Below are positions 1 to 64,000 of a stretch of 64,000 bases of DNA, one piece after another. The stretch is from contig CAYLLE010000004.1 of the NCBI GenBank assembly GCA_964384485.1, positions 7,379-71,378 of the forward strand, in the 5' to 3' direction. A program made the translations under genes and the position numbers. The notes below the pieces were generated by a model. That model was not told the origin of the DNA, did not search any database, and saw nothing but the letters and a program-made list of their open reading frames with translations. This DNA is from an uncultured Spirochaetales bacterium. Its GTDB lineage: Bacteria; Spirochaetota; Spirochaetia; CAYLLE01. Numbering within the stretch: the first letter of the stretch is position 1; each line of letters opens with the position of its first letter.

Positions 1-869
1 GGCTTTCTTTTCTCGTTCTTAACAGAGGCGGCAAGTTTAACCGGTGGAATACATTTTCTGCGCTAAAAAAAATTGGTGCTGATGAAATTATTTCAGTGGA
101 GGGTCCCGGCGCGCCGTATGATGTGGAACAGCTCTCGAAAGACTTTGATGATGTCCGGTTCCTTATCCTTCACGAAGCAACATCCCCCGGCGAAATGGTG
201 AATACCGGAATTAACGAATGCCGCGGTAAATTCGTGTACGTATTATGGAATGATATGTCCGTAGAATCGGTTCCGGAAGAAATTCTCAATCAATACCTGT
301 TTCTAAACACTCTATGTGTTCAGCCGGTCTTTATAAATCACATGAATGAACCGGTACCTTCCATGCAGGTTCCTGTATTTTATAAAAGACGCATCAAGAT
401 ATTGCACTTAACTCCGGAAAATGAACGTGCGAAAACGCTGTATCCGATGGATTATACCGGTATCTATAATAAGGAACGCTTCATCCTGATCGGAGGCTAC
501 GACCGAACCTTAAAAAACAGCTACTGGCAAAAAGCAGATTTTGGATTTAGAAGTTATATGTGGGGTGAAGAGATACTCGTGGATTCCCATTTACGGGTAA
601 AATTACAGAATGAACATCCGGGTGAAGATACTTCAGCTGACGAAGACTATAAACAGTTTTATTTGAAAAATCTTGCTGTCAATTTTTCCGGTGATGCCGG
701 ATATATACCGAAGGCACGTTTTTTTTCTTTTTTTGTGAAAACGGGTGGAGGAATAATCGATTCCTACCGTGAATTTAAAGCAGCACGGGACTGGGTAAAT
801 AAAAACTCCTTCAGGTTTAAAATGAATTCAAAAAGTGTAATCGATCTTTGGGAGGTTAGTAATATATGA
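1..869 (+). CDS. glycosyltransferase family 2-like protein (5' partial)
   Basis: The track ORF starts at GTG 96, but the same frame has no stop back to nt 3 (..VLNRGGKFNRWNTFSALKKIGADEIISVEG..), so the gene probably starts upstream of the window. The layout is GT-A-like (NTGINECRGKFVYVLWNDM where a DxD would sit; later YWQKADFGFR). The stop overlaps the next start (ATGA at 866-869). Confidence 0.45.
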   Translation, partial: LSFLVLNRGGKFNRWNTFSALKKIGADEIISVEGPGAPYDVEQLSKDFDDVRFLILHEATSPGEMVNTGINECRGKFVYVLWNDMSVESVPEEILNQYLFLNTLCVQPVFINHMNEPVPSMQVPVFYKRRIKILHLTPENERAKTLYPMDYTGIYNKERFILIGGYDRTLKNSYWQKADFGFRSYMWGEEILVDSHLRVKLQNEHPGEDTSADEDYKQFYLKNLAVNFSGDAGYIPKARFFSFFVKTGGGIIDSYREFKAARDWVNKNSFRFKMNSKSVIDLWEVSNI

Positions 870-1561
870 CTGGAATTTATCTTCAGGTACGGCTGGGATC
901 AAAAAGACTGCCGGAAAAGGCATTGCTGGATCTATCCGGAAAAAACGTAATAGAACATGCCATGGATTCTCTCAGGAGGGTTCCGGCGGATGTATATGCC
1001 CTTGTGACCGATGAAAACAGTTATCAAGCTCTGACAGAAATTGCCCAGCCTTACGGTTTCTCGGTTTTCGCGGGATCATCGGAGGATGTCCTGAAGAGGT
1101 ATCTCGATGCCGCCCGTTACTACGGAACGGATGTTTTAATAAGGGCAACAGGAGACAATCCCCTGGTTTCATGGGAGATGGCAATAAGGATCAGAGAAAT
1201 CTTCGATCAGAAGGGGTCAGATTTTTCCAGTTTTAAGGGTATGCCCTTGGGTACAGGTGTGGAAGTATTTAAGCTGGAAGCCTTAGAAAAGGCATTCGCG
1301 GAAACAAGTCCGGGCTACTACCGGGAGCATGTAAGTCCTTACATGTATGATAACCCGGATAAGTTCTTTATTTACCGTCCCGACGCGGAAGAACAATATG
1401 TTTTTCCTGAAGGAAGGGTCACCTTAGACACCGTGGATGATTACCTGTACATCTCCAAAATATATGAAGAACTCTACCGCGCGGAACCGATTTCACTTAT
1501 CAGCCTTGTGGAATGGCTGAAAAAAGAACAGGAAAATATTACGGTCCGTCATTCAGCATGA
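866..1561 (+). CDS. SpsF-type cytidylyltransferase (CMP-sugar / acylneuraminate cytidylyltransferase family)
   Basis: N-terminal VRLGSKRLPEKAL, then FAGSSEDVLKRY, IRATGDNPL and EHVSPYMY. This is the typical SpsF/CTP_transf_3 motif order. It is translationally coupled to both neighbours. Confidence 0.75.
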   Translation: MTGIYLQVRLGSKRLPEKALLDLSGKNVIEHAMDSLRRVPADVYALVTDENSYQALTEIAQPYGFSVFAGSSEDVLKRYLDAARYYGTDVLIRATGDNPLVSWEMAIRIREIFDQKGSDFSSFKGMPLGTGVEVFKLEALEKAFAETSPGYYREHVSPYMYDNPDKFFIYRPDAEEQYVFPEGRVTLDTVDDYLYISKIYEELYRAEPISLISLVEWLKKEQENITVRHSA

Positions 1562-3297
1562 AAACGCTCTTTGCTCCAAAAGCGGGAGAGGGGTACGGCA
1601 TCGGCCATCTGAGCAGGTGCCTGAGCCTTGCCGGTCAGTATCCGAGATCGGCAATTTTTCTTTCTGATGCAACCTACCGGTCTGTAAAAGACTTTCTGCG
1701 CAATAAGGCACCGGAAATTGAAGTGCTTACCGGCTTACCGGCAGGAATCGGGTTCGACTATATCTTTTTGGACCGTAAAGAATCATCATTCGAAGATTTA
1801 ACGTTTTTTTCAGATTACGGAACCGTTGCAGGCATTGACGAAAACGGTCCTCACCGCAGTTTGTTCCCGTACCTGATAGATATACTCCCGGGTCCCCGAA
1901 AAGAATGCACCGGTAATATTACGAATCCCCGTTACAGCTTTCCCGCAGAAATTCCAGATTTTAATCTTGAACGGAAACCGATTTTAATTACCTTTGGAGG
2001 GGAAGATCCCTACGGATTGACCGCTTTAGCGTACAGTCATCTCTTAAAATCGGAAACGCTCCAGCCCGCGGATATCTCTGTTATTCAAGGACCCCTCAGC
2101 AGGCCTGTGGAAGTGGAAGATGACACCGATCTGATTATTTCACCTCCTTCATTACCCGAAATTTTCAGAAACTTCGATACGGTAATTACTTCATACGGTC
2201 TAAGCGCGTATGAAGCGGCCTTTTCGGGCTGCGGGGTTATTCTCTGTAATCCTACCCCGTACCACGAGAAATTAGGCCGGCACGCCGGATTCATCACAAC
2301 CGGAAAATCACTGAGCGGACTTAAAAAGCTGAACAGCCTGCTGAAGGACCCGGGGAAAATCAGGGAAAGGACCCTTTCGGTCATAAAAAGCTTCACGGAG
2401 CCGGAATCGTCTATATGGCCGGTCCTAATGGGAACATTGAATACTTCCCCCAAAAATAACCGGTGTCCATCCTGCAGTGAAAAATGGAATAATTCGGTTT
2501 ATCGTGACACTGATAAAACATATTTTCACTGTTCTCAATGCGGGATGCTGTACCAGCTGTATTTTAAAAAAAGCACTGTCTCGTACTCCGATTCCTATTT
2601 CTTTGAAGCCTACCGGAAGCAGTATGGTAAAACATATTTAGAAGATTTTGATTCAATAAAGAGAAGGTCCAGAAAACGGCTCCGGAGAATTTCAGCTCTG
2701 CTGGATAAAAATGTTGAAGGAAGAACAGTCCTTGATATCGGCTGCGCCTACGGACCCTTTTTATCGGCCGCAGACGACGCCGGATTTTCGCCCTGGGGAC
2801 TGGATATTTCCTCCGGTGCTGTCTCATATGTACGGAATAATCTGGGTTTTCCCGCGGTACAGGCGGATTTCCTGGCCTTCGAACCAAGAGAACATGACCT
2901 TCCAGACCAGTATGACGCGGTTACTATGTGGTTCGTCCTTGAACATTTCGAGCCTCATGAATTTGTGCTCCGCAAAGTAAAATCCTTCCTGAGGCCTGGA
3001 GGTATTTTCGCTTTTTCTACGCCGAACAGCCGAGGTGTTTCCGGCATGTTCTCAAGACATCTGTTTCTTGAAAATAGTCCGGAAGACCATCATATAATCG
3101 CAGACCCCCGTTCAGTAAAACACATTCTCTACTCATTAGGGTTCAAAAAAATTAGAATCGTCATCACCGGACATCATCCGGAACGTTTTCCGGTTCTCGG
3201 GAGGAACAAATTAGGCAGAGCCGTCGCGGCGGCAGGAAGCAGATTATTCAGATTGGGAGATACCTTTGAGGTGTACGCCCGGAAAGGAACGGAGTGA
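1558..3297 (+). CDS. fusion protein: SpsG/PseG-like glycosyltransferase-28-type domain, then a Cys4 zinc ribbon, then a class I SAM-dependent methyltransferase
   Basis: The probable start is ATG 1558, overlapping the upstream TGA (ATGA); the track ORF begins at 1513. N-terminal GEGYGIGHLSRCLSLA is SpsG/PseG-like. CPSC-x21-CSQC is the zinc ribbon. VLDIGCAYGPF, AVTMWFVLEH and LRPGGIFAFSTPN are methyltransferase motifs I and post-I-III. Confidence 0.7.
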   Translation: MKTLFAPKAGEGYGIGHLSRCLSLAGQYPRSAIFLSDATYRSVKDFLRNKAPEIEVLTGLPAGIGFDYIFLDRKESSFEDLTFFSDYGTVAGIDENGPHRSLFPYLIDILPGPRKECTGNITNPRYSFPAEIPDFNLERKPILITFGGEDPYGLTALAYSHLLKSETLQPADISVIQGPLSRPVEVEDDTDLIISPPSLPEIFRNFDTVITSYGLSAYEAAFSGCGVILCNPTPYHEKLGRHAGFITTGKSLSGLKKLNSLLKDPGKIRERTLSVIKSFTEPESSIWPVLMGTLNTSPKNNRCPSCSEKWNNSVYRDTDKTYFHCSQCGMLYQLYFKKSTVSYSDSYFFEAYRKQYGKTYLEDFDSIKRRSRKRLRRISALLDKNVEGRTVLDIGCAYGPFLSAADDAGFSPWGLDISSGAVSYVRNNLGFPAVQADFLAFEPREHDLPDQYDAVTMWFVLEHFEPHEFVLRKVKSFLRPGGIFAFSTPNSRGVSGMFSRHLFLENSPEDHHIIADPRSVKHILYSLGFKKIRIVITGHHPERFPVLGRNKLGRAVAAAGSRLFRLGDTFEVYARKGTE

Positions 3298-3302
3298 GTT
3301 AG

Positions 3303-4841
3303 ATGAACCATAAATCCATATTCATATTAGGTGCCGGGGTTATGCAGATTCCGGCAATCCGGACGGCCAAAGAAAATGAATGGCGCTGTATAGTAGCTGA
3401 CCGCGACCAGGACGCACCGGGTGCCCTGCTGGCGGATAGATTTGAAAAAATTGACCTAAAAGATTATGAAGAAATCTATCAGCGAGCCAGGGAAATAAAG
3501 GACGGGGAAGGCCTTGATGGAATTTTTACCGCGGGAACAGATTTTTCGTACAGTGTGGCATATACCGCTGAAAAATTAGGTTTGCCGGGTATACCGGCAC
3601 AGACGGCCTTAGGCGCGTCAAATAAATCTGTGATGCGGGAACTATTCAGAAGAAACGGAATACCTTCCCCCCGTTTTACTACCGCGGATTCCGATGAGGA
3701 CGCCGAACCGGACATAAGGTTCCCGGTAGTCGTAAAACCGGTGGATAACATGGGCGCGCGAGGCGTAAAGATGGCGGAAAATAATTCCGAATTATCAGAA
3801 ACCCTTCCAAAAGCAATATCTTTTTCCAGAAGCGGTAAAGCTATCATAGAGGAATTCATCAAAGGAAATGAATACAGCCTTGACGCCGTAATTGACCGGG
3901 GAGAGATCACCGTTACCGGGTTTGCCGACCGGCATATCAGCTTCCGCCCTTATTTTGTGGAAATGGGACATACCATTCCCACAGCTGCACCATTGCCGGT
4001 CCGGAAAGCGGTAATTGATGTCTTTAAACGGGGAATTAAAGCTCTGGGCATCAATCACGGTGCCGCAAAGGGAGACATTTTTTACGGTCCGGAAGGCGCG
4101 GTCATCGGAGAAATTGCCGCCCGTCTCTCCGGCGGTTACATGTCGGGGTGGACATTCCCCCTTTCCAGCGGAATCAACCTGACGGAAGCGGCCATGCGAC
4201 TGGCCCTGGGAATGAAACCATCCGGCCTCAAGCCGATCCGAAACTGGATTTCAGCGGAACGGGCTTTTATCTCCATCCCGGGAAAAGTATCCGGAATCAG
4301 GGGCATAGAAGCTGCACATGCCGTAGAAGGGGTTGAGGAGGTGTTTATCAGAGTTAAGCAGGGTGATATTGTGAGTCTGCCGATTAACAATGTGGAAAAG
4401 TGCGGTAACATCATTTCAGCCCTCCCGGAAAGAACAAAGGCTGTTGACGCTGCCGAAAAGGCCGCCGCTCTTATCATCATCATTCTGGAAAAAAATAACG
4501 AAGAAACCCGCCGATTCCTGTTTTCTGAACCCGGACCCCCTTTTACAGCTTTTAATCTGGAAACAAAGGAATCAAAAGCTTTTTTAAATGATATGACCCG
4601 CCTGAGCCGGACAATGAAGCTGCTTAAAAAACATCAGATCCGTATTCCCTATCCCGCGGGATTCAATCCTGAGACACTTCTGGACTGGAATCACCGTTCC
4701 GCGGCTGAAACAATATCCCGGTATCAGGAAATCACAAGAAGACAAATCATTTTTTCTCCCAGCGCCCCCTCGTCTGAAGGAGCGTTTTTCTGGAAAATAC
4801 TCCTCCGGGGAGGAATACAGGGTCTAATCTATTGCTCCTAA
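3303..4841 (+). CDS. ATP-grasp domain protein (carboxylate-amine ligase type)
   Basis: ATP-grasp hallmarks are present: FPVVVKPVDNMGARGV, IIEEFIKGNEYSLDAV, GAAKGDIF. Confidence 0.7.
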   Translation: MNHKSIFILGAGVMQIPAIRTAKENEWRCIVADRDQDAPGALLADRFEKIDLKDYEEIYQRAREIKDGEGLDGIFTAGTDFSYSVAYTAEKLGLPGIPAQTALGASNKSVMRELFRRNGIPSPRFTTADSDEDAEPDIRFPVVVKPVDNMGARGVKMAENNSELSETLPKAISFSRSGKAIIEEFIKGNEYSLDAVIDRGEITVTGFADRHISFRPYFVEMGHTIPTAAPLPVRKAVIDVFKRGIKALGINHGAAKGDIFYGPEGAVIGEIAARLSGGYMSGWTFPLSSGINLTEAAMRLALGMKPSGLKPIRNWISAERAFISIPGKVSGIRGIEAAHAVEGVEEVFIRVKQGDIVSLPINNVEKCGNIISALPERTKAVDAAEKAAALIIIILEKNNEETRRFLFSEPGPPFTAFNLETKESKAFLNDMTRLSRTMKLLKKHQIRIPYPAGFNPETLLDWNHRSAAETISRYQEITRRQIIFSPSAPSSEGAFFWKILLRGGIQGLIYCS

Positions 4842-4885
4842 ACCTTCGAAAAAAATGGGACGATAATCAAAGTGAAGGGCTCAAT

Positions 4886-5923
4886 ATGACTGGTAACACA
4901 AAAAAATACCTGCTTTTTTTCCTGATGATTCTATTCGTCTCCGAAATCTGGGGAACGGAATATTCGGTTCAGAACCTCATAACCTCAACAGGGGCTGTCC
5001 TCCAGTGGGATTCATACCGGAAACACGGAATATTAAAAATAAAAGACAAACGAATTTCATTCATGGCTGATTCTCCCTTTTATATCAAGGATTCAGGAGA
5101 AACATTCATCTCCGATCCGCCCGTTATAAGGGAAGGGGCTGTACTGTTCACTGAATCAGCATACGACACTGTTGAGAATTATCTTTATACCGAACCAATA
5201 GAAAAGGGTAAATACCGGAGTATCGCGGCCATATTTATCGATCCGGGACATGGAGGTAAAGATCCTGGCGCCATAGGAAAGCATTCCATAAAAGGATCGG
5301 AGGCGGAGCTGAAAGAAAAAGACATTGCTCTAGCTGTTTCTCTTTCTCTCGGGAAACAGCTGAAGGAGAATTTTCCGGAAAAAAATATTGTCCTTTCCAG
5401 ATCTTCCGACATTTATCTGGAATTGGAAGAAAGGACAAATATGGCCAATGCCATTCCGTTAGACCGGGAAAAACAGGAATATATGCTCTACATTTCTGTC
5501 CATGTAAACAGTACATTCAAAAAAGACGCCAGGGGATTCGAAGCATGGTACCTTCCACCGGAGGTGCATCGGGATTTGCTGGATGAAGATAAAGTAATTG
5601 GAAATAAAAAAGAACTCATTCCGATCCTGAATCTGATGAAAGAAGAAGAATACTCCATGGAGAGTGTTATTCTGGGACAGTACATCCTGAACGGTCTCGA
5701 GACCCAGATAGGCGATATCAGTCCGAACCGCGGACTCAAACAGGAATCCTGGTACGTTGTCCGTCATGCTGAAATGCCGAGTGTACTCGTAGAAATAGGC
5801 TTTCTCTCACAGCGGGATGAGTTTCTTTTATTGGGCAACAAGGATTATCAGGAAAAAATTGCTCTCGGAATGTACCACGGGATTCTCGATTTTATCCGTT
5901 ATTTCGAGTCTCCTATACCATAA
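4886..5923 (+). CDS. N-acetylmuramoyl-L-alanine amidase (Amidase_3, AmiA/B/C type)
   Basis: IDPGHGGKDPGAIG, ISVHVNS and VLVEIGFLS are the zinc-ligand and family motifs. An N-terminal hydrophobic signal follows M at 4886; the track ORF starts at 4832. Confidence 0.8.
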   Translation: MTGNTKKYLLFFLMILFVSEIWGTEYSVQNLITSTGAVLQWDSYRKHGILKIKDKRISFMADSPFYIKDSGETFISDPPVIREGAVLFTESAYDTVENYLYTEPIEKGKYRSIAAIFIDPGHGGKDPGAIGKHSIKGSEAELKEKDIALAVSLSLGKQLKENFPEKNIVLSRSSDIYLELEERTNMANAIPLDREKQEYMLYISVHVNSTFKKDARGFEAWYLPPEVHRDLLDEDKVIGNKKELIPILNLMKEEEYSMESVILGQYILNGLETQIGDISPNRGLKQESWYVVRHAEMPSVLVEIGFLSQRDEFLLLGNKDYQEKIALGMYHGILDFIRYFESPIP

Positions 5924-5975
5924 TCCCTGTACGGGCTAGTTGACGAATGGTGGTTATTTATCTAATCTTCCCTCC

Positions 5976-6479
5976 ATGAACAAGATTTTGAAGAGTAAAC
6001 TCCTTCTCCCATCATTTCTGGGAATTATACTTATCCTTTCGATAATGCTGTATCTATTTATTCCTCCCGAACGAACCAGAAAAATTCTTTTCTTTCCGGA
6101 AACCATACAGGGCGGAATTTCCGGAGAAACCCGTCATCTCCCTAGATTTAATACAAATGAAAAATCTGTTGAAAATCTTCTATCGGAACTCCTGCTTGGA
6201 CCGGTAAATATTCAGCTGTCACCTATCTTCAGCATGGATACGGAAATAAATTCTATTTTATTGATTAAAAATGAAATCTTTATCGATTTCAATATGGCAG
6301 CGGTGCTCGGAACTACTAATTCCATCCTTTCTTTCACCGAAAAGATTGAATTGGTTAAAAAGAATTTATATTTCAACTTCAGAGGAATTGATGCCGTTAC
6401 CGTCACAATAGATGGACAGGTACCTTCGTTTCCGGTTTATCTGCCGCCTGGAGAAACAGGCACCAAAGATGTTAATTAA
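5976..6479 (+). CDS. GerMN-domain protein (membrane-anchored, amidase-associated)
   Basis: An N-terminal TM helix follows MNKILKSK. LLSELLLGP..FIDFN..VTVTIDGQ is GerMN-like. It sits directly after the amidase. The start is ambiguous (TTG 5940 or ATG 5976). Confidence 0.5.
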   Translation: MNKILKSKLLLPSFLGIILILSIMLYLFIPPERTRKILFFPETIQGGISGETRHLPRFNTNEKSVENLLSELLLGPVNIQLSPIFSMDTEINSILLIKNEIFIDFNMAAVLGTTNSILSFTEKIELVKKNLYFNFRGIDAVTVTIDGQVPSFPVYLPPGETGTKDVN

Positions 6480-6511
6480 TATTCAAAAAACACCTTATAA
6501 GAAAAAAATGT

Positions 6512-6539
6512 TTGACAAACAATACCACTTCTTTATAAT
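6512..6539 (+). promoter_or_regulatory. sigma70-type promoter of flaA (TTGACA-16 nt-TATAAT)
   Basis: There is an exact TTGACA at 6512-6517 and an exact TATAAT at 6534-6539 with a 16-nt spacer. An AGGAG Shine-Dalgarno sits at 6568-6572, 5 nt before ATG 6578. Confidence 0.65.
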
Positions 6540-6577
6540 TCTAGATATAAAAATCGCGTTTCGAAAAAGGAGCACAT

Positions 6578-7594
6578 ATGAAACGGTACCTAATACTTAT
6601 TGGCCTTGCCATTCTCTGTGTTAGCGGTATTGGCTTTGCGGTTGAAGAGGTATTAATTGACTTCTCAACATTGGAAGCTGATTATCCCCAGGATAACCCC
6701 GTTGATGATTCAGAAACCATTTTGGATTTTTCAACGGTAGCCGGATCCCGGTTCACGGAAGAAGACAAAAACGCCATGAAAACTTCTCTTGCTATTGCTA
6801 ATTGGGAAGTTAATCTTGCATCTTCATCGGGTTCCATTGAAAACATGTCTAATTCAATGGTCCGTTCCGCGCCGGTAAAGGAAGATGCCAGCAGATTTGC
6901 CGGAGAGACTGTTCTCGGAGTACGGGTACATTTTCCTACCGAACCTTTTAACTCCTGGGCGCTTATCCAGCCTCCCTTTGAAATTCCCGCTTACATGGAC
7001 AAGCAGGAACTCCAGGGAGACGGCACCTTAGTCACACCTCAAGAAGAGCAGGGAAGAGGCCGGAAATTCGATAATTTCGGCGTTATAAAAAACATTGGTG
7101 TAGTCAAAAAAATCGACGTAAATGTCTACGGACTTAATTTCCCCTACGGATTCAGCATTATTCTCCAGGATTCTAATAATCAGGAACAGGAAATTTACTT
7201 TGGTGATATGCAGTTCGACGGATGGAATACTTTGACGTGGGAAAACCCAAATTACATCACCGACGTACGCCAGCGGGCTCTCAGAATGTACCCAATTTAT
7301 CCTAAATCTTCTCCCATGAGAAAACTCGTCGGAATCAGGATTTACAGGGACGCCATGCACGAAGGCGGCGATTTTATCGCGTATGTCAAAGACATAAACA
7401 TTACCTACGACCAGGCTATACTTCCGGGTGAATCCGATATCGACCATGAAAACCTCTGGCAGATACTTACCGCTCGCGAGCAGGCAAGGCGGAAAGCTGA
7501 GCTGGAAAGACTTGGTCAGATCCAGGTGCTTAGAACTCTTGAACAGAAGAAAATGCACCAGGAAACTGAAGAAACAACCGAAGATACCGAATAA
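6578..7594 (+). CDS. flaA: flagellar filament outer layer (sheath) protein FlaA
   Basis: A signal peptide is followed by VLIDFSTL, SLAIANWEVNL, FAGETVLGVRVHFP, FEIPAY, GVIKNIGVVKKIDVNVYG, W.NPNYI.DVR, RMYPIYP and GGDFIAYVKDI.I.YD. These are colinear with spirochete FlaA as I recall it (e.g. Treponema pallidum FlaA). Confidence 0.9.
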   Translation: MKRYLILIGLAILCVSGIGFAVEEVLIDFSTLEADYPQDNPVDDSETILDFSTVAGSRFTEEDKNAMKTSLAIANWEVNLASSSGSIENMSNSMVRSAPVKEDASRFAGETVLGVRVHFPTEPFNSWALIQPPFEIPAYMDKQELQGDGTLVTPQEEQGRGRKFDNFGVIKNIGVVKKIDVNVYGLNFPYGFSIILQDSNNQEQEIYFGDMQFDGWNTLTWENPNYITDVRQRALRMYPIYPKSSPMRKLVGIRIYRDAMHEGGDFIAYVKDINITYDQAILPGESDIDHENLWQILTAREQARRKAELERLGQIQVLRTLEQKKMHQETEETTEDTE

Positions 7595-7621
7595 CATTCC
7601 ATATAAAAAGTTTCTTGATAC

Positions 7622-7660
7622 AACAAAGGACTGCCTTACCGGGCAGTCCTTTGTTATTAC
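7622..7660 (+). terminator. rho-independent terminator after flaA
   Basis: A perfect 14-bp stem pairs AACAAAGGACTGCC (7622-7635) with GGCAGTCCTTTGTT (7642-7655), with a 6-nt loop and T-rich 3' side. It lies 28 nt after the flaA stop. Confidence 0.7.
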
Positions 7661-7816
7661 GTGAACATATCGTGAGCACTCCCAGCGTATTGCCCTCACA
7701 TTACACCCGGAGTTCGTTTATCCAGACCGGACAGATACCGAGTTTAGATTAAGAAAGAGAATAGATTGAAATCCTGGTGGAAGGTATCGCAGTATTTTAT
7801 TCAGATCACATAAAAA

Positions 7817-7945
7817 CAGTAAATCCCGGTCAACTCCCTGGGTGTTTAAGAAGCGGCCATAACTTTATATAATATATAAAATTAGAACGGGTTGACCGGG
7901 AATTGCCGCAATTTTTTCGCGGAAAAACGGCAATTTCCGGTGATC
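7817..7945. repeat. REP-like element, three copies of an ~18-nt unit (site A)
   Basis: The units are CAGTAAATCCCGGTCAAC (7817-7834, +), GTTGACCGGGAATTGCCG (7891-7908, inverted) and CGGCAATTTCCGGTGATC (7928-7945, +). Units 1 and 2 form an inverted pair around an AT-rich 56-nt spacer. Units 2 and 3 form a ~13-bp hairpin. Positions 7924-7945 are the exact reverse complement of 27263-27284. Confidence 0.8.
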
Positions 7946-7959
7946 CCGTTTTATGTAAT

Positions 7960-8844
7960 TTATTTCCCGATGTACTCGGTGTGGAGAACTATTCCGGCCT
8001 TCGCGTTAAACAGATATGTATCGGTTCCTGACACTCCTAAAAGGGCGTTTCTGCCGAACGTAAACACACTGCTTTCCAAATCCAGTACGATATCCATAAC
8101 CCTCGAGGGGTGAACCGTTACTTGTGTTCCCACAATTACCGAACCAAGAGAATGACGGACGGTAGACAATGTTGTATCCAGGGGAATAAAAGATTTGGTC
8201 CTGTCCTGATAGGCAAAACTCAACAGAATTGTAAAAGGTACATTCTTCTCATGAATATCCGTGTTGAATGAATACTCTTTAAAGTCGTCTACTATCCGGT
8301 GGGTGTCATCCATCGTGGTATACCGCTTATTCACCGCTTTGAGAGAGCATATGGCATTCTTGACGTAAAAACCGCCGGTAATTACATTCCGTTCCTGACT
8401 GTAATCACCGGTATCGATGATATTCCCTCCGATGGTATTTTCCGATAAAACCGAAAAGAACAGAACACCTGTCCATTCAACCCGTACAAATGTGGATATT
8501 CCCGATTTCAGCAGCGAAGATTTGGAATTGAAAAGTCCCAGGAAAGGACCAACGCCCAAAGTAAAAAATCTGTTCTGATAGCTGACTCTTGAATAGGCAA
8601 GATTACGCAGAACCGGATCAGCAGTGAATCCTGCCTCCAATTCAAGCTGAGAACCCACCTGATCCGCTCCCCAAACGGTGAATCCCCAGGGAAACTTCTT
8701 ACCGGTAAAGGTTGTTTCGGTAATTGCCCGGGTATTTTTATAATCAAGATTCCCCATGTTATATGAAAAGGACAGATCCAGTCCGGAAACAGAAGAAATG
8801 GCGATGAAAAATAATATGGCCGGAACGATTAATTTTCTTATCAT
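7960..8844 (-). CDS. hypothetical secreted protein, possible outer-membrane beta-barrel
   Basis: It has an N-terminal signal peptide (MIRKLIVPAILFFIAISSVSG) and alternating amphipathic Gly/aromatic-rich stretches. No enzyme motif is recognised. Confidence 0.4.
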   Translation of the reverse strand: MIRKLIVPAILFFIAISSVSGLDLSFSYNMGNLDYKNTRAITETTFTGKKFPWGFTVWGADQVGSQLELEAGFTADPVLRNLAYSRVSYQNRFFTLGVGPFLGLFNSKSSLLKSGISTFVRVEWTGVLFFSVLSENTIGGNIIDTGDYSQERNVITGGFYVKNAICSLKAVNKRYTTMDDTHRIVDDFKEYSFNTDIHEKNVPFTILLSFAYQDRTKSFIPLDTTLSTVRHSLGSVIVGTQVTVHPSRVMDIVLDLESSVFTFGRNALLGVSGTDTYLFNAKAGIVLHTEYIGK

Positions 8845-8845
8845 T

Positions 8846-9994
8846 TTAAAACTCCGTGCGTATTCCTATGTAGCCCTGAATCAGACCCTCGGCTTCAAAG
8901 GGTAATATTCTGCTTTTGAATTTTAAATCAAAAATGACTCCGTTTGTGGCAAGACTGTAAAAGGGAGCAACACTTATTTCAAGCTGGTTATCACTATACG
9001 GGTTAATGCGGATTGTATTTTCGATTCCGCCGCTCATTGTCTGTTCGCAGAGGTTGCCCAGGATAAACTTTGTGTTGATATCCATAGTACCCTCCTCCCC
9101 GGTGGGGGTCAGAAGGAAATATTCGGGATGCCAGAACAGAGTTAGACTGATAGTTAGTAATCCCAGATTCACCCGGGGTTCAAAAAGGAAGAAGAAGTGA
9201 TTAATGTTAAATGACGGATCAACGCCCGGGTCCCAGCGGGGAATTCCTATCTGAGTAAGGAATTCTCCCCCTTTTTCGGTAGAGTAGTAGAGGAGGAGAC
9301 CCATCCGGTAAAGACCGGCAGCGGAAGCGGGAAAAGAGGCTCCTATGTACGTTTCCATCTTAAACCGTTTAAAATTGAACAAACCCCTTAGATCTGCCGA
9401 AAATATCCCGGGACCGATATAACCGTCCTGATATAAGGCTGCGGAACCGTAAAACCAGTCGGTCAGTTCATTCGTTTCAAATTGCAGCCCCGTCCCGGCC
9501 GGTACATGGAGTCCTTTATAATCGGTATCGTCAGGATAATACATGTATCCGAGAAAATCGGTGGCGATAGGTTTGGTCCCGAAAATCCGCGAGAAATCTG
9601 TTCCTGAGACAACCGGACCTAATGTTCCGGTAAAATAGGTAAGATTCACCGGCAGACCAAACATGTCTCTGACGAGAACCTGAACTGATTTTAGAGATAT
9701 CACACTACCCAGATAGCTCTTTATACCGTCCACTGTAGTTATACCATCCAGGGAGCCTCCGGTCAGATCTAAGCTGGATTCAGCCAGGGAAAATGAAAGT
9801 TTTCCGCCGAATTTGTATCCCCCTTCGATCAGCATATCGATATCACCGTAGGTTGAAAGGATAAAGGAACCGTCTTCTATTCTGCCGTGGGTAACCATTT
9901 CAAATTCCGGGATTGAAATGTTTGCTCCTGATGCGAGAAAGGGTACAAAGAGCATGATAAACAATAAAATAACCACTATTTTCCTTAGTCTCAT
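8846..9994 (-). CDS. hypothetical secreted protein, probable outer-membrane beta-barrel
   Basis: It has a signal peptide (MRLRKIVVILLFIMLFVPFLASGA) and a beta-strand-like periodicity. The C-terminal residue is Phe (..IGIRTEF), as in many BAM substrates. ATG 9994 is preceded by AAGGCGGA; the track starts at TTG 10015. Confidence 0.45.
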   Translation of the reverse strand: MRLRKIVVILLFIMLFVPFLASGANISIPEFEMVTHGRIEDGSFILSTYGDIDMLIEGGYKFGGKLSFSLAESSLDLTGGSLDGITTVDGIKSYLGSVISLKSVQVLVRDMFGLPVNLTYFTGTLGPVVSGTDFSRIFGTKPIATDFLGYMYYPDDTDYKGLHVPAGTGLQFETNELTDWFYGSAALYQDGYIGPGIFSADLRGLFNFKRFKMETYIGASFPASAAGLYRMGLLLYYSTEKGGEFLTQIGIPRWDPGVDPSFNINHFFFLFEPRVNLGLLTISLTLFWHPEYFLLTPTGEEGTMDINTKFILGNLCEQTMSGGIENTIRINPYSDNQLEISVAPFYSLATNGVIFDLKFKSRILPFEAEGLIQGYIGIRTEF

Positions 9995-10119
9995 TCTTTT
10001 CCGCCTTATTAGCAATTGTAGTATGGTACACCATAAAAAACAAACATCTCCTTCTATATATCGAGCAAAAAGCAGAAGACCTTGAAACCTGAAACTGAAT
10101 GAAAAGGGTATTAATTTAC

Positions 10120-10146
10120 TTGACTTATAGGTACTGAATGTATAAG
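10120..10146 (+). promoter_or_regulatory. candidate sigma70 promoter of the che operon
   Basis: TTGACT (10120-10125) and TATAAG (10141-10146) are separated by only 15 nt. The 5' UTR would be very short and there is no Shine-Dalgarno before ATG 10160. The call is weak. Confidence 0.3.
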
Positions 10147-10159
10147 ACTAAAATTTATA

Positions 10160-12484
10160 ATGAGTGATTATCTTGATCCCAACAATGAAGAATTATTGAA
10201 AGACTTCTTTTCTGAAGCTCAAATGCAGGTGGACATCCTCGAACAAAATATTCTGGTTCTGGAGAACAATCCTTCCAGCCAGGATGCCGTTGACGAGATA
10301 TTCAGGGCGGCTCACACCCTGAAAGGGGCTTCCGCTACAGTTCAAATGACTGAGCTGACCGAATTCACCCATGTTCTCGAGGATACCCTGGATGAAATCA
10401 GGAGCGGCACTGTTACCGTTACTCCGCCGACTGTGGATATCCTGCTCAATTCCATTGATGTCATCAAGAATATGCTTGATGCAAGATCTTCCGGAGATGT
10501 GTTCTCGGAGGACGTTTCCGACCTAAAGGAAGATCTGAAAAACCTTACAGCAGAAAAGGCGGCTGAACCATCCTCAAAACCTCTGAAGAAGGTCCCGGAA
10601 AAAGCAGCGGCAAAGGACTCATCTGCCCCGTCAGAAAAAGCACTTACAGAATACGAAATCCTGGAAATGCAGGAAGCAGCGGAAGACAACGAAAGCATCT
10701 TTTCGGTAGCGGTTTCATTTGATGAAGCCAACCCGATGAATACCGTCGGCGGAATCCAGGTTTTTGCCGCGCTGAAAGAAGCCGGAAATATTCTTAAAAC
10801 TGATCCGGAATTCGATGTACTTTACGAGGATAATTTTATTCCCCAGGTGTACTATTACCTGGCCTCTTCCGGACCCGCCGGAGATATCGAAGCCCTGCTC
10901 GATATGCCGGACGTTATTACCGGTGTGGAAGTCCGGGAGCTTGGAAAAAAGACAAAAGAAAAAAAAGCGCCGGAGAAAAAAGAATCCGAAAAGCCGGTTG
11001 AAGATCCACTGAAGGAAGAGCAAGAAAAAAAAGAAGCAGAAAAAGATAAAAAGGCGCCCCGATCCAAAGAGGAAGAGACGAAAAAACATTCTCCCGTCGG
11101 CTCGGTTCTCAGAGTCGACAGCAGAAGGATCGATAATCTTCTTAATCTGGTAAGCGAAGCCGTCATAAATAAGGCCACCTTTAATCAGGTGAACAGTCAG
11201 TTTACCGACAGTCTGATCAACCTTCAGGAAACGGAAGAAAAATTCCGCGAAAGGGTCAGACAGCTTTTTGATTCTCTGCCGGACCATCTGGAAAAAATCC
11301 AGCGGGGAAAAACCGTAAAAGAAGTCAGGAAAGAAATAAATGATCAATATAGTGATCTGGTGGACATCCTGGACCCCTTTGAAGGTCAGTTTAAGGGTGC
11401 TGTAACAAAATTCCGCACTACAACGCAGAATTTAGACCGGATTACCGGAGATATGCAGGAAGCCGTGATGAGGATTCGGATGGTTCCGATATCCCAAATC
11501 TTTTCCCGGTTTCCCCGGCTTGTACGGGATCTTTCCCGCTCGCTGCAGAAAAAGGTTAATCTCAAGATAGAAGGAGAAGACACGGAACTTGATAAATCCG
11601 TAATAGAAGATCTCTTAGATCCACTTATCCATTGTGTGAGAAATTCGATTGACCATGGTATAGAAGTTCCTTCGGAAAGAAAATCAGCCGGTAAACATGA
11701 GGTGGGAAATATTCTCCTTAAGGCAAGTAATGAGGGTAATATGATCCTCATTGAGATATCCGATGACGGTAAAGGTATTGATGTGGATGCTGTTCGGAAA
11801 AAAGCGGTTGACCGCGGGTTGATCCATCCTAACAAAGCGCTTTCCGATATTGAAGCATTCAACCTTATCTTTGATCCCGGTTTCTCCACAGCCAAAAGGG
11901 TTACTGATATTTCGGGAAGGGGAGTGGGCCTTGACGTTGTCAAAAAGAAAATCGAAAAACTGAACGGAAGCGTTACAATCTGGTCCGAAAAAAATAAAGG
12001 CACCAAATTCACGATCAAAATTCCTCTGACCCTGGCTATTATTCAGGGACTTATGGTAAGAGTCGGTAAAGAGCTTTACGCGATTCCCATCACCTCTGTA
12101 CTGGACAGCCACCGAATTAAACCCTCGGAGATTAAAATGATTGATAATTACGAGGTCTTTAATGTACGGGAGGATGTTATCTCCCTATTACGGTTGAACC
12201 GGCTGTTCAAGATTCCGACAGACGAACAAAAAGATTACCACTTTGTAGTGGTGGTGGGCAGCGGCGATAAAAAAATGGGGTTAATTGTAGATTCATTGAT
12301 TGGAGAAGAAGATGTCGTAATCAAACCGCTCCGTGATCATTACACGAACGCCCCGGGAATCGCCGGCGCAAACATCACAGGTGACGGAACGGTTTCACTT
12401 ATAATCGATGTCAGCCAGCTTCTTGATCTGAGTCTGCGGCAGGAAATTGAATACCGGCGGAAGCGGGAAGCGACGATAAAATAG
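10160..12484 (+). CDS. cheA: chemotaxis histidine kinase CheA
   Basis: The domains found are an Hpt (P1) domain with FRAAHTLKGASA, a dimerisation domain, an HATPase region (HCVRNSIDHG, DDGKGID, GRGVGLDVV) and a C-terminal CheW-like P5 domain. Confidence 0.92.
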   Translation: MSDYLDPNNEELLKDFFSEAQMQVDILEQNILVLENNPSSQDAVDEIFRAAHTLKGASATVQMTELTEFTHVLEDTLDEIRSGTVTVTPPTVDILLNSIDVIKNMLDARSSGDVFSEDVSDLKEDLKNLTAEKAAEPSSKPLKKVPEKAAAKDSSAPSEKALTEYEILEMQEAAEDNESIFSVAVSFDEANPMNTVGGIQVFAALKEAGNILKTDPEFDVLYEDNFIPQVYYYLASSGPAGDIEALLDMPDVITGVEVRELGKKTKEKKAPEKKESEKPVEDPLKEEQEKKEAEKDKKAPRSKEEETKKHSPVGSVLRVDSRRIDNLLNLVSEAVINKATFNQVNSQFTDSLINLQETEEKFRERVRQLFDSLPDHLEKIQRGKTVKEVRKEINDQYSDLVDILDPFEGQFKGAVTKFRTTTQNLDRITGDMQEAVMRIRMVPISQIFSRFPRLVRDLSRSLQKKVNLKIEGEDTELDKSVIEDLLDPLIHCVRNSIDHGIEVPSERKSAGKHEVGNILLKASNEGNMILIEISDDGKGIDVDAVRKKAVDRGLIHPNKALSDIEAFNLIFDPGFSTAKRVTDISGRGVGLDVVKKKIEKLNGSVTIWSEKNKGTKFTIKIPLTLAIIQGLMVRVGKELYAIPITSVLDSHRIKPSEIKMIDNYEVFNVREDVISLLRLNRLFKIPTDEQKDYHFVVVVGSGDKKMGLIVDSLIGEEDVVIKPLRDHYTNAPGIAGANITGDGTVSLIIDVSQLLDLSLRQEIEYRRKREATIK

Positions 12485-12506
12485 CAGTAAGACGAGGAGA
12501 TCATTG

Positions 12507-13847
12507 ATGGAAACCGGGACGAGAAAGAAAAGACGACGGATGTCATACCGGGATAATGAAAACGAAAATGAACACGCGGCGATCATAGATTTTAAGATGG
12601 TAACCTTTTCTCTCGGCGGAAAAGATTACGGTATCGACATCATGAAAGTCAGCGAAATCGCAAAATTTGAGAAGTACACCTACGTTCCCAATACACTGCC
12701 TTTTGTTACCGGTGTATATAATCTGCGAAGTGATATTATCTCCCTCATCGACCTGCGCAAGATGTTTAATCTTCCCATACCTGAAAAAAACTCGGACGGG
12801 GCCGAAAACGGTTTAATTCTCCGGCTTGATAACAATATGATCGGAATCATTGTCGACTCCATCGATAAAGTAGTCGGGATCTCTTCCGAATCAATTCAGC
12901 CGCCTCATCCGATATTCGGTGATATCAATATAAAGTATATAAGCGGTGTTGTTGAAAATGACAGCCGGCTCTACATTATCCTGGACGTCGAAAAGATCTT
13001 CCAGAAAGATGAAGCACCACCTGCTCACCACGAGCCGGTAAAAGAAATTTCGGACAGTTCTCCGGCTGAACTTGGAGAACTTGAACCTTATGATTCGACG
13101 GCCCCTAGTGATCTCACTTTCGTAAAAGAGACGTTAAAAACATTTTCATCATTTTATACGACTCCAATAAATGAGCAGTGGGTAGAAGCACGGTTCAGCG
13201 AATGGTCCGAAAAGCGGCAAGAACAGAAAAGATCTGTTCAGCTGGAGAGTAAGGAAGATGGAGAAGCTTTTTTGGCACCCTTCTATTCTCCTTTTTCCGG
13301 AACTTTCTGGAACGATGAATATATTGATAAGTTTTTTTCCCTCGAAACATCAGGTTCCGCATCGAACGGGCCGGTTTTTATATGGAATCCCGGATGCGGA
13401 CAGGGTTATGAGGCCTATTCTGTTACGGCAGGTTTCCTGAAAAGAAATCCCGAAGCGAAGCTGAAAGTCTGGGCAAGTGACAATGATTTGCTCGCAATTT
13501 CTAACGCTCCGAATCTTGTCATTTCCGGTGAAGGAATGCCGGATTATCTTTCTCCCTTTGTAGCTGAAAACAAAAACGGCTTTACCCTTGGCGAAGAGCT
13601 TAAGGATCGGATTCTCTTTGAATACCACGATGTACTGCATGCCAATACAGTACCGGAAGTGGATATTATACTGTGTAGAGATCTGTTATCATTTCTAAAA
13701 CCTGAAGATCAGATGAAAATAATTGAAGAATTTGCTGAAAAGCTGAAATCCGGCGGGATACTGTGTATCGGAAACAATGAACAAGCCCCTCTGGAAGGTA
13801 TGGAGCGGGTAAACAATAGCTCCTTTTCAGCATATCGGAAACTGTAA
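12507..13847 (+). CDS. cheW: CheW domain fused to a CheR-like methyltransferase-fold domain
   Basis: The N-terminal CheW domain reads VTFSLGGKDYGIDIMKVSEI..IIVDSIDKV. The C-terminal region has a CheR-type SAM-fold signature (IWNPGCGQGYEAYS, ILCRDLLSFL). AGGAG lies 7 nt before ATG 12507. Confidence 0.8.
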   Translation: METGTRKKRRRMSYRDNENENEHAAIIDFKMVTFSLGGKDYGIDIMKVSEIAKFEKYTYVPNTLPFVTGVYNLRSDIISLIDLRKMFNLPIPEKNSDGAENGLILRLDNNMIGIIVDSIDKVVGISSESIQPPHPIFGDINIKYISGVVENDSRLYIILDVEKIFQKDEAPPAHHEPVKEISDSSPAELGELEPYDSTAPSDLTFVKETLKTFSSFYTTPINEQWVEARFSEWSEKRQEQKRSVQLESKEDGEAFLAPFYSPFSGTFWNDEYIDKFFSLETSGSASNGPVFIWNPGCGQGYEAYSVTAGFLKRNPEAKLKVWASDNDLLAISNAPNLVISGEGMPDYLSPFVAENKNGFTLGEELKDRILFEYHDVLHANTVPEVDIILCRDLLSFLKPEDQMKIIEEFAEKLKSGGILCIGNNEQAPLEGMERVNNSSFSAYRKL

Positions 13848-13874
13848 TATTATGACCATGGAGGAGCCGAACCA

Positions 13875-14339
13875 ATGAGAGTAGAATACATCAATCCATT
13901 CGTTGAATCCGCATACGGGGTATTAAAAGAAGTCTTAAATACAGAGGTAAACAGGGGGGAACTCTATTTAAAATCAACTTCAATGCCTGTACTCGGTGTC
14001 GCCGCTATTGTCGGACTGGCAGGGGATGTGGAAGGACGGGTTCTGATTGATATGACGAATCAAACAGCCGTAAAGATTGCTTCAAAAATGAACGGCGAAG
14101 AACTGTCTTCCCTTGATGACCTGGCCAAGGCAACGATAACTGAACTGGCCAATATGATTACCGCCCAGGCGGTAACGAAGCTGCATGACCAGGGGTTTAA
14201 ATTTGATCTTACACCCCCGGCCATTTTTACCGGTGAAAATATGGAAATTTCGAACCAAGGGGTGGAAGCACTTATTGTTCCGATGGAACTGCCCCAAGGT
14301 AAAATAGAAATAAACGTAGCGATACGGGAACGGACATAG
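13875..14339 (+). CDS. cheX: CheX/CheC-family CheY-P phosphatase
   Basis: The protein is 154 aa and starts MRVEYINPFVES. It carries an E-x2-N ... P phosphatase-type motif (TELANMI...TPP). It sits between cheW and cheY, as in spirochete che operons. Confidence 0.75.
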   Translation: MRVEYINPFVESAYGVLKEVLNTEVNRGELYLKSTSMPVLGVAAIVGLAGDVEGRVLIDMTNQTAVKIASKMNGEELSSLDDLAKATITELANMITAQAVTKLHDQGFKFDLTPPAIFTGENMEISNQGVEALIVPMELPQGKIEINVAIRERT

Positions 14340-14350
14340 GAGGTTTCCAA

Positions 14351-14788
14351 TTGAAATCAAAGCAAGATTTTCCAAGTATCAACGAAAGAGAACCTGAAGG
14401 GTTAAAGGAAGATGGTCAGCCGTACCGGGTGCTTGTTGTTGATGATTCCATGTTTGTTACAAAACAAATCGGGCAGATTCTCACATCAGAAGGGTTTGAA
14501 ATCGTAGGAACAGCATCCGACGGGCAGGAAGGATTGGAAAAATACAAGGAATACTTTCCGAATATCGATCTTGTTACAATGGATATAACAATGCCTAAAA
14601 TGGACGGAGTCACTGCTCTGGAAAAGATACTGGAATTTGATAAAAACGCCCGTGTAGTAATGATAAGTGCTTTAGGGAAACAGGATCTAGTAAAAAAGTC
14701 TCTGCTCATCGGAGCAAAGAATTATATTGTAAAACCCCTGGATAGAAAAAAGGTATTGGAGCGGGTAATCACCTCATTGAAAAAATAG
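14351..14788 (+). CDS. cheY: chemotaxis response regulator CheY
   Basis: The receiver domain shows VLVVDDS, the phospho-acceptor context VTMDITMPKMDG, ISALG and KNYIVKP. It uses a TTG start. Confidence 0.85.
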   Translation: MKSKQDFPSINEREPEGLKEDGQPYRVLVVDDSMFVTKQIGQILTSEGFEIVGTASDGQEGLEKYKEYFPNIDLVTMDITMPKMDGVTALEKILEFDKNARVVMISALGKQDLVKKSLLIGAKNYIVKPLDRKKVLERVITSLKK

Positions 14789-14793
14789 GGACA

Positions 14794-14813
14794 CAGTAAA
14801 TCGAGAATTGCTG
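14794..14813. repeat. degenerate or collapsed REP-like unit pair (site F)
   Basis: CAGTAAATC-GAGAATTGCTG lies 6 nt after the cheY stop. It looks like the outer halves of the 7817/7891-type inverted pair joined directly. Confidence 0.4.
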
Positions 14814-14863
14814 TGAACATGGGGTTGCATAATTCTCTAATTTACGGTACATAAATCTTATCC

Positions 14864-14937
14864 GGGCGGCTAGCTCAGTTGGTTAGAGCACTTGCTCGAC
14901 ACGCAAGGGGTCACTGGTTCGAATCCAGTGTCGCCCA
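14864..14937 (+). tRNA. tRNA-Val (anticodon GAC)
   Basis: Hand-folded cloverleaf: acceptor GGGCGGC/GTCGCCC (one G-U pair), D arm GCTC-AGTTGGTTA-GAGC, anticodon stem CTTGC/GCAAG with loop TCGACAC, variable loop GGGTC, T arm ACTGG-TTCGAAT-CCAGT, discriminator A. No CCA is encoded. Confidence 0.8.
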
Positions 14938-14942
14938 GCTTT

Positions 14943-14970
14943 AAGGCGCCATTAAGGCGCCTTTTCTTTT
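14943..14970 (+). terminator. rho-independent terminator after the tRNA / che operon
   Basis: AAGGCGCC (14943-14950) pairs with GGCGCCTT (14956-14963) across a 5-nt loop, followed by TTTTCTTTT. Confidence 0.7.
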
Positions 14971-15049
14971 ATCGCTTCCTGAACGTATAATGAAACGGTT
15001 CGGTTTTTAAGACACAAGCCTGAAATCGAAAAAAAGGAGTGAAAATCGT

Positions 15050-16192
15050 ATGATTGAAATTAAGCCTGTAACTTCACGGAAACAGAAAAAGGATTTCGTC
15101 ATGTTTCCCTACCGCTTTTACCGGAAGATGAATTCTTTTCCCAATTGGGTCCCCCCGCTCCTAATGGATGAAAAAAAGATATTCCGGCCGGAAAAAGATC
15201 CGTTTTATCTCCATGCCGATATAAAACATTTTTTAGCATATGAAAACGGTGATGTAATCGGGCGGATTGCAGGTATTATTGACCATAATTACGTCTCATT
15301 CCACGGTGAAAAAACCGCTTTTTTCGGATTTTTTGAATGCAAAGATAATCAGGAAGCTGCCGCGGGTCTTGCAAAAGCGGCGGAAGAGTGGGCATTTAAT
15401 ATGGGGATGGAGAAGATGATAGGTCCGATGAATCCGAGTACCAATCACATACTGGGAGTACAGATTGACAACTTTGAAAGTCCACCGGTTATCCAGATGC
15501 CCTACAGCCCTCCGTTTTATGATTCTCTTCTGAAAGGCTGCGGATTCGAAAAAGAGAAGGATCTCTATTCATATATAATGGACACTTCCCTTCCGCTGTC
15601 CGATAAGATTGAGCGAGTTACGGAGCTGATGAAAAAGAGAAGCAAGGTTCAGCTCCGCAGAATTAACATGAAAGAATTCGATCGGCTGGGCGAAATGATC
15701 CGGGAAATCTGGAATGACGCCTGGAGTACGAACTGGGGTTTTGTCCCCTGGACCCAGGAGGAATTCAACCATTTAGCAAAAGACATGAAGCTTGTTCTTA
15801 TCCCCGATTTGGTTCTGCTGGCGGAAAACGAGGATGGTGAACCGGTAGGCTTCGCGTTTCCCATTCCCGATATCAACAGAATACTAATTAAAATGAGGGG
15901 AAGGCTTTTTCCTTTCGGCATTTTCAAACTGCTCGCGGGAAAGAACAAAATCCCGCTTCTCCGTGTGGCGGCCTTCGGGGTGAAAAAAAAGTATCAGAAT
16001 ACCGGTCTTGACGCGCTTTTCATCCATGAACTTTATACCCGGGGAGTAAAACTTGGAATAACCGGGGCCGATTTCTCCTGGATTTTGGAAGATAATCTAA
16101 ATCTGCGCAATTTACTGGAAGGATGGGGGACAACGCATTACAAAACCCATAGAATCTACGGAAAGAACCTGAACACCCTGAAAAGCGAGTAA
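15050..16192 (+). CDS. large GNAT-superfamily N-acyltransferase (about 380 aa, unknown substrate)
   Basis: It has a two-lobed GNAT-like layout (..GRIAGIIDHNY..FFGFFEC.. and a C-terminal ..VAAFGVKKKYQNTGLDALF..). AAGGAG lies before ATG 15050. It is the first gene of the lipid-like operon. Confidence 0.55.
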   Translation: MIEIKPVTSRKQKKDFVMFPYRFYRKMNSFPNWVPPLLMDEKKIFRPEKDPFYLHADIKHFLAYENGDVIGRIAGIIDHNYVSFHGEKTAFFGFFECKDNQEAAAGLAKAAEEWAFNMGMEKMIGPMNPSTNHILGVQIDNFESPPVIQMPYSPPFYDSLLKGCGFEKEKDLYSYIMDTSLPLSDKIERVTELMKKRSKVQLRRINMKEFDRLGEMIREIWNDAWSTNWGFVPWTQEEFNHLAKDMKLVLIPDLVLLAENEDGEPVGFAFPIPDINRILIKMRGRLFPFGIFKLLAGKNKIPLLRVAAFGVKKKYQNTGLDALFIHELYTRGVKLGITGADFSWILEDNLNLRNLLEGWGTTHYKTHRIYGKNLNTLKSE

Positions 16193-16195
16193 TTT

Positions 16196-17131
16196 ATGGC
16201 TAAAATATGTTTTTTATTTCCCGGTCAGGGAGCACAGTATCCCGGTATGGGAAAGGACCTTTGGGAATCCCATGGCCGGATCAAAGAGATTTTTGAAGCA
16301 GCCTCAGATATAAGCGGCAAAGATTTAAAATCCCTGATCTTCCAGGGTGACGAATCCGAATTGAAAAAAACCGAAAACACCCAGATAGCTGTAACGGCGG
16401 TAAATATTGCCGCCGCTGAAGCATCGGTTTCGGCAGGAATGATACCTCAGGGATGCGCCGGGTTCAGCTTGGGTGAATATTCAGCACTTTATCAATCAGG
16501 AGTTCTCACCTTAACTGATGTGTTCACCCTGGTACATAAAAGGGGAGAAGTGATGCAAAAAGCCTCTCGGTCTCTGGAAAATCCTGGTATGACCGCGGTT
16601 ATTGGTCTCTCCGGAGATGAAGTCGGGGAAGTCATTTCCGCGGGCGGATACAATAATGTCTTTACGGCTAATTTTAACAGTCCCATACAGACCGTTATTG
16701 CCGGAAAGGGGATCGAGCTTGACAGGATCGAAAAAGAGCTCGAAAACGCCGGGGCCATGAAGATTGTACGCCTAAAGGTTTCCGGTGCGTTTCATTCCCC
16801 CTTGATGCAGCAGGGGGCTGATGAGTTTAGGGATATTATTGCCCCGTTCCGATTTTCCGATCCGACCTTAAACCTCTATTCAAATGTTACCGGCGGAAGA
16901 ATTACATCCGGAAAAGACGCAAAGGAACTATGTGTAAAGCAGATCATTTCACCAGTGTTGTGGGTTGATGAGGAACAGTCAATTATTGATGACGGCTTTG
17001 ACTTTCCTGTGGAAACAGGTCCGGGAAAGGTACTCTGCGGGTTATGGAAGTCCTTTAACAAAAAAATCCGCTGCTATCCAGCTGGTTCCATGGATGACAT
17101 TAACGCCGCGCTCGCAATATCAGAACAGTAA
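16196..17131 (+). CDS. fabD: malonyl-CoA:ACP transacylase
   Basis: FLFPGQGAQYPGMG, the active-site GFSLGEYSAL and VSGAFHSPLM are present. Confidence 0.9.
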   Translation: MAKICFLFPGQGAQYPGMGKDLWESHGRIKEIFEAASDISGKDLKSLIFQGDESELKKTENTQIAVTAVNIAAAEASVSAGMIPQGCAGFSLGEYSALYQSGVLTLTDVFTLVHKRGEVMQKASRSLENPGMTAVIGLSGDEVGEVISAGGYNNVFTANFNSPIQTVIAGKGIELDRIEKELENAGAMKIVRLKVSGAFHSPLMQQGADEFRDIIAPFRFSDPTLNLYSNVTGGRITSGKDAKELCVKQIISPVLWVDEEQSIIDDGFDFPVETGPGKVLCGLWKSFNKKIRCYPAGSMDDINAALAISEQ

Positions 17132-17157
17132 ACATAGAGAAGGAGATTTTTGGTTAA

Positions 17158-18444
17158 ATGCAGAATCGTCGTGTAGTAATTACTGGAATGGGAACGATAA
17201 ATCCCTTAGGAGATACTTTAGAAGAGTATTATCATAATTTGATCGCAGGAAAATCCGGGATAAAGCGGTGGGAATCCATAGACATGACCGGTGTTGAATG
17301 TAAAGTTGGCGGTGACTTGGGAAATTACGATTTCCAAAAAAAACTTGATACTTTCCGGGATATAATTCCGGAAAGCAAGTACAAACAAATAAAGAAACTT
17401 TTCCGGTCCGCCACCTTCTCATCTAAAATGGCTGTACTTTGCGCCATGGACGCGTACAATGATGCCGGTCTGTTCGGGGCGGATTCGAATCCGTACGATA
17501 CCAGCGTCATGGTGGCCGGTCACAATTTTAATTCAAACTACATCTTTGAAAACGCTAAGATTTATCTTGAGGATCCCGATTTTATCGCTCCCTTGAGCGG
17601 TGTCGAAGCCATTGATCCCAATATTCCAGCCACAATTTCGGAGGTTTTAGAAGTCCAAGGACCCACATTCACCCTCGGGGGTGCATGTGCAAGCGGTAAT
17701 TTGGCTCTGCGAGCGGGATTCAGAGATATTGTCTCCGGAGAATGCGTCCGCTCAGTGGTAGCTGGCCCCCCGTTTGATGTTTCACCACCGGACATTCAGG
17801 CCTCAGTCATAATAAATGCCGTAGTTGTTAAAGAGAAATACCAGAACAATCCTGAGGGGGCTTCCCGTCCTTTTGACACGGACAGATGCGGATTTGTTTA
17901 TTCCCACGGTTCCGGGACACTCATTTTAGAGGAGCTCGAATCCGCGCTCGCGAGGGGTGCTCATATCTACGGTGAAATACTCGGTGTGACGGCAAACGCG
18001 AACGCAAATCATCTGCCCATGCCCGGAGCAGCCAACCAGCAGCAGGTCATGGAGCAGGTGCTTAAAATTTCCGGTGTAAAACCCGAACAGATCGACTATG
18101 TCAACTGTCACGCAACCGGTACTCCGTCGGGTGATCTTCAGGAAATTAAAGCGGTAAAAAATACTTTTGGCAATCACACGAAGTCCCTCTATTTGAATGC
18201 TCCGAAATCGATGCTGGGGCATACCTGCTGGGCCTCCCCCCTGGTGGAAACTATCGGGGGACTGCTGCAGATGAAACACGGGAAACTGCATCCGACCATA
18301 AACATAACGGAACAGGACCCGGAGGTTGATCTCGAGATTTGTGCCAATGCACCGGTGGAACATTCAATTCAGTACATGCTCAAGAATTCCTTCGGTTTTG
18401 GGGGAATTAACTGCTGCAGTTTGATAAAACGATTTGAGGTTTAA
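17158..18444 (+). CDS. beta-ketoacyl-ACP synthase (KAS I/II fold, divergent from FabF)
   Basis: The Cys-His-His triad is intact: GGACASGN, NCHATGTPSGD, SMLGHTCWAS. C-terminal NSFGFGGIN is present. Confidence 0.85.
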   Translation: MQNRRVVITGMGTINPLGDTLEEYYHNLIAGKSGIKRWESIDMTGVECKVGGDLGNYDFQKKLDTFRDIIPESKYKQIKKLFRSATFSSKMAVLCAMDAYNDAGLFGADSNPYDTSVMVAGHNFNSNYIFENAKIYLEDPDFIAPLSGVEAIDPNIPATISEVLEVQGPTFTLGGACASGNLALRAGFRDIVSGECVRSVVAGPPFDVSPPDIQASVIINAVVVKEKYQNNPEGASRPFDTDRCGFVYSHGSGTLILEELESALARGAHIYGEILGVTANANANHLPMPGAANQQQVMEQVLKISGVKPEQIDYVNCHATGTPSGDLQEIKAVKNTFGNHTKSLYLNAPKSMLGHTCWASPLVETIGGLLQMKHGKLHPTINITEQDPEVDLEICANAPVEHSIQYMLKNSFGFGGINCCSLIKRFEV

Positions 18445-18445
18445 T

Positions 18446-19186
18446 ATGAACATTTTAATAACCGGCGGATCCCGGGGAATAGGACGGAATCTTGTCTTGA
18501 AATTCGCCCGGGAAGGATACGGCTGCGCGTTCACCTATCGGGGTAACAAGGATAAAGCGGAAGAAACCATTGCCCTGGCTAAAGAGGCAGCTCCGGATAG
18601 GGTTATCCGAAGTTATGCCCTAGATTTAGGAAATTCCGGGGAGATCGAGAAAACAGTTGACACCGTTTTGGACGACTTTGGAGATATCCACTGCCTGGTC
18701 AATAATGCCGCCATGCTCAGAGATAACGCCGCGGCGTTTATGACCGACGATGAGTGGGAATCTGTAATCCGCACCAATTTATCCGGTCCGTTTTATATGA
18801 TCCGGTCGCTCCTGATGAACTTTGTTTCGAACAGGATGGGAAGAATAATCAACATCTCATCACTGGCCCAGGACGGCAGCAGCGGTCAGGTCAATTACGC
18901 AGCCAGTAAAGCCGGGCTCATCGGTCTGTCCAACACCATAGCCCGGGAATACGGACCGAAAAATATTACATCGAATATCGTAGTCGTGGGATATGTCCCA
19001 ACCGACATGACCAGGGACAATATGGCTCAAAGACTAAAATCTATATGGGATCAATACTGTCCTATGAAGCGGAGCGGCAAAGCATCGGAAATTTCAGGTC
19101 TGGTTCACTATCTTACAACCCCTGATGCGTCGTTTATAAACGGTGAAATTATCCATGTCTCAGGCGGTCTCACCTATGTCCCATAA
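18446..19186 (+). CDS. fabG: 3-oxoacyl-ACP reductase (classical SDR)
   Basis: ITGGSRGIGR, NNAA and the catalytic YAASKAG (YxxxK) are present. GAGG lies 7 nt before ATG 18446; the track start is 18434. Confidence 0.85.
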   Translation: MNILITGGSRGIGRNLVLKFAREGYGCAFTYRGNKDKAEETIALAKEAAPDRVIRSYALDLGNSGEIEKTVDTVLDDFGDIHCLVNNAAMLRDNAAAFMTDDEWESVIRTNLSGPFYMIRSLLMNFVSNRMGRIINISSLAQDGSSGQVNYAASKAGLIGLSNTIAREYGPKNITSNIVVVGYVPTDMTRDNMAQRLKSIWDQYCPMKRSGKASEISGLVHYLTTPDASFINGEIIHVSGGLTYVP

Positions 19187-19201
19187 AAAGGAGATGATTT
19201 A

Positions 19202-20431
19202 ATGAACACAGTAGGAATAGAAAAAATAAATCTTTATGGAAGTTCACTTTACCTTGATCAGCGTGATTTAGCTGTAGCCCGGGGACAGGAGCCTGAAAAG
19301 GTTGTCTCCGACTTCCTTATCGAATCCCGTTCGGTTAGTCCGCCTTGGGAGGACACAGTAACAATGGGAGCAAATGCCGCGTTACCCATGCTGTCAAAAC
19401 AGGATCTTGAGGACATCGGTTTGTTGGTCGTGGGAACGGAAAGTTCCCTCGATTTCGGCAAACCCGTGAGTACGAATATCCACTCCGCCCTGGGACTCCA
19501 TCCGAATGTCCGGAATTTCGAGACGAAGCATGCCTGTTACAGCGGTGTAGCGGCGCTGGATACCGCAGTAAACTGGATTGCCTCCGGTCTGAACGGCGGG
19601 AGAAAGGCACTGGTCATTTCTACCGATTTCAGCAGGATGCACCTGAATACCAAAGAAGAGTTTGTACTTGGCGGTGTTGCCGCGGCGGCACTGCTCAGTG
19701 AAACCCCTAAGGTGGTTGAATATGAGACTCAAAATAAGGGGACCTGGACCACCGACGCGTATGATACATTCCGTCCCAGCGCTTTCCATGAAATCGGGAA
19801 TAATGAGGTTAGCCTTTTCACCTATATGGACGCCTTAGAAGGAGCTTTTACTCATTATCAGGAGAGAACGGGCAATCAGTTTAACTTTGATAACGATTTC
19901 AGCAGATTAACTTACCATACCCCGTTCGCGGGTATGGCTTTTCAGGCCCACAGAACATTGTGTAATCTCACAAATCCGAGACCGAAAAAGGAAGTTAAAG
20001 AAGATTTTTCCCGCCGTGTTTATCCGGGACTTCGTTTTGCCCAGCGGGTAGGGGGAACCTACGGTGCAAGCAACTTCGTCGCGTTATGCGGTCATCTTTC
20101 GGGATCTGAACCGGTAAAACCAGGCAGCAGGATCGGATTTTTTGCCTACGGATCAGGGGCTATCGGAGAATTCTATTCCGGCACGGTATGTGAAGAAGCA
20201 GTAAATGCGGTGGCTTCCATGAATATTGATGACAAACTTGCATCCAGGCGTAACGTAACGGTGGATCAATACGAAATTCTCGAGCAGCTGAAAGAAGGGT
20301 ACATTGAGAAATCGGATTTCATTCCGCAGAAAGAGGGATTTGAAGAAGTATACCGTTCCCATTACCAAGGCACCGGGAAATTGGTGCTGAAAGGGGTGAA
20401 GGGGTTCTACAGGACGTATGAACGGGTGTAG
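19202..20431 (+). CDS. HMG-CoA synthase-family enzyme, PksG/CurD-like beta-branching HMG-ACP synthase
   Basis: The catalytic Glu/Cys/His contexts are VGTESSLDFGK, KHACYSG and YHTPFAGM. The length (409 aa) and motif order match the HCS family. Confidence 0.8.
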   Translation: MNTVGIEKINLYGSSLYLDQRDLAVARGQEPEKVVSDFLIESRSVSPPWEDTVTMGANAALPMLSKQDLEDIGLLVVGTESSLDFGKPVSTNIHSALGLHPNVRNFETKHACYSGVAALDTAVNWIASGLNGGRKALVISTDFSRMHLNTKEEFVLGGVAAAALLSETPKVVEYETQNKGTWTTDAYDTFRPSAFHEIGNNEVSLFTYMDALEGAFTHYQERTGNQFNFDNDFSRLTYHTPFAGMAFQAHRTLCNLTNPRPKKEVKEDFSRRVYPGLRFAQRVGGTYGASNFVALCGHLSGSEPVKPGSRIGFFAYGSGAIGEFYSGTVCEEAVNAVASMNIDDKLASRRNVTVDQYEILEQLKEGYIEKSDFIPQKEGFEEVYRSHYQGTGKLVLKGVKGFYRTYERV

Positions 20432-20434
20432 CTG

Positions 20435-21256
20435 ATGGACAGGGTCATTATTTCCCGGGATTCAGGAGTATGCTACATAACCCTCAATGACGGCTCTAAC
20501 GGGAACCGGCTTGACGGCCGTTTCATCAATGATATCCTTAATGGTCTTCGTGCTGCCGAATCGGACGGTTCGGTAAAAGCGGTCATGTTCCGTTCCTCGT
20601 CTCCTGTGTTTTCCCTGGGGATGAATCTGGATTTAGCTGCCAAGAAATCCGGTAAAGGAGAAACAGCTGAGACGGCAGTAAAGTCTTACGGCAGAATGCT
20701 CAGCAGGATTCGCGGTCTGGTCAAGCCGGTTTTGGCTTTGGTGGAGGGGGAGGTTAAAGCCGGCGGTGTGGGCATTGTATGTGCCTGTGACGCTGTTCTT
20801 GCGTCCGAAACGGCATCATTTGAGCTGGGGGAGGTGTTATTCGGTTTGATACCTGCCAACGTGCTGCCCTATCTCCTTTTACGGATCTCTCCGCAAAAAG
20901 CCCGGTATCTAATCATGACAGCAAAAAAAATCGACGCTGCGGAAGCCCTGGCGATCGGTTTAGCTGACGAAGTCTTTCCCGCACAAGCAGCGGAAAAGAC
21001 GGTCCGGAAAAGACTAAAAAATATATGCCGGTCATCTCCGAATGCATTAGCTGAAGTGAAACAATTTACGTCTAAGCTGCTCGATTTATCTTTTCATGAA
21101 CAGCTTGATCCGGCGGTAGAAAAGCTCACGGAGATGCTGAAAAACGAAGATATACTGGAAGGAATCAGGTCCTTTCAGTCGGGAAATCTGCCTGTCTGGT
21201 TCGGCAAGTTTTCACCGAAAGAACCAATTTCGCTACAACTGGAGGAAAAGGAATGA
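20435..21256 (+). CDS. enoyl-CoA hydratase/crotonase-fold protein (ECH1, PksH-like dehydratase candidate)
   Basis: It has a crotonase fold: VFSLGMNLD, ALVEGEVKAGGVGI, FELGEVLFGLIP. It sits directly after the HMGS homologue. Confidence 0.7.
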   Translation: MDRVIISRDSGVCYITLNDGSNGNRLDGRFINDILNGLRAAESDGSVKAVMFRSSSPVFSLGMNLDLAAKKSGKGETAETAVKSYGRMLSRIRGLVKPVLALVEGEVKAGGVGIVCACDAVLASETASFELGEVLFGLIPANVLPYLLLRISPQKARYLIMTAKKIDAAEALAIGLADEVFPAQAAEKTVRKRLKNICRSSPNALAEVKQFTSKLLDLSFHEQLDPAVEKLTEMLKNEDILEGIRSFQSGNLPVWFGKFSPKEPISLQLEEKE

Positions 21257-22002
21257 AAGAAACAATCCGTTCCGAAATGGATGAACATGGTATTGCTTAT
21301 CTGTATATGGAAGACAAAGAGGGGAAAAACATTTTTTCCGACACCTTTATAGAAGGATTCATCCGGGAAATAGAACACATCGAGACTGAACTCGAACCCT
21401 CTGTGCTCATCTTAAAAGGACTTGAAGATGTATTCTGCGGAGGAGCAGAAAAGGAAGGCCTTCTTGACCTTTGCGACGGTAAAGTTGTGGTAAAAGATCT
21501 CGTCCTCTCGGAACGGCTGATAAATACTCCGTTTCCGGTCATAGCGGCTATGGAAGGACACGCAATGGGCGGAGGATTAGTTCTGGGCCTTTGCAGCGAT
21601 ATCATTATAATGGCCCGGGAGAGCCGATACGGAGCTGTGTTCATGACTTTAGGCTTTACCCCCGGAATGGGGACAACGACGCTTCTGCCGGGACTTGTGG
21701 GACCGTATATCGCAAATGAAATGATGTTCACCGGAAAAAGGTACCGGGGTTCCGAACTTGCCGGGAAAGGTGTACCGATCAATTATATTCTCCCGAAAAA
21801 AGAAGTTGTGACAAAAGCAGAAGATATCGCCCGTCAAATCGCTGAGCGGAATAAAAAATCGGTCTATTTACTGAAATATGCTCTTAGCGCAAAAAAGAAA
21901 AAACTGCTTGTCGACGCGCGGCTGCAGGAGGATATGATGCACCGGATTTCGTTCGGATTTTCGGAAACAAAAAAAATAATAGAAGAATTTTACGCTGGAT
22001 AG
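21253..22002 (+). CDS. enoyl-CoA hydratase/isomerase-fold protein (ECH2, PksI/CurF-like decarboxylase candidate)
   Basis: AAMEGHAMGGGLVLGL, YGAVFMTLGFTPGMGTT and EMMFTG match the ECH2 signature as I recall it from PksI. The start overlaps the ECH1 stop (ATGA). Confidence 0.7.
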   Translation: MKETIRSEMDEHGIAYLYMEDKEGKNIFSDTFIEGFIREIEHIETELEPSVLILKGLEDVFCGGAEKEGLLDLCDGKVVVKDLVLSERLINTPFPVIAAMEGHAMGGGLVLGLCSDIIIMARESRYGAVFMTLGFTPGMGTTTLLPGLVGPYIANEMMFTGKRYRGSELAGKGVPINYILPKKEVVTKAEDIARQIAERNKKSVYLLKYALSAKKKKLLVDARLQEDMMHRISFGFSETKKIIEEFYAG

Positions 22003-22019
22003 AATAAGGAGTGTACCCA

Positions 22020-22832
22020 ATGATTACGATAGATTACACCGGTAAATCCGTTCTCATAACAGGCGGCACGAAAGGGATAGGGAAAGCTGCGGCATTGAAT
22101 TTCGCCAGTGCCGGAGCCAGAACGTATTTGACATACAAATGGGGATCCGCCGATGAGTCCGCCCTGTTCGATGAATTCCGTCAAACAGGAGGTCCGGAAC
22201 CGGTACTGATTCAGGCTGATGTGTCTGTTGAGGAAGATACAAAAGCGCTTTTTTCAAAGATTGCTGAAACCGAAAAAAAGCTTAACGTTTTTATAAGCAA
22301 TGTAGGCTTCGCTTCCACCCCTCAGAGTCTAAAAGATTATAAAAAGCGGTCTCTCTTCAAAACACTTGAATACAGTACCTGGCCGCTTATCGATTACACC
22401 CTCATGATAGAAAAAACTTTCAATGCCTATCCTGACTACATCCTGGGTATATCCAGTGACGGTCCCGATCATTTCTATAAAGGATACGACTACGTGGCGG
22501 CCTCAAAGGCGCTGCTTGAGTTCTTCTCGAAGTATCTGTCGGCCCATCTTTTTGATGAAAACTGCAAAGTTAATGTAATCCGTTTCGGTACAGTGAAAAC
22601 CGAGTCCTTTGACGCGGTGTTCGGTAACGATTTTTTTGAGTATCTCAAATCGGAAGGAATATCTTCTGAGAGGATCCTGACACCAGCCGAATGCGGTAAA
22701 ACAATTTTCGGAATCTGCAGCGGTTTTATGGATACCGTGAATGGACAAATAATCACCGCGGACCGGGGTATAACCTATATGGATAACACCATGAGGCGGT
22801 ATCAGCGCTGGAAAGAAGAAAAGGGACAGTAG
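22020..22832 (+). CDS. SDR-family enoyl-ACP reductase-like protein (FabL/FabI-type Y-x6-K)
   Basis: ITGGTKGIGKAAA is present. YDYVAASKALLE gives Tyr-x6-Lys, the enoyl-reductase spacing, rather than the YxxxK of ketoreductases. AAGGAG lies 8 nt before ATG 22020; the track start is GTG 22011. Confidence 0.6.
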   Translation: MITIDYTGKSVLITGGTKGIGKAAALNFASAGARTYLTYKWGSADESALFDEFRQTGGPEPVLIQADVSVEEDTKALFSKIAETEKKLNVFISNVGFASTPQSLKDYKKRSLFKTLEYSTWPLIDYTLMIEKTFNAYPDYILGISSDGPDHFYKGYDYVAASKALLEFFSKYLSAHLFDENCKVNVIRFGTVKTESFDAVFGNDFFEYLKSEGISSERILTPAECGKTIFGICSGFMDTVNGQIITADRGITYMDNTMRRYQRWKEEKGQ

Positions 22833-22856
22833 ATTCTATACAAAATCTATACATTT

Positions 22857-22938
22857 CAGCAATTTCAGGTAATGACGATTTATGTAATTGCTGGATACAG
22901 TGCTTAGAGGTTGATAGAAGCGGCAATTTACGGTATGG
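22857..22938. repeat. two REP-like units in the 169-nt intra-operon gap (site E)
   Basis: CAGCAATTTCAGGTAATG (22857-22874) and CGGCAATTTACGGTATGG (22921-22938) both match the unit consensus. TTTATGTAATTGCTGG (22879-22894) lies between them. Confidence 0.5.
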
Positions 22939-23001
22939 TACCCTCTATACCATTAAAACTGTGCCGGATAACCGGCTGCACCATTTAGAAAGGAGTGAAA
23001 A

Positions 23002-23247
23002 ATGACAAAACCTGAAGTCATGGAAGTAATCAAAAAAAATATCGTCGAAAATTTAGACGACATAGAAATGGATGATATTGATCCGAAAAAGTCTATGAAA
23101 GATTACGGAGCAAATAGTCTTGATATGATTGAGGTTGTCTCCTGTTCCATGCGGGAACTCAACATTAAAATTCCGAGATCGGAATTGGCAGATATTGCCA
23201 CAATAGACGAACTTGCCGATAAGTTCATGGAATATGTAGAAAATTAA
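23002..23247 (+). CDS. acyl carrier protein (non-housekeeping type)
   Basis: The protein is 81 aa. The phosphopantetheine site context is DYGANSLDMIEVV. A strong AAAGGAG Shine-Dalgarno is present. The sequence is unlike the canonical AcpP DLGADSLDTVELV context. Confidence 0.85.
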   Translation: MTKPEVMEVIKKNIVENLDDIEMDDIDPKKSMKDYGANSLDMIEVVSCSMRELNIKIPRSELADIATIDELADKFMEYVEN

Positions 23248-23275
23248 TCAAATTGACCGAGGTGCGGAGGATATA

Positions 23276-24532
23276 ATGTCAGATATTCTAAAATATAGCT
23301 TTGCTGATTTCCATTACAACGATAACCCTGATGTCCTGTCTCCGCCGGAAGACTTTATCAAATGGGTAAACCATCCGGCGGTTAAGAACGGTTTCAGTTT
23401 TACCGAGCAGCAGCTTCTTGCCGCACCTCGGGCACGTACCGAAATCCTGAGTAATATTGACAATCAGAAGCGGAAAATCATCAACCTTACATCGTATAAT
23501 TACCTCGGTCTTTCCACTCATCCCGAGGTTATTCAGGCCGCCAAGGAAGGTCTGGATCAGTACGGGATGGGTGCATCGGGAGCTCCCATGCTGTCCGGAA
23601 CCTTCGATCTGCATACCGAATTTGCCAGACGGCTGGCTGAATTCAAACAGAAAGAAGCGTGCCTGGTGTACTCAAGCGGTTACGGCGGCAACATCGGGGC
23701 CATTCAAGGAATAATGCGGAAAGGTGATATCCTGATCCTCGATGAGAAATGTCACGCCAGTCTGGTGGACGGGGGAACCCTGGCACAGGTGAAAATGCTT
23801 TTCTTTGAGCATAACAATCCCGAATCACTGGTCGCCATGCTGGAACGGGCGAAAGGAAAACGTGTTCTCGTTGTAGTGGAGGGAGTTTATTCCATGGATG
23901 GAGACCTGGTTAAACTTCCGGAGGTTGTCGAAATATGCGACCAATACGGAGCAGGACTCTATCTCGATGAAGCCCATTCAACACTGATGTTCGGCGAAAA
24001 CGGTAGGGGTGTGGCGGAACATTTCGGTCTGGAAGACAAAGTCGGAGTCAGCTTTGGTACACTCAGTAAGTCTTTCGGAGGTGTAGGGGGATTTATCTGC
24101 TCAAACGCCGCTCTTATTCAATACATGAAAGGGTATTCCCATCCGTGGAACTTTTCCTGTGCCATATCACCGCCGGTTGTTGCAGGGCTTATAAAAGCAC
24201 TTGAAGTTGCCACCAGGGACTCTTCTCTTCGGGATAAGCTGTGGGAAAATACAGCGTATCTTAAAAAAGGACTCACCAGTTTGAACCTCAATTTGGGAGA
24301 TACCGCATCCCAGGTCATCCCGGTTATTATCGGTCCCGACGGAACCAAACTCATGTCCTTCGCGGCGGAGATGCAGAAGCGGGGACTCTTCCTTCAGCCG
24401 GTAGACTTCCCGGCCGTACCTGCCAATGCGAGGCGGTTCAGAATATCCGTTTCTTCCCAGCTGACGAAAGAAGATATGGATACTGTTCTAAATATCATCG
24501 AGGATGTAATTGTTAAAGGTTTGAAGTCCTAA
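23276..24532 (+). CDS. alpha-oxoamine synthase (PLP-dependent acyltransferase; serine palmitoyltransferase / BioF / KBL family)
   Basis: LTSYNYLGL, SGYGGNIG, VVVEGVYSMDGD, LDEAHS and the PLP-lysine motif GTLSKSFGG are present. There is a ~60-aa N-terminal extension. Confidence 0.85.
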   Translation: MSDILKYSFADFHYNDNPDVLSPPEDFIKWVNHPAVKNGFSFTEQQLLAAPRARTEILSNIDNQKRKIINLTSYNYLGLSTHPEVIQAAKEGLDQYGMGASGAPMLSGTFDLHTEFARRLAEFKQKEACLVYSSGYGGNIGAIQGIMRKGDILILDEKCHASLVDGGTLAQVKMLFFEHNNPESLVAMLERAKGKRVLVVVEGVYSMDGDLVKLPEVVEICDQYGAGLYLDEAHSTLMFGENGRGVAEHFGLEDKVGVSFGTLSKSFGGVGGFICSNAALIQYMKGYSHPWNFSCAISPPVVAGLIKALEVATRDSSLRDKLWENTAYLKKGLTSLNLNLGDTASQVIPVIIGPDGTKLMSFAAEMQKRGLFLQPVDFPAVPANARRFRISVSSQLTKEDMDTVLNIIEDVIVKGLKS

Positions 24533-25086
24533 TGACCGATTCTTCTGAGCCTGACTATCAATCTCTTCTGAGGAAGTTTAGACGCAAGCCTCTCTTCCCG
24601 CTGGAACAGGACGACTTGTTCGTCCGGGTAGATTATTCCGGAGAAGATATAAAAAAACTAATTCCGCACCGGGATCCCTTTCTTCTGGTAGACAGAATTA
24701 CCGGTCTCGATGTAACTAACCGCCGAATTATCGGAGAAAAGCACCTCTCCCCTGCATTGCCGGTATTCCAGGGGCATTTCCCGGGATATCCGGTATATCC
24801 CGGAACTCTGGAGGTGGAGATGCTCGGTCAATTAGGTCTTTGTCTCTTCCCGTTCATCCTGAGCGGTACCACGGATATCCCGGAATTTTCTGATCAGACC
24901 GCCATCCGGGCTACCCGGATTATCGGCGCGTACTATGTAGAGCCTGTTCTGCCGGATACTACCGTGACAATACTTTCACAAGGGTATGAGTATGACGGGT
25001 ATTTCGGCAGAAGCATCGGCCAGGTTATATCCGGCGGCAAAGTCTGCTGTGTTGCCGCCGGCGAGGTTATTTTCCTAGAATCGTGA
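24532..25086 (+). CDS. FabZ/FabA-like hotdog 3-hydroxyacyl-ACP dehydratase
   Basis: IPHRDPFLLVDRI, the catalytic His in FQGHFPGYPVYPG and Glu in LEVEMLGQ are present. The start overlaps the AOS stop (TAATG). There is a ~35-aa N-terminal extension. Confidence 0.8.
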   Translation: MTDSSEPDYQSLLRKFRRKPLFPLEQDDLFVRVDYSGEDIKKLIPHRDPFLLVDRITGLDVTNRRIIGEKHLSPALPVFQGHFPGYPVYPGTLEVEMLGQLGLCLFPFILSGTTDIPEFSDQTAIRATRIIGAYYVEPVLPDTTVTILSQGYEYDGYFGRSIGQVISGGKVCCVAAGEVIFLES

Positions 25087-26319
25087 CATAATCAATACTG
25101 CATTATGGCCGCCGAATCCGAAAGAATCGGATAAAATGTGTTTTATATTTTTATCTTCCCTCGGTTCCTTGATCACATTAAGTTCAATCTTCGGGTCCTG
25201 GTTAAACTGATTTATTGTCGGATGTATGATTCCCTTCTCGAACGCCATAATCGAAGCGATGGCTTCCACACTGCTCGACGCGGCGATAAGGTGTCCGATC
25301 ATCGATTTTGTACTGTGTGCCGGACATTCGCGGATATAATCGCCGAAACTCATCTTGAGAGCCTTTGCTTCCATTTCATCACCCATAGGAGTGGAGGTGG
25401 CATGACAATTTATGAGGTCAATATCCTCCGGATTAAGCTTGGCCATATCCAAGGCCATTTTCACTGCCCGGGAGGAACCACGCGCTTCCGGATGGGGCGC
25501 AACTAAGTCATAGGCGTCGCTGGATACGCCGAAACCGGTGATCTCACAGTAGATTTTGGCACCCCTCCGTTTGGCATGTTCTAATTCTTCCAGACAAATA
25601 CAGCCGCCTCCTTCTCCCATAACAAACCCGTCCCGGTCTTTATCGAACGGCCGCGACGCTGTCTCCGGGGAATCATTCCTCGTAGACAGAGCCATTATAT
25701 TGCCGAACGCCGCAACACCTGGTCTGCACAGGGCTGCCTCAGCACCGCCCGCAATCATGGCATCGGCCATTCCGTTTTTGATAAGCATCCAGGCAAGAAA
25801 AATGGCATGGTTACTGGTGGCACAGGCTGAATTGACCGAAAATGTGGGAGCCTGCAGATTGTATTCCTGAGAAAGAAAGGCGGTGGATGTGTTCGGAATT
25901 GCGCTTACAATATAAAAGGGAGAAGCGCCGCTCATACCGGTGGTGTGTACTCTGGTGATATTATCAACATGAGCATTTACCCCGCCGGCACCGGTTCCGA
26001 TTATCGCACCATATCGTTCCGGGGCTTTATCAACATCCAATCCTGAATCTATGATCGCCTGGGCTCCCGCTACATGACCAAAAACGATATACCGGTCGAG
26101 ACGCCTCCGCATCTTCTTTGATTTGAAATACTCTGATACATCGGGTATATCAACCTCCGCCGCAATCTGAACCGAATAATCTGATAAATCGGTATTCTGA
26201 GCTATCCGAACCCCGTTTTTTCCTTTAAGGAGATTTCCCCAGAACTCTTCTACGGTATTTCCGATTGGATTTATTGTCCCAAGACCGGTTATTACAACCC
26301 GCACATCATTATTATTCAT
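25075..26319 (-). CDS. fabF: beta-ketoacyl-ACP synthase II
   Basis: These are canonical FabF motifs: NSACATSNHAI, NCHATSTPMGD, KSMIGHLIAAS, SFGFGGHNAVL. Confidence 0.92.
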   Translation of the reverse strand: MNNNDVRVVITGLGTINPIGNTVEEFWGNLLKGKNGVRIAQNTDLSDYSVQIAAEVDIPDVSEYFKSKKMRRRLDRYIVFGHVAGAQAIIDSGLDVDKAPERYGAIIGTGAGGVNAHVDNITRVHTTGMSGASPFYIVSAIPNTSTAFLSQEYNLQAPTFSVNSACATSNHAIFLAWMLIKNGMADAMIAGGAEAALCRPGVAAFGNIMALSTRNDSPETASRPFDKDRDGFVMGEGGGCICLEELEHAKRRGAKIYCEITGFGVSSDAYDLVAPHPEARGSSRAVKMALDMAKLNPEDIDLINCHATSTPMGDEMEAKALKMSFGDYIRECPAHSTKSMIGHLIAASSSVEAIASIMAFEKGIIHPTINQFNQDPKIELNVIKEPREDKNIKHILSDSFGFGGHNAVLIMSRF

Positions 26320-26644
26320 TAATTTTACCTTTCCTCTTTAAGTAGTGATAAATTTTTCCAGTATGTGGAATTGAAACGGTTATACTCGATCTTGTCAAGA
26401 CATTTCTGTTGAATAGAGGAATTCCCATTTTATACCTTTTGGCAACAGAAGGGAGCATAATTCTCAGGCAAAGCCGAAAATAGATTGAATAAAATGAGAA
26501 TTTCAGACTTTACATAAGTAGAAAGGGTGTATTCTAAATTGCAAATTTTGAATAGCCGTGTTTAACACCATTTCCCTTTTTATATTGAAACTTTTCCGAT
26601 CCTTCCGTAATATGTGGAAAATCTAAATATAAAGGAAGTAACAA

Positions 26645-27190
26645 ATGGCCTACTTTAAATCCTACGAAGAACCTCTAAATGCTGTGATGCAGCGGATGAT
26701 ATCTAAGACATCCAGGCCAAAGATATTGGAATACGGTCCCGGCGGTTCAACCAAACTGATGATGAATACTGCCCCTGAATCTGAAATATTCTGTATAGAA
26801 CATAACCGAAAGTGGTATGAGCATTATAAAACCGAATTTGAGGAATTCTCCCCCAATAAACCCGATCTCCATTATATTCCGCTCAAGGAGAATTATGTAA
26901 CTCTGTCGCGAGAAAAATTTGATCCCCGATCTCTTGATTTGATCTACGTGGACGGCCGGAAAAGAGTTGCCTGCCTCGACTTAGCAAAAACACTTATCAA
27001 ACAGGAAGACGGAATTATCGTTCTGCATGATGCCGAGCGTCCCCGTTACCGGAAGGGACACAAGGAATGGCCTTTGGATAAGAAAATATGGGCCGGTCCG
27101 AAAGGGAGCCGGACATTGATCCTGGTTACCGACCCCAAAGATTATGAAGCACTAATCCACCTGGAGACGGAGCCTCCAAACCGGCGGTGA
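26645..27190 (+). CDS. class I SAM-dependent methyltransferase-like protein
   Basis: ILEYGPGGST (motif I-like), IYVDGRKR and IIVLHDAERP resemble small O-methyltransferase-fold proteins. The call is weak. Confidence 0.4.
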   Translation: MAYFKSYEEPLNAVMQRMISKTSRPKILEYGPGGSTKLMMNTAPESEIFCIEHNRKWYEHYKTEFEEFSPNKPDLHYIPLKENYVTLSREKFDPRSLDLIYVDGRKRVACLDLAKTLIKQEDGIIVLHDAERPRYRKGHKEWPLDKKIWAGPKGSRTLILVTDPKDYEALIHLETEPPNRR

Positions 27191-27191
27191 C

Positions 27192-27284
27192 CAGTAATTC
27201 CCGGTCAACCCGATTGATGTAATTGTGTGCAATAAACAAATTATAAATTTAAACGCGGTTGTGATCACCGGAAATTGCCGTTTT
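27192..27284. repeat. REP-like inverted pair between convergent genes (site B)
   Basis: CAGTAATTCCCGGTCAAC (27192-27209) and GATCACCGGAAATTGCCG (27263-27280, inverted) flank a 53-nt AT-rich spacer. The left arm starts 2 nt after the methyltransferase stop. The right arm contains the stop and last codons of the gene at 27265..28281. Confidence 0.8.
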
Positions 27285-28281
27285 CGGCCAGAAACGCTTT
27301 AATTGTTGTTTTAAAACCGGTCCGGTAGTCCGTCCCGGGCCGAAAACTCAACAGCTCTTCTGCCTTGGAGATATCAAAATGGAAATCATGGGTCACGTGA
27401 TCAACCCGGTATTTGGTTAAGGGCGGTTCTCCTTTTATTCCGAAAAGCCGGTAGGAGTTCTCCATTACATACGCGGCAATGCCTGCGGGTAAGGGGGGAA
27501 GAGGGAAACGGATCGGATCGATACCCAGCAGAGAAGCACAGTAATACAGAATGTCTCTCCACGTTACCCATTCTCCTCCCGTAATATTGAATATTTCCCC
27601 GATACACCGGGGATTTTTCAGCGCGAGGATTACCGAATCGGCAAAATCATCCACATATACCGGACAGGTAAGCTTTTTCCCGCTGCCTATTACGGGCATG
27701 ATGCCCTGGAGCATGGCATCAAACATATTATAGAATGTGGTCCTGTCTCCCGGTCCGTACACATTTCCCGGACGCAGAACCGTGGTTTGGAGATCATCCG
27801 AACCGTTTTGCACCACCATGTTTTCCGCTTCAAGTTTCGTCCGCTGATACGCCGACACCAGGGGGTAGTAGGGGCCATTCTCGGTAGAATTTCTGTGATG
27901 CCCGAAACCGTGCACGGAAATTGAACTTATGTAAATAAATCTTCCAATGGATAAACTGCCGGCCCAGCGTAAAAGATGGTCCGTAAGTTCAGCATTCGCC
28001 CTCCTGAACTCCTGCTCACTTCCCCAATCGCCCACCTTTCCGGCGGCATGAATAACCGCACCGCATCCTTTAAGGGCTTTCTCGGTATCATCTCCCTGCT
28101 CCAAAGAGGTCCGCATCACTTCATGTCCCATGGCGGAAAGCTCGGATAATTCCCGGGGCGGATTTTCCCGCCGGAATAAGCATCGGACAGTATATCCCGA
28201 TTGAGCTAATTTCCAGGCAATTCTTCTTCCGATGAATCCGGATGCTCCGGTTACTGCTACCGTGTTTTCAGAGTTTTTCAT
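27265..28281 (-). CDS. NAD(P)-dependent epimerase/dehydratase-fold (3-beta-HSD-like) reductase
   Basis: VAVTGASGFIGRRI is the Rossmann motif and SAYQRTKLEAE the catalytic YxxxK. Confidence 0.8.
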   Translation of the reverse strand: MKNSENTVAVTGASGFIGRRIAWKLAQSGYTVRCLFRRENPPRELSELSAMGHEVMRTSLEQGDDTEKALKGCGAVIHAAGKVGDWGSEQEFRRANAELTDHLLRWAGSLSIGRFIYISSISVHGFGHHRNSTENGPYYPLVSAYQRTKLEAENMVVQNGSDDLQTTVLRPGNVYGPGDRTTFYNMFDAMLQGIMPVIGSGKKLTCPVYVDDFADSVILALKNPRCIGEIFNITGGEWVTWRDILYYCASLLGIDPIRFPLPPLPAGIAAYVMENSYRLFGIKGEPPLTKYRVDHVTHDFHFDISKAEELLSFRPGTDYRTGFKTTIKAFLAENGNFR

Positions 28282-28285
28282 ACTG

Positions 28286-29038
28286 TTATTGAATAATTAA
28301 TACTAGATCCAAGGCAAGTCCTGTCACAATGTGAAGAATAAGCCCAGGAATAATAGACCGGGTCCGGACGGTTAAATATCCGAGAAATATACCGAACGGA
28401 AGCGCCGCAAATGTTTCCGGAAAGGGATGCTGTATATGAATCAGGGCGGAAGGGATTGCCTGGAAAGAAGCAATAGCTATGGAGAATATGAAATGTTCTT
28501 CCTTTTTGAGTCCGTCAATTCTGTCAAGAATTTTAAGGAAAGGCAGAATCATTAATCCCCGGAACAGAAATTCCCAGGGAAGATAGTAGAGGAGTATGTA
28601 CAAAAGAAAATGGACAGGAAGGATCCACCAGTCCCCCCGGGAAAACATCGTGCCTATGGATTTTGAATACGGATAAAATTCACCCATAGGACCCGCATAC
28701 GCATTCAGAACAGCCGCTGCGGCGAAACCGCCGAGGAAAAGGAGAGCTAAGGGCCATGGTATCTTAATGCGGCTGCGGGAAAATCCCATATCTGTAAATT
28801 TATCGCCTAATATCCACATACTGAATGCAGGCACCGCTCCGAACAGCAGAAAGCTCAGGATAAAGCGGAAAATATATGAAGGCAGATCCCCCGGAAGATT
28901 TTTAAGTCCCGGAATGGAAATGGTAAATGAATACTGAAATCCCGGCGGCCGAAGATAGAGGTAAAGGATAATTACAAGCCCGGAAATTAAGAGGTAAATT
29001 AGAGGATTAAGGTGTCTAAATTTCCCGCGTTTTAGCAT
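28286..29038 (-). CDS. CPBP-family (CAAX-type) intramembrane protease-like membrane protein
   Basis: The protein is polytopic. WEFLFRG is motif 1-like, and SALIHIQH and LILHIVTG are His motifs. Confidence 0.65.
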   Translation of the reverse strand: MLKRGKFRHLNPLIYLLISGLVIILYLYLRPPGFQYSFTISIPGLKNLPGDLPSYIFRFILSFLLFGAVPAFSMWILGDKFTDMGFSRSRIKIPWPLALLFLGGFAAAAVLNAYAGPMGEFYPYSKSIGTMFSRGDWWILPVHFLLYILLYYLPWEFLFRGLMILPFLKILDRIDGLKKEEHFIFSIAIASFQAIPSALIHIQHPFPETFAALPFGIFLGYLTVRTRSIIPGLILHIVTGLALDLVLIIQ

Positions 29039-29053
29039 ATTCCGGTAATTTTC

Positions 29054-30220
29054 CTACCTCTCTAAGGTGTCGACGATGTATCCTGCAATCTCTTCTGCGC
29101 CGTTTTGTGCCGGAAGTTTATTTAAATTCGCGGTTTTTTCATCGATTTGCTGTGTATCCTTCATTAAACCTGTTAATAGTTCCAGAAGTTTTTTCGCAGT
29201 AGGTGCGTACCATCCGTACCCGTTATTTACGATAAAATTTTTGTTGTACTCTTCACTGGGCGCGCCTATTTGAGTGATGATGAAGGGCTTTCTACTCATC
29301 ACCGTCTCCATGGTATAATTTGCGCCGCACTTTCCGGCAATTACATCAGCCGCCTGCATGAGAATATGCATGTCGTTCCGGTAACCGAGAGGAATAACAT
29401 CTTCGGAATTGAATCGCCGCTCTATTTTTGTAAATAATTCGGTGTTCCTTCCTGTAACAACCAGTACTTGAAAACTCGGATTGATCCGCTTTACTTCTTT
29501 AAGAAGACCTTCCAGCAGTTCCTCCGTGGAGCCTAGTCCTTCTCCGCCCTCAGAGAGGAGGAGAGTGAATTTTTCTTGATTCAGATCAAGCTTTTCACGA
29601 GCCGCCGTTTTTGAAAACCGTTCTTCCACGAATTGGGGACGGACCAGAGGATTTACCCGCTTTATTTTTTCAGGCGGGAGTCCCATATTCAAAAACGCCT
29701 TTTTAGCGTCCTCAGCCATCACAAAGGTCATGTCGGCATCACAATCCTGGAGTAGATATGCTCCTCCAAGATCGTTCCGTGTTAAAAAGAGGGGGACATC
29801 GCTTTCCATCTCCTCTCTGGCAGCCTGAAAAATGCTGCCGCACCCCCAATGGGTGGTAATAATAAGATCAGGTTTATAGCCCAGGATATAGCCTATAGCT
29901 TTAGGAATAGCTTCCTGGATAATATCATTCAAGATGGACATAGTTAAAACAGGAAGACCATCACCCAAAAGTCCAAAAGCAAAGCGGGCAAAATTAGGCT
30001 TTGAAAGCAGTGTTTTCCAGGATTGCCGGTAGTACCGGTCAAGTTTTTTGTCCTTGAATTCGTCCGCGGGCTCTAGAAAACGGAGATCCCAGTCCGGTCT
30101 AGCGATTTTGAGATAATGACCAATGGCCTGAGCACTGACGATATGGCCGGATCCCGCTAAAAAATAGGGAAGAAGTATTTTTTTTCTGTCATTTCCAGTT
30201 CTGTCTTTCTGTTTTTCCAT
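29054..30220 (-). CDS. MGDG-synthase-like / GT28-family lipid glycosyltransferase
   Basis: N-terminal LAGSGHIVSAQAI is MGDG_synth-like. The C-terminal GT-B half reads VVTGRN..AADVIAGKCGANYTMETV. Confidence 0.7.
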   Translation of the reverse strand: MEKQKDRTGNDRKKILLPYFLAGSGHIVSAQAIGHYLKIARPDWDLRFLEPADEFKDKKLDRYYRQSWKTLLSKPNFARFAFGLLGDGLPVLTMSILNDIIQEAIPKAIGYILGYKPDLIITTHWGCGSIFQAAREEMESDVPLFLTRNDLGGAYLLQDCDADMTFVMAEDAKKAFLNMGLPPEKIKRVNPLVRPQFVEERFSKTAAREKLDLNQEKFTLLLSEGGEGLGSTEELLEGLLKEVKRINPSFQVLVVTGRNTELFTKIERRFNSEDVIPLGYRNDMHILMQAADVIAGKCGANYTMETVMSRKPFIITQIGAPSEEYNKNFIVNNGYGWYAPTAKKLLELLTGLMKDTQQIDEKTANLNKLPAQNGAEEIAGYIVDTLER

Positions 30221-30328
30221 AGCAAGTAATTTACCGATGCCTCAAAATAAAAATATGGAAGGATATTTTCGAATCAGATCAAATCTTACCGTTTTAAATG
30301 GGGACTGTCAATTCTGATCATGAACATC

Positions 30329-30445
30329 CAGCAATTCCCGGTCAAAGCAATACATGAATTGAATAACAATTATTCATTCCCATTCTGATTAAAAACAGAG
30401 GACAGGATTTATTACCGGCAGAAGAAAATGGACCGAGAATTGTGG
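30329..30445. repeat. REP-like unit with a degenerate inverted partner (site C)
   Basis: CAGCAATTCCCGGTCAAA (30329-30346) matches the consensus. GACCGAGAATTGTGG (30431-30445) is a weaker inverted match. The site lies between ilvN and the glycosyltransferase gene. Confidence 0.55.
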
Positions 30446-30469
30446 AATCTCAGCCGCTGACTGCTGCTG

Positions 30470-30979
30470 TCATGATGTTAATTCCGATCCCTTAGCCATC
30501 AGTACCTTACCTGTCCGAACCACTTCAATAAGACCGAACGGTTTTAAAACTGTAAGCACCGAATCAAGCTTCTCACTGCTTCCGGTTACTTCAAAGGTAA
30601 CCATGTTCTCTCCCACATCCACGGGATCACATTTAAACGCGGAAGCCACCTGGAGTATATCGGTCCGGTTTTCCGAGTTGCTTTCCACCTTAATAAGAGC
30701 TAACTCACGCTGAATAATATCATGACCAGTTTGGTCGGTGGCATGGATTACATCTACCAGTTTATTTAGCTGTTTCAGAATCTGCTCAAGGGTCTCTTCG
30801 TCCCCTGTGGCCACAATATTCATCCGGGAAAAGGAGGGATCATCGGTTTCAGAAACAACAAGACTGTCTATATTGAATGCCCGCCGGGCGAACACAAGAG
30901 ATATCCGGATAAGTACACCCGGTTTATTGCTTACCAATAAACTTATTGTGTGTTTCCGTAAAGCTGTTTCTGTTGTCAT
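30470..30979 (-). CDS. ilvN: acetolactate synthase small (regulatory) subunit
   Basis: The ACT domain reads [31 protein letters not shown]. The gene overlaps the ilvB stop by 4 nt. Confidence 0.88.
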
Positions 30980-32688
30980 TTTTTCGTCCTTTCTTTGGCT
31001 AAGGTTCTAGGCGGCTCCAAGATCATGTTGGCCATCGAAGCGCCGGCCGGAATCATTGGATATACATTTTCCTCTTTTTCGACTTCCACATCAATCAAAC
31101 ATGGTCCTTCGTTATATTCTAAAGCATTCCGGATAATCCGCTTGACGTCGGCGCTCCGTTTAATTCGGAAGCCTTTACACCCGTAACTTTCAGCAAGTTT
31201 AACAAAGTTCGGATTTCCTTCCAGATCGACACCGGAGAGCCGGTTGTCATAAAACATGCTTTGCCACTGACGAACCATTCCGAGATAATGGTTGTTTATA
31301 ACCACTATTTTAAGCGGAAGTTTATGGATTACTGCGGTGGCAAGTTCATTTAATGTCATCTGGAATCCGCCGTCGCCAACTATCGCAATAACCAGTTTTT
31401 CCGGATTGGCGAACTGGGCGCCGATTGCAGCAGGCAGTCCAAAACCCATCGTTCCGGCTCCACCGGAAGAAAGCCAGTGAAAGCGGTGATCCACCAGGTA
31501 GTATTGGGCAGCCCACATTTGATGCTGTCCTACATCCGTCGCGACCACGGCTTTACCCTCACTCTGTTTGAATAATTCATCAATAACATGCTGGGGTTTC
31601 AATTTTCCGCCTTTTCGGTACCTTAAGGGGTATTCCCGTTTCCATCGGTTAATCTGCTTTACCCAGTCTTCGGTATCGGTAGATTTGATGTAGGTGAGCA
31701 GTTTCTCAACCACGAGTTTTGCATCTCCGATAACCGCCGTGTTCACTTTCACGGTCTTATTGATCTCCGAATCATCAATATCAATATGAATTTTAATCGC
31801 ATTTGGACAGAATTTCTTAATATCACCGACAATCCGGTCATCCCAGCGTGATCCGATGGACATTATCAGATCGCAGTTATTAATCGCCATATTGGCATAG
31901 GCTGTTCCGTGCATTCCCGGCATTCCCAGACTAAGCGGATGTGTTTCCGGGAAGCACCCTTTTCCAAGAAGGGTATTCGCTACCGGTATCTGGAACCGTT
32001 CGGCAAGGTAGGAAACCGGCTTTTCCGCCCCGGAAAGAACGGCACCGTGACCGACCAAGAGCACCGGCCTTTTGGCGTTCTCTAAAAGCTGCGCGGCTTT
32101 TTCTATAGCCCCCGGATCTCCCTCTTTCGGAATCCTGTAACCGGGAAGATGAAAGTCTTCGCGATAATCAGGCTCAATGAGAGCACTGGAGACATCTTTC
32201 GGAACATCGATTAAGACTGGTCCGGGCCGTCCTGTTTTCGCGAGATGGAATGCTTCTTTAACGATGCGGGGAGTTTCTTCCGGATTTTTTATAAGATAGG
32301 AGTGCTTGACCAGAGGGAAGGATATCCCTGAAACATCGGCTTCCTGGAATGTATCGAGCCCCAAATTCGCTGTAGCCTGCTGTCCGCAGAATATTACCAT
32401 GGGGATTGAATCCATGTGAGCCGTAAGGATACCCGTTATTGTATTGGTTGCTCCGGGTCCGGAAGTTACCATAACAACGGCGGTTTTTCCCGACGAACGG
32501 GCATATCCGTCGGCCATGTGAGTCGCCCCCTGTTCATGCCTGGTAAGCACCAGTTTTACGGACGAGTCCACCAAAGCATCGTAAATAGGAATGGCACTGC
32601 CTCCGGGAATCCCGAAAATAAAATCAATACCCTCCTGATTGATAATATCCACAATAACTTGTGCACCCGTTCTCAATTTTGCTGACAT
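30976..32688 (-). CDS. ilvB: acetolactate synthase large subunit (ThDP-dependent)
   Basis: [28 protein letters not shown] and the ThDP motif GDGGFQM..NN are present. ATG 32688 lies 6 nt after AGGGGG; the track start is GTG 32691. Confidence 0.92.
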
Positions 32689-32723
32689 CACATGCCCCCT
32701 AATAAAGTTAAAAATACAGATTA

Positions 32724-32752
32724 TGTATAGCTTCTATGGAGACATTTGTCAA
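32724..32752 (-). promoter_or_regulatory. candidate sigma70 promoter of ilvBN
   Basis: On the minus strand, TTGACA (32752-32747), a 17-nt spacer and TATACA (32729-32724) sit about 35 nt upstream of the ilvB start. Confidence 0.4.
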
Positions 32753-32792
32753 TATAATGCATCGAAATTTTACGGGTTTCTATTTTTATTTT

Positions 32793-32831
32793 AAAAAAGC
32801 AGCAATTATTCGTAAAAATATTGCTGCTTTT
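32793..32831 (-). terminator. rho-independent terminator after the FKBP gene
   Basis: AAAAGCAGCAAT (32795-32806) pairs with ATTGCTGCTTTT (32820-32831). On the minus strand the stem is followed by a T-run. It lies 19 nt after the stop at 32850. Confidence 0.6.
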
Positions 32832-32849
32832 CCAGATAATCAGGATTTT

Positions 32850-33470
32850 TTAATCATTATTTGTGTTATTTTCAGGAGCTTCCTGTACATCGATGATTTC
32901 TACAGCAAAATTCAAATCTTGCCCTGCCAAAGGATGGTTGGTATCTATCTCGAGGGTCACATTTTCTTCACCGATCGCTATTATTTCTACAGGCAAAGGT
33001 CCCATCTGAGATTCCGTGACCAACTGCAAGCCGACTTCCGGTTCGATCTCTTTCGGAAGCTTGCTTTTTGGTATTTCCTGCTGTATAACAGCTTCTTCAG
33101 AGTACTCCCCGTATGCTTTATCGACCGGCACAAAGATTTCTTTGCTTTCACCTGCCTTCATTCCCAGTAAACCCTCTTCAAAACCAGGAATTAATGCATC
33201 CCCGCCATAGGTAATCGTTAAAGGCTCCCGGCCTTCCCAATCGGTAGAATCGAAAACTGTGCCGTCTTCCGTTGTGCCCGTATATTCTAGTGTTATGATT
33301 CTGCCCGTCTCTATGGACAAATCGCTGGTGCTCTGCAGATCAGGTTCAGAGCCGACGGCTGTTTCACCCTCTATCTCTGCTGTACCAGTTTCGTTAGCTT
33401 CATTTTGATTACAAGCCCCTATGGTTAAAATAATTGCTGAAATGAATAAAACATATAATAAACGTTTCAT
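32850..33470 (-). CDS. FKBP-type peptidyl-prolyl isomerase lipoprotein (SlyD-like with insert-in-flap)
   Basis: The lipobox is LTIGAC after MKRLLYVLFISAIIL (start ATG 33470; the track ORF runs to 33614). The FKBP core reads ITLEYTGTTEDGTVFDST..IPGFEEGLLGMKAGE. Confidence 0.8.
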   Translation of the reverse strand: MKRLLYVLFISAIILTIGACNQNEANETGTAEIEGETAVGSEPDLQSTSDLSIETGRIITLEYTGTTEDGTVFDSTDWEGREPLTITYGGDALIPGFEEGLLGMKAGESKEIFVPVDKAYGEYSEEAVIQQEIPKSKLPKEIEPEVGLQLVTESQMGPLPVEIIAIGEENVTLEIDTNHPLAGQDLNFAVEIIDVQEAPENNTNND

Positions 33471-33739
33471 TAGATCCTCTCTTGTATTGATTTTTCTGTT
33501 TTCCGGCGTATACCGCGGGGTATAAGCGGAAATGGTTGGTATTTGATTTAATCCTACACGAAAAAAAGATTTTGCACTACCCGGAAAAACACTTAAAGGC
33601 AACAAAATTCGCACATCACGATTAATGCCGAAGGGCCCGGTAATTTACATAAATTGACATAAAAAGCCATACAGAATAGGTTACCTTCATGATTTCATCA
33701 TCCGGAGCGATAGATACCAGGCTGACTCTGGGAGCTGTT

Positions 33740-35017
33740 ATGAAGATATGGCTTCCTCTTGTTTTTATGTGGCTCATAATGGGAGTGGAGCAGCCGGTAA
33801 TTGCCGCGGTGATCGCGAGAATGCCTGACCCGGAATTGAATTTAGCAGTTTTCGGAATTGCCTTTTCACTTGCGCTGGTTATTGAAAGTCCGATTATCCA
33901 GCTCCTCGCTGCCGGGACAGCCCTCTCGGGAACAAAAACAGGATACAGGAAGATTCTCGCTTTCACCCACCTTCTAAGCATCTCCCTGACCGCGATTCAC
34001 GCGTTGATTGCCGTAACTCCGCTTTTTTCTATCCTAATGAGGCATATAATACAAATTCCTGAAGAACTCATTGAACCATCGAGACGGGCCTTCATCGCTC
34101 TGCTGCCCTGGTCCGCGTCTATTGCCTACCGGCGACTCTGGCAGGGAGTCCTCATCAAGCACAAAAAGACGGTATATATTCCCGCTACGATGATTATTAG
34201 ACTTGGAGCTACTTCGATTGTTCTGTTCACTGGATTTTTTATGAAAGATACAGCCGGTTCATTAATAGGCGCGCTGTCGTTAACCGCCGGAGTGGCAGGA
34301 GGAGCGGTATCAGCCGGTCTTTTTTCCAGAAACACGATAAAGCAAATCCCCTTATCGGACAATCACGAAACGGCGGAAGTGTCCTGGAAATACCTTTTCC
34401 GGTTTTATACACCCCTTGCTCTCACTTCCTTTATTGTTCTTTCCGCCCGCCCGATTCTGACATTTGGAATAGCCCAGGCACCTGAACCAATATCAAGCCT
34501 GGCTGTCTGGCCGGTGATCACCGCATTCCTGTTTCTCTTTCATTCCATAGCCCTTTCCTATCAGGAATTGGTAATTGCATTATTAAAAAACAGGCAGGGA
34601 TACGGAGTACTTAAAAAGTTTAGGAATTACCTATCCCTCAGTCTCGGTATCCTCTATCTTCTGGCTGTTTTAACCCCGTTCAGGAGGTTCTGGTTCACCG
34701 GATTATCCGGTCTGCCGGAACACTTATACGGATTTGTGACCGTACCTGTCATCATCCTTATCCCTTTTGCTTCCATATTCTCTTTCATTTCATGGTACCG
34801 GGGTCTCCACGTCTGGATGGACCGGACTATCGAAATAACCAGGGCAATACTGGTAAATATCGTGATTTTGCTGGGACTGTTGTTTACAGGAGCGTTTCTC
34901 GTCCCGGTACCCGGTGTCGTTACTGCTACCGCCGCATATGTGCTTTCCGTTGCCGGTGAAGCAGTGTATTTTTATCTAAGGAAACCGGAAAACAGCATAA
35001 TAAAGAAACTGAGCTAA
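33740..35017 (+). CDS. polytopic membrane protein, MATE/MOP-flippase-like
   Basis: It has about 12 predicted hydrophobic helices and two-fold repeat character. GGGAG lies 5 nt before ATG 33740. No firm family motif is recognised. Confidence 0.4.
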   Translation: MKIWLPLVFMWLIMGVEQPVIAAVIARMPDPELNLAVFGIAFSLALVIESPIIQLLAAGTALSGTKTGYRKILAFTHLLSISLTAIHALIAVTPLFSILMRHIIQIPEELIEPSRRAFIALLPWSASIAYRRLWQGVLIKHKKTVYIPATMIIRLGATSIVLFTGFFMKDTAGSLIGALSLTAGVAGGAVSAGLFSRNTIKQIPLSDNHETAEVSWKYLFRFYTPLALTSFIVLSARPILTFGIAQAPEPISSLAVWPVITAFLFLFHSIALSYQELVIALLKNRQGYGVLKKFRNYLSLSLGILYLLAVLTPFRRFWFTGLSGLPEHLYGFVTVPVIILIPFASIFSFISWYRGLHVWMDRTIEITRAILVNIVILLGLLFTGAFLVPVPGVVTATAAYVLSVAGEAVYFYLRKPENSIIKKLS

Positions 35018-35862
35018 AGGCTCTGAAGAAAAGAGATCACTTCCGCTTCAATGTAATCAGGTGTTGATGCCGATGAAACCACCATGACCTTTTTCCAGTC
35101 CTTAAACGGGAACTGCCTTATCCGAAGGTCATCAACGGAATGTATAAAATAGACCTTACCGGCTTGTTTTAATGTATTGTACAGCCGTTTAGCATTGGAA
35201 GATATTTCATCACCTATCACAAACGCAGCATCCGCGGATGCCTGCAGGTTGAGGGCTTCCTTCTCCTTCCGTACGGTAATATCACAGATGGAATCATACA
35301 CCGTCACCGATGCCTGTTCTAAGCTCTCCGCAAGAAAATGCCGGACATCATCAAATAGTTTTCTGTCCGCTGTTGTCTGTGAAATAAGCAAAACCTTTCC
35401 CTGGTCCAGTGTATCAATCTGATCCTGAAGTTCCGAAACTGATTCTACTACAATCCCGTCAGATGCATAACTTTTCAATCCGCGGACCTCAGGATGATCC
35501 TTCTTTCCGGTTATTATTACGAAAAATCCACGGGCGGAATGCTCAGCAATTATATTTTGAATCTTCTTTACCTTACCGCAGGTACAATCGAGAATGGCTA
35601 TTTTTTCCGCGAGTCTGGTTTCGAGTTCTTTCGGTATTCCATGGGTCCGTATGACAGCATGGCTGTCCGGCGGAATTTCATCTACCGATTGAACGGTGTG
35701 TATTCCCTGTGTTTCAAGGCTTTCAATGTAATTTCGGTTATGAATCAGATGTCCCAAAATATAGATGGGTTTAACGGTTTGTTTTTTCAAAGCGAATAGT
35801 TTTGTCTGAGCACGTTTTACTCCGGGACAAAACCCTGTCAAATTTGGGACAATGATGTCCAT
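35014..35862 (-). CDS. ispH: 4-hydroxy-3-methylbut-2-enyl diphosphate reductase
   Basis: GFCPGVKRA, HNRNYIESL, RTHGIPKE and SSNAKRL are the Cys-ligand and family motifs of LytB/IspH. Confidence 0.88.
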   Translation of the reverse strand: MDIIVPNLTGFCPGVKRAQTKLFALKKQTVKPIYILGHLIHNRNYIESLETQGIHTVQSVDEIPPDSHAVIRTHGIPKELETRLAEKIAILDCTCGKVKKIQNIIAEHSARGFFVIITGKKDHPEVRGLKSYASDGIVVESVSELQDQIDTLDQGKVLLISQTTADRKLFDDVRHFLAESLEQASVTVYDSICDITVRKEKEALNLQASADAAFVIGDEISSNAKRLYNTLKQAGKVYFIHSVDDLRIRQFPFKDWKKVMVVSSASTPDYIEAEVISFLQSL

Positions 35863-35958
35863 CTATCTTCTCCCTGCTGCTGCTTGCTATATATTGTTGC
35901 TATAATATAGCATCCGCATTATAACATAAATAAGACAGAAAGTTTTTCGGGGGGTGTA

Positions 35959-36603
35959 ATGATTCGAGGGGTGATTTTAGACATGGACGGGGTTCTGCTC
36001 GATTCTGAAGAGTTTATTGCCGAAGCCGCCATCAAAATGTTCAAAGAAAAAGGGAAAGATGTTAAACGTGAGGACTTTAAACCGTTTATCGGGGCAGGGG
36101 AAGACCGGTACCTTCAGGGAGCGGCAGAAAAATACAATGTAACGCTGGATTTAGACCGTGATAAGGCGCGTACATACGAAATTTACGGAGAATTAATAAA
36201 AGGTAGACTGGACCCGCTTCCGGGTGTGAATTATTTTGTCCGGAAATGCAAGGAAAACGGATTAAAACTCGGATTGGCCACAAGTGCGGACAGGATAAAA
36301 ATGGAAGCTAATCTCCATGAAATAAATTTGCCGGAAGATACTTTTGATGTTGTAATAACCGGGCTTGATGTTATCCGGAAAAAGCCTTATCCGGATATCT
36401 ATCTGCGGAGCGCTGTGCTGATGGGGCTTTCACCCACCCAATGTCTGGTAGTGGAAGACGCGGTCAACGGAGTTGAAGCAGCGAAGAAAGCAGGCGCCCG
36501 GTGTCTCGGGCTTACCACCAGTTTTAAAGCGGAAGAACTGCATGAGGCAGACTGGATTGCTCCTGATCTGGCTCAGTTTCCGGAGGAAGCACTCACCTGG
36601 TAA
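35959..36603 (+). CDS. HAD-superfamily hydrolase (beta-phosphoglucomutase-like subfamily IA)
   Basis: ILDMDGVLLDSE (motif I), LATSA (motif II), KKPYPDIY and VVEDAVNGVEAAKKAG (motif III/IV) are present. Confidence 0.8.
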   Translation: MIRGVILDMDGVLLDSEEFIAEAAIKMFKEKGKDVKREDFKPFIGAGEDRYLQGAAEKYNVTLDLDRDKARTYEIYGELIKGRLDPLPGVNYFVRKCKENGLKLGLATSADRIKMEANLHEINLPEDTFDVVITGLDVIRKKPYPDIYLRSAVLMGLSPTQCLVVEDAVNGVEAAKKAGARCLGLTTSFKAEELHEADWIAPDLAQFPEEALTW

Positions 36604-36621
36604 TGGCAATTCCCGGCGATT
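36604..36621. repeat. single REP-like unit (site D)
   Basis: TGGCAATTCCCGGCGATT starts 1 nt after the HAD gene stop, between convergent genes. Confidence 0.5.
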
Positions 36622-36675
36622 CAAGAATACGCACTTATAAGTTTTTCCTTGCAAATATTGATCGCAGGTAATTGC

Positions 36676-37269
36676 TCAATTGGCGACTTGCGCTTTTAAA
36701 TTGCGGCATAAAGAGAGAAAATAAGAATGTATTCTTAGGTCATCGGTGAGTTCCGGATGAAATGTGGCGGAAAGAATGTTTCTGTACCGGATGAACACCG
36801 GATTTCCCTCGAATTCCCCCAGCACTTCCACCTCCGGATCAAGGATTGCTTTGATAATGGGAGCCCGGATAAATACACTCCGGACCGGTTCTTCTCCGAG
36901 CACGGGCATGGAAATATCGGTTTCAAAACTTTCAATCTGCCTTCCGTAAGCATTCCGCGATACTTTTACCGGAAGAACACCGATTCGGTACTGACTGCTC
37001 GACTCGATTTCACGGGACAGGATGATAGTCCCCGCGCAGGTTCCGAAAACCGGAAAACCGGAATTGATTTTCTGCTCCAAAGGTTCGGAAAGCCCGAAAC
37101 GGCACAGCAGCTTTCCAATTGTTGTACTTTCGCCGCCGGGTATGATCAGACCGGAAACTCCTTCCAGCTCGGCACTATCACGAACAGCCGCGGGGGAGGC
37201 CCCGGAAGCACGGATCATATCCATGTGTTTCCGGAAATCCCCCTGAAGTGTGAGTACTCCAATTTTCAT
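36676..37269 (-). CDS. pdxT: pyridoxal 5'-phosphate synthase glutaminase subunit
   Basis: KIGVLTLQGDF, the catalytic Cys in FGTCAG and ATFHPELT are present. Confidence 0.9.
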   Translation of the reverse strand: MKIGVLTLQGDFRKHMDMIRASGASPAAVRDSAELEGVSGLIIPGGESTTIGKLLCRFGLSEPLEQKINSGFPVFGTCAGTIILSREIESSSQYRIGVLPVKVSRNAYGRQIESFETDISMPVLGEEPVRSVFIRAPIIKAILDPEVEVLGEFEGNPVFIRYRNILSATFHPELTDDLRIHSYFLSLCRNLKAQVAN

Positions 37270-37277
37270 TCAGCTTT

Positions 37278-38183
37278 TTACCACCCTCTGCCGGCTATCC
37301 GCTTGTCGGCATCAAGATCGTCTACATTGATGCCGACCATAGGTTCTCCAAGATCTTCGGAAATCTCAGCGAGTTTTGCCGGATCATTGTAATAGGTAAC
37401 AGATTCTACGATCGCTTTCGCCCGCCGTTCAGGATTTCCTGACTTAAAAATGCCGGAACCCACAAACACAGCTTCAGCACCAAGCTGCATCATAAGAGCC
37501 GCGTCCGCGGGAGTTGCAATTCCGCCGGCCGAGAAGTTCGGAACGGGAAGTTTACCGGTTTCGGCGATTTCCACAAGAAGATCATAGGGCGCACCGAGAT
37601 TTTTTGCCTCGCTCATAAGTTCTTCTTTTGCCATGGTTGTCAGCTTCCGAATTCCGTCCATTACATTGCGCATGTGTCTGACCGCTTCGATAACGTCACC
37701 GGTACCGGCTTCACCTTTTGTTCTGATCATTGCGGCGCCTTCCCCTATACGGCGGAGAGCTTCACCGAGATCCCGGCATCCGCAGACAAAAGGAACCTTG
37801 AAATCATCCTTTTTCACGTGGAAACGGTCATCCGCGGGAGTAAGCACTTCACTTTCGTCGATAAAATCCACTCCCATGGACTCTAAAATACGCGCTTCCA
37901 TAAAATGACCGATCCGGCATTTTGCCATAACCGGTACCGTAACCGCCGATTGTATTGCTTTTATGATAACCGGATCGGACATTCTTGCCACACCGCCCTG
38001 TACCCGGATATCCGCCGGAACCCGCTCGAGGGCCATAACTGCCGCGGCTCCCGCTTCTTCCGCTATTTTTGCCTGTTCAGGAGTGGTCACATCCATAATC
38101 ACTCCGCCTTTGAGCATTTCTGCAAGACCGACTTTGTTGCGCCACGTTGCTTTTTGTCGTTGAGACCACATTGTATCACTCAT
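37278..38183 (-). CDS. pdxS: pyridoxal 5'-phosphate synthase lyase subunit
   Basis: [47 protein letters not shown] and FVGSGIFKS are present. The conserved region begins at M 38183. The track ORF's extra 51 N-terminal codons look like a read-through extension. Confidence 0.9.
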
Positions 38184-38305
38184 AATATTCCTCTTATTGG
38201 TATGTATAGACCTAGGATAATACCACAGAAGGCATTTCTCGGTGAATACCTTTTGAAAAATCGTATTGGTTGCACCCCTTATTATTCTTCCGTTATACTT
38301 GAAAT

Positions 38306-39199
38306 GTGGAAATAAGGGAAGAATTAGAATTGTCAATTGCAGAAAATAGCCTGCTGGATATGCACAGCTTGCTGAATGTGTTGAACATCGTCAACTATGA
38401 ACTTTTTGAGCTTAGCGAAGGGTTGGGCAATCCGGAATCTCTCGAAAAAGTCATGAACGGTATAAAGATATTTGCGCATAAATTAAGGGATCGAAACGAG
38501 GCACTTAATCAGATAGAGAATGTGGAAAATTTCATTCAAAACATATTAACCGCAATGGATGAAATAAGCTCAGGCAGAAACACCGAAGAGATACGGCGGA
38601 TTACAAATACAAAGAAAAACCTGGACCTGGTTTTTTCGGTCTTGAACGTCCGGGCTAGAGAAATTGCTGCACGGGCGGACAACCCCCACGCATGGGTTAT
38701 GCATGATATAAACCAGCTGAAAAAGAATTTTTTACAGGTTTTTAAAGCGATTGAACAAAACGCCCGGGGCAGATACCGCATTGTCGATAATATTGCCTGT
38801 TATGAACATGGAGACTACTTCCTAAGCCTGCGGATTGATTCGGTGAACGGAAGCACCGTCTATATACCGGCAGTTTTTCAGGATGTAATACGCGATCTTA
38901 TCGCTAATGCCCGTAAATACACCCCGCCGGGAGGAAAAATCATCGCAGGTTTCTACCAAGGAGAAAAAGAGATTCGATTCGTGGTGATGGACAACGGGAG
39001 AGGTATCCCTGAAAAAGAGATTCCGAAATTAATAGAATTCGGCTCCCGGGGATCAAATGTACAGGACCGTCCCACCCGGGGCGGAGGATTCGGCTTAACG
39101 AAAGCCTACTACGTCACAAAAAAACACAACGGCCGGATGTGGATCGAAAACAGGAAACCCAAAGGCACCCGTATAGAGATAAGAATCCCGCTCCCGTAA
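38306..39199 (+). CDS. soluble GHKL-ATPase / histidine-kinase-like protein
   Basis: The N box is [10 protein letters not shown]1 is MDNGRGI and G2 is GGGFGLTK. There are no TM segments, no obvious sensor domain and no clear canonical H box. The start (GTG 38306) is uncertain. Confidence 0.55.
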
Positions 39200-39246
39200 A
39201 CCTTGTCTGGTGTACTATTTAAAGTGAGATATGGTATTATTTATAC

Positions 39247-39945
39247 ATGCAGGAAATTGCCCGGAATATCCGGAATATCACAGAAGAGATCGGCAGGATC
39301 TGCGGCAGATGCGGCCGGCATCTCTCTGAAATAAAGATTATGGGTGTAACCAAAACAAGAAGCCGGGAAGCGGTTATGGCAGCATATCAAGCGGGACTGC
39401 GGCTATTCGGTGAAAACAAGATCCAGGAAGCGAAAGAAAAATTCACTGAACATCTTCCCGATGACGCTGAACTCCATTTCATCGGACATCTACAGCGAAA
39501 CAAGGCCAAAGAGGTCCCCGGATTTTATACCATGGTACAGTCTGTCGATTCCCTGCGGTTAATTTCAGAATTAGACAAACGGTGTGCACAGGCAGGTACC
39601 AAACTGCCGGTACTGCTGGAGTACAATGTTTCCGGTGAAGAATCCAAATTCGGGTTTCAAAATCCTGATGATCTATTTAAAGGCGCCGGTGCCGCAATGG
39701 AGGCCTCACACCTGGAACTGCGGGGACTGATGACCGTGGGTATTTTTACCGAGGATAAAAATACTGTACGGAAAGGATTCAGACTCCTCCGTAAGCATTA
39801 CTTACGCCTGCAGGAACAGTACCCGGAAGCAAAAATCGATACGCTTTCCATGGGTATGAGTTCCGATTACGCGGCCGCAATAGAAGAAGGGTCAACTCTG
39901 GTACGGATAGGTACAGCCATTTTCGGTCCCCGGAGGTACACATGA
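39247..39945 (+). CDS. yggS: YggS-family PLP-binding (PLP homeostasis) protein
   Basis: GVTKTRS carries the PLP lysine. FGENKIQEA, HFIGHLQRNK and LSMGMSSDY are present. Confidence 0.88.
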   Translation: MQEIARNIRNITEEIGRICGRCGRHLSEIKIMGVTKTRSREAVMAAYQAGLRLFGENKIQEAKEKFTEHLPDDAELHFIGHLQRNKAKEVPGFYTMVQSVDSLRLISELDKRCAQAGTKLPVLLEYNVSGEESKFGFQNPDDLFKGAGAAMEASHLELRGLMTVGIFTEDKNTVRKGFRLLRKHYLRLQEQYPEAKIDTLSMGMSSDYAAAIEEGSTLVRIGTAIFGPRRYT

Positions 39946-40322
39946 AGCGTGCACTCACCGCCGTTCTTATACTGACATTATTCGGGATTTCAGCTGGGTA
40001 TGCCCAGGAGGAACCGATACCGTATGAACCGGATGAGTTTCCTCAATGGTCCCGGGATTTACGGCGTGCGGAAATTGTGGCGGTTGGAGTTTTTCCAATT
40101 GCGTTCTTTATATCGAATTTAACCTACGGCATAGCCCGGTTCGCGATTAATGGCTTCGACAGCGCCTACGCGCCGTGGTTTTTCGCGCCTCCGGACGCGC
40201 CTTCTCTGACCCGTCCGGAAAAAACCGGTCTTTTACTGACGAGTATCGGAATATCTCTTACCATCTCGCTTGTCGACCTCCTTTTAAAAGACTCCGGACA
40301 GGAATCCGAAGAAGATCAATAG
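39942..40322 (+). CDS. hypothetical small membrane protein
   Basis: It has a signal-like N-terminus, two further hydrophobic segments and an acidic tail. It is translationally coupled to yggS (ATGA). Confidence 0.35.
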   Translation: MKRALTAVLILTLFGISAGYAQEEPIPYEPDEFPQWSRDLRRAEIVAVGVFPIAFFISNLTYGIARFAINGFDSAYAPWFFAPPDAPSLTRPEKTGLLLTSIGISLTISLVDLLLKDSGQESEEDQ

Positions 40323-40325
40323 GAT

Positions 40326-41249
40326 ATGCCGCGACAAATAACCCGCTGGTCTGCAAATCTCGTCCCCCAAACTACAGTGCGCGCGGATAAATATATCTCC
40401 GAGCATCATAAACTAATGACCAGAAGCCAGCTTAAAAATCGGCTGGTCTATATAAAGATTAATGGGCGGCCGGCTAAACTTTCAACCGCACTGAACCCGG
40501 GCGATCATATTGAACTCTGTTACGAAGAGGAGACGGAAATCCGCCTGGAGGGGGAAAACATCGTCTTAGATGTTCTCTACGAAGATGATGCCGTTATCAC
40601 CGTAAACAAACCCCAGGGAATGGTTGTGCATCCCGCGAAAGGCCATAGAACCGGTACACTTGTACAGGCTCTTCTTTACCGGTGCGGTATTCTGCCCGGT
40701 GGAGACCACAGCTCCGGAGTAAGGCCGGGTATTGTACACCGACTGGATAAAGATACATCCGGAGTCATAATAGCCGCAAAAACCCCGGATGCACTGGATT
40801 ATTTGGCAAAACAGTTTAAAGACCGGTCAACCGAAAAACGGTACACAGCCTTAGTAAAAGGTGAAATCCGCCCGGCAGCCGGGGAAATAACATCATTTTT
40901 AGGGAGAGATCCCCGGCACAGGAAACGGTTTGCCGAAGTTGAACGGGGAGGGAAGGAATCGGTTACGCGCTACCGTACACTCCGGCGGTTTAACGGCTAT
41001 ACACTCCTGCAGTTATCACCTAAAACCGGCCGAACCCACCAGCTCAGGGTGCACCTCTCCAGCAGGGGAAATCCGATTTTGGGGGATCCGGTGTATGCAA
41101 GGAAAGATCCGGCTTTTCCTGAAGCCGGCCTCATGCTCCATTCGTACTATTTAAGAATAGGAGTACCCGGCGGAATTACAAAGATTTTCCGGGCTCCCCT
41201 GCCGGAACATTTCCGCTCTATAATAGGAAAACTTAAACAACAGCGCTGA
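40326..41249 (+). CDS. rluD: RluA/RluD-family 23S rRNA pseudouridine synthase
   Basis: An S4-like N-terminus is followed by the catalytic HRLDKDTSGVIIAAK and GRTHQLRVH. Confidence 0.85.
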   Translation: MPRQITRWSANLVPQTTVRADKYISEHHKLMTRSQLKNRLVYIKINGRPAKLSTALNPGDHIELCYEEETEIRLEGENIVLDVLYEDDAVITVNKPQGMVVHPAKGHRTGTLVQALLYRCGILPGGDHSSGVRPGIVHRLDKDTSGVIIAAKTPDALDYLAKQFKDRSTEKRYTALVKGEIRPAAGEITSFLGRDPRHRKRFAEVERGGKESVTRYRTLRRFNGYTLLQLSPKTGRTHQLRVHLSSRGNPILGDPVYARKDPAFPEAGLMLHSYYLRIGVPGGITKIFRAPLPEHFRSIIGKLKQQR

Positions 41250-41819
41250 TTATGACCCCTCAATTATTTCTTTATTTATCCGCTGTTCAATTTCAATAGT
41301 TGTGGGAGGGCCGTTCCCGGGCAGAACGATAAGTTTTTTTTCTTTGGTAAGTATTTTATTTCTAAGGTTCTGAATCGTAACGGAACGGTTGAATGAACTG
41401 TAGGTGTTACCCACCAGTCCGGCGGAAAGGGCATACCCGGTGAAAAGCTGATTGCCGATATGAAATACAACCGATTCGTTCGATTCTCCGGAGACAAAGT
41501 AACAGTTTACAGTAAAGTTGGCAGCCGTGAACTCGGTATCTTCCGAGAGCCGGGTAGCGGGAAAATCGAAGACGTGTGATTTAGCGGAAAACAATTCAGC
41601 GTCATACACTTTCTTTATTGTCTTTATACCGTGAAATGCGTGATCCGGTTCGTGGGTCAGCAGAATAGCACGGATGTAATAACCATGGGCTTCGATAAGT
41701 TCCAGCAGGGCAACGTCGAAGGCTGAAGGGTCAATCACCAAAGCATCGCCGGGTTCACCCGGACCGACCACATAGGTATTTGAAAATCCTGTCGACGTAA
41801 AATGATAAAATACTTTCAC
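41250..41819 (-). CDS. metallo-beta-lactamase-fold protein with substituted metal ligands
   Basis: The MBL fold order is conserved (NTYVVG..ALVIDP..AILLTH..). However, THEPDH replaces THxHxDH, GES replaces GH(T/S), FTGY replaces F(T/S)GD and PGNG replaces PGHG. Confidence 0.6.
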   Translation of the reverse strand: MKVFYHFTSTGFSNTYVVGPGEPGDALVIDPSAFDVALLELIEAHGYYIRAILLTHEPDHAFHGIKTIKKVYDAELFSAKSHVFDFPATRLSEDTEFTAANFTVNCYFVSGESNESVVFHIGNQLFTGYALSAGLVGNTYSSFNRSVTIQNLRNKILTKEKKLIVLPGNGPPTTIEIEQRINKEIIEGS

Positions 41820-41822
41820 TGC

Positions 41823-42413
41823 TCACACTTCCCTCTGAAAAATAGCTTCTTCAAAATTAGAATACTTAAAGGTTACATCATCCCTCGAAGCATAAGTGAA
41901 ATTCGTCCGCTTAAGGTTGCAGTCCACAAACCGGACTCCCACCAGCCGGGAGTTTACAAAACGGGAATCATAAAGATCTGAGTCGCTGAAATCACAATCA
42001 ATACACACCGTTCCCGCAAAATTGCTCTTTATTAAATCTGAGTTTTTGAACGTTGTGCCCGAAAGCTCTGACCCGGCAAAAACCGAAAAGTGCATCGATA
42101 TTTCCTGAAAATCACAGGTGTGAAACAGTCCGAAATCCATGAATACAAATTGAAAGATACACTTCTTAAAAGAGGCTTCATTAAATTTCACGTGAGAAAA
42201 AAGACAATGCCGTATTTCCTTCCCGGAAAAATCGACGCCGGAAAGATCGGTGAAAGAAAAATTGAGCTGTTTGAGGAGGTTATTCCGGTTTATATGCTCT
42301 TTAACAGAATTTTGGTACTGCCCTTGATCGGGATGATGAATAAAACAGGTATCAGCAAAACTGACTGCATAATTGCTGCAGTCATCCACACTACAGGAAC
42401 AGAAATTAACCAT
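41823..42413 (-). CDS. pentapeptide-repeat protein
   Basis: There are tandem A(D/N)LXX-type repeats (LSGVDFSGKEIRHCLFSHVKFNEASFKKCIF ..) along most of the 196 aa. Confidence 0.7.
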   Translation of the reverse strand: MVNFCSCSVDDCSNYAVSFADTCFIHHPDQGQYQNSVKEHINRNNLLKQLNFSFTDLSGVDFSGKEIRHCLFSHVKFNEASFKKCIFQFVFMDFGLFHTCDFQEISMHFSVFAGSELSGTTFKNSDLIKSNFAGTVCIDCDFSDSDLYDSRFVNSRLVGVRFVDCNLKRTNFTYASRDDVTFKYSNFEEAIFQREV

Positions 42414-42468
42414 GAATCGATTATATATTACCTTGCCAAAGGTGAAAAGAACCGTTTACAATACAGTC

Positions 42469-42759
42469 ATGGCTGGATGTTATAAATGCGGATACAAACT
42501 TCCGGATCACACTAAAATATACAGAACAACGCTCTGTCCGAATTGTGACGCCGATCTGAAAGTCTGTCTAAATTGCATCTTTTTTGATCCCGCTTCCCAC
42601 TGGCAATGCAGGGAAACAATATCAGAACAGGTTAAAGACAAAGAAAAAGCGAACTTCTGTGACTATTTTTCCCCGCGGGAAAACCGGGGAGGACCTGGCG
42701 CGGAACGACAGAAAAAAGATGATGCCCGGAATAAGTTCAACGACCTCTTCGGTGAATGA
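42469..42759 (+). CDS. small Cys-rich zinc-ribbon protein
   Basis: From ATG 42469 the protein reads CYKCG..CPNC..CLNC..C..C. The track ORF's upstream 32 codons overlap the divergent pentapeptide gene. Confidence 0.45.
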   Translation: MAGCYKCGYKLPDHTKIYRTTLCPNCDADLKVCLNCIFFDPASHWQCRETISEQVKDKEKANFCDYFSPRENRGGPGAERQKKDDARNKFNDLFGE

Positions 42760-43543
42760 CGAACGGGGAATTGCCTTTTTCGATTCCGGGGTAGGCGGAC
42801 TTCCGTACTTCGAGACAGCCGCGAGACTACTACCGTCGGAGTCCTTCCTCTACCTTTGTGACCGGGAAAATTTTCCCTACGGCGGAAGGCCGGCCGAAGA
42901 AATCTGCGCTTTTACCGAAAAAGCGGTCCATCTCCTATTAGAAAAGAAGAACCCCAAAATCATCGTGATAGCCTGTAATACCGCTACGGTAGTTGCCCTG
43001 GCGCACCTGCGGCGTACCTTCTCTGTCCCTTTTGTCGGAGTAGTTCCCGCGGTTAAACCCGCGGCGCTGCAATCAATAAATAAAAAGATCGGAATACTTG
43101 CGACGGCACGCACTGTTCAAGACAAATATCTGCAGCGTCTCATAACCGATTTTGCTGCCGACTGTACTACAGTGCTCCTGCCCGGGAACGAACTTGTGGA
43201 GTACGTTGAATACTGCTTCTTCGATGACCCTTCCGCAGAAACAGTGAATGTTTTAAATTCCACCGCTTCAGCGTTTAACCAAGCCGGGGTCGATTCGGTT
43301 GTACTCGGCTGTACCCATTTTATCTATATTATTAATGAACTGAAGAAGCGGCTCAACCCGCAGATAAAAATAATAGATTCCAGGGAGGGCGTAGCCAGAC
43401 AGCTTGTGCGGGTATTGGGGCAAGACCGGTCATCCGGAAAAATGAAGCAGCGCGAGATGTATCACACGGGGAAAGAAGAGGACGCGGACGGTCTCACCCG
43501 GTTTTCCGATCAATTCGGTCTGGTTTTTAGGGGTAAAATATAA
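42719..43543 (+). CDS. murI: glutamate racemase
   Basis: FFDSGVGGLPY, the catalytic Cys in VIACNTA and in VLGCTHF are present. The start is ambiguous (ATG 42719 or GTG 42752); the track ORF starts at 42584. Confidence 0.88.
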   Translation: MMPGISSTTSSVNDERGIAFFDSGVGGLPYFETAARLLPSESFLYLCDRENFPYGGRPAEEICAFTEKAVHLLLEKKNPKIIVIACNTATVVALAHLRRTFSVPFVGVVPAVKPAALQSINKKIGILATARTVQDKYLQRLITDFAADCTTVLLPGNELVEYVEYCFFDDPSAETVNVLNSTASAFNQAGVDSVVLGCTHFIYIINELKKRLNPQIKIIDSREGVARQLVRVLGQDRSSGKMKQREMYHTGKEEDADGLTRFSDQFGLVFRGKI

Positions 43544-44439
43544 TGATGCACGGTACTGTACTTTGGAGTATGAATAACATCTTTTCGGTAAGAACCGGGG
43601 CGGAGAGTCTGGAATGCAGATTAAAAGGCAAAAGACTAGAAGGAGAAGATGTTTATAACCCTCTGGCGCCGGGAGATCTGGTAGAGCTGACCCGGGACGG
43701 CAGCAGCGGTGGACTTATCCACCGCAGGCTTCCGAGAAAAAACAGTTTTCAAAGGTGGAATCGCAAAAAGCAGTCTCTCCAGACAATGGCGGCCAATGTC
43801 GATATTCTCCTGATTATCTCTTCACTTAAGAGTCCGCCCTTTAGACCCCGTTTCTTAGACCGAATTCTGATATCCGCCCGGTGGAACCAGATAGAACCAG
43901 TGATCGTGGTAAATAAAGCGGATTTCCCCATGGAACTTCATGACAGGGACAGAATCGAAGATTATGATAATAAACATAGCGTTATAATATGTTCCGCGAA
44001 GACCGGCCGGGGAATAGAAGACGTGAAAAATGTCCTCAACCATAAGAGGGCCGTCCTTATAGGACAGTCCGGGGCGGGAAAATCATCCATAATCAACAGG
44101 CTGAATCCTGAGCTTAATCTCCGGACCGGCGGGATATCGGAGAAGTACAACAGGGGGAAACATACAACGAATTATGCAGTTCTTCTTGAGTGGCAGAAGG
44201 GTTCTGAAATAATCGACACACCGGGAATTAGAGAAATTGATCTGAACGGAATCCCCGACGAAAACATCCGGGACGGTTTCGCCGAATTCGCCGCCCATTC
44301 GGAGAAATGCGGCTTTTCCACTTGTTCCCACATTCATGAACCAGACTGCGCCGTTCGCGGTCTGGTTGAAGATGGACTAATTCACCCGGACCGGTACCAA
44401 AGTTATATCAACATCATTGCAGAAAGATCGGGGCGTTGA
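43543..44439 (+). CDS. rsgA: ribosome small-subunit-dependent GTPase A
   Basis: The circularly permuted GTPase shows VVNKADF, GQSGAGKSSIINRL, DTPG and the zinc knuckle CGFSTCSHIHEPDCAV. Confidence 0.88.
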   Translation: MMHGTVLWSMNNIFSVRTGAESLECRLKGKRLEGEDVYNPLAPGDLVELTRDGSSGGLIHRRLPRKNSFQRWNRKKQSLQTMAANVDILLIISSLKSPPFRPRFLDRILISARWNQIEPVIVVNKADFPMELHDRDRIEDYDNKHSVIICSAKTGRGIEDVKNVLNHKRAVLIGQSGAGKSSIINRLNPELNLRTGGISEKYNRGKHTTNYAVLLEWQKGSEIIDTPGIREIDLNGIPDENIRDGFAEFAAHSEKCGFSTCSHIHEPDCAVRGLVEDGLIHPDRYQSYINIIAERSGR

Positions 44440-44470
44440 ATAAAATCCCCTCATTAGGATAAACTTCCCT

Positions 44471-45088
44471 ATGCGCAAAATCAGATTTATCATTATTCCC
44501 TTAGTAATTTTCTTTCTGTCCGGCTGTCTCAACCTTGATACTGAGATTACCATTGAGCCGGACGGGTCCGGAACCTTGCGGCTGGAATACCGGATTTCCA
44601 GAATGATCGCCGACCTTAGAAAGACCGGAAACGAGACGGGACCGATACCGCTGCCGGTGGAAGAAGAGGATTTCCGGAATGCGGTTCAAACTGTATCCGG
44701 TATATCCCTGGACGGATATTCCAGAGCGGAAGATGAAGACCAAATTACAATTTCCGCATCTCTGAATTTTGACAGCATAGAAGCTTTGAATACATTTTAC
44801 AGTATGTCCGGGAATCAGACCGTGACCCTTCTGGGCGAAGGAGATTCGGTTGTATTCACCCTGGCGGTATATAATGGTGCCGACGAACCGTTGGATGAAG
44901 AAACTGCTGCTTTAATTGATTCTTTCTTCTCCGATTATTATATTTCCTTCAAAATTAACACCCCGTCTCCGGTTATATCGGTAACCCCGGGGAGTATCGG
45001 CGAGTCTGAGAATCAGGCGGTTTTTTCCGAGTCTGTAGCGGCCCTTATAAAAAAGGGAGAAGCCGTGGATTGGACTGTTTCATGGTAG
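44471..45088 (+). CDS. hypothetical lipoprotein
   Basis: A lipobox (FFLSGC) follows a hydrophobic N-terminus. No other motif is recognised. Confidence 0.5.
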   Translation: MRKIRFIIIPLVIFFLSGCLNLDTEITIEPDGSGTLRLEYRISRMIADLRKTGNETGPIPLPVEEEDFRNAVQTVSGISLDGYSRAEDEDQITISASLNFDSIEALNTFYSMSGNQTVTLLGEGDSVVFTLAVYNGADEPLDEETAALIDSFFSDYYISFKINTPSPVISVTPGSIGESENQAVFSESVAALIKKGEAVDWTVSW

Positions 45089-45174
45089 AGCTGTAAAATG
45101 TCTAACCAGATATTAAGAATATAAATAACTATACCAGATTATAAATCGTGAATGGTATTGACCAGGATTAGCTG

Positions 45175-45561
45175 ATGTCTGACAGAAGAATTAAAAAGTT
45201 TGATGAATCACTCAAAAAAATGTTTGATGAAATAGATGACTACCTCGAAGACTCCTACGGTAATCTCTACCCGCTCCATCCGGCCAGACCCGATCGGGGA
45301 AAAACTTCGAACAAGGAACATGACGGACTTTTCAATATCGGGGCAAGTTTTTCCGCCGGGTTCGGTTCCCGGCTGGGAAGAGGCTATATTGTGGATGTGC
45401 ATATGGTTACCCTGCATCAAGTGCCGGATGACATACGCAGACAGATTGAAGATGATGTAGTCAGGCAGATATCCAGAAAGCTTCCCGCTTTTTTCCCCGA
45501 CAGGGACCTGGATGTTGAAAAAGACGGTACCGTGTTTAAGATTTATGAAAAGGGAAAATAA
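45175..45561 (+). CDS. hypothetical protein
   Basis: The 128-aa ORF has no overlapping better-supported gene and a balanced composition. No motif is recognised. Confidence 0.35.
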   Translation: MSDRRIKKFDESLKKMFDEIDDYLEDSYGNLYPLHPARPDRGKTSNKEHDGLFNIGASFSAGFGSRLGRGYIVDVHMVTLHQVPDDIRRQIEDDVVRQISRKLPAFFPDRDLDVEKDGTVFKIYEKGK

Positions 45562-45722
45562 AAACAGCCGATCCTCTTGCATCCGCCGATAATTCAAACT
45601 ACCATATTTATAGGAGGAGCTTGAGACAAGTACTCCGCGGGAAGAACAATAGTTGCAATAAATGGACCATTTGTTTACACTTGGTCTAAATTTTTCGTAC
45701 CCCTTGAAGGTGAGGATAACAT

Positions 45723-46343
45723 ATGGATGTACAGTTAAAAGAACTTATAGAAACAATAAAAAAAGAAGGTGTAGAAAACGCGGAAGAGCAGTCCGCTCAA
45801 ATAATAAAGAGTGCTGAAGAAAAGACTCGGAAAATAATTCAGGAAGCAGAAGATAAAGCCGCGGCCATAATCAAGTCGGCCCGTAAAGAAGCCGCGAAAA
45901 CAGAAATGACAGGAAAAGCCTCCCTCAAACAGGCAGGACGGGATTTGATTCTGGATGTTCAGGACCGTCTCAAGTCTATATTTTCCGGTATTGTTGAACA
46001 TGAAACAGCCGGTCACTTTGACGGAGAGACCCTGAAGAGTACAATCGAAGCGGTTGTTAAGGGATGGGCAAAGGATGAAAAATCCGATTTAACCGTTCTT
46101 CTACCGCAAGAATCACTTAAATCACTGGAAGAAAGTTTCTTTTCAAAACTCTCTGCCGAATTGCGGAGCGGAGTGGAAGTTAAGCCCTTTCCCAATATCA
46201 AAGCCGGATTCCGGGTTTCCGAAAAAGACGGCAGCGCTTACTACGATTTTTCCGCTGAAAGTGTAGCGGAGGTTCTGGCAAAATATCTAAACGACCGTCT
46301 CGGAACCGTATTAACCGATTCGGAAAACCGGCAAGAATCATAG
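45723..46343 (+). CDS. atpE: V-type ATP synthase subunit E
   Basis: A long Ala/Lys/Glu-rich N-terminal helix (AEEQSAQIIKSAEEKTRKIIQEAEDKAAAIIKSARKEA) precedes a globular C-terminus. It is the first gene of the V-ATPase operon. Confidence 0.75.
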   Translation: MDVQLKELIETIKKEGVENAEEQSAQIIKSAEEKTRKIIQEAEDKAAAIIKSARKEAAKTEMTGKASLKQAGRDLILDVQDRLKSIFSGIVEHETAGHFDGETLKSTIEAVVKGWAKDEKSDLTVLLPQESLKSLEESFFSKLSAELRSGVEVKPFPNIKAGFRVSEKDGSAYYDFSAESVAEVLAKYLNDRLGTVLTDSENRQES

Positions 46344-46354
46344 GAGGCTGCCCC

Positions 46355-46939
46355 TTGAGCCGTTATTATTACGCAGTCTCCACACTTTCCATGCTGAGTA
46401 TTGATTCACCGCCTCAGGATATTGAATCATTTCTCGAATTTTTGAAGGGAAGATGTTCCGGTTCCGATTACGATCTGCTGCTCAGCGCGTCCCTTGTTCC
46501 TCATCCGGAAAAAAGATCAAAAAATTCCGTACTGAGAGAATGGCAGGATTGGGAAGCTGCCCTGCGGAACAGTTTAACCCTTGCCCGGGCTCCCGTGCTG
46601 GACGCTGATCCGGCCGAACACCTTAGGGGCATGGAACCACCGGGGGGATCCCGTACTGAGCTGTACGAGGTAGAACCTGCTGTTCAGGAATCCATGTCCG
46701 GGAATAATCCGAAAGCGGTGGAAGAAAGTTTAGACCGGAAGAGATGGGGTAAACTGGATGAACTGGAAAACGGCCATTTTTTTGATATCGAAAAGTTAAT
46801 CATATACTACCTAAAACTGCAGCTTTTAGAGAGGAAAAATAAATTTACGCGTGACCGGGGTAAAGAAAATTTTAACGAAATTTATCAAGCGATTACTGAA
46901 AGCATCGAAGATTTTCCTAACCGGAATGTTATTGAATAA
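46355..46939 (+). CDS. V-ATPase operon protein, DUF2764-like (possible subunit C/d substitute)
   Basis: It sits between E and A, as in spirochete and chlamydial V-ATPase operons. It uses a TTG start. No enzymatic motif is recognised. Confidence 0.5.
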   Translation: MSRYYYAVSTLSMLSIDSPPQDIESFLEFLKGRCSGSDYDLLLSASLVPHPEKRSKNSVLREWQDWEAALRNSLTLARAPVLDADPAEHLRGMEPPGGSRTELYEVEPAVQESMSGNNPKAVEESLDRKRWGKLDELENGHFFDIEKLIIYYLKLQLLERKNKFTRDRGKENFNEIYQAITESIEDFPNRNVIE

Positions 46940-46950
46940 GAGGTAAAACG

Positions 46951-48753
46951 ATGAACGGTACTGATAAGGCTAAGGGTACGGTCCTTGGTGTAAATGGAAA
47001 TATGGTCACCGCGGTAGTTGACGGTCATGTCTCCCTCAACGAGGTGGGATATGTCATTATCGGTGAAGGAGACCAGCAGAAAAGACTTAAGTCGGAAGTA
47101 ATCCGTATCCGTAATAACCGTGTGGATATGCAGGTTTTCGAGATGACCCGGGGTATCGGAGTAGGGAACCCGGTGGATTTTTCCGAGGAGCTCCTGGCGG
47201 TTGAACTGGGACCGGGTCTGTTAGGGCAGGTATATGACGGTCTGCAGAACCCTCTGCCCGAACTCGCGGCGGAGTGCGGCTTTTTTCTGGAACGGGGAAT
47301 TTACCTGAATGCCCTTTCCCGGGAAAAAAGGTGGAAGTTCACACCGCAAGCCAAAACCGGTGACGCGGTCACAGCTGGAGACACTCTCGGAACCGTACCG
47401 GAAGGAATTTTTAATCATCAGATTATGGTGCCGTTCAGTAACACCGTAACATACACAGTTAAATCAATCGCGTCGGAAAACGAATACACCGTTACCGATA
47501 CCATAGCGGTTCTTAAAGATGAAGATGGAAACGAAACCGAAGTGACCATGAAGTTTGAATGGCCGGTAAAAAGGGCCATAACCGCTTATGAAGAAAGACT
47601 TCGCCCCGTGGATCCCATGGTAACCAAGATACGTATTATCGACACATTTCTTCCGGTGGCCCTGGGCGGTACCTACTGTATTCCCGGACCCTTCGGAGCA
47701 GGGAAAACCGTTCTGCAGCAGGTCACCAGCCGGAATGCGGAGGTTGATGTTGTGATAATCGCTGCCTGCGGAGAGCGGGCGGGAGAGGTTGTGGAAACTC
47801 TGAAGGAATTTCCTGAACTGCTCGATCCCCGGACCGGCCGGACCCTTATGGAACGGACGGTTATCATCTGCAACACCAGTTCCATGCCGGTAGCTGCCCG
47901 GGAAGCATCGGTGTACACCGCGGTTACAATCGCGGAATACTACCGGCAGATGGGTCTCAATACCCTGCTCCTTGCCGATTCAACCTCCCGGTGGGCACAG
48001 GCTATGCGTGAAATGTCGGGACGCCTGGAAGAGATTCCCGGCGAGGAAGCATTTCCAGCTTATCTGGAATCGGTTATCGCGAGTTTTTACGAACGGGCGG
48101 GACTTGTCCGGCTCAGAAACGGATCGAAAGGATCCGTAACCATCGGCGGTACGGTAAGTCCCGCGGGTGGTAACTTTGAAGAACCGGTTACCCAGGCAAC
48201 CCTGAAGGTTGTCGGCGCTTTTCACGGACTTTCCCGTGACCGGTCAGATGCAAGAAAGTATCCGGCTATCCATCCCTTGGAAAGCTGGAGTAAATATCCC
48301 GGTTCAGTCAGAACATCGAAAACAGAATACGGAAGAGACATTCTGTTTAAAGGGAATGAAGTAGACCAGATGATGAAAGTTGTGGGAGAAGAAGGAACAA
48401 GTCTGGAAGATTTCATCATCTTTTTAAAGGGTGATTTTTTGGATGCCGTCTATCTCCAGCAGAACTCATTTGACCCCATTGACGCGGCGGTAAGTACGGA
48501 ACGGCAGCAGCGGGTATACGATATCCTGTTCCGTATCTTAAGCGCGGAACTTGATCTCCAGACAAAACAGGAAGCCCGGGGATTCTTTAATCAGCTGAGA
48601 CAGAAATTTCTCGATTACAACGGATCGGAATGGGGCTCGGAATCATACAAAGAGAACGAAAAAGGTATCTTGGAACTCCTTGAATCGAAAAAAACCGGAA
48701 TTGACCGCCGGGCAAAAGAAATACTTGGGACGGAAGACGGAGTGGAAGAATGA
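46951..48753 (+). CDS. atpA: V-type ATP synthase catalytic subunit A
   Basis: Walker [13 protein letters not shown], the non-homologous insert typical of A subunits, [15 protein letters not shown] and [12 protein letters not shown] are present. Confidence 0.93.
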
Positions 48754-50060
48754 GAAAAGTTTACAGTAAGATAGAATCCATAGCCGGAAACGTAATAACG
48801 GTTTCGGCTGATGATGTAAAATATGGAGATCTGGCCATGCTGAGGTCTCGCTACGGCACATCCCTGGCTGAGGTGATCCGGCTATTCGAGAACCGGGTGT
48901 CCCTTCAGGTTTTTACCGGCGGACGCGGGGTATCGACCGGAGACGAGGTGGAATTTCTCGGCCACCCAATGCAGGTTTCGTTTTCCGACAATCTGCTTGG
49001 ACGCATCTTTGACGGTTCCGGCAGACCCCGGGACAACGGACCCGAACTTACTGATGATCTCATAAATATCGGCGGACCCTCGGTTAATCCGGCAAAGCGG
49101 ATTATCCCCCGGAACATGATCCGAACCGGTATTCCAATGATCGACATTTTCAATTCGCTTGTGGAATCCCAAAAACTGCCGATTTTTTCGGTCTCGGGTG
49201 AACCGTACAACCCCCTTCTATCTAGGATTGCTCTGCAGGCCGAAGTTGACATGATTATTCTAGGCGGTATCGGATTAAAATACGACGACTATCTCTTTTT
49301 CCGGGATACCCTGGAAGAGGGCGGAGCGCTCAGCAGAACCATCTTTTTCGTGCATACCGCCTCCGATCCTATCGTGGAAAGTCTCCTGGTACCGGATATA
49401 TCTCTCGCGGTGGCTGAACGTTTTGCCCTGAATGGAAAGAAAGTACTGGTCCTCCTTACCGATATGACCAACTTCTCCGATGCCCTAAAAGAAATCGCCA
49501 TTACAATGGAACAGGTCCCCTCAAACCGGGGTTATCCCGGCGACCTCTACAGTCAGCTGGCCTCCCGGTACGAGAAGGCTGTGGACTTTGAAGGCGCGGG
49601 ATCGATAACGATTCTCGCGGTCACAACCATGCCGGGGGATGATGTAACCCACCCGGTTCCTGATAACACCGGATATATAACCGAAGGGCAATACTACCTT
49701 AGAAACGGCCGCATTGAACCCTTCGGCTCACTTTCCAGACTAAAGCAGATGGTAAACAAAGATACCAGACCGGACCACCGGCCTATTATGGACGGGATGA
49801 TCCGGCTTTATGCCGCGTACCGTGAATCTCTTGAAAAGAAGGCTATGGGGTTCCGGATGTCCGATTGGGACAACAAGCTGCTTAAATACGGAGAGATATT
49901 CGAAAACGATATGATGGATTTATCGGTGAATATTCCCCTTGAAGAAGCTCTTGACCGGGGCTGGCGGATACTCGCCGAATGCTTTACCCCTGAAGAAACC
50001 GGTCTTCGGACAGAACTGATCCGTCAATTCTGGCCGAAACGGGAGGAAGTGGAACAGTAA
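48750..50060 (+). CDS. atpB: V-type ATP synthase subunit B
   Basis: [38 protein letters not shown] and [13 protein letters not shown] are present. The start overlaps the atpA stop. Confidence 0.92.
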
Positions 50061-50063
50061 CCA

Positions 50064-50666
50064 ATGGCTAAGGTAAAACTCACCAAGAATGAACTGAAAA
50101 AACAGAAAGATTCTCTAAAACGGTTCGAGCGGTACCTGCCCACACTGATGCTGAAAAAACAGCAGCTCCAGATGATGATCCGTCAGGTGGAAGCGGCAGT
50201 AGTAAAAAAGCAGGCGGAGCGGGATAAAACGTACAGCGAGATTTCTCAATGGATAGAAGTATTTGGTGAGGAATCGGATCTGGACGCGATGATCCGGGTA
50301 AAATCGGTGGAAATCGATACCGGGAATATCGCCGGGATTGATATTCCCGTATTCAAGCATATAGAATTTGAAGATGTCACATACGATCTGTACTACACGC
50401 CGCCGTGGATAGACAAAGCTGTCCTGGAGCTTCAGAAGCTTATTACCCAGGATATTGAAATACATATTTTAAGGAAACAGCAGGATCTTTTGAATGAAGA
50501 ACTCCGTATAACAAGCCAGCGGGTCAACTTGTTCGAAAAGGTAAAGATACCGGAGACAAAAGATAACATTAAAAAAATTCAAATCTACCTCGGTGACCAG
50601 CAGACAGCAGCCGTTGTCCGGGGGAAGATCGCGAAGAACAGTTTAGTTGAGGTGGGCGGTCAATGA
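50064..50666 (+). CDS. atpD: V-type ATP synthase subunit D
   Basis: KLTKNELKKQKDSLKRFERYLPTLMLKKQQL and the C-terminal coiled coil are typical of subunit D. Confidence 0.85.
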   Translation: MAKVKLTKNELKKQKDSLKRFERYLPTLMLKKQQLQMMIRQVEAAVVKKQAERDKTYSEISQWIEVFGEESDLDAMIRVKSVEIDTGNIAGIDIPVFKHIEFEDVTYDLYYTPPWIDKAVLELQKLITQDIEIHILRKQQDLLNEELRITSQRVNLFEKVKIPETKDNIKKIQIYLGDQQTAAVVRGKIAKNSLVEVGGQ

Positions 50667-52549
50667 TTGAACGGATGAAAAAAATATCCCTTCTCACGCT
50701 GGAAAGCCGGCGGGAAGATACATTACATAAATTAAAGAAAGCGGGGGTTCTTCATATCAGTACGAAAAGGTATGAACATCCTTCAATTGAAAATCTTGAA
50801 GAGAAAAGAGCCGTTCTCCAAAAAGCGCATAACAAACTTTCAGAATACGAGTCCGATTCCGAACCAGCCGGTCCCCCGGCTAAAAACCGGGAACAAATTG
50901 TTGAGCACGCCATTGACGCGGCTCATGAAATCCTCGATATATCCGATAAAACCCGGGAGATCCAGGAAGAGACCGAGCGTCTTCAGCGGGAACAGAGCAG
51001 AATAGAACCCTGGGGTAATTTTGATCCCGCGGAAATTGACGCGCTGCATCGAAAGGGTATTTCGATCAGGCTTTACACAACATCTCCAGCCGCATTTCAG
51101 AATATCCCTCATACGGCAAAGATCATCCCCATCAGCTCGACAAAAAACCTGGTGCGGTTTGCTGCCGTGTCTTTGAACGACAGTGCCATTCCCGATCTCC
51201 AGGAGGAGCAGCTCGGGGAAAAGAGTCTTGCCCGGATACGGGCGGAAATTGAAGAGAAGAAATCCGCTGTAATCAAACTGAATAATGAATTGCAGGGAAA
51301 GAAGAAAAGAGAATCCCTTTTAGAACGGGGAATCGAGATTCTGGATGATCTTATTGAATATAACCAGATCCGGGAAGGCATGCGTCAGGATGGAATACTT
51401 GTATACCTGATCGGTTTCGCGCCTGAATCCCGGGTGGATAAAATCAGGAATGAAGCTGCGGCAAACGGCTGGGCTGTCCTCATTGAAAATCCCGGTCCTG
51501 AAGATCCTGTTCCCACAAAGATCAGAAACAAACCTTTTGTCCGGATTATCCAGCCGGTGTTTGATCTTCTCGGGACTGTTCCGGGATACCGGGAATATGA
51601 CATCAGTTTCTTTTTTCTCCTTTTTTTTACGGTGTTCTTCGCGATGATCATCGGAGACGGGGGTTACGGGGCTGTACTTCTATCCGGAGGCATTTTCTTC
51701 TCTAATAAGTCAAAGAAAAAAACGGGAAAAATATCCGACGGTCTGATCCTTCTCAATCTTCTCAGTTTTGCCACTATCGTCTGGGGAGCCATTACCGGAA
51801 CCTGGTTCGGATACGCCCCAATAGCTCAAACCGAGCCGTTTTCCTGGTTTGTGATCCCGGAAATGTACAGTTTTAATCCAAGGAGCGCCGAATTTATCCA
51901 GTTCATCTGTTTTGTTATCGGTACCGTCCATCTGACAATATCCCATCTCTGGAACTTTTTTGATCAGATTAAAAAGCATCCAAGGATAAAGGCTTTTGCT
52001 CAGCTTGGATGGCTGGCCATGCTCCTGGGTCTGTATTACTTGGTCCTGAATCTGGTCCTCAGTCCCGAAAAATACCCATTACCCGACTTTTCACCGTGGC
52101 TTATCGGAGGAGGGCTGGTTTTCATCATTGTATTTTCCGAACAGGAGGGAAACTTCTTTAAGGGAATACTCCGGGGGGCCGCCGGGATCATTACTACCCT
52201 TCTGGACGGAATCGGCACTTTTTCGGATATCATATCCTATATACGGCTTTTCGCAGTAGGACTCGCCTCGGTAGAAATCGCGAAAAGTTTTAATACCATG
52301 GCTTCCGGATTCGGAAACGGAGCGGGAGCTGTCGCGGCCTCGGTGGCTGTGCTGCTCCTCGGTCATTCCCTGAACCTGGCAATGGGTGCATTATCGGTAA
52401 TTGTCCATGGTGTAAGATTGAATATGCTTGAGTTTTCAGGACACCTGGGAATGGAATGGACAGGAGTTCCATATGATCCGTTCCGCGAAAAAGAAACAGA
52501 AGAAGAACAAAATAGTTCGTTAAACCGCGAAGTGGTTGAAACGGTATAA
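50663..52549 (+). CDS. atpI: V-type ATP synthase subunit I (a-type stator)
   Basis: A cytoplasmic N-terminal half is followed by a polytopic C-terminal half with the conserved SYIRLFAVGLA (essential Arg). Confidence 0.88.
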   Translation: MIERMKKISLLTLESRREDTLHKLKKAGVLHISTKRYEHPSIENLEEKRAVLQKAHNKLSEYESDSEPAGPPAKNREQIVEHAIDAAHEILDISDKTREIQEETERLQREQSRIEPWGNFDPAEIDALHRKGISIRLYTTSPAAFQNIPHTAKIIPISSTKNLVRFAAVSLNDSAIPDLQEEQLGEKSLARIRAEIEEKKSAVIKLNNELQGKKKRESLLERGIEILDDLIEYNQIREGMRQDGILVYLIGFAPESRVDKIRNEAAANGWAVLIENPGPEDPVPTKIRNKPFVRIIQPVFDLLGTVPGYREYDISFFFLLFFTVFFAMIIGDGGYGAVLLSGGIFFSNKSKKKTGKISDGLILLNLLSFATIVWGAITGTWFGYAPIAQTEPFSWFVIPEMYSFNPRSAEFIQFICFVIGTVHLTISHLWNFFDQIKKHPRIKAFAQLGWLAMLLGLYYLVLNLVLSPEKYPLPDFSPWLIGGGLVFIIVFSEQEGNFFKGILRGAAGIITTLLDGIGTFSDIISYIRLFAVGLASVEIAKSFNTMASGFGNGAGAVAASVAVLLLGHSLNLAMGALSVIVHGVRLNMLEFSGHLGMEWTGVPYDPFREKETEEEQNSSLNREVVETV

Positions 52550-52577
52550 ATATACAAAACAGTAAGGAGCAAAAAAC

Positions 52578-53006
52578 ATGAATATTGGTATGATAGGTGT
52601 TGGAGCCGCTTTAGCATTCGCGGCTATAGGATCCGCCCTAGGGGCAGGGTCAGCAGGTATGGCTGCTGTAGGAGCATGGAAAAAGTGTTTTGTTCAGAAC
52701 CGTCCCGCCCCGTTTATGCTGATCGCGTTTGTCGGCGCTCCGCTGACACAGACGATCTACGGTTTTATTCTCATGCAGGCCTTAAGCGGAGCGGCGGAGA
52801 CAGCCGATCCGGGGCTTATTTTCGGTGCCGGTATCCTCGGCGGGATTGCCATGGGATTTTCTGCATGGTTCCAGGGAAAGGCAGGCGCTGTGGCGTCAGA
52901 CGCGTTAGCTGAAACAGGAGAAGGTTTCGGTAACTTCATCATGGTTCTGGGTTTGGTAGAAACTGTAGCATTGTTTGTTATGGTATTCCTCCTTGGAGTT
53001 GTGTAG
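52578..53006 (+). CDS. atpK: V-type ATP synthase subunit K (proteolipid c)
   Basis: The protein is 142 aa with four hydrophobic, Gly/Ala-rich helices and a conserved carboxylate in the last helix (LVETVALF). Confidence 0.85.
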   Translation: MNIGMIGVGAALAFAAIGSALGAGSAGMAAVGAWKKCFVQNRPAPFMLIAFVGAPLTQTIYGFILMQALSGAAETADPGLIFGAGILGGIAMGFSAWFQGKAGAVASDALAETGEGFGNFIMVLGLVETVALFVMVFLLGVV

Positions 53007-53016
53007 AAGCGCATTA

Positions 53017-54069
53017 ATGATACGGCGCAGATTATCACGGAAAGTCAATGTCGGGGGAATTCCTGTAGGCGGGGATTCCCCTGTCTCTGTTCAGACCATG
53101 TGGAAAATGCCGCTGACCGATGAAAAGGCGGCGGTTCTCCGCAAGATTAATCATCTAAAGTTAATCGGATGTGAAATTCTCCGGTTTGCTGTGCCGGATA
53201 TGGAAAGTGCTGAAATTCTTGGTCAGTTATCCGCAGAATCACCGATCCCCCTGGTCGCGGATATTCATTTTGACCATCGTCTTGCCCTGCGCTGCCTGGA
53301 TTATCCAATAGGCAAAATCAGAATCAATCCGGGTAATATCGGATCACCCCGGAAGGTACGGGAAGTATTTCTCAAAGCCGCCGAAAAGGGGATACCGGTA
53401 CGCATAGGTGTCAATGCTGGTTCTCTTCCGAAGGACCTGCATGAGCTCCCTGACAGAGCGGAAGCTATGGTTAAAGCGGCGGAACGCGAATTGGAACGGA
53501 TAGCCGAAATCGATTTCACCGGTATAATAATCTCATTAAAATCCTCCGATATTAATACCACGGTACGGGCAAACGAGCTGTTTGTCGCCCGGTTCGATTT
53601 TCCGCTTCATTTAGGGGTAACAGAGGCGGGTCCGGTGATTCCCGGTATTGTAAAACACAGCATAGCTTTCGCGGAGCTTTTCGCGAAGGGAATCGGCGAC
53701 ACCATCCGGGTCTCCCTGTCCGGCTCAATGGAGGAAGAGATACAGGCCGGAAAAGAGATCCTAAGGAGTACTGGTATTCGCACCGGCGGTGTTACCGTGA
53801 TATCATGTCCCAGGTGCGGCCGGAAGGGATTTGATGTTACAGGATTTCTTGAGAGCCTGGGTGATCTATTCCAGCGGACCGAAAAACCGCTTACCGTTGC
53901 GGTGATGGGATGTGAGGTGAACGGGCCGGGAGAAGCAAGAGAAGCCGATATCGGCATCACCGGAAGCGGTAACTCCGTAGTCATTTTCCGGAAGGGCATG
54001 GTGATAAAAAGAACGGATACCCGGAAAGCCCGGGAAGATTTTATAAAGGCCTTTGAAGAGTTGTTATGA
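53017..54069 (+). CDS. ispG: 4-hydroxy-3-methylbut-2-en-1-yl diphosphate synthase
   Basis: GGDSPVSVQTM, LVADIHFD, IRINPGNIG, LGVTEAG and the Fe-S cysteines SCPRCGR..GCEVNGPGE are present. The start is ATG 53017; the track ORF starts at 52975 inside atpK. Confidence 0.9.
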   Translation: MIRRRLSRKVNVGGIPVGGDSPVSVQTMWKMPLTDEKAAVLRKINHLKLIGCEILRFAVPDMESAEILGQLSAESPIPLVADIHFDHRLALRCLDYPIGKIRINPGNIGSPRKVREVFLKAAEKGIPVRIGVNAGSLPKDLHELPDRAEAMVKAAERELERIAEIDFTGIIISLKSSDINTTVRANELFVARFDFPLHLGVTEAGPVIPGIVKHSIAFAELFAKGIGDTIRVSLSGSMEEEIQAGKEILRSTGIRTGGVTVISCPRCGRKGFDVTGFLESLGDLFQRTEKPLTVAVMGCEVNGPGEAREADIGITGSGNSVVIFRKGMVIKRTDTRKAREDFIKAFEELL

Positions 54070-54983
54070 ACAAGATTTTCGGTATAATTCTGATATTTTC
54101 CGCCGTCCTGCTGCCCCTGCCGGTACTAGAATCACAGGAAACAGCAGAAAATGATCATCCGGCATGGCTCTACTATGAGAAAGGGAACGCCGCGTTTGAA
54201 GAAAAGGACTTAGGCAGAGCCCTTAAACTCTACCGGCAAGCCATGAGCGCCGACCGGTACTATCCCGAAGCGGAAGCAGGCATGGCCCGTGTGTTTCAGG
54301 CCACCGGTGAATATGAGCTGGCCATCATGTATTACAACCGGGCGCTGAACCAGGAGCGCTCACTGTATGTGCTTGAGGAAAAATATGACATCCTCTACCG
54401 GCTGTCGGAAATATATCGGCTTTTAGAACGGTGGAAAGATTACGAGGAAACCCTGCTTCGTATCACCGATGACCAGGCTTTGTTTTCTTCTCCGGAGAAT
54501 GAATACCGGAATCTGCGGGAAGCGATGTTCCGGATACTTGATGAAGAAGGACTCAACCAGCTTCTGATTCTGTACCGGATCGAAGGAATGCACACCTTCC
54601 GCGCCCACACGGAGTTAGGGGATTTTTATCTCCACACCGGCAGGAATAAGCGGGCAAAGGATCATTTGACATTCGCCGTGGTAATGCTGATAAGCCGTTC
54701 TATCGAGGCTGTAAAGCGGTTCGAAATTGAGTATCCCTATACAACAATGCAGGACTTTATTGATACCGCGTTTTTTCACGATCATATACAGGAATTCTGC
54801 GTGAACAACGGTTTGTTCAAAAACCTATACTATCTTGGGACCGCCATGTACGGATTAGGCGATCAGCAGATCAGCAGGCAGATTTGGGAAATAGTGGCAG
54901 CGTATCCGGAATCCCGATGGAATGAACGGGCCCGGGAACAGCTGGAAAATCCTTCTCAGGCTCCCGTTACAATCAGCTACTGA
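54066..54983 (+). CDS. TPR-repeat protein with signal peptide
   Basis: There is an N-terminal signal sequence. TPR-like repeats include AAFEEKDLGRALKLYRQAM and ATGEYELAIMYYNRALN. Confidence 0.6.
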   Translation: MNKIFGIILIFSAVLLPLPVLESQETAENDHPAWLYYEKGNAAFEEKDLGRALKLYRQAMSADRYYPEAEAGMARVFQATGEYELAIMYYNRALNQERSLYVLEEKYDILYRLSEIYRLLERWKDYEETLLRITDDQALFSSPENEYRNLREAMFRILDEEGLNQLLILYRIEGMHTFRAHTELGDFYLHTGRNKRAKDHLTFAVVMLISRSIEAVKRFEIEYPYTTMQDFIDTAFFHDHIQEFCVNNGLFKNLYYLGTAMYGLGDQQISRQIWEIVAAYPESRWNERAREQLENPSQAPVTISY

Positions 54984-55080
54984 AATAGAATATTACTTCC
55001 CCCCCCTTGCAAATTCGCCCCAAAAGAGAGTACTTTTTGAGCTAAAGTACCACACGACATAAGGACTAGACAAAAATTCT

Positions 55081-57909
55081 ATGAAGAAAATCATTATAAA
55101 GGGCGCCAGGGAGCATAATCTAAAAAATATCGACATTGAATTGCCCAGAGATGAGTTAATCGTCATTTCCGGATTGAGCGGTTCAGGAAAATCATCCCTG
55201 GCATTCGATACCATTTTCGCGGAAGGGCAGCGCCGGTATGTGGAATCCCTTTCCGCTTACGCGCGCCAGTTCCTGGGGCGTATGGATAAACCGGATCTAG
55301 ATTACATTGAAGGCCTTTCGCCGGCCATCTCAATAGAACAGAAAACTACCCATCGGAATCCCCGGTCCACCGTGGGAACTGTTACCGAAATTTATGATTA
55401 TTACCGACTACTCTACGCACGAATCGGTATTCCCCATTGCCCCTCATGCGGTCAGGTAATCCAGGAACAAGCCTTGGATCAGATTATCGACCGGCTTTTA
55501 GATTATCCGGAAGGAACACGCATGACCATCCTGTCACCGGTAGTGCAGGGGAAAAAAGGGGAACATCAAAAAATCCTGGAAGACGCTAAACGAAGCGGTT
55601 TTGTCCGTGCCAGAGTTGACGGAACGGTACAGCTCATAGAAGAGATCGGGATTATGGACAAGAAAAAGAAGCATGATATAGAGATTATAGTCGATAGGTT
55701 GAAAATGGCCGGAGGACAGCGGGACAGAATCGCGGAAGCGGTGGAAACCGCAACCGAAGTAGCTGATGGAAGGCTTATTGTCAGTGCCGGCATGGACGGG
55801 CATGATGAGGAGCAGCTTTTTTCGCTGAAGAGCGCCTGTCCCCAGTGCGGATTCAGTCTCCCGGAAATGCAGCCCCGTCTGTTTTCGTTTAATAACCCCT
55901 ACGGTGCCTGTCCGGAATGTTCCGGATTGGGAATGACCCTGGAATTCGATCCTGACCTCGTTATTCCCGATCCCAGGCTTTCCTTTAATAAGGGAGGTAT
56001 AAAACCGTATAACCCCAAAGCGGCCTGGTACCGAAGCATTTTCGAATCCTTAGCCCGGCACTACCGGTTCAGTCTGGACACACCTCTCAAAGATCTGTCC
56101 GACGAAACAATTAATGCGCTTCTGTACGGAACCTCCGAGGATATTGACATAACGTATGTAAACCGGAAAAAGACAGGAAAGTTTGAGTACCAGACCAGGT
56201 TCAGAGGTGTCCTGAATGACCTTAAACGGAGATACCTGGAATCAACCTCGGAAGGGGTTAAAACCTGGCTGGAAGGGTTTATGGGCCAAAGAGACTGCCG
56301 AAAATGCGGGGGGAAACGTCTCCGGGACGAAAGTCTTTCGGTTACCGTAAAGGATAAAAATATCCACGAGCTAACTATGCTTTCTGTTGATGATTCCCTG
56401 AAATTCTTCAATTCACTTACTCTGAGTGAAACCGAAACACATATCGCCCGGCAGATAGTAAAGGAGATCACCTCGCGGCTCACCTTCATGAAAAGCGTGG
56501 GTCTCGAATACCTGACCCTGGAGCGGAAAGCAGGGACTCTCTCAGGCGGAGAAGCCCAGCGTATCCGGCTGGCTACCCAAATTGGTTCTTCCCTTGTGGG
56601 AGTTCTCTATATTCTGGACGAGCCCACAATCGGTCTTCATCAGCGGGATAACGACCGTCTGATAGAAACTTTGGAACATCTCCGGGACCTCGGAAACACC
56701 CTGATCATTGTGGAACATGACGAACAGACTCTCCGGCGCGCGGATTATATCGTCGATTTAGGTCCCGGCGCGGGTGTACACGGGGGCAGTGTTGTAGCCC
56801 ATGGTAAGCTGGAAGATATATTGGAGAATAAAAACAGTCTAACCGGACAGTACCTCAGGGGAGATCTGAAGATAGAACATCGGGAGAAAAGAAGGGAAGG
56901 AAACGGCAGCTTCCTGACTATCACCGGTGCCCGGGAACACAATCTGAAAAACATCGATGCCACATTTCCCCTGGGAGTTCTGACGGTGATTACCGGAGTT
57001 TCGGGATCCGGAAAATCAACCCTTCTGAGTGATTTACTCTATCCCTCTCTGGCGAATGAACTCACCAGGGGACACAAACAAACCGGGACCTACGATTCCA
57101 TTTCCGGCATCGAAAATTTAGACAAGGTCATTAATATTGATCAGTCTCCCATCGGCCGCACCCCCCGGTCTAATCCTGCTACGTATGTGGGGCTGTTTAC
57201 CCCGATACGGGATCTTTTCTCAAACCTTCCCGAATCCAGGAGCAGAGGATACAAACCCGGCCGGTTTTCCTTCAATGTTAAAGGGGGAAGGTGTGAGAAC
57301 TGCAGGGGAGAAGGTACAATAAAGATCGAAATGCACTTCCTTCCGGATGTCTACATCACCTGTGATGTCTGTAAAGGACGGCGGTTCAATAAGGAAACCC
57401 TGGAGATCCGGTACAAAGGAAAAAACATCCATGATGTACTGGAGATGACAGTGGAGGAAGGGTGCGATTTCTTTTCGAATATTCCGGCGGCATCGAAGAA
57501 ACTGGAAACCCTTCGTGCCGTGGGTCTGGATTATATTAAACTTGGGCAATCCGCGCTAACATTATCCGGAGGCGAGGCCCAGCGGGTGAAACTTTCGCTG
57601 GAATTATCCAAGCGGAGCACGGGAAAAACATTTTACATCCTCGATGAGCCGACCACCGGTCTTCATTTCGCGGACGTAAAAAAGCTGATGGAAGTACTCC
57701 AGCTAATCGTGGAGAACGGCAATACTGTGGTATTAATAGAACATAACCTTGATGTGATTGCCCAGGCAGACTACATCATAGATTTAGGACCTGAAGGGGG
57801 AGATAAAGGTGGTCAAGTGGTTGCGAAAGGTACTCCGGAACAGATCATGAAGGCAAAATCTTCCTATACCGGTCATTACCTTAAAGAATTTTTCAAAACA
57901 CAGAGGTAA
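55081..57909 (+). CDS. uvrA: excinuclease ABC subunit A
   Basis: There are two ABC modules ([14 protein letters not shown]; [10 protein letters not shown]), zinc modules (CPSCG..; CPQCG..CPECSG; CENC..CDVCKG) and LSGGEAQR twice. Confidence 0.95.
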
Positions 57910-57910
57910 C

Positions 57911-60900
57911 ATGACTGGCCGGCGCGGATTCTTATTATCTCTGTTCTTATTTTTCGGCACATCCGTATTAACCTATGCTCAGGAGCAGGCTGAACCCGCT
58001 GAACCCGCTATAGATGTGGAGCAGGAAGCTGCCGTTCCCGAAGAATCTGAGGAGAATGGAACGGACTTGGAAGATAATGCCGAAGAACTGGAGCGGAATA
58101 CAATCATCCTTGACATAAATACAGCGCGGTACGATGAATTGGTAGAGTGGGCTGAAACGCTCGAACTTTCAAGCTTGGGCAGTAAGGGAGAAATCAAAAA
58201 GCGGCTCTACAATTATTACGGAATTCCTAACGAGGAAAGGGAACCGGAAGCAGCTCCGCCTTCAAAGCGTAAAAGAACAATCACCATCGAGTCCGCCCGG
58301 CGTACAGAATACATTAGCCGAGAAGAAGGTGACGCCATTGTCCGTCTTCTCGGAGATATAAACCTGACAATAAACGATCCTGCAGAGAATGTTACCCATA
58401 CCATACAGGCCGATGAACTAATCTTCAATCAGGAACGCAAAACGGTGACAGCCGTTGGTTCGGTCTATTACGTTCTGGACCGGGGAGACTCTTCGGAAAT
58501 ATTCTCGGGGGAGAGTCTTACCTTCCATATTGATTCATGGGAAGGGGTTTTTTTAGGCGGTACAAGTACCCGGGAACGAACCATCGAAGGAGACCCCCTG
58601 ACCTTCAAATTTTCGGGTATGACAATTTCCCGGTCAGAGCAGGATGTTATCGTGGTAGAGGAGGGGACAATCACCTCCTCGGAAGCTGATCCGCCGAATT
58701 ACCGGATAAAAGCCGATAAAATTTGGATTATCGGACCCGGCGAGTGGGGGCTCAGAAATGCGCTTCTCTACGTGGGAAGGGTTCCTGTTTTGTATTTCCC
58801 GTTCTTCTTTAAACCCGGAGATAAACTTTTTTTTAATCCCGCTGTAGGAAGCAGAACCAGGGAAGGCAACTTTATTCAGACCACAACTTATTTGATAGGT
58901 GAAAAAAAGGAAGAAACCAGTCCATTCTCATTTCTGCAGGCCACAGAGACGGACACCGAGGTGGAAAAGGAGATACAGGGACTGTTTCTTACGGATACGG
59001 ATATTCCAAAGGCTAAGACTGGAAATACCGGTTATATCAAAATTATGGCCGATTATTACACCCGTCTCGGTTTCTTTTCCGGCATTCAGGGATCTTTTCC
59101 CAAATTAGGAAATTTTCAAAATCTGAATTTCCTCGGGAGCATCGGGTTCAGCAGAAATATCTACGTTCAGGGCAGCTCTTTTTCACCGTTTTGGGAAGAT
59201 GAAGTAGGTCTGCTCCATTCATACTGGGCAAAATCAAATCTTTTCGGTATATCCCTCCCGTTCAGGTTCGGTATCGATACGTCGGTAAAACTTACAGCGA
59301 AAACATTTACCGCTTTAGGCGAGTTCGAACTGCTGTCCGATCCGTTTTTTTATCGTGATTATCTGAACAGAAGTGAAGAGATGGATTGGGCGAAGATCCT
59401 GGGAGTGGATACCGGGGAAGGGACCTCTCGGGGAATAACAAGAAGGTTCCTCTGGAGACTGGAAGGAAACTATAATCCAAAACTTCAGAACCTGAATCCT
59501 TATATCACCTCCTTTACATTAAAGAAATTCAGCACCTCCCTATCCTGGTATTCAAGGCAGATCCCGGATTCACTTCTTCCTTCATATATTGCCGATGCAT
59601 CGGACCATCCGGGAGAACGCTTTTTTTATCCCGATCTGATAGTTTTCCCGAGCCTTGAACTCGGAGTTACCGGAACCCTTCTGCGGCTTCCGCGGAAGCT
59701 CCCGATTCTGAACCTTCGGTCCCGGGGTAAAAAAGATACCGAAAATGAGCTTATTTTACCGTGGGAAAGTCCGGAAGAGAAACGGAAACTCGGCTCCGAT
59801 GAAGAAGAAAAAGAACCTGAGTTCATTCTGCCGGGATTAAGACCGGCACCCGGAACATCACTCCTGCCTGTCTCGCCTTCATTCTCGCTCTCCTATAACC
59901 TCTATCCGTCCTTGACTCTGGAGAGCAGGACTTTTTCTTCAAAATGGCAGGAGCCCGATGATGTGGATTTCGAAACAGAATACAGCCTATTCAATACCAG
60001 AAACAACGGATCGCTCCGATATACCTACAACCGCCCGCTTTTTTCTCTAACCGGATCGTTTCAAGCCGCGGGTCAATACCGTACGGTCCTCTACGCCTCT
60101 CCCGATATGGAGGAAAACAGTCTGAATTCACTCCGGAACCGCACTTACTCCTATTCCAACTTCAGATTCCTCCATGGCCTGAATCTCAGCCTTAAGCCGC
60201 TGTACGCTTTTGAAAACCTCCGGAATTCGGCGTTATCCTATCAGCTTACCACCATCCTTTACGAGCGGACTTTCGACTCGGTTACAGCAGAAATGTCTCC
60301 GGTATACGGAAATAATTTTATCGCCTGGAATAAAGAGATGATAACTAATCATGCCGTATCCGCCGATTTGAAACTTGATATTCGGGATAATCAGCAGTCG
60401 TTCAAGATTACGGCCAAACTGCCTCCTTTAGATCCCTCCTTTTCCGGTGTGCTGAGCGGAAGAACTCCGTTTTTAACGGGAACACTTTCGAGCGGGTTTT
60501 CAAAACCTGAAGACGAATGGCTGCCCGATCCGCTTTCCGGCTCTCTTGTCTTAAAGCCGGGAGAAAATTTCACTTTAACCGAAAATATCTTGTATAACAT
60601 TAATAAAAATCAGATGGAGAACAGCACCACATCACTTTCCCTCTATTTTACCCGGTTCAATTTTACCATGAAGAATATCCGGGGTTTTTCATTTGATCAG
60701 AACCAGCCGGGATGGGTACAAGATGCTGAAGAACGGTTCCAGCCGGTTTCAAGCTCATTTCTCCTGAATTATTCTCCTGAAATAAAGCCGGTCTGGAAAA
60801 ACCGTATTAAGCTGGACGGATCGGTAAAAACTGAAATCAAAGCTAATTTTCTGAAATTCACCGAGAGTTCTCTAACTTTCGGACTTACCTTCAGCATCTC

Positions 60901-61282
60901 GATTCATAAGTTCCTTGATTTATCACTCTACACCCAATCCGCAAACCAATCGGTATACCGGTATATACCGGCTCTATCCGAAAAAGTGGGACTTCCATGG
61001 AAAAATCCTCTCGTAGATCTGCTGAAATCATTCAATTATTTTGATAATACCCACAGATATGAATCGTCTTTCAATATTCAGAAAATCGGAGTCAAAGTTG
61101 TCCATTATTTGGGCGACTGGAACCTTACCATTAATTATTCCGGTCAGCCGAAACTGCAGAACCTTTCTGACGGACGAAGGGGATATAAATGGGTGCGCTT
61201 TTTCTCGCTCCTGGTTCAGTGGAAACCGATCCCCGAAATCAAACGGGATTTAAAGATACAGGAAGGAGAAATAAATTTTTAG
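57911..61282 (+). CDS. large outer-membrane protein, LptD/OstA-like
   Basis: A signal peptide and an acidic linker are followed by an OstA_N-like beta-jellyroll segment (ADELIFNQERKTVTAVGSVYYV..GESLTFHIDS). The rest is a ~800-aa aromatic/Gly-rich presumptive barrel. The start lies 1 nt after the uvrA stop. Confidence 0.5.
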   Translation: MTGRRGFLLSLFLFFGTSVLTYAQEQAEPAEPAIDVEQEAAVPEESEENGTDLEDNAEELERNTIILDINTARYDELVEWAETLELSSLGSKGEIKKRLYNYYGIPNEEREPEAAPPSKRKRTITIESARRTEYISREEGDAIVRLLGDINLTINDPAENVTHTIQADELIFNQERKTVTAVGSVYYVLDRGDSSEIFSGESLTFHIDSWEGVFLGGTSTRERTIEGDPLTFKFSGMTISRSEQDVIVVEEGTITSSEADPPNYRIKADKIWIIGPGEWGLRNALLYVGRVPVLYFPFFFKPGDKLFFNPAVGSRTREGNFIQTTTYLIGEKKEETSPFSFLQATETDTEVEKEIQGLFLTDTDIPKAKTGNTGYIKIMADYYTRLGFFSGIQGSFPKLGNFQNLNFLGSIGFSRNIYVQGSSFSPFWEDEVGLLHSYWAKSNLFGISLPFRFGIDTSVKLTAKTFTALGEFELLSDPFFYRDYLNRSEEMDWAKILGVDTGEGTSRGITRRFLWRLEGNYNPKLQNLNPYITSFTLKKFSTSLSWYSRQIPDSLLPSYIADASDHPGERFFYPDLIVFPSLELGVTGTLLRLPRKLPILNLRSRGKKDTENELILPWESPEEKRKLGSDEEEKEPEFILPGLRPAPGTSLLPVSPSFSLSYNLYPSLTLESRTFSSKWQEPDDVDFETEYSLFNTRNNGSLRYTYNRPLFSLTGSFQAAGQYRTVLYASPDMEENSLNSLRNRTYSYSNFRFLHGLNLSLKPLYAFENLRNSALSYQLTTILYERTFDSVTAEMSPVYGNNFIAWNKEMITNHAVSADLKLDIRDNQQSFKITAKLPPLDPSFSGVLSGRTPFLTGTLSSGFSKPEDEWLPDPLSGSLVLKPGENFTLTENILYNINKNQMENSTTSLSLYFTRFNFTMKNIRGFSFDQNQPGWVQDAEERFQPVSSSFLLNYSPEIKPVWKNRIKLDGSVKTEIKANFLKFTESSLTFGLTFSISIHKFLDLSLYTQSANQSVYRYIPALSEKVGLPWKNPLVDLLKSFNYFDNTHRYESSFNIQKIGVKVVHYLGDWNLTINYSGQPKLQNLSDGRRGYKWVRFFSLLVQWKPIPEIKRDLKIQEGEINF

Positions 61283-61446
61283 AACTGATTGACTTTCGCC
61301 GCATATTTTTATTACTGTTTATGGTACTTCAAAAATCTTGATACAAGGAAAAGGTAGCAGATATTTCGACAATAGTACTGGAAAACAATAAACTCTTATC
61401 AGAAATATGCGGTGTCAACGATATTAATCTTAAATCCATTGAATCA

Positions 61447-62310
61447 TTGGCAGGCGCGGAAATAAATTCCCGGGGTAATGAACTTTTTATCGAGGGAGAA
61501 AATCCTGAGAGCATAGATCTGATTACTTCGATTATTGACGAGCTTAAAAATATAGCAAAACAGGGAAAATCACCAAATCCTGAAATAATCAAAGAGATTT
61601 ACCACTCGATTACAAAAGAAGACGGTAAAAATCTTTCTCTATTCCGGGATACATATATCTCGATCCCAAACGGCTTTTCCCGGGTATATCCCCGGAGCAT
61701 TCAGCAGGCTAAATATATGGAGGGAATGCGGGAATACGAGATGTCATTCTGCACCGGTCCCGCCGGAACAGGAAAAACATTTATCGCCGTGGCTCACGCA
61801 CTCGAAGAAGTTCTCTCCCGAAAACGGCGTAAACTCGTCCTGACCCGCCCGGTAGTGGAGGCGGGAGAAAATCTGGGATTCCTTCCAGGCGATCTCGCCC
61901 AGAAGATCAATCCTTACCTGCGGCCGCTTTACGATGCCATGGAATCCTTAATTCCCAATGAGATTATAAACCGGATGGAGGACAGCCGGTACATAGAAAT
62001 CGCTCCTCTTGCCTATATGCGGGGCAGAAGTTTGAAAGACTGTTTTATCATTCTAGATGAAGCACAAAATACAACCAGAGAACAGATGAAAATGTTTTTG
62101 ACCAGACTTGGGGAGGGCTCTAAGGCGGTAATTACCGGAGACGTGACCCAGATTGATCTTCCGTCTAAAAAGGGGTCGGGTCTGCTCCATGCAGTTTCCA
62201 TTTTGGGAAAGATTGAGAATATTTTTATTAACCGTTTTTCGGCGCGGGATGTTGTACGGAACCCGCTGGTAAAAAAAATCATTAATGCCTATGAATCAGA
62301 AAACAAGTAA
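61447..62310 (+). CDS. phoH: PhoH-family ATPase
   Basis: Walker A GPAGTGKTFIAVA, RPVVEAGENLGFLPGD and ILDEAQNTT are present. The frame is open and PhoH-like back to 61342, so the real start is probably upstream of the track's TTG 61447 (see findings). Confidence 0.88.
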   Translation: MAGAEINSRGNELFIEGENPESIDLITSIIDELKNIAKQGKSPNPEIIKEIYHSITKEDGKNLSLFRDTYISIPNGFSRVYPRSIQQAKYMEGMREYEMSFCTGPAGTGKTFIAVAHALEEVLSRKRRKLVLTRPVVEAGENLGFLPGDLAQKINPYLRPLYDAMESLIPNEIINRMEDSRYIEIAPLAYMRGRSLKDCFIILDEAQNTTREQMKMFLTRLGEGSKAVITGDVTQIDLPSKKGSGLLHAVSILGKIENIFINRFSARDVVRNPLVKKIINAYESENK

Positions 62311-64000
62311 TTTCGGAATTCTGTTTCGAAAGCTTCTCCCCGCCTATAAAAGCAAACGGTCCCGAACTCTATTTATTGCAGTTATTGCCGGGAGTTATCT
62401 ATTGATCTTTACCGCAATTCTCTTAACCGGTAAGTTTGTCTTCTTTTACTCTCAAAAGGACGTTGATCAATTCGAAGCAGGGAAACCTGCCCCTCGCAGC
62501 ATCACTGTTGATCATAACCTGCAGTATACCGATGAACGGGCCACCGAGACCAGGCGGGAAGCCGTCGCTCAGCTCGTTCCCCCGGTATATGTACTCCGCG
62601 GAACAATTATCGGGAAAAGTATCGCCTCTTTTTCGGATTTTTCTTCGATACTGACCCAATCATTTTCTGAAAACATGACAGCTGAAAAATCATTTTTAAA
62701 GATACAAACCGCATTACCTGACCTAATTGAACAGAAAGTGTATTACTCACTGTACAATCATTCCGGAATTATCCAGCTTTTACCGTTCTTTCAAATAATC
62801 CTTTCTGATATCCTTAACCGGGGATACATTGAAACGATTAAGCCCCCTTTAGACGGAGATCCGGTGAACCGGATGGAAATCATCCTGAGGAACGAAACCG
62901 AAAGGCAGGGAAAAACGGTTCCATTTTCTGAGATTTTCCACAGCGGAAATGTGGAGGAGTACATCAGTCATCGTATCAGCGAGGCAAATCTTCCGGATAC
63001 AACGGTTATCCCGCTCCGTACAATGTTCGAAACATTCGGCAGGACCAACCTGTTTTATGACGAAGAAGCTACCGAAAAACTGCGGATTTTAGAAAAAGAG
63101 TCTGTCGCTCCGGTTGTACGGAATTTGATACGGGGTGAAACCATCGTAACAAAGGGGATGATCGTCAGAGAAAATGATCTGGAAAAGATACGGGCACTTT
63201 CAGAGTTTTCGGCATCGGTCAACACCAAGATCATTCTCGGCACCGCGTTTTTTCTCGCACTGATCTATCTTTTGGGATTTCTTCTAATACGACCTCCCTT
63301 TACCGAATTCAGACTCGATTTTCAGCATGTATTGATTATCACAGCCGTTTCGGTTTTTTATGTTGTCCTTGCTGCTGTTTTGTACCGGCTGACCGACATT
63401 CCGGAATGGCTTCCCTATTCCCTTGTTTTACCCACCGCCCTTTCGGTAATGTTAATCTCCATACTCATCTCATACAGGACCGGAATCCTGTTAACCCTTC
63501 TGCTCTCATTAACAACCCTCCTGATCACCGATATGAGTATCCATACCTTTCTTTTTGCGGTTCTTTCAAGCGTTTCCGGATCCATTATCATAAAAGATAC
63601 TGAAAAACGGATAGAACTGGTTCGGGTCGGACTTTATCTGGCCGCTGTTAACCTGATTGTTTCGGTTGTCCTCGGTTTTTTCAACGGATACAGTTTCAGA
63701 CAGGCGGCAGAGGCCGGAGTATGGGCTTTCCTTCATGGAATTTTTTCCGGGCTCCTCCTTCTCGGTATCCTTCCCATTATGGAATATATCTTCAACAATG
63801 CCACAAAGTTCAGACTCATGGAGTTATCGGATTTGAACAATCCTGTGCTACGGAGGCTTTTGACCTTCGCTCCCGGTACCTACACTCACGCGGTCAGCGT
63901 TGCCAATTTAGCGGAGAGCGCCTGCAGGAGTATCGGAGCCAATTACCTTCTGGCAAGAGTAGGGGCCTATTATCACGATATCGGGAAACTGGATCAGCCC
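62291..64000 (+). CDS. 7TM-HD (HDIG) membrane phosphohydrolase, PgpH/YqfF-like (3' partial)
   Basis: This ORF is absent from the ORF track because it has no stop in the window. By hand translation, frame 2 is open from ATG 62291 (overlapping the phoH 3' end by 20 nt) to nt 64000. It reads as an N-terminal TM, an extracellular domain, a 7TM block and then ..VGAYYHDIGKLDQP at the window edge. The phoH-pgpH order is conserved. Confidence 0.8.
   Translation, partial: MNQKTSNFGILFRKLLPAYKSKRSRTLFIAVIAGSYLLIFTAILLTGKFVFFYSQKDVDQFEAGKPAPRSITVDHNLQYTDERATETRREAVAQLVPPVYVLRGTIIGKSIASFSDFSSILTQSFSENMTAEKSFLKIQTALPDLIEQKVYYSLYNHSGIIQLLPFFQIILSDILNRGYIETIKPPLDGDPVNRMEIILRNETERQGKTVPFSEIFHSGNVEEYISHRISEANLPDTTVIPLRTMFETFGRTNLFYDEEATEKLRILEKESVAPVVRNLIRGETIVTKGMIVRENDLEKIRALSEFSASVNTKIILGTAFFLALIYLLGFLLIRPPFTEFRLDFQHVLIITAVSVFYVVLAAVLYRLTDIPEWLPYSLVLPTALSVMLISILISYRTGILLTLLLSLTTLLITDMSIHTFLFAVLSSVSGSIIIKDTEKRIELVRVGLYLAAVNLIVSVVLGFFNGYSFRQAAEAGVWAFLHGIFSGLLLLGILPIMEYIFNNATKFRLMELSDLNNPVLRRLLTFAPGTYTHAVSVANLAESACRSIGANYLLARVGAYYHDIGKLDQP

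Follow-up and report, generated by a model that had tools for sequence, protein, structure and literature searches.

A proposed route to a methyl-branched sphingolipid: a β-branching cassette beside ceramide-type enzymes in an uncultured spirochaete

Two kinds of described system bear on the locus analyzed here. In the classical β-branching cassettes of polyketide synthases (PKSs), a ketosynthase (KS) with Ser or Met at its active site works with an acceptor acyl carrier protein (ACP) flagged by a Trp residue. The HMG synthases (HMGS) of such systems tolerate long and varied acceptors, and the active sites of CurD and of HMG-CoA synthases are reported to be essentially identical and suited to acetoacetate (PMC11522927). 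In the second system, the ceramide pathway of proteobacteria, the acyl-ACP synthetase AasR charges the carrier AcpR, and the N-acyltransferase of Caulobacter, CC_1154, has an orthologue in E. coli YghO (PMC9386255).

The present locus joins a methyl-branching set usual in antibiotic polyketide factories to three enzymes of the bacterial ceramide type. It probably specifies, on its own, a pathway to a methyl-branched, ceramide-type sphingolipid, the exact product of which is not known; the kinds of enzyme are assigned from sequence evidence, and the chemistry of the steps is a reconstruction inferred from them. If this reading is true, the product would be an undescribed lipid. Literature searches returned no paper describing a β-branching cassette combined with ceramide enzymes, in agreement with the original prediction that no pathway of such composition has been characterized. 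The accompanying claim that an all-discrete architecture without a megasynthase is unusual stands as an observation, but not as a case without precedent, since β-alkylation by discrete enzymes is known for the type II PKS of fogacin, at least as that work is cited in PMC11522927.

Layout and conservation of the locus

Eleven plus-strand open reading frames occupy positions 15050 to 25086 of the window, the whole 64 kb stretch of DNA that was analyzed. Their intergenic gaps range from -11 to +28 nt, with the sole exception of 169 nt between the enoyl reductase (ER) and ACP genes (22833-23001). Families were assigned with Pfam and NCBIfam profile models, which have model-specific cutoffs; the residue motifs listed below were read directly.

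15050-16192, plus strand: N-acyltransferase belonging to the bacterial ceramide synthases (bCerS / CerS / YghO; "GNAT"), by full-length homology
16196-17131, plus strand: FabD, malonyl-CoA:ACP transacylase (TIGR00128; GFSLGEY)
17158-18444, plus strand: dedicated KS, predicted to be condensation-competent (ketosynthase match; Cys-His-His triad intact, GACASG / CHATG / LGH)
18446-19186, plus strand: FabG-like 3-ketoacyl-ACP reductase (YAASK; alternative TTG start at 18434)
19202-20431, plus strand: ACP-dependent HMGS homologue, as in polyketide systems (HMG_CoA_synt N and C domains, PDB scores; Glu/Cys/His in GTES / HACYSG / YHTPF)
20435-21256, plus strand: ECH1, putative crotonase-fold dehydratase of the HMG-thioester (ECH_1, PDB matches)
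21253-22002, plus strand: ECH2, PksI/CurF-type decarboxylase (ECH_1, PRK07110; GFTPGMG)
22011-22832, plus strand: ER, a distantly FabL-like SDR enoyl reductase (Y-x6-K)
23002-23247, plus strand: dedicated ACP of the AcpK (donor) type (PP-binding, PRK07117; GANSLD)
23276-24532, plus strand: PLP α-oxoamine synthase (AOS), serine-palmitoyltransferase-like (Aminotran_1_2, PDB scores; DEAHS / GTLSKSFG)
24532-25086, plus strand: FabZ/ApeI-like hotdog dehydratase, DH (Pfam FabA/FabZ; GHFPG)
25075-26319, minus strand: FabF, canonical KAS II, a conserved neighbour of the core (TIGR03150)
27265-28281, minus strand: candidate ceramide (3-keto) reductase, CerR-like, NAD-dependent epimerase family (29-31% identity)

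The predicted co-directional layout, spacing, motifs and convergent fabF, which overlaps the stop of the DH gene by 12 nt, were all borne out on re-reading. Of the proposed unit 15050-25086, the eleven genes stand, but the functional unit reaches past 25086 to include fabF and probably the reductase at 27265-28281.

The nine genes KS-FabG-HMGS-ECH1-ECH2-ER-ACP-AOS-DH form a core that keeps its collinear order in about 50 species-level genomes, and the grouping of these genes is therefore not a matter of chance. Its carriers are chiefly Spirochaetota, together with some FCPU426, Aminicenantes and others, so that the cluster is not restricted to spirochetes; there is no cultured host among the 80 loci. 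KS and FabG were each found at 64 of 65 loci, ECH1 and ECH2 at all 52, ER, ACP and AOS at 50 of 52, and DH at 49 of 52. The flanking genes were scored at 38 loci: FabD adjoins the core in 15, fabF lies within 10 kb in 31 (either converging on the 3' end of the core or reading in the same direction from immediately upstream of KS), the GNAT gene is that close in only 17, under half, and the CerR-like reductase gene is linked in six, adjoining a GNAT homologue in L013, L044 and L075. Sfp/EntD-type PPTases are encoded 3' of the cluster in about 30 loci.

The branching cassette and its elongation partners

Among solved structures, the HMGS scores highest with CurD (249.5), followed by PksG (234), 8s81 (227) and the M. 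xanthus MvaS (222), with other MvaS enzymes at about 170; in the same comparison some 45 C-terminal residues can be aligned only to CurD and 8s81. Its identity is 35-39% to the HMGS of PKS cassettes versus 30-33% to Melissococcus MvaS, and it fails the MvaS model TIGR01835 (261, cutoff 360). The enzyme is a member of a separate clade, nearer to the polyketide HMG synthases CurD and PksG than to MvaS. ECH1 scores best with PRK07112, below cutoff (158 against 250), and among PDB structures it is matched best by isohexenylglutaconyl-CoA hydratase (105), then by a PksH homologue (97). The prediction of a PksI-like ECH2 is upheld: the PksI-type model PRK07110 is passed (272, cutoff 215), PksI (154) and the CurF ECH2 (139) lead the PDB matches, the next of which scores 75, and there is conservation of both the GFTPGMG motif and the His of MMH.

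Trans-AT and cis-AT PKS systems account for nearly all characterized HMGS cassettes, and the genome, a MAG, is represented here by a window of only 64 kb. It might be imagined that the cassette works in trans for a modular PKS whose genes lie elsewhere in that genome, or that the HMGS is a mevalonate enzyme after all. Neither explanation is easily sustained, and both are rated as barely credible. As predicted, no megasynthase is present in the window, where no open reading frame exceeds 1123 aa and the two largest encode UvrA and a protein without a Pfam match, and none of the 80 loci has a PKS or other megasynthase in the 10 kb on either side of its HMGS gene. Furthermore, the cassette shares its conserved collinear block with the ACP, AOS and FAS-like genes, and the KS has kept its Cys, unlike the KSs of PKS cassettes. 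Against a mevalonate role stand the failed MvaS model, the lack of an HMG-CoA reductase gene nearby, and the presence in the window of the MEP genes for IspH (35014-35862, minus strand) and IspG (52975-54069, plus strand), both as originally reported. The original argument against a mevalonate enzyme is upheld.

The remaining acyl-chain enzymes divide at the cutoffs of the housekeeping equivalog models. FabD (TIGR00128, 262.3 against 260.9) and FabF (TIGR03150, 497.1 against 493.75) lie above them, whereas KS, FabG, ER, ACP and DH all lie below. The top NCBIfam model for the KS is the "polyketide KS" PRK07103 (315, cutoff 445), with the fabF model at 306 (cutoff 494). FabG reaches 222 with TIGR01830 (cutoff 298) and also scores high with the flexirubin FlxB model; the ER scores best with FabL, both as a model (97, cutoff 328) and as a structure (B. 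subtilis 3oic, 61 bits). The DH reaches 69-71 with FabZ models (cutoffs 113-155) and about 60 bits with FabZ structures, and precomputed annotation names it ApeI-like besides the Pfam FabA match. Together with the PPTases near the cluster, these scores suggest a dedicated system rather than a housekeeping FAS.

The ACP likewise prefers PRK07117 (61) to the AcpP models (30-36), and it shares 34% identity over its full length with the ACP preceding BaeG in B. velezensis (E 2e-17) versus only 25% over 48 aa with E. coli AcpR. The catalytic Cys of the KS is retained in all orthologues, and the 38 ACP orthologues, almost invariant around GANSLD, are all devoid of Trp. The operon thus has neither the Cys-less KS nor the Trp-flagged acceptor of the classical cassettes, and for this reason the route of the acetyl donor and the identity of the acceptor remain guesses. 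By analogy with CurD, which takes acetoacetyl on its own donor ACP with a 3-fold lower efficiency (PMC11522927), a single ACP can fill both roles.

The sphingolipid-type enzymes

The first protein of the operon gives only a weak GNAT match in the family models (26 bits). From end to end it can be aligned with YghO from E. coli BL21 (33% identity, both 380 aa, E 8e-67). A Roseomonas homologue (36% identity) lies in the order LptF/G-GNAT-nucleotidyltransferase, like Caulobacter CC_1156-1153; a Rubrobacter homologue (40%) has an AOS gene on one side and a gene for an NAD(P) reductase on the other, and one from KSB1 (P0231, 49%) overlaps an AOS gene. Because it has no PDB sequence match at all, it bears no resemblance to the GNAT of CurA. 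The plain label "GNAT" in the original prediction must accordingly give way: the protein is a ceramide-synthase homologue, and would be the N-acylating enzyme of the proposed pathway, its products being inferred.

The candidate ceramide reductase, about 2 kb downstream of the operon, shares 29% identity (E 4e-26) with ECD_02852 of E. coli BL21, the epi/CerR orthologue, and 31% (E 6e-33) with the reductase of the Rubrobacter triad. Both it and the E. coli protein score highest on the OleD 3-oxo-lipid reductase and HpnA models. The assignment rests on identities of this level in a family as large as the SDRs, with the sparse linkage noted above, and the protein is a candidate only.

The AOS is, by its structural matches, nearest to the serine palmitoyltransferases (SPTs), with scores of 257 for the Sphingobacterium and 216-220 for the Sphingomonas enzyme; Kbl and BioF-Kbl reach 221-223, the cysteate acyltransferase 205 and BioF 170. 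It is 33% identical to E. coli Spt, with which it has DEAHS and SKS in common, and 37% to the Spt-like Rubrobacter protein. It nevertheless falls below the cutoff of every NCBIfam equivalog, those for SPT included, and forms a separate clade about equidistant from Spt, Kbl and BioF (27-34% identity). The amino acid is hence unresolved, and can be inferred from context only.

These same features leave some room, though doubtful, for an AOS using another amino acid, with the lipid still N-acylated by the GNAT: cysteate would give a capnine or sulfonolipid type, and alanine or glycine a 1-deoxy- or nor-sphingoid. The cysteate-C-fatty acyltransferase scores little under the SPTs, and alanine or other amino acids are possible substrates of Spt-like enzymes (PMC11334938). 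However, the top solved matches are SPTs, the conserved neighbours include no gene for cysteate synthase or amino-acid supply, and the pathways in which homologues of bCerS and CerR are known are serine-based routes to ceramide.

A small, diffusible signal of the amino-ketone or α-hydroxyketone kind (CqsA/LqsA-like), made from a short, branched acyl-ACP such as the isovaleryl or 3-methylcrotonyl form, is very unlikely. CqsA-type AOS enzymes do make such signals, the AOS partly matches the CqsA model PRK07179, and the cluster comes after a chemotaxis operon. Yet the match (209) is far under the cutoff of 428, and the 39 PDB matches with E<=1e-40 include no CqsA structure. Between the che operon and the cluster lie a tRNA gene and a terminator-like hairpin, and no sensor kinase is conserved nearby. 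Moreover, this reading would leave the genes for elongation, for the ceramide-synthase homologue and for the lipid reductase without a role. Of the products originally envisaged, the sphingoid lipid is favoured by the GNAT, the CerR-like reductase and the AOS, and the α-hydroxyketone has poor support.

Reconstruction of the pathway

In the route to a methyl-branched sphingolipid, malonate would be loaded onto the dedicated ACP by FabD. The dedicated KS, judged by its Cys, may then form both acetyl-ACP by decarboxylation and a β-ketoacyl-ACP by condensation. From the identity of the cassette, HMGS would add acetate to the β-keto group, and the adduct would be dehydrated by ECH1 and decarboxylated by the PksI-type ECH2; saturation by the FabL-like reductase, itself inferred, would leave a β-methyl branch. 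Ordinary elongation on the same ACP could follow through FabF, the FabG-like and FabZ-like enzymes and the same enoyl reductase. The SPT-like AOS is predicted to release the chain through Claisen condensation, the amino-acid partner being most probably serine. The homologies of the GNAT and of the CerR-like reductase imply N-acylation and 3-keto reduction, respectively; the order and products of these steps are inferred from what is known of Caulobacter and E. coli. The original proposal, in which an amino acid is condensed with a β- or iso-branched acyl-ACP, thus finds support in the cassette and the SPT-like AOS, with the chemistry inferred.

No sequence feature fixes the chain length at which HMGS acts. 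Tentatively, and with less than even confidence, the cassette is placed on acetoacetyl-ACP, which would give an isovaleryl-ACP primer and an iso-branched long-chain base, the position of the branch being unproven. This version is preferred in that no gene is left without a function and the HMGS works on its ancestral substrate. A less probable, though not negligible, version of the same sphingolipid pathway has the cassette intercept a long 3-ketoacyl-ACP just before release, placing the branch (a methyl or 3-methyl-2-enoyl unit) next to the head group, near C5 of the long-chain base rather than at its iso end. Here the enzyme identities are unchanged, the tolerance of the polyketide HMG synthases, the closest relatives of the present enzyme, for long acceptors is accommodated, and with a single condensation the Cys-containing KS could transfer an acyl chain of housekeeping origin to the dedicated ACP and so take over from AasR. 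Conversely, the strictly co-conserved FabG-like and FabZ-like genes have no clear job unless more cycles follow, and the acetoacetate-suited active site common to CurD and HMG-CoA synthases counts against it. No tested sequence feature separates the two versions.

In the main reconstruction, de novo synthesis on the dedicated ACP is proposed to replace the charging of AcpR by AasR. The ACP gene lies directly upstream of that for the AOS, as acpR precedes spt in proteobacteria.

Organisation and conservation of the cluster

The ORF list bears out the layout in the original prediction: eleven co-directional genes are separated by -11 to +28 nt, with a single exception of 169 nt between the reductase and ACP genes, and a convergent fabF overlaps the last of them by 12 nt. 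The 169-nt gap is not conserved, its median in other loci being 38 nt. Profile searches upheld the families assigned to the operon genes and to fabF, and all of the quoted motifs are present in the translations. In the profile HMM search the GNAT match was weak, while two crotonases, an HMG-synthase homologue, the 81-aa ACP and an α-oxoamine synthase (AOS) of class I/II aminotransferase fold were recovered.

Features of the window on which the analysis rests
10160-14788: chemotaxis operon
14864-14937, plus strand: tRNA-Val(GAC)
14943-14963: terminator-like hairpin, 8 pairs (6 G-C) with a T-rich tail
15050-25086, plus strand: lipid cluster, in the order GNAT, FabD, ketosynthase (KS), FabG-like, HMG synthase (HMGS), ECH1, ECH2, enoyl-reductase SDR (ER), ACP, AOS, FabZ-like dehydratase (DH)
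23002-23247, plus strand: ACP gene of the cluster
25075-26319, convergent with the cluster: fabF
27265-28281, minus strand: CerR-like candidate ceramide reductase

The tRNA gene and the hairpin lie between the chemotaxis operon and the lipid cluster, and were the only upstream features detected by Rfam and promoter/terminator scans; promoter-like matches occurred at chance level (23 found, 18.8 expected). The chemotaxis operon encodes CheA, a CheW-CheR fusion (447 aa, with both domains in one ORF), CheX and CheY.

Only two proteins reach the scores of housekeeping fatty acid synthesis, and both do so narrowly: FabD (262 against a curated cutoff of 261) and FabF (TIGR03150, 497 against 494). 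The KS (306 < 494), the FabG-like protein (222 < 298), the DH (69 < 155), the ACP (about 31 < 70) and the ER (97 < 328 on the FabL model) all fall below the corresponding equivalog cutoffs, although the DH is a FabA/FabZ hotdog protein and the ER a FabL-like SDR. By these scores the putative synthase does not meet the criterion for membership of the housekeeping type II FAS. Since only FabD and FabF attain housekeeping values, the core, from KS to DH, is read as a dedicated type II synthase that would work on its own ACP. Neither a PPTase nor a second ACP was found in the window.

Hundreds of HMGS relatives at 58-80% identity are found in metagenomes. When one genome per GTDB species was scanned, 104 loci emerged, and 80 of them were kept. 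These are mostly from Spirochaetota MAGs, the remainder belonging to FCPU426, Aminicenantes, Firestonebacteria, one Chlamydiae bin and an Olavius spirochete endosymbiont. The cluster is present in about 100 species-level genomes of uncultured bacteria from sediments, peat and groundwater; complete MAG chromosomes with it include OZ246985.1, OZ245056.1 and CBDDOY010000001.1. Window proteins were then compared with those loci that had enough flanking sequence.

Presence of cluster genes in loci with sufficient flank
KS, upstream: 64/65
FabG, upstream: 64/65
ECH1: 52/52
ECH2: 52/52
ER: 50/52
ACP: 50/52
AOS: 50/52
DH: 49/52
FabF, within 10 kb: 31/38
GNAT, within 10 kb: 17/38
FabD, within 10 kb: 15/38
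Downstream epimerase-family gene (the reductase), within 10 kb: 6/38

The order HMGS-ECH1-ECH2 is kept in 52 of 52 loci. FabF takes one of two positions, convergent at the 3' end or co-directional immediately upstream of the KS. Co-occurrence across genomes therefore supports the arrangement as conserved and not accidental. ORF clustering placed PPTase genes after the cluster in about 30 loci (Sfp-type in 19, EntD-type in 11; for example at 16851-17609 of locus L004). Neighbour families c12, c13, c14, c16 and c23 were discarded as antisense shadow ORFs in GC-rich genomes.

A Spirochaetia chromosome (L064, 7944-12795) carries KS-FabG-HMGS-ECH1-ECH2 only, the ER-ACP-AOS-DH half being missing within 10 kb. 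A Spirochaetia MAG (L081, 9381-12044) and Candidatus Haliotispira prima (L082, 9255-12116) share a 51%-identical HMGS, an ECH1 homologue and a 169-aa upstream ORF, and lack KS, FabG, ECH2, ER, ACP and AOS; theirs appears to be a different HMGS system.

A polyketide synthase hidden near the cluster, which could use these enzymes in trans, was ruled out. As originally proposed, the window holds no megasynthase, its longest ORF being 1123 aa and its two largest encoding UvrA and a protein without a Pfam match. Furthermore, the 80 loci contain no ORF of at least 700 aa resembling a KS, AT, KR or ACP in the 10 kb on either side of the HMGS gene; on inspection of the largest ORFs in the window and of every ORF of at least 700 aa in those loci, the sole match was a run-on ORF that holds the HMGS itself. 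The 1123-aa ORF (57911-61282) lies immediately after uvrA and matches nothing in Pfam, even at E<=0.01.

Housekeeping genes flank the cluster at 30470-32691, 35014-38336 and 45700-52549, and comprise ilvB/ilvN, ispH, pdxS/pdxT and V-type ATPase subunits. The ilvBN pair also lies next to the cluster in L053, another of the retrieved loci, and in a few others, which is probably inherited synteny.

The β-branching cassette

Among solved structures, the HMGS is closest to the polyketide enzymes CurD (249.5 bits) and PksG (234), followed by Myxococcus xanthus MvaS (222) and the remaining MvaS proteins (about 170). Its final ~45 residues align only to CurD and 8s81, which fits the C-terminal extension described for polyketide HMG synthases (PMC11522927). 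The Glu/Cys/His triad stands in the contexts GTES / HACYSG / YHTPF. The protein is 35-39% identical to HMG synthases from plasmid records that adjoin trans-AT megasynthases or their KS/ECH partners, and a neighbour-joining phylogeny places the family in its own clade beside the polyketide enzymes. With the triad and the similarity to CurD and PksG in place, the HMGS is assigned to the ACP-dependent kind, although ACP dependence itself is inferred.

The alternative is that the protein is a mevalonate enzyme. It fails the MvaS equivalog TIGR01835 (261 < 360), is only 30-33% identical to a reductase-linked MvaS, and scores better against CurD and PksG than against any MvaS structure. IspG and IspH were both confirmed in the window, and no HMG-CoA reductase was found among the conserved neighbours of the cluster. 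The mevalonate role was rejected on the failed model, the structure scores, the low MvaS identity and the presence of IspG and IspH, in agreement with the original prediction.

ECH2 passes the PRK07110 model (272 > 215) and matches PksI at 154 bits and the CurF ECH2 at 139, the following crotonase scoring 75. The best model for ECH1 is the PksH-type PRK07112, albeit under its cutoff (158 < 250), and its nearest solved structures are glutaconyl-type hydratases and a PksH homologue. The ACP aligns over its full length and without gaps to the AcpK-type donor ACP that precedes BaeG in B. velezensis (34% identity, E 2e-17), while its best NCBIfam model is PRK07117 (61, under the cutoff of 79). Its conservation across phyla is unusual: 38 orthologues are 63-93% identical to the window ACP, with the consensus KsMKDyGANSLDmIEVVScSMRELnIKiPRsEL, and it is more conserved than every enzyme of the cluster.

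There are two departures from the polyketide cassettes. The first concerns the KS. The cassette ketosynthases of polyketide systems have lost the catalytic cysteine, as in GASASG of TmpG and GGMASG of a Methylosinus KS, whereas GACASG is kept in the window KS and in all orthologues examined; the condensation-incompetent KS that decarboxylates malonyl-ACP, as expected of a β-branching cassette, is therefore lacking. The second concerns the acceptor. A conserved tryptophan reportedly flags the acceptor ACPs of polyketide synthases, an observation attributed to Haines et al. 2013. The only ACP of the cluster has no tryptophan in any of the 38 orthologues and thus lacks this flag, and no megasynthase acceptor ACP was found in the window or in the 10 kb on either side of the HMGS gene in the 80 loci. 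Judged from sequence, the HMGS set qualifies as a genuine β-branching cassette apart from these two departures: a KS that keeps its cysteine, and no megasynthase or Trp-flagged acceptor. Because these two defining features are unmet, the cluster is not, strictly speaking, a member of the polyketide cassette family. CurD takes acetoacetyl on its donor ACP with a 3-fold lower efficiency (PMC11522927), which makes it plausible that one ACP serves as both donor and acceptor.

Putative chain-release and ceramide-type enzymes

Among solved structures the AOS is closest to the Sphingobacterium SPT (257 bits), ahead of Kbl (221), the Sphingomonas SPTs (216-220), cysteate acyltransferase (205), ALAS and BioF. 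It is 33% identical to E. coli BL21 Spt (E 6e-65), and both proteins carry DEAHS and the SKS lysine motif. No curated model was passed: against the SPT models it scores 262-319, with cutoffs of 500-670, and in a small tree with E. coli Spt, BioF, Kbl and a Rubrobacter Spt-like protein the family forms a separate, equidistant clade, with 27-34% identity to each of Spt, Kbl and BioF. It is thus chiefly the context that suggests an SPT, and the amino-acid substrate is likewise inferred.

Other roles for the AOS were considered. A BioF or Kbl role was rejected: the protein remains below both cutoffs (BioF, 338 < 426; Kbl, 325 < 460), with no bio genes nearby. An α-hydroxyketone synthase of the CqsA/LqsA type is poorly supported, with a score of 209 against a cutoff of 428 for PRK07179. 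Neither bioA/B/D nor a sensor kinase was found among the conserved neighbours of the cluster.

The first gene of the cluster points to ceramide synthesis. The 380-aa GNAT is 33% identical end to end to E. coli BL21 YghO, also of 380 aa (E 8e-67). The yghO gene (ECD_02850) is listed as an orthologue of CC_1154 and is followed by aasR, epi, acpR and spt (ECD_02851-02854) (PMC9386255). In a plasmid search, a 40%-identical gene was found in Rubrobacter between an AOS and an NAD(P) reductase, and one with 36% identity in Roseomonas, where the order is LptF/LptG, desaturase, GNAT, nucleotidyltransferase; this order mirrors the Caulobacter order CC_1156/1155 (LptF2/G2), CC_1154 (CerS), CC_1153 (nucleotidyltransferase) (PMC11324152). 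A KSB1 homologue (P0231, 49% identity) overlaps the end of an AOS gene at the stop codon, and there is no HMGS cassette in the vicinity. Homology, synteny and the Spt-linked homologues together support assignment of the GNAT to the CC_1154/YghO family as a putative bacterial ceramide synthase (bCerS), its activity being inferred. A decarboxylating GNAT of the CurA type was rejected: the protein has no PDB sequence match at E<=1 and no NCBIfam match, and its full-length homology is instead to YghO/CC_1154.

The epimerase-family protein downstream of fabF is 29% identical over its full length to the epi protein of E. coli BL21 (E 4e-26) and 31% to the Rubrobacter reductase, also over its full length. 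It shares its best curated models, the OleD 3-oxo-lipid reductase and HpnA, with the E. coli protein, and homologues of the GNAT and the reductase are adjacent in three loci. As evidence for CerR this amounts to 29-31% identity within a large SDR family, with linkage to the cluster in only 6/38 loci.

A proposed pathway and its relation to known systems

The cluster is real, conserved and biologically coherent. The original inference, that a branched acyl-ACP is condensed with an amino acid to give a sphingoid-like lipid, is supported and can be narrowed to a ceramide-type lipid with a branched chain. We consider it probable, though well short of certain, that a dedicated type II synthase makes such a lipid; the enzyme classes are assigned from sequence alone, and both the succession of reactions and their substrates are inferred. 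FabD would load malonate onto the ACP, and the cysteine-containing KS would supply acetyl-ACP by decarboxylation and β-ketoacyl-ACP by condensation. HMGS, ECH1, ECH2 and the enoyl reductase would turn the β-keto group into a β-methyl branch, and FabF would elongate the chain with the KR, DH and ER. The AOS would then release the chain onto an amino acid, after which the ceramide-synthase homologue would N-acylate the product and the CerR-like reductase would reduce its 3-keto group.

Where the branch lies is not decidable from sequence. In the simplest version, the cassette would act on acetoacetyl-ACP to give isovaleryl-ACP, and hence an iso-branched long-chain base. This version gives each of the conserved genes a job, but we hold it only tentatively. 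A serious rival is a late-acting cassette, drawing on the same genes, which would place the methyl group beside the head group. It is also conceivable, if very improbable, that the cassette is used in several cycles alternating with KR/DH/ER cycles, so that a type II system would build a sphingoid chain of isoprenoid appearance, with regularly spaced methyls, entirely from acetate. Iteration is not excluded: no test limits the cassette to one round, and repeated rounds would be compatible with a KS able to condense and with an ACP shared by all steps.

The iso-primer version parallels, on an ACP, the myxobacterial HMG-CoA route to isovaleryl-CoA. In the alternative isovaleryl-CoA pathway of M. 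xanthus (MvaS, LiuC, AibA/B, AibC), an acetoacetyl thioester is converted through HMG, 3-methylglutaconyl and 3-methylcrotonyl intermediates to isovaleryl, a primer for iso-branched lipids. The chemical logic is common to both. Yet the M. xanthus route is CoA-based, with a decarboxylase resembling glutaconate-CoA-transferase and an MDR reductase, whereas the cluster would use a crotonase ECH2 and an SDR reductase, to which those enzymes are unrelated.

The cluster shares with the ceramide pathway of Caulobacter (CC_1154, CC_1162-1165) and E. coli BL21 (ECD_02850-02854) homologues of all three enzymes: an AOS resembling SPT, an N-acyltransferase of the YghO/CC_1154 family and a reductase of the epimerase family. 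Just as acpR precedes spt, the gene for a small dedicated ACP immediately precedes that for the AOS. For this Spt-bCerS-CerR pathway, with AcpR and AasR, there are precedents (PMC9386255, PMC11087976, PMC11324152). However, the cluster ACP is AcpK-like and not AcpR-like (25% identity to E. coli BL21 AcpR over 48 aa, E 6e-05), the AOS lies outside the curated SPT models, and no AasR/AMP-ligase gene was found in the cluster or among its conserved neighbours. Instead of being fed by AasR, the acyl chain would be built on the ACP by FabD, two ketosynthases, KR, DH, ER and the HMGS cassette. The cluster is not a Rhodobacteria-type AasR/AcpR system.

With the polyketide cassettes (bacillaene PksF/AcpK/PksG/H/I, curacin CurB-F, mupirocin/thiomarinol MupG/H/J/K) it has in common the HMGS, ECH1, PksI-type ECH2, donor-type ACP and usual KS-HMGS-ECH1-ECH2 order. 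It differs in its separate HMGS clade, in the Cys-bearing KS, in the lack of a megasynthase and in the inferred chain release by an AOS. Discrete enzymes are also used in the fogacin system, which is said to employ KS-CLF pairs and to give aromatic polyketides (attributed to Sato et al. 2019), whereas the partners here are FAS-like reducing enzymes and release would be as an amino-lipid. Fogacin, from Actinoplanes missouriensis, is cited for β-alkylation machinery in a type II PKS (Sato et al. 2019, ref 12 in PMC11522927), beside the trans-AT and cis-AT systems with HMGS cassettes, and it offers a precedent for a cassette with non-modular enzymes. In Pseudomonas fluorescens MYb115, PfSgaAB combines an iterative type I PKS with a discrete AOS to make sphinganines (PMC12134224). 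There too, a dedicated synthase of the polyketide/fatty-acid type makes the long-chain base de novo and passes it to a discrete AOS, so that it is not drawn from the fatty-acid pool. Unlike the cluster, with its separate proteins, HMGS cassette and linked bCerS homologue, SgaA is one multidomain PKS without a β-branching cassette.

Each half of the cluster, the ceramide enzymes and the HMGS cassette, has precedents; the combination is without a description in the literature searched. We know of no sphingolipid producers described in Spirochaetota, FCPU426, Aminicenantes or the other host groups. Spt-like genes have been found in 38 phyla among Black Sea MAGs (PMC11334938). A full-text search, outside which most subscription-journal papers fall, found no description of an HMGS cassette wired to an AOS or ceramide enzymes, nor of sphingolipid genes in Spirochaetota; such absence is not proof.

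Should the proposed reading be true, polyketide β-branching would be joined to bacterial sphingolipid synthesis, with HMG-synthase cassettes at work in primary-type lipid metabolism without a megasynthase. De novo synthesis on a dedicated ACP would then be a third way of feeding SPT, beside the two known routes by acyl-CoA/AasR-AcpR and by an iterative PKS, and methyl-branched long-chain bases would arise from acetate alone, without branched-chain amino acids. If several branches were installed, such lipids might account, as a source so far overlooked, for methyl-branched biomarkers in anoxic sediments. The system is a portable target, its 9-13 genes being open to heterologous expression and the predicted lipid class searchable in environmental lipidomes.

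Past fabF, at 26645-30220, lie four genes, encoding a 181-aa protein with only a faint methyltransferase match, the CerR-like reductase, a CPBP/Rce1-like membrane protease and a GT28-type glycosyltransferase that resembles diglucosyl-DAG synthases. All four accompany the cluster in the closest relative (L003), and in part they do so in L004, L006 and L013; they could have tailoring or export functions. The GNAT is immediately preceded by an MMPL-family transporter in L063 (3410-5713) and, at the same position, in L061, and in seven loci the gene after the PPTase encodes a flippase-like LPG_synthase_TM family protein (for example, L004 17588-18739); lipid export is a possible function of both.

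Follow-up and report, generated by a model that had tools for sequence, protein, structure and literature searches.

The beta-branching cassette

The segment between positions 19202 and 22832 of the window (the whole 64-kb stretch of DNA analyzed) raises the question of what polyketide beta-branching enzymes do when joined to a fatty acid synthase (FAS) in a putative ceramide operon, an arrangement that recurs in three phyla. ORF coordinates and family matches resolve the segment into four adjacent forward-strand genes, encoding HMGS, ECH1, ECH2 and a FabL-like reductase. The original prediction had placed HMGS, ECH1, ECH2 and an SDR here, and all four families were matched in Pfam, NCBIfam and among solved relatives. 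The E-values (1e-14 to 1e-78) and a gene order kept in dozens of genomes show that these matches are not due to chance.

The HMG-ACP synthase (HCS type; 19202-20431) matches Pfam HMG_CoA_synt_N and HMG_CoA_synt_C. Its best solved relatives are CurD (5KP5, 249 bits) and PksG (4YXQ, 234 bits), CurD being the only one aligned end to end, the C-terminal LVLK..K.F.R.YE stretch included. The Glu, Cys and His motifs GTESS.D, KHACYSG and YHTPF are kept in most of 80 relatives, strict patterns missing 31, 2 and 5 of them, respectively. The next gene (20435-21256) would specify the ECH1 dehydratase converting HMG-ACP to 3-methylglutaconyl-ACP: its top NCBIfam model is PRK07112 (PksH type), its nearest solved structures are AtuE (4ZU2) and PksH (3HP0), and its sequence shows the two crotonase Glu residues. 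ECH2 (21253-22002), a predicted decarboxylase of the PksI/CurF type, scores 272 bits against PRK07110 (cut-off 215) and matches the structures of PksI (4Q1G, 5e-44) and CurF ECH2 (1.5e-39). The His of its MMHR motif aligns with that of PksI MMHE and is taken to be catalytic. For the last gene (22011-22832), FabL is both the top NCBIfam match and the top solved relative. As anticipated from the spacing, YDYVAASK aligns with the FabL Y-x6-K motif, the classical K-4 residue not being a Tyr, and only 3 of about 90 homologues lack the pattern. The SDR is thus predicted to be a FabL-like enoyl-ACP reductase rather than a ketoreductase, FabG being separately encoded.

The operon and its neighbors

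The cassette lies in a run of forward-strand genes (15050-25086) with gaps or overlaps of 28 nt or less, except for 169 nt before the ACP gene. We consider that cassette, FAS II and sphingolipid genes form a single predicted operon, bounded upstream by a tRNA gene and a terminator-like hairpin (14864-14963, + strand; Rfam tRNA, 64.9 bits), the hairpin spanning 14943-14963 and preceding a T-run. The first gene (15050-16192) encodes a GNAT-like N-acyltransferase of the YghO/bCerS type (380 aa) that shares 33% identity with YghO of E. coli BL21 along its whole length (E = 8e-67) and has a weak Pfam GNAT match. FabD (16196-17131), the malonyl-CoA:ACP transacylase expected in the cluster, passes the TIGR00128 cut-off (262.3 versus 260.9 bits). 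It is followed by a ketosynthase, KS1 (17158-18444), that keeps Cys-His-His, as had been claimed. Its top NCBIfam model, PRK07103 (PksF type; 314.6 bits), ranks narrowly above FabF (306). In the active-site stretch (TLGGACASGNLA in KS1, TLGGASASGQLA in thiomarinol KS0), TLGGACASG of KS1 differs from TLGGASASG of KS0 by Cys versus Ser, the motif being otherwise common to both, and the Cys is present in 62 of 64 homologues. KS1 therefore appears to be related to, or descended from, the cassette KS0 with its condensing Cys retained, which makes it a plausible source of acetyl-ACP as well as acetoacetyl-ACP.

The other FAS genes that had been named, FabG and FabF, were found as well, and FabZ as a FabZ-like gene. 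FabG (18434-19186) has TIGR01830 as its top match (221.8 bits, below the cut-off of 297.75), and its Y-x3-K motif, in the form Y-x-[AST]-[ASG]-K, occurs in 72 of 72 homologues, mostly as YAASK or YAAAK. The FabZ-like 3-hydroxyacyl-ACP dehydratase (24532-25086; Pfam FabA) scores 68-71 bits against FabZ models, under cut-off, and has a precomputed ApeI-like Pfam match; its motifs IPHRDPFLLVDR and GHFPGYPVYPG are readable. FabF (KS2; 25075-26319, - strand), convergent with the operon, passes TIGR03150 (497.1 bits, cut-off 493.75). The single ACP found in the cluster (23002-23247) has a GANSLD motif and no Trp, is 33% identical to B. velezensis AcpK, and finds its best NCBIfam match in PRK07117 (61 bits, cut-off 79); it probably descends from a cassette donor ACP, AcpK being closest. 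Finding one ACP without the Trp flag counts against the branching route proposed below, since canonical cassettes have separate donor and acceptor ACPs. The flag, however, is not universal (PMC10006238).

Between the ACP and dehydratase genes lies that of an alpha-oxoamine synthase resembling serine palmitoyltransferase (SPT; 23276-24532; Sphingobacterium SPT 3A2B, 2e-75; 33% identity to E. coli BL21 Spt). With the generic BioF/Kbl subfamily model as its top-scoring match, it falls under every NCBIfam SPT cut-off, which counts against a firm assignment of serine as the amino-acid substrate. On the opposite strand are genes for an NAD-dependent epimerase-family reductase (27265-28281) resembling CerR and the epi product encoded in the sphingolipid cluster of E. 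coli BL21 (29% identity, E = 4e-26; top NCBIfam, an OleD-type 3-oxo reductase) and for a GT28/MGDG-synthase-like glycosyltransferase (29054-30220), 78% identical in related locus L001. For what the E. coli and Caulobacter counterparts do we relied on PMC9386255, which pairs YghO with CC_1154 as counterparts, the latter being needed for dihydroceramide synthesis. On this basis the co-occurrence of Spt, YghO/bCerS and CerR homologues leads us to assign the cluster to a predicted ceramide (sphingolipid) pathway. Unlike in the usual ceramide cluster, the acyl-ACP synthetase is replaced here by a type II FAS and the HMGS cassette. No description of a ceramide operon with its own FAS and beta-branching set was found in the literature searched.

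Distribution of the module

The core module is kept in Spirochaetota, Nannocystineae (Myxococcota) and Bacteroidota; cultured carriers include Nannocystis, Enhygromyxa and Plesiocystis. Apart from the ACP, present in 15 of 16, the set FabD-DH-KS1-FabG-HMGS-ECH1-ECH2-ER-ACP (DH, dehydratase; ER, enoyl reductase) is complete in all 16 well-flanked Myxococcota loci. Among 24 well-flanked Spirochaetota loci, 17 carry KS1, FabG, HMGS, ECH1, ECH2, ER, ACP, SPT and DH, and just 8 have FabD adjoining. Of the 24 Spirochaetota loci, 16 have FabF beside the operon; the Myxococcota and Bacteroidota loci lack it. The module also occurs without sphingolipid genes (no SPT), and is then followed by a gene for an MBL-fold hydrolase; such a stand-alone unit therefore would make a complete acyl chain by itself. 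Since FabG and the dehydratase are retained throughout the related loci, SPT-less ones included, at least one ordinary reductive cycle presumably takes place on the same ACP.

In Spirochaetota and Myxococcota, ECH2 is immediately followed by the reductase gene; in Bacteroidota the two share one orientation and form a divergent pair of their own. Spirochaetota have a single reductase, whereas Myxococcota and Bacteroidota have two paralogues, as a split between reduction of the branch and elongation of the chain would predict. Neither a homology search with the cluster proteins, covering the cluster and related loci, nor Pfam scans of selected unmatched ORFs of the related loci revealed a FabH, an acyl-ACP synthetase or a CoA ligase. 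The lack of a FabH-type KAS III and of a branched-chain keto-acid dehydrogenase, originally noted for the cluster, also held among the large ORFs scanned in the window, a scan that left out about a dozen ORFs of 120-290 aa.

Candidate routes to the acyl chain

Taken together, the gene content makes it very probable that the HCS cassette and FAS II produce a methyl-branched acyl-ACP for ceramide. The four genes would plausibly supply the branching steps of a self-contained branched-chain FAS that is ACP-tethered and feeds the ceramide pathway, the chain most likely being built from acetate alone and the branch probably being iso-terminal. With the enzymes identified as above, we infer every step of the following route. 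FabD would transfer malonate to the AcpK-like ACP, and KS1 would decarboxylate part of the malonyl-ACP to acetyl-ACP and condense acetyl and malonyl-ACP into acetoacetyl-ACP. HMGS would add the acetyl group of acetyl-ACP to acetoacetyl-ACP to give HMG-ACP, ECH1 would dehydrate this to 3-methylglutaconyl-ACP, ECH2 would decarboxylate the latter to 3-methylcrotonyl-ACP, and the FabL-like enzyme would reduce it to isovaleryl-ACP. KS1, FabF or the two together, helped by FabG, the FabZ-like dehydratase and once more the FabL-like reductase, could then extend isovaleryl-ACP to an iso-odd acyl-ACP, to be condensed with serine by the SPT-like enzyme, N-acylated by the YghO/bCerS homologue and reduced at the 3-keto group by the CerR-like enzyme. 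The glycosyltransferase may add a sugar to the ceramide as a possible head group.

We give about even odds to branching at the C4 stage, by way of isovaleryl-ACP. Every enzyme needed for this route, the core of the original prediction, is present, intact and apparently co-transcribed; the chain length accepted by HMGS, however, is fixed by no sequence feature. As the module has no priming enzyme, acetoacetyl-ACP would be the first substrate available to HMGS, and FabD without FabH, acyl-ACP synthetase or CoA ligase, together with the stand-alone units, fits de novo synthesis from malonyl units with acetoacetyl-ACP as the first beta-keto intermediate. CurD reportedly acts on acetoacetyl-ACP; PKS-type HMGS enzymes take long beta-ketoacyl-ACPs. 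AibC and CurF ER are MDR enzymes, whereas the reductase here is an SDR, and we know of no FabL/FabI-type SDR precedent for reduction of a beta,beta-disubstituted enoyl thioester. In favor of the route, the CoA-level analogue of this chemistry invoked in the original prediction (MvaS, LiuC, AibA/B, AibC) does exist (PMC5389471).

A serious, if tentative, rival to the isovaleryl-ACP route has HMGS acting on a longer 3-oxoacyl-ACP, leaving an internal methyl in the long-chain base, mid-chain or near the head group. KS1 would extend a pre-formed chain, either one built up on the cluster ACP or one taken over from the housekeeping pool of acyl-ACPs, and ECH1, ECH2 and the reductase would yield a 3-methylacyl-ACP that undergoes at least one ordinary cycle before SPT; a strict one-round version is excluded by the conservation of FabG and dehydratase. 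The Myxococcota and Bacteroidota carriers already own routes to iso-primers (Nannocystineae and Bacteroidota normally derive them from leucine, which would make a further isovaleryl route superfluous in them), and a different branch position would better explain retention of the module. All characterized relatives of the cassette modify internal positions of growing chains (PMC12560621; PMC10006238). Cross-talk with the housekeeping pool is possible since FabF-type KS enzymes take acyl-ACP primers, and of the two KS genes in the Spirochaetota, Latescibacterota and FCPU426 versions one could serve the pre-branching condensation. Mid-chain branching would, however, require a chain-length-specific HMGS within an iterative system and import of an acyl primer for which the searches above found no loading enzyme, and both the conservation of FabD in 16 of 16 Myxococcota modules and a module that is as a whole complete for de novo synthesis fit such synthesis better. 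It is unlikely that ECH2 leaves a beta,gamma or otherwise unreduced olefin, so that the chain ends in an isopropenyl or isobutenyl group while the FabL-like enzyme is confined to ordinary elongation, or that repeated use of the cassette builds a multi-methyl, isoprenoid-like chain. ECH2 enzymes yield either regiochemistry, the determinants of which are not established (PMC11350588); the reductase could not act on a beta,gamma product, which counts against the isovaleryl-ACP route, and the single Spirochaetota reductase is needed by elongation cycles anyway. Speaking against an unreduced olefin is the genetic linkage of reductase and ECH2 in all three phyla, and the second paralogue in Myxococcota and Bacteroidota suggests a dedicated branch reductase. 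Alternating cassette and ordinary cycles would put a methyl on every fourth carbon, but nothing supports iterative use.

Still less likely is a product other than a membrane sphingolipid, namely a secreted amino-lipid or polyketide-like secondary metabolite made with glycine, alanine, cysteate or another non-serine amino acid. The sub-threshold SPT scores would suit it, as would the HCS cassette, in other settings a hallmark of secondary metabolism (10.1101/509463). Yet the synthase's best solved relative is a bona fide SPT, and full-length YghO/CC_1154 and epi/CerR homologues and a lipid-type glycosyltransferase are present. In the Chitinophaga version there is a PAP2_3 enzyme of head-group type, and the wide, vertical-looking Spirochaetota spread (58-86% identity) suggests a core lipid. 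Finally, HMGS, ECH1 and ECH2 might act on CoA thioesters (mevalonate, leucine or AIB-like metabolism) and adjoin the fatty-acid genes by chance, which we regard as highly improbable. The M. xanthus MvaS structure comes close behind PksG as a relative of HMGS (222 versus 234 bits), and HMGS-ECH1 pairs with neither ACP nor KS nearby occur in some Spirochaetia (L030-L033). HMGS, however, aligns end to end with CurD alone and scores 261 bits on the HMG-CoA synthase equivalog TIGR01835 (trusted cut-off 360), ECH2 exceeds the cut-off of the PksI family, which prefers ACP-bound substrates (PMC11350588), no AibA/B-like or MDR reductase genes occur in the cluster, and synteny with KS, ACP and FabD is tight across phyla. 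A mevalonate role for HMGS was ruled out by the MEP-pathway genes ispG and ispH in the window.

Beside the CerR-like reductase gene, here and in L001 and L066, lies a gene for a CPBP/Rce1-like membrane protein (28286-29038, - strand). A small conserved ORF (26645-27190, + strand; 181 aa), whose sole match is a weak one to Methyltransf_24, is 67% identical to its counterpart in L001.

A probable ceramide operon in a spirochaetal chromosomal segment

The window resembles a segment of the chromosome of a free-living spirochaete, encoding FlaA, a cheA/cheW-cheR/cheX/cheY operon, a V-type ATPase, ispG and ispH. Its nearest relatives are Spirochaetales MAGs, and the HMGS protein recurs, identical residue for residue, on JBKHBW010000016.1 of assembly GCA_046542195.1. 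A tRNA gene (14864-14937; Rfam, 64.9 bits), followed directly by a GC-rich terminator-like hairpin (14943-14963) with a T-run behind it, separates the chemotaxis operon from the lipid operon (separating interval 14864-14963). Downstream of these elements, the lipid operon occupies positions 15050-25086 of the plus strand as a tightly packed array, predicted to be co-transcribed as one unit, in the order 380-aa N-acyltransferase, FabD, KS1 (the operon ketosynthase), FabG-like reductase, HMGS, ECH1, ECH2, a second SDR, ACP, alpha-oxoamine synthase and FabZ-like dehydratase. Four minus-strand genes, for FabF, an epimerase-family reductase, a CPBP membrane protein and a GT28-type glycosyltransferase, run convergently to it.

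Most probably the operon encodes a ceramide pathway, an aspect that the original prediction had overlooked. The product of its first gene is 33% identical to E. coli BL21 YghO (380 aa in both proteins; E = 8e-67), the counterpart of Caulobacter CC_1154, which is needed for dihydroceramide formation (PMC9386255). The protein database labels this N-acyltransferase only "GNAT" or "hypothetical", and its identity was settled by the direct comparison with YghO. The alpha-oxoamine synthase has the Sphingobacterium serine palmitoyltransferase (SPT) 3A2B as its top solved relative (2e-75) and is 33% identical to E. coli BL21 Spt; it scores 262-319 bits against the NCBIfam SPT models, whose cut-offs are 500-670. 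The minus-strand reductase matches the product of the BL21 epi gene (29% identity, E = 4e-26). By these three proteins the cluster is assigned, on homology, to the bacterial Spt/bCerS/CerR ceramide pathway.

The resemblance to ceramide synthesis in Caulobacter and E. coli BL21 (Spt, AcpR, AasR, epi/CerR, aca/bCerS; PMC9386255, PMC11087976) thus covers the Spt, epi and, over the full length, YghO/aca homologues, and extends to a dedicated ACP gene beside the SPT gene. The two arrangements differ in the source of the acyl chain. AasR, the acyl-ACP synthetase that in those bacteria loads a ready-made fatty acid, is absent here, and a complete type II FAS with an HMGS beta-branching (HCS) cassette stands in its place; neither an acyl-ACP synthetase of the rhodobacterial type nor any other AMP-ligase/acyl-ACP synthetase gene was found in the window cluster. 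Moreover, the ACP is AcpK-like, with only 25% identity to AcpR over 48 residues, and the SPT is nearer to the Bacteroidota/delta-proteobacterial type represented by 3A2B.

Enzymes of the proposed branching module

Family models, solved relatives and motifs bore out the original description of the four genes at 19202-22832 as HMGS, the crotonase-fold dehydratase ECH1, the crotonase-fold decarboxylase ECH2 and an SDR with Y-x6-K spacing; at the level of sequence, both the identity and the catalytic integrity of the enzymes appear secure. Among solved structures, HMGS aligned best, and end to end, with CurD (249 bits), followed by PksG (234) and M. xanthus MvaS (222), while the Staphylococcus and Enterococcus MvaS enzymes scored at most 177 bits. 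It is therefore nearer to the ACP-dependent HCS enzymes than to HMG-CoA synthases, by a modest margin over MvaS, and it fails the HMG-CoA synthase equivalog TIGR01835 (261 bits; trusted cut-off, 360). The Glu, Cys and His motifs are present in most relatives, strict patterns missing 31, 2 and 5 of 80, respectively. A mevalonate role for HMGS was ruled out by the MEP genes ispG and ispH in the window and by the PksI-type ECH2. The top family of ECH1 is PRK07112 (PksH type); both crotonase Glu residues are kept, and the best solved relatives, AtuE and PksH, both act on methylglutaconyl-type substrates. ECH2 passes the PksI family model PRK07110 (272 bits against a cut-off of 215) and matches PksI at 5e-44 and CurF-ECH2 at 1.5e-39. 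Its MMHR His, which aligns with the His of PksI MMHE, is taken to be the catalytic residue.

The SDR has the enoyl-ACP reductase FabL both as top family and as top solved relative, and its YDYVAASK motif aligned onto the Y-x6-K of FabL 3OIC. Of about 90 homologues, all except 3 show the pattern Y-[DE]-[YF]-x-A-x-x-K, and none has a Tyr at K-4; the same operon also encodes a separate ketoreductase of the FabG type, whose homologues mostly read YAASK or YAAAK. In terms of sequence, the proposed enoyl-reductase type is therefore well supported. The scores fall below the equivalog cut-offs (97 bits against 328 for the FabL model and 65 against 391 for FabI), and the protein belongs to a clade separate and distant from true FabL and FabI.

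KS1 shares the sequence FTLGGA-x-ASG-x-LA with KS0 of the thiomarinol cassette and has Cys where KS0 has Ser. The Cys-His-His triad noted previously is present, and is conserved in 62 of 64 KS1 homologues. Since the catalytic Cys is kept, KS1 is not a KS0 and, judging from its active site, should still be able to condense; in canonical cassettes, KS0 is condensation-inactive and performs malonyl-ACP decarboxylation only (PMC10006238, PMC12560621). The top family of the single cluster ACP is PRK07117 (AcpK type; 61 bits, under the cut-off of 79). This ACP is 33% identical to B. velezensis AcpK and lacks the Trp flag; FabD is present alongside, and the ACP could act as donor, acceptor or both. 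KS1 and the ACP are related to proteins of the cassette itself, namely KS0 and the donor ACP. A further ACP was looked for and not found in the window cluster; in Myxococcota loci, the small ORFs that precede the SPT gene do not resemble ACPs. Neither a KAS III (FabH) nor a branched-chain keto-acid dehydrogenase was detected in the cluster, as originally stated, or among the scanned window ORFs.

Distribution and relation to known systems

A search with HMGS yielded 80 loci, and counts were limited to those flanked by 7 kb or more on each side. All 16 Myxococcota loci (Nannocystis, Enhygromyxa, Plesiocystis and MAGs) carry FabD, DH (the FabZ-like dehydratase), KS1, FabG, ECH1, ECH2 and the reductase; two reductase paralogues are present in 14 and an SPT-like gene in 13. 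A neighbour-joining tree of the reductase paralogues did not resolve which of them matches the single Spirochaetota copy. KS1, FabG, HMGS, ECH1, ECH2, reductase, ACP, SPT and DH occur together in 17 of 24 Spirochaetota loci, with an adjacent FabF in 16 and with FabD and the N-acyltransferase beside the cluster in only 8. An epi/CerR homologue lies within 10 kb of the cluster in only 3/24 Spirochaetota and 8/16 Myxococcota loci. The same genes are found in Bacteroidota loci, one of them from a Chitinophaga pinensis MAG, where ECH2 and one reductase form a divergent pair; an N-acyltransferase homologue also accompanies the cluster in Myxococcota and Bacteroidota. One locus each comes from Latescibacterota, FCPU426 and a Hyphomicrobiales MAG. 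The set is conserved across phyla. In the Chitinophaga pinensis MAG (L079; 1488-2408 and 12351-13136), the cluster includes a PAP2_3 protein, from a family of head-group transferases/phosphatases, and an additional classical SDR after the SPT-like gene; in the Hyphomicrobiales locus (L068), the gene for an Sfp-type phosphopantetheinyl transferase adjoins the cluster (14628-15269).

Some loci carry the module apart from ceramide genes. Two deltaproteobacterial/Myxococcota MAGs (L037:3775-14001 and L038:5885-15883) have the order FabD-DH-KS1-FabG-HMGS-ECH1-ECH2-ER-ACP-ER, where ER is the FabL-like reductase, with no SPT within 10 kb; after the module lies the gene for an MBL-fold hydrolase, which may be a thioesterase freeing a branched fatty acid. 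On a spirochaete chromosome (L021), KS1-FabG-HMGS-ECH1-ECH2 stand alone. Stand-alone loci of this kind mark the module as an independent unit, predicted to be a branched acyl-ACP synthase. Four further loci (L030-L033, e.g. L031:9989-12116 of Candidatus Haliotispira prima) have HMGS and ECH1 only, with no ACP, reductase or SPT nearby. Their neighbours (ABC transporters, diacylglycerol kinase, nitroreductase, HAD hydrolase) are uninformative as to a context resembling the alternative isovaleryl-CoA (AIB) pathway. Locus L029, like L021, combines HMGS and ECH1 with ECH2 or KS1/FabG, again with no ACP, reductase or SPT nearby. Among the carriers, Nannocystis (N. pusilla, N. punicea), Enhygromyxa salina SWB005 and Plesiocystis pacifica SIR-1 are in culture, which opens the proposed route to direct testing.

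The module was compared with HCS cassettes, which belong to trans-AT and cyanobacterial PKS systems (bacillaene PksC/AcpK/PksF/G/H/I, curacin CurB-F, mupirocin/thiomarinol). The same families recur in the same predicted roles, namely AT, AcpK-like ACP, cassette-type KS, CurD/PksG-like HMGS, PksH-like ECH1 and PksI/CurF-like ECH2. The curacin cassette also works on acetoacetyl-ACP to shape a starter unit and is coupled to an enoyl reductase. With homologues of every cassette part present, the cluster would work like an HCS cassette. Two features that define such cassettes are lacking, the condensation-inactive KS0, replaced here by the Cys-bearing KS1, and action in trans on a PKS acceptor ACP. 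The module sits in a type II FAS and ceramide operon with no modular PKS: no PKS gene is present in the window, nor did homology search with the window's own proteins and Pfam spot checks of a few unmatched ORFs bring one to light in the related loci. Instead of a donor and an acceptor ACP there is one free-standing ACP devoid of the Trp flag, a FabL-like SDR stands where an MDR ER domain would be, and HMGS is only 35-39% identical to plasmid-borne PKS-type HMGS.

The original prediction also named a CoA-level analogue in myxobacteria; this is the AIB pathway of M. xanthus (MvaS, LiuC, AibA/AibB, AibC), in which the same chemistry is established (PMC5389471). The proposed series, from acetyl and acetoacetyl through HMG, 3-methylglutaconyl and 3,3-dimethylacrylyl to isovaleryl thioesters, is common to both, and the enzymes at the HMGS and ECH1/LiuC steps are homologous. 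In contrast, decarboxylation falls here to the crotonase-fold ECH2 instead of the CoA-transferase-like AibA/B, and reduction to an SDR instead of the dehydrogenase AibC, an MDR enzyme. A Pfam scan of the cluster detected neither an AibA/AibB-type decarboxylase nor an AibC-type dehydrogenase. The carrier would be an ACP instead of CoA and the acetoacetyl group would be made by a KS instead of a thiolase. Canonical priming by FabH and the branched-chain keto-acid dehydrogenase yields products of the same class, iso-odd acyl chains grown on an isovaleryl primer, but draws on leucine, whereas here three malonyl/acetyl units would make up the primer.

Priming and position of the branch

The original prediction read the genes as a route to isovaleryl-ACP. 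This reading is chemically coherent and the most parsimonious for the gene content, and it is supported in part; the position of the branch is its conjectural part, as we infer both the order of the reactions and the chain length at the HMGS step. We give about an even chance to branching at the C4 stage, that is, to HMGS acting on acetoacetyl-ACP. The module includes FabD and lacks FabH, acyl-ACP synthetase and CoA ligase, so that malonyl-ACP should be the sole starting point of the chains; a Cys-bearing relative of a malonyl-ACP decarboxylase could form acetyl-ACP as well as acetoacetyl-ACP. The first beta-keto intermediate to arise in such a system is acetoacetyl-ACP, which is also the ancestral HMGS substrate and the one used by CurD, the top solved relative. 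FabG and the dehydratase are retained throughout, loci without SPT included, which argues that ordinary reductive cycles follow on the same ACP. Finally, the reductase always lies beside ECH2 and is duplicated where the cluster lacks FabF, as expected if one copy handles the 3-methyl-enoyl intermediate. For these four reasons we favour the C4 stage.

Several considerations weigh against branching at C4. Neither the acceptor length of HMGS nor the regiochemistry of ECH2 has a residue-level predictor; we know of no precedent for SDR-type reduction of a beta,beta-disubstituted enoyl thioester; and carriers outside Spirochaetota have a leucine-derived supply of iso-primers already. In the main rival, HMGS would act on a longer 3-oxoacyl-ACP, leaving an internal methyl group. 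We hold such mid-chain branching to be less likely than branching at C4.

In the scheme that places the branch at C4, the Cys-retaining descendant of the cassette KS0 would generate acetyl-ACP and acetoacetyl-ACP, both HMGS substrates, on one AcpK-like carrier, acetoacetyl being formed by the KS and not by a thiolase, and the thioester carrier presumably being ACP and not CoA. After HMGS, ECH1 and ECH2 had acted, the FabL-like SDR would reduce 3-methylcrotonyl-ACP, giving an isovaleryl primer built from three malonyl/acetyl units and not from leucine. The primer would then feed the dedicated type II FAS to yield iso-branched long-chain bases for ceramides. A self-priming isovaleryl-ACP route of this kind, independent of FabH and leucine and feeding ceramide FAS in Spirochaetota, Nannocystineae and Bacteroidota, is put forward tentatively, at slightly less than even likelihood.

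In the literature searched, no HMGS cassette joined to type II FAS or sphingolipid genes is described, and sphingolipids are nowhere reported from Spirochaetota. What comes closest is a mention of a few HCS genes located with orphan type II PKS clusters (10.1101/509463). If correct, the scheme would provide the first instance of an HCS cassette in membrane-lipid rather than polyketide biosynthesis, bringing a beta-branching device so far tied to modular PKS into primary-type lipid metabolism, and would predict sphingolipids in free-living Spirochaetota. It would also define a third acyl supply to bacterial SPT, a chain built on a dedicated ACP, as opposed to acyl-CoA or a synthetase-charged ACP. 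Methyl-branched, probably iso, chains would acquire an acetate-only source independent of branched-chain amino acids, which bears on isotope and lipid-biomarker readings of branched lipids in peat, soil and sediment; the names of many carrier MAGs suggest such habitats. For the engineering of branched fatty acids, useful parts would be the KS0 relative with its retained Cys and the FabL-like branch reductase.

Other genes of the window deserve mention. A 181-aa ORF inside the lipid cluster (26645-27190), 67% identical in the related locus L001, has a weak Methyltransf_24 match and no NCBIfam match. Directly adjoining the lipid cluster on the minus strand (30470-32691) are ilvB and ilvN, for the large and small subunits of acetolactate synthase, the first step of branched-chain amino-acid synthesis; their position may be coincidental or linked to branched primers. 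The 1123-aa ORF at 57911-61282 and two minus-strand ORFs at 7960-8844 and 8846-10015 (294 and 389 aa) matched no Pfam family at the thresholds used. In the chemotaxis operon, CheW and CheR are fused in a single 447-aa protein (12504-13847), encoded with cheA, cheX and cheY. The genes at 866-4841, for a cytidylyltransferase, a 594-aa protein with a C-terminal methyltransferase domain and an ATP-grasp L-amino-acid-ligase-like protein, with amidase and FlaA genes just downstream, may constitute a sugar or flagellin modification set.

What the first reader, a model, noticed from the sequence alone, without database searches (positions are those of the whole stretch)
23002..28281. The ACP + SPT-like synthase pair, with a GNAT and an epimerase-fold reductase nearby, resembles the bacterial ceramide toolkit
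**Seen in sequence.**
- A dedicated ACP (23002-23247) lies 28 nt upstream of an alpha-oxoamine synthase (23276-24532).
- A ~380-aa GNAT opens the operon (15050-16192).
- An NAD(P)-binding epimerase/dehydratase-fold protein (27265-28281; GASGFIG, YQRTK) lies 2.2 kb downstream.
- A lipid glycosyltransferase (29054-30220) follows that.

**Established knowledge.** The Caulobacter-type bacterial ceramide pathway uses five components:
- Spt
- an adjacent dedicated ACP
- an acyl-ACP synthetase
- a GNAT-superfamily ceramide synthase (bCerS)
- an epimerase/dehydratase-fold reductase (CerR)

Separately, GNAT-like domains are fused to BioF-like domains in BioF2-type proteins.

**Inference.** The GNAT may N-acylate the amino-ketone made by the AOS, the epimerase-fold enzyme may reduce the 3-keto group, and the glycosyltransferase may glycosylate the product. 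Here an in-cluster FAS replaces the acyl-ACP synthetase. I cannot tell by eye whether this GNAT or this reductase is orthologous to bCerS or CerR.
Basis: partly seen in the sequence, partly recalled or inferred. Interest (0 to 1): 0.66.

Follow-up and report, generated by a model that had tools for sequence, protein, structure and literature searches.

The report
Spirochaete branched ceramide-like lipid operon
This spirochaete gene cluster joins a polyketide-type methyl-branching cassette and its own fatty-acid synthase to a serine-palmitoyltransferase-like enzyme and a homologue of the bacterial ceramide synthase, so it probably makes a branched, sphingolipid-like membrane lipid by a route I found no description of in the paper library I searched.

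Summary
The reductase and the glycosyltransferase lie on the minus strand, convergent to the operon.

The "in-cluster FAS" contains a complete HMG-ACP-synthase (HCS) beta-branching cassette:
- a ketosynthase (KS)
- an HCS closest to CurD and PksG
- ECH1
- ECH2, closest to PksI and CurF

- **GNAT:** it has a tandem-GNAT fold. It is a full-length homologue (31% identity, E 4e-68) of the Sphingomonas protein that sits in the bCerS position of a verified Spt cluster.
- **Reductase:** its relation to CerR is inconclusive (28% identity, within a very broad SDR group).
- **ACP and AOS:** the ACP is unrelated to AcpR. The AOS reaches no curated Spt, BioF or Kbl cutoff.

**Conservation across about 30 loci** (Spirochaetota, FCPU426, Firestonebacteria):
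- The usual core is KS-FabG-HCS-ECH1-ECH2-ER-ACP-AOS-dehydratase, plus FabF and usually a PPTase. One locus keeps only ER-ACP-AOS-dehydratase-FabF.
- The bCerS-like gene is adjacent in 7 of 17 loci.
- An epimerase-fold SDR is nearby in about half of the loci.

**Best reading:** a branched-chain N-acyl amino lipid, that is, a ceramide-like lipid. The amino-acid substrate and the position of the branch are unknown. No biotin genes lie nearby.

The parts
14943..14963 (+). Hairpin terminator-like site between cheY and the GNAT gene; marks the start of a new transcription unit
   Evidence: 8-bp stem with 6 GC pairs followed by a T-run. Terminator counts over the whole region were not above the shuffled controls, so this is anecdotal.
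15050..16192 (+). bCerS-family tandem-GNAT N-acyltransferase (380 aa)
   Evidence: AF2 pLDDT 88.8. Foldseek top hits are tandem GNATs: MAB_4324, the clavulanate tandem GNAT, GlcN N-acetyltransferase and MshD. 31% identity over the full length, E 4e-68, to the Sphingomonas bCerS-position protein. hhalign probability 100%, E 2e-66.
16196..17131 (+). Malonyl-CoA:ACP transacylase (FabD)
   Evidence: TIGR00128 at 262.3 bits, above the 260.9 cutoff.
17158..18444 (+). PksF-like stand-alone ketosynthase that keeps the Cys177/His318/His355 triad
   Evidence: Best NCBIfam hit is PRK07103, 'polyketide beta-ketoacyl:ACP synthase', at 314.6 bits, below its cutoff. The catalytic triad is visible in alignment A1.
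18434..19186 (+). FabG-like 3-oxoacyl-ACP reductase
   Evidence: PF13561 and PF00106. TIGR01830 at 221.8 bits, below its cutoff.
19202..20431 (+). HMG-ACP synthase (HCS) of the beta-branching cassette
   Evidence: Best PDB hits are CurD (6.5e-73) and PksG (3e-68), ahead of primary-metabolism HMG-CoA synthases. Residues at the Glu/Cys/His catalytic positions are present: E80, C112 and H239, assigned by eye from the translation.
20435..21256 (+). ECH1, dehydratase of the cassette
   Evidence: PRK07112 is the best NCBIfam hit. PDB hits are isohexenylglutaconyl-CoA hydratase (3.7e-29) and PksH (1.6e-26).
21253..22002 (+). ECH2, decarboxylase of the cassette
   Evidence: PRK07110 at 271.9 bits, above the 215 cutoff. 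PksI 5.5e-44 and CurF 1.5e-39; the next crotonase scores only about 1e-20.
22011..22832 (+). SDR-type enoyl reductase (FabL/FabI-like)
   Evidence: PF13561 at 4.6e-32. The best NCBIfam hit is FabL, below its cutoff. It sits immediately before the ACP in every locus with upstream coverage.
23002..23247 (+). Dedicated acyl carrier protein
   Evidence: PF00550. Best NCBIfam hit is PRK07117 at 61.3 bits, below the 79 cutoff. No similarity to Sphingomonas AcpR. No Trp after the attachment Ser in GANSLDMIEVV.
23276..24532 (+). Alpha-oxoamine synthase, Spt-like, of an unclassified clade
   Evidence: Best PDB hit is the S. multivorum SPT at 2e-75. No NCBIfam cutoff is reached. 70-93% identical across phyla. 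Ala103-Pro104 and Asp377 are conserved in every related locus where the motif was read.
24532..25086 (+). FabZ/ApeI-like hot-dog dehydratase
   Evidence: PF07977. Homologues carry PF22818, ApeI-like. It follows the AOS in nearly every locus with downstream coverage.
25075..26319 (-). FabF, beta-ketoacyl-ACP synthase II, convergent to the operon
   Evidence: TIGR03150 at 497.1 bits, above the 493.75 cutoff. It is next to the cluster in almost all loci.
27265..28281 (-). Extended-SDR (epimerase-fold) reductase; candidate keto-lipid reductase
   Evidence: PF01370 and PF01073. Best NCBIfam hits are OleD (148.9 bits) and HpnA (130.7 bits), both below their cutoffs. 28% identity, E 4e-27, to Sphingomonas CerR.
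28286..29038 (-). CPBP/Rce1-like membrane protein, found paired with the SDR
   Evidence: PF02517. The SDR-CPBP pair recurs in L001, L006, L013, L029, L030 and the P0080 place.
29054..30220 (-). GT28/MGDG-synthase-like lipid glycosyltransferase
   Evidence: PF04101 and PF06925. A similar GT recurs in L001, L029, L030 and the P0080 place.

Best explanation
The plus-strand operon 15050-25086, together with the convergent fabF, is a self-contained type II FAS/PKS line that ends in an Spt-like condensation. Proposed sequence of events:

1. FabD loads malonate onto the dedicated ACP.
2. The Cys-containing KS, the HMG-ACP synthase, ECH1, ECH2 and the SDR enoyl reductase convert a beta-ketoacyl-ACP into a beta-methyl acyl-ACP. 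The most economical version acts on acetoacetyl-ACP and gives isovaleryl-ACP, an iso-branched primer made entirely from acetate.
2a. This is the ACP-bound analogue of the myxobacterial MvaS/LiuC/AibAB/AibC route (recalled from my own knowledge, not checked here).
3. FabF, FabG, the hot-dog dehydratase and the enoyl reductase elongate the chain.
4. The AOS releases the chain by decarboxylative Claisen condensation with an amino acid, giving a branched 2-amino-3-keto long-chain base.
5. The bCerS-family tandem GNAT N-acylates that amine.
6. The convergent extended SDR may then reduce the 3-keto group, and the GT28-like enzyme may add a sugar.

Shown here: the gene identities, the bCerS homology and the conservation of the core.

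Inferred: the order of steps, chain length, branch position, the amino acid, and the roles of the SDR and the GT.
For: **HCS cassette identity**
- HCS is closest to CurD and PksG.
- ECH2 is closest to PksI and CurF, and is above the PRK07110 cutoff.
- ECH1 resembles PksH and methylglutaconyl-type hydratases.

**A full elongation set is present:** FabD, FabF, FabG, a dehydratase and an ER.

**ACP and AOS**
- ACP-AOS adjacency holds in every locus that extends upstream of the AOS.
- The nearest non-family AOS relatives are fused to ACP or to FAAL-ACP, which argues for an ACP-borne acyl substrate.

**GNAT**
- It has a tandem N-acyltransferase fold.
- It is 31% identical over its full length to the protein at the bCerS position of a Sphingomonas cluster. 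That cluster's Spt scores 833 bits on NF047603.
- The cluster's gene order matches Swit_3897/3899/3900/3905/3906/3908.
- bCerS-like genes head the operon in 7 loci, and one locus has a tandem duplicate.

**Membrane-lipid context recurs**
- MMPL transporters.
- PF03706 LPG_synthase_TM proteins, GT28-like GTs and SDR-CPBP pairs.
- An Sfp-type PPTase in most loci.

**Conservation:** AOS identity of 70-93% across Spirochaetota, FCPU426 and Firestonebacteria suggests a conserved structural product.
Against: - The AOS reaches none of the Spt equivalog cutoffs: 319/640, 298/500 and 262/670.
- The AOS carries substitutions conserved across the family at positions that in Sphingomonas Spt are Ser102-Arg103 and Arg378. 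Here they are Ala103-Pro104 and Asp377, so serine may not be the substrate.
- The bCerS-like gene is adjacent in only 7 of 17 loci with upstream coverage. It is absent from the flanks of all FCPU426/Firestonebacteria-type loci.
- The cluster-linked SDRs are only 27-63% identical to one another. They score about as well against OleD and HpnA as against CerR.
- The cassette is non-canonical. The KS keeps its catalytic Cys, there is only one ACP, and that ACP lacks the beta-branching Trp flag.
- One Spirochaetia genome (L013) keeps ER-ACP-AOS-DH-FabF without any HCS cassette.
- There is no lipid chemistry or experiment behind any step.
Confidence: 0.55

Rival explanations
1. The cluster makes a small specialised metabolite or signal rather than a membrane lipid. 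A short beta-branched acyl-ACP (for example isovaleryl or 3-methylcrotonyl) is condensed by the AOS with an amino acid to give an amino-ketone. The GNAT then N-acylates or N-acetylates it. This would resemble CqsA/LqsA-type alpha-hydroxyketone signals or SxtA-type starter chemistry.
For: - HCS cassettes are otherwise a hallmark of polyketide secondary metabolism (PMC11522927).
- The AOS substrate-pocket substitutions Ala103-Pro104 and Asp377 differ from Spt.
- The nearest AOS relatives sit in PKS/NRPS-like fusions.
- A PPTase and efflux components (OEP, MMPL, ACR_tran) lie nearby.
Against: - Conservation is very high across phyla and the core is near-invariant.
- A genuine FabF, a full reductive cycle and a bCerS-family acyltransferase are present.
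- Lipid glycosyltransferase and LPG_synthase_TM neighbours recur.
- The score on the autoinducer-synthase model is 208.7 against a cutoff of 428.
Confidence: 0.2
2. The epimerase-fold SDR, the CPBP protein and the GT28-like glycosyltransferase form a separate envelope or glycolipid module. An example would be nucleotide-sugar epimerase plus MGDG-type synthase acting on diacylglycerol. On this reading they lie beside the AOS operon without acting on its product.
For: - They are on the opposite strand.
- They are absent from about half of the related loci.
- In L030 they sit with SIS, GHMP-kinase, nucleotidyltransferase and sugar-epimerase genes.
- The linked SDRs are poorly conserved, at 27-63% identity.
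- The GT scores best against diglucosyl-diacylglycerol synthase models.
Against: - The SDR's best matches are lipid-acting OleD and HpnA types, not GalE, which scores 37 bits.
- It aligns over its full length with Sphingomonas CerR.
- An SDR is found near the cluster in 11 loci with different gene orders, including L013, which lacks the HCS cassette.
Confidence: 0.35
3. The AOS is a BioF and the FAS-like genes build pimeloyl-ACP for biotin. A comparable arrangement of FAS-type genes inside Desulfovibrio bio operons is something I recall from memory and did not check.
For: - TIGR00858 (bioF) scores 338.5 bits.
- Several public annotations name homologues 8-amino-7-oxononanoate synthase.
Against: - The score is below the BioF cutoff of 426.45.
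- No bioA, bioB or bioD is seen among the genes checked in the 64-kb window or in the annotated flanks of related loci.
- An HCS/ECH1/ECH2 cassette gives a methyl branch, not a straight dicarboxylate.
- The operon is headed by a bCerS homologue.
Confidence: 0.03

Closest known systems
Caulobacter/Sphingomonas ceramide pathway: Spt, AcpR, AasR, bCerS, CerR (PMC11324152; Stankeviciute et al. 2022, not held in the library)
   Same: - An ACP-dependent AOS lies next to a dedicated ACP.
- A ~380-aa tandem-GNAT N-acyltransferase is homologous to bCerS (31-36% identity over the full length).
- An extended-SDR reductase is nearby in many loci.
   Different: - The ACP is unrelated to AcpR.
- There is no AasR. 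The acyl chain is instead built in the cluster by a type II FAS with an HCS beta-branching cassette.
- The AOS lies outside the curated Spt clades.
- The organism is a spirochaete, not a proteobacterium.
SgaAB PKS-derived sphingolipids of Pseudomonas fluorescens MYb115 (PMC12134224)
   Same: A dedicated polyketide/FAS-type machine, rather than the general acyl pool, feeds an AOS with SPT activity. A cluster-linked SDR is proposed there to reduce 3-ketosphinganine.
   Different: - SgaA is a single iterative type I PKS. Here the enzymes are discrete type II proteins.
- SgaAB has no HCS cassette and no bCerS homologue in the cluster.
HCS beta-branching cassettes of trans-AT/cis-AT PKS: PksFGHI-AcpK, CurB-F (PMC11522927)
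   Same: An HMG-ACP synthase closest to CurD and PksG, an ECH1/ECH2 pair closest to PksH and to PksI/CurF, a small discrete ACP and a stand-alone KS.
   Different: - No PKS megasynthase is seen in the window or in the annotated flanks of related loci.
- The KS keeps its catalytic Cys, whereas canonical cassettes use a condensation-incompetent KS0.
- A single ACP lacks the acceptor Trp flag.
- The cassette is embedded in a FAS and terminated by an AOS.
Myxobacterial alternative isovaleryl-CoA pathway, MvaS/LiuC/AibAB/AibC (from my own knowledge, not checked here)
   Same: The chemistry is the same if the cassette acts on acetoacetyl-ACP: HMG thioester, then 3-methylglutaconyl, then 3-methylcrotonyl, then isovaleryl. 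This gives iso-branched primers from acetate.
   Different: That route is CoA-bound and uses a glutaconate-CoA-transferase-like decarboxylase. Here the route would be ACP-bound with a crotonase-type ECH2. Whether the cassette acts at the primer stage is untested.

Membership tests
Bacterial ceramide synthase bCerS (CC_1154/CCNA_01212 family) | Full-length sequence homology to an established bCerS ortholog | tested here: met
   The reference is L019 22140-23291 (S. parapaucimobilis). It occupies the Swit_3908 position in the order CerR-AcpR-Spt-...-LptF-LptG-x-bCerS. The window GNAT aligns residues 2-374 to 3-382 at 31% identity, E 4e-68. hhalign gives probability 100% over 369 columns. The Caulobacter protein itself could not be obtained.
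Bacterial ceramide synthase bCerS (CC_1154/CCNA_01212 family) | N-acylation of 3-ketosphinganine or sphinganine with acyl-CoA | not testable with these tools
   Requires an enzyme assay. The fold is a tandem GNAT N-acyltransferase.
Bacterial ceramide synthase bCerS (CC_1154/CCNA_01212 family) | Genomic association with an Spt-type AOS | tested here: met
   It heads the AOS operon in the window, L001, L003, L004, L006, L016 and L017, which is 7 of 17 loci with upstream coverage. In the others it is absent from the ±10 kb examined.
Ceramide reductase CerR (CC_1164/CCNA_01222 family) | Specific homology to CerR rather than to other extended SDRs | tested here: inconclusive
   28% identity, E 4e-27, over the full length to Sphingomonas CerR, L019 13567-14463. 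However, the window SDR scores 148.9 bits on OleD and 130.7 on HpnA, whereas Sphingomonas CerR scores 51-55 and 82.7 on the same models. No CerR-specific model or tree was available.
Ceramide reductase CerR (CC_1164/CCNA_01222 family) | Adjacency to spt and acp | tested here: inconclusive
   It is convergent and 2.7 kb from the AOS. An epimerase-fold SDR lies within 10 kb in about 11 of 23 loci, but these SDRs are only 27-63% identical to one another.
Serine palmitoyltransferase (Spt) | Reaches a curated Spt equivalog model | tested here: not met
   NF047600 319/640, NF047599 298/500, NF047603 262/670. For comparison, a true alpha-type Spt scores only 342 on the CFB-type model, so the known Spt clades are equally distant from one another. 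The nearest stand-alone relatives are also unclassified.
Serine palmitoyltransferase (Spt) | AOS catalytic core: PLP-Lys, stacking His, Asp/His, and the carboxylate-binding Arg | tested here: met
   Lys265, His160, Asp231/His234 and Arg389 align with Spt Lys265, His159, Asp231/His234 and Arg390.
Serine palmitoyltransferase (Spt) | Serine-pocket residues of Sphingomonas Spt: Ser102-Arg103 and Arg378 | tested here: not met
   The window AOS has Ala103-Pro104 and Asp377, conserved in every related locus where the motif was read. S. multivorum SPT also lacks Arg378, having Val there. So this lowers but does not exclude serine use.
AcpR / AasR acyl supply of proteobacterial Spt | AcpR-type ACP and an acyl-ACP synthetase | tested here: not met
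   There is no detectable similarity between the ACP and Sphingomonas AcpR. No AMP-binding gene is present in the operon.
HCS (HMG-ACP synthase) beta-branching cassette | ACP-dependent HMG synthase plus an ECH1 dehydratase and ECH2 decarboxylase pair | tested here: met
   CurD 6.5e-73 and PksG 3e-68. PksI 5.5e-44 and CurF 1.5e-39, with PRK07110 above its cutoff. PksH 1.6e-26.
HCS (HMG-ACP synthase) beta-branching cassette | Condensation-incompetent KS0 that decarboxylates malonyl-ACP (PMC11522927) | tested here: not met
   The KS at 17158-18444 keeps Cys177, His318 and His355 in all five sequences aligned. By sequence it could condense.
HCS (HMG-ACP synthase) beta-branching cassette | Separate donor and acceptor ACPs, the acceptor flagged by a Trp after the Ser (from my own knowledge: Haines et al. 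2013) | tested here: not met
   Only one ACP lies in the operon. Its motif is GANSLDMIEVV with no Trp. PRK07117 scores 61.3 against a cutoff of 79.
BioF (8-amino-7-oxononanoate synthase) | Reaches TIGR00858 and sits with the bioA, bioB and bioD genes | tested here: not met
   338.5 bits against a cutoff of 426.45. No bio genes are seen among the genes checked in the window or in the annotated flanks of related loci.

The most novel reading that the evidence does not exclude
Spirochaetota, and FCPU426 and Firestonebacteria with them, make a previously unrecognised class of methyl-branched sphingoid or amino lipids. The carbon chain is assembled on a dedicated ACP by a type II FAS that has captured a polyketide HCS beta-branching cassette, so the branch comes from acetate rather than from branched-chain amino acids or SAM. 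The chain is released by a new Spt-like AOS clade that may use an amino acid other than serine. In many lineages the product is N-acylated by a bCerS homologue and glycosylated, possibly serving as a major outer-membrane lipid.
Probability: 0.35. Interest if true: 0.8.

Novelty: new variant of a known kind. Interest (0 to 1): 0.68.

Why it matters
- **New phyla for the pathway.** Bacterial sphingolipid synthesis was only recently defined (Spt, bCerS, CerR) and is still being mapped across phyla. If this reading is right, the pathway would extend to Spirochaetota and two candidate phyla.
- **A third way to supply the acyl chain.** The two known routes are AasR/AcpR and the iterative type I PKS SgaA. 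This one uses a beta-branching cassette otherwise known from polyketide secondary metabolism.
- **A concrete prediction.** The lipids should be acetate-derived, methyl-branched long-chain bases. These could serve as taxon-specific biomarkers in anoxic sediments.
- **A new enzyme clade to test.** The AOS clade has a distinct substrate pocket whose amino-acid specificity can be measured directly.

Tried and rejected
- **GNAT as a CurA/SxtA-type loading decarboxylase.** Rejected. There was no sequence hit to any PDB GNAT. Foldseek places it with tandem N-acyltransferases, not the PKS-loader type.
- **Biotin role.** Rejected. See the rival explanation.
- **Alpha-hydroxyketone autoinducer synthase.** Rejected on score, 208.7 against a cutoff of 428.
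- **Obtaining the Caulobacter bCerS and CerR sequences.** The Stankeviciute 2022 paper is not held. The Black Sea paper's supplements hold no sequences. This was solved indirectly by finding a Sphingomonas replicon that carries the canonical cluster and checking its gene order against PMC11324152 table S2.
- **Literature searches.** Searches for an HCS+AOS cluster, for spirochaete sphingolipids, and for isovaleryl- or HMG-ACP terms found nothing relevant.
- **Metagenome scan.** It returned only 9 loci, mostly short.
- **L029 371-aa protein as a displaced GNAT.** Tested and rejected: no similarity to the GNAT, and it matched the GT references in the synteny comparison.
- **Classifying the AOS through its nearest relatives at 50% clustering.** Uninformative for function, because they are unclassified too.
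- **Promoter and terminator scans.** Counts were not above the shuffled controls.

Full report
**Observation.**
- The window comes from a spirochaete. It encodes FlaA, and a cheA / cheW-cheR fusion / cheX / cheY operon. The best protein matches come from Spirochaetales MAGs.
- Two corrections apply. The SDR, a CPBP/Rce1-like gene (28286-29038) and the GT are on the minus strand, convergent to the operon. The "in-cluster FAS" is more than a FAS.
- A hairpin terminator at 14943-14963 separates the che operon from the GNAT gene.

**What lies between the GNAT and the ACP.**
- The gene order is FabD (above the TIGR00128 cutoff), a stand-alone KS, a FabG-like reductase, an HMG-CoA-synthase homologue, two crotonases and an SDR enoyl reductase. 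The KS's best model is the PksF-type PRK07103.
- The synthase's best solved relatives are the ACP-dependent polyketide enzymes CurD (6.5e-73) and PksG (3e-68). These rank ahead of the primary-metabolism HMG-CoA synthases.
- The second crotonase matches PksI (5.5e-44) and CurF ECH2 (1.5e-39), while every other crotonase scores near 1e-20. It also passes the PRK07110 cutoff.
- The first crotonase resembles PksH and methylglutaconyl-type hydratases.
- Together these form an HCS beta-branching cassette as defined in PMC11522927.
- The cassette is atypical in three ways. The KS keeps Cys177, His318 and His355. There is a single ACP. That ACP lacks the Trp that flags acceptor ACPs (the Trp rule is from my own knowledge).
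- After the AOS come a FabZ/ApeI-like dehydratase and a genuine FabF, convergent to the operon and above the TIGR03150 cutoff.

**The GNAT.**
- Pfam gives only a weak PF00583 hit. NCBIfam and PDB sequence searches give nothing.
- An AlphaFold model built on 37 homologues has pLDDT 88.8 and shows two GNAT domains. Foldseek matches tandem N-acyltransferases: MAB_4324, the clavulanate tandem GNAT, GlcN N-acetyltransferase, MshD and a histidine N-acyltransferase. So it is an N-acyltransferase, not a PKS loading decarboxylase.

**Building a bCerS reference.**
- A tblastn of the AOS against plasmid records found a Sphingomonas parapaucimobilis replicon. Its gene order is NAD(P)H-binding SDR, ACP, Spt, an ATP-binding protein, LptF, LptG, a desaturase, and a 383-aa "N-acetyltransferase".
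- The Spt in that replicon scores 833 bits on NF047603, against a cutoff of 670.
- The order matches Swit_3897 (CerR), 3899 (AcpR), 3900 (Spt), 3905/3906 (LptF2/G2) and 3908 (bCerS) in table S2 of PMC11324152.
- The window GNAT aligns end to end with that bCerS-position protein: 31% identity, E 4e-68 by BLASTP, and hhalign probability 100% with E 2e-66. Within Proteobacteria, bCerS orthologs are 41-45% identical.
- This is the closest characterised relative by far, so I place the GNAT in the bCerS family.

**The SDR, the ACP and the AOS.**
- *SDR.* It aligns over its full length with Sphingomonas CerR (28% identity, E 4e-27). Both belong to the broad HpnA/OleD/3-beta-HSD-like group, and the window enzyme scores higher on OleD and HpnA than CerR itself does. 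Orthology is therefore unresolved.
- *ACP.* It shows no similarity to AcpR.
- *AOS catalytic core.* It has the full AOS catalytic set.
- *AOS classification.* Its best solved relative is the S. multivorum SPT (2e-75). It reaches no curated Spt, BioF, Kbl or ALAS cutoff.
- *AOS neighbours.* Its nearest 36-47% identical stand-alone relatives are equally unclassified.
- *AOS fusions.* Closer relatives include ACP-AOS and FAAL-ACP-AOS fusions, which argues for an ACP-borne acyl substrate.
- *AOS substrate pocket.* Every family member read carries Ala103-Pro104 where Sphingomonas Spt has Ser102-Arg103, and Asp377 where it has Arg378. The amino-acid substrate is therefore open.

**Conservation across about 30 loci**.
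- *Core.* Wherever the contig allows, the order is KS-FabG-HCS-ECH1-ECH2-ER-ACP-AOS-dehydratase, with FabF next to it and, in most loci, an Sfp-type PPTase. The exception is L013, described in the last bullet.
- *Missing PPTase.* The window itself lacks the PPTase that its 93%-identical relative L001 has.
- *Identity.* AOS identity is 70-93% even between Spirochaetota, FCPU426 and Firestonebacteria.
- *bCerS-like gene.* This gene, usually with FabD, heads the operon in 7 of 17 loci with upstream coverage. It is duplicated in L017. It is absent from the flanks of all FCPU426-type loci.
- *SDR neighbours.* An epimerase-fold SDR lies within 10 kb in about 11 of 23 loci, often paired with the CPBP gene. 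It sometimes comes with a GT28-like GT and a PF03706 membrane protein.
- *Transporters.* MMPL or RND transporters occur nearby in several loci.
- *L013.* This Spirochaetia chromosome keeps only ER-ACP-AOS-dehydratase-FabF plus the SDR-CPBP pair, with no HCS cassette.

**Interpretation.**
- The evidence fits a dedicated type II FAS/PKS line that installs a methyl branch through the HCS cassette. It carries the chain on its own ACP and releases it through an Spt-like AOS as an amino-keto long-chain base.
- In the window's lineage a bCerS homologue then N-acylates that base.
- Reduction by the SDR and glycosylation by the GT are plausible but rest only on recurrent proximity.
- The idea that the cassette acts on acetoacetyl-ACP to make an isovaleryl primer is the most economical assignment of every gene, but it is untested. 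The recurrence of ilvBN and leuA-like genes beside the cluster is noted without interpretation.
- A biotin role is excluded for practical purposes. A small-molecule product remains the main rival.

**Novelty.**
- The full-text searches found no description of an HCS cassette coupled to an AOS, and none of spirochaete sphingolipid genes.
- The nearest precedents are the proteobacterial Spt/AcpR/AasR/bCerS/CerR pathway and the type I PKS-fed SgaAB system (PMC12134224).
- I rate this a new variant of a known kind.

Noticed in passing
window 26403-26581, compared with L001 13130-13843: The window lacks the Sfp-type PPTase gene that follows fabF in its close relative L001 and in most related loci. 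tblastn of two cluster PPTases against the whole 64-kb window found nothing, so the ACP here must be activated by a PPTase encoded elsewhere.
   Followed up: partly
window 30470-32691 (ilvN, ilvB); L003 start; L016 17175-20323: Branched-chain amino-acid biosynthesis genes (ilvBN, ilvB, two LeuA-like genes) recur next to the cluster in different arrangements. This may be a coincidence or a link to branched-precursor supply.
   Followed up: no
window 23276-24532 (AOS residues 103-104 and 377): Ala103-Pro104 and Asp377 are conserved in every related locus where the motif was read. They replace Ser102-Arg103 and Arg378 of Sphingomonas Spt. Two positive charges are lost and one negative charge is gained near the amino-acid site.
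   Followed up: partly
L013 (OY843583.1, Spirochaetia chromosome) 3244-13262: A reduced form of the cluster: ER-ACP-AOS-dehydratase-FabF with the SDR-CPBP pair upstream. No HCS cassette, KS, FabG, FabD or bCerS-like gene lies within 10 kb.
   Followed up: partly
L017 427-2740: Two tandem bCerS-like genes (376 and 377 aa) head the operon in this spirochaete contig.
   Followed up: no
L002, L004, L005, L006, L023, L024, L029, L030, L031, downstream of fabF: A PF03706 (LPG_synthase_TM) membrane protein recurs beside the cluster, sometimes with the HpnA-like SDR and a GT. From memory, this resembles the hopanoid-associated HpnA/HpnB/HpnL set.
   Followed up: no
P0366, P0367, P0368, P0373 (representatives): The nearest non-family AOS relatives (36-45% identity) are fusion proteins: ACP-AOS, FAAL-ACP-AOS, AOS-acyltransferase and PilZ-AOS-FemAB_like.
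   Followed up: partly
plasmid hits H1-H13, for example NZ_CP072250.1 3756-4952: Bacteroides and Phocaeicola plasmids of 43-95 kb carry an AOS gene 33-36% identical to the window AOS. Its function and context were not examined.
   Followed up: no
window 10160-14788: A chemotaxis operon with a CheW-CheR fusion protein (12504-13847), cheX and cheY lies directly upstream. It is closed by a strong hairpin at 14943-14963.
   Followed up: partly
window 866-4841: A cytidylyltransferase, a 594-aa protein with a C-terminal methyltransferase domain and an ATP-grasp/LAL_C2 ligase lie in a row, followed by an N-acetylmuramoyl-L-alanine amidase. This may be a sugar or cell-wall modification set.
   Followed up: no
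window 26645-27190: A 181-aa ORF with only a weak Methyltransf_24 match lies between fabF and the SDR. It is shared with L001 (67% identity) and was not detected in the other loci.
   Followed up: no
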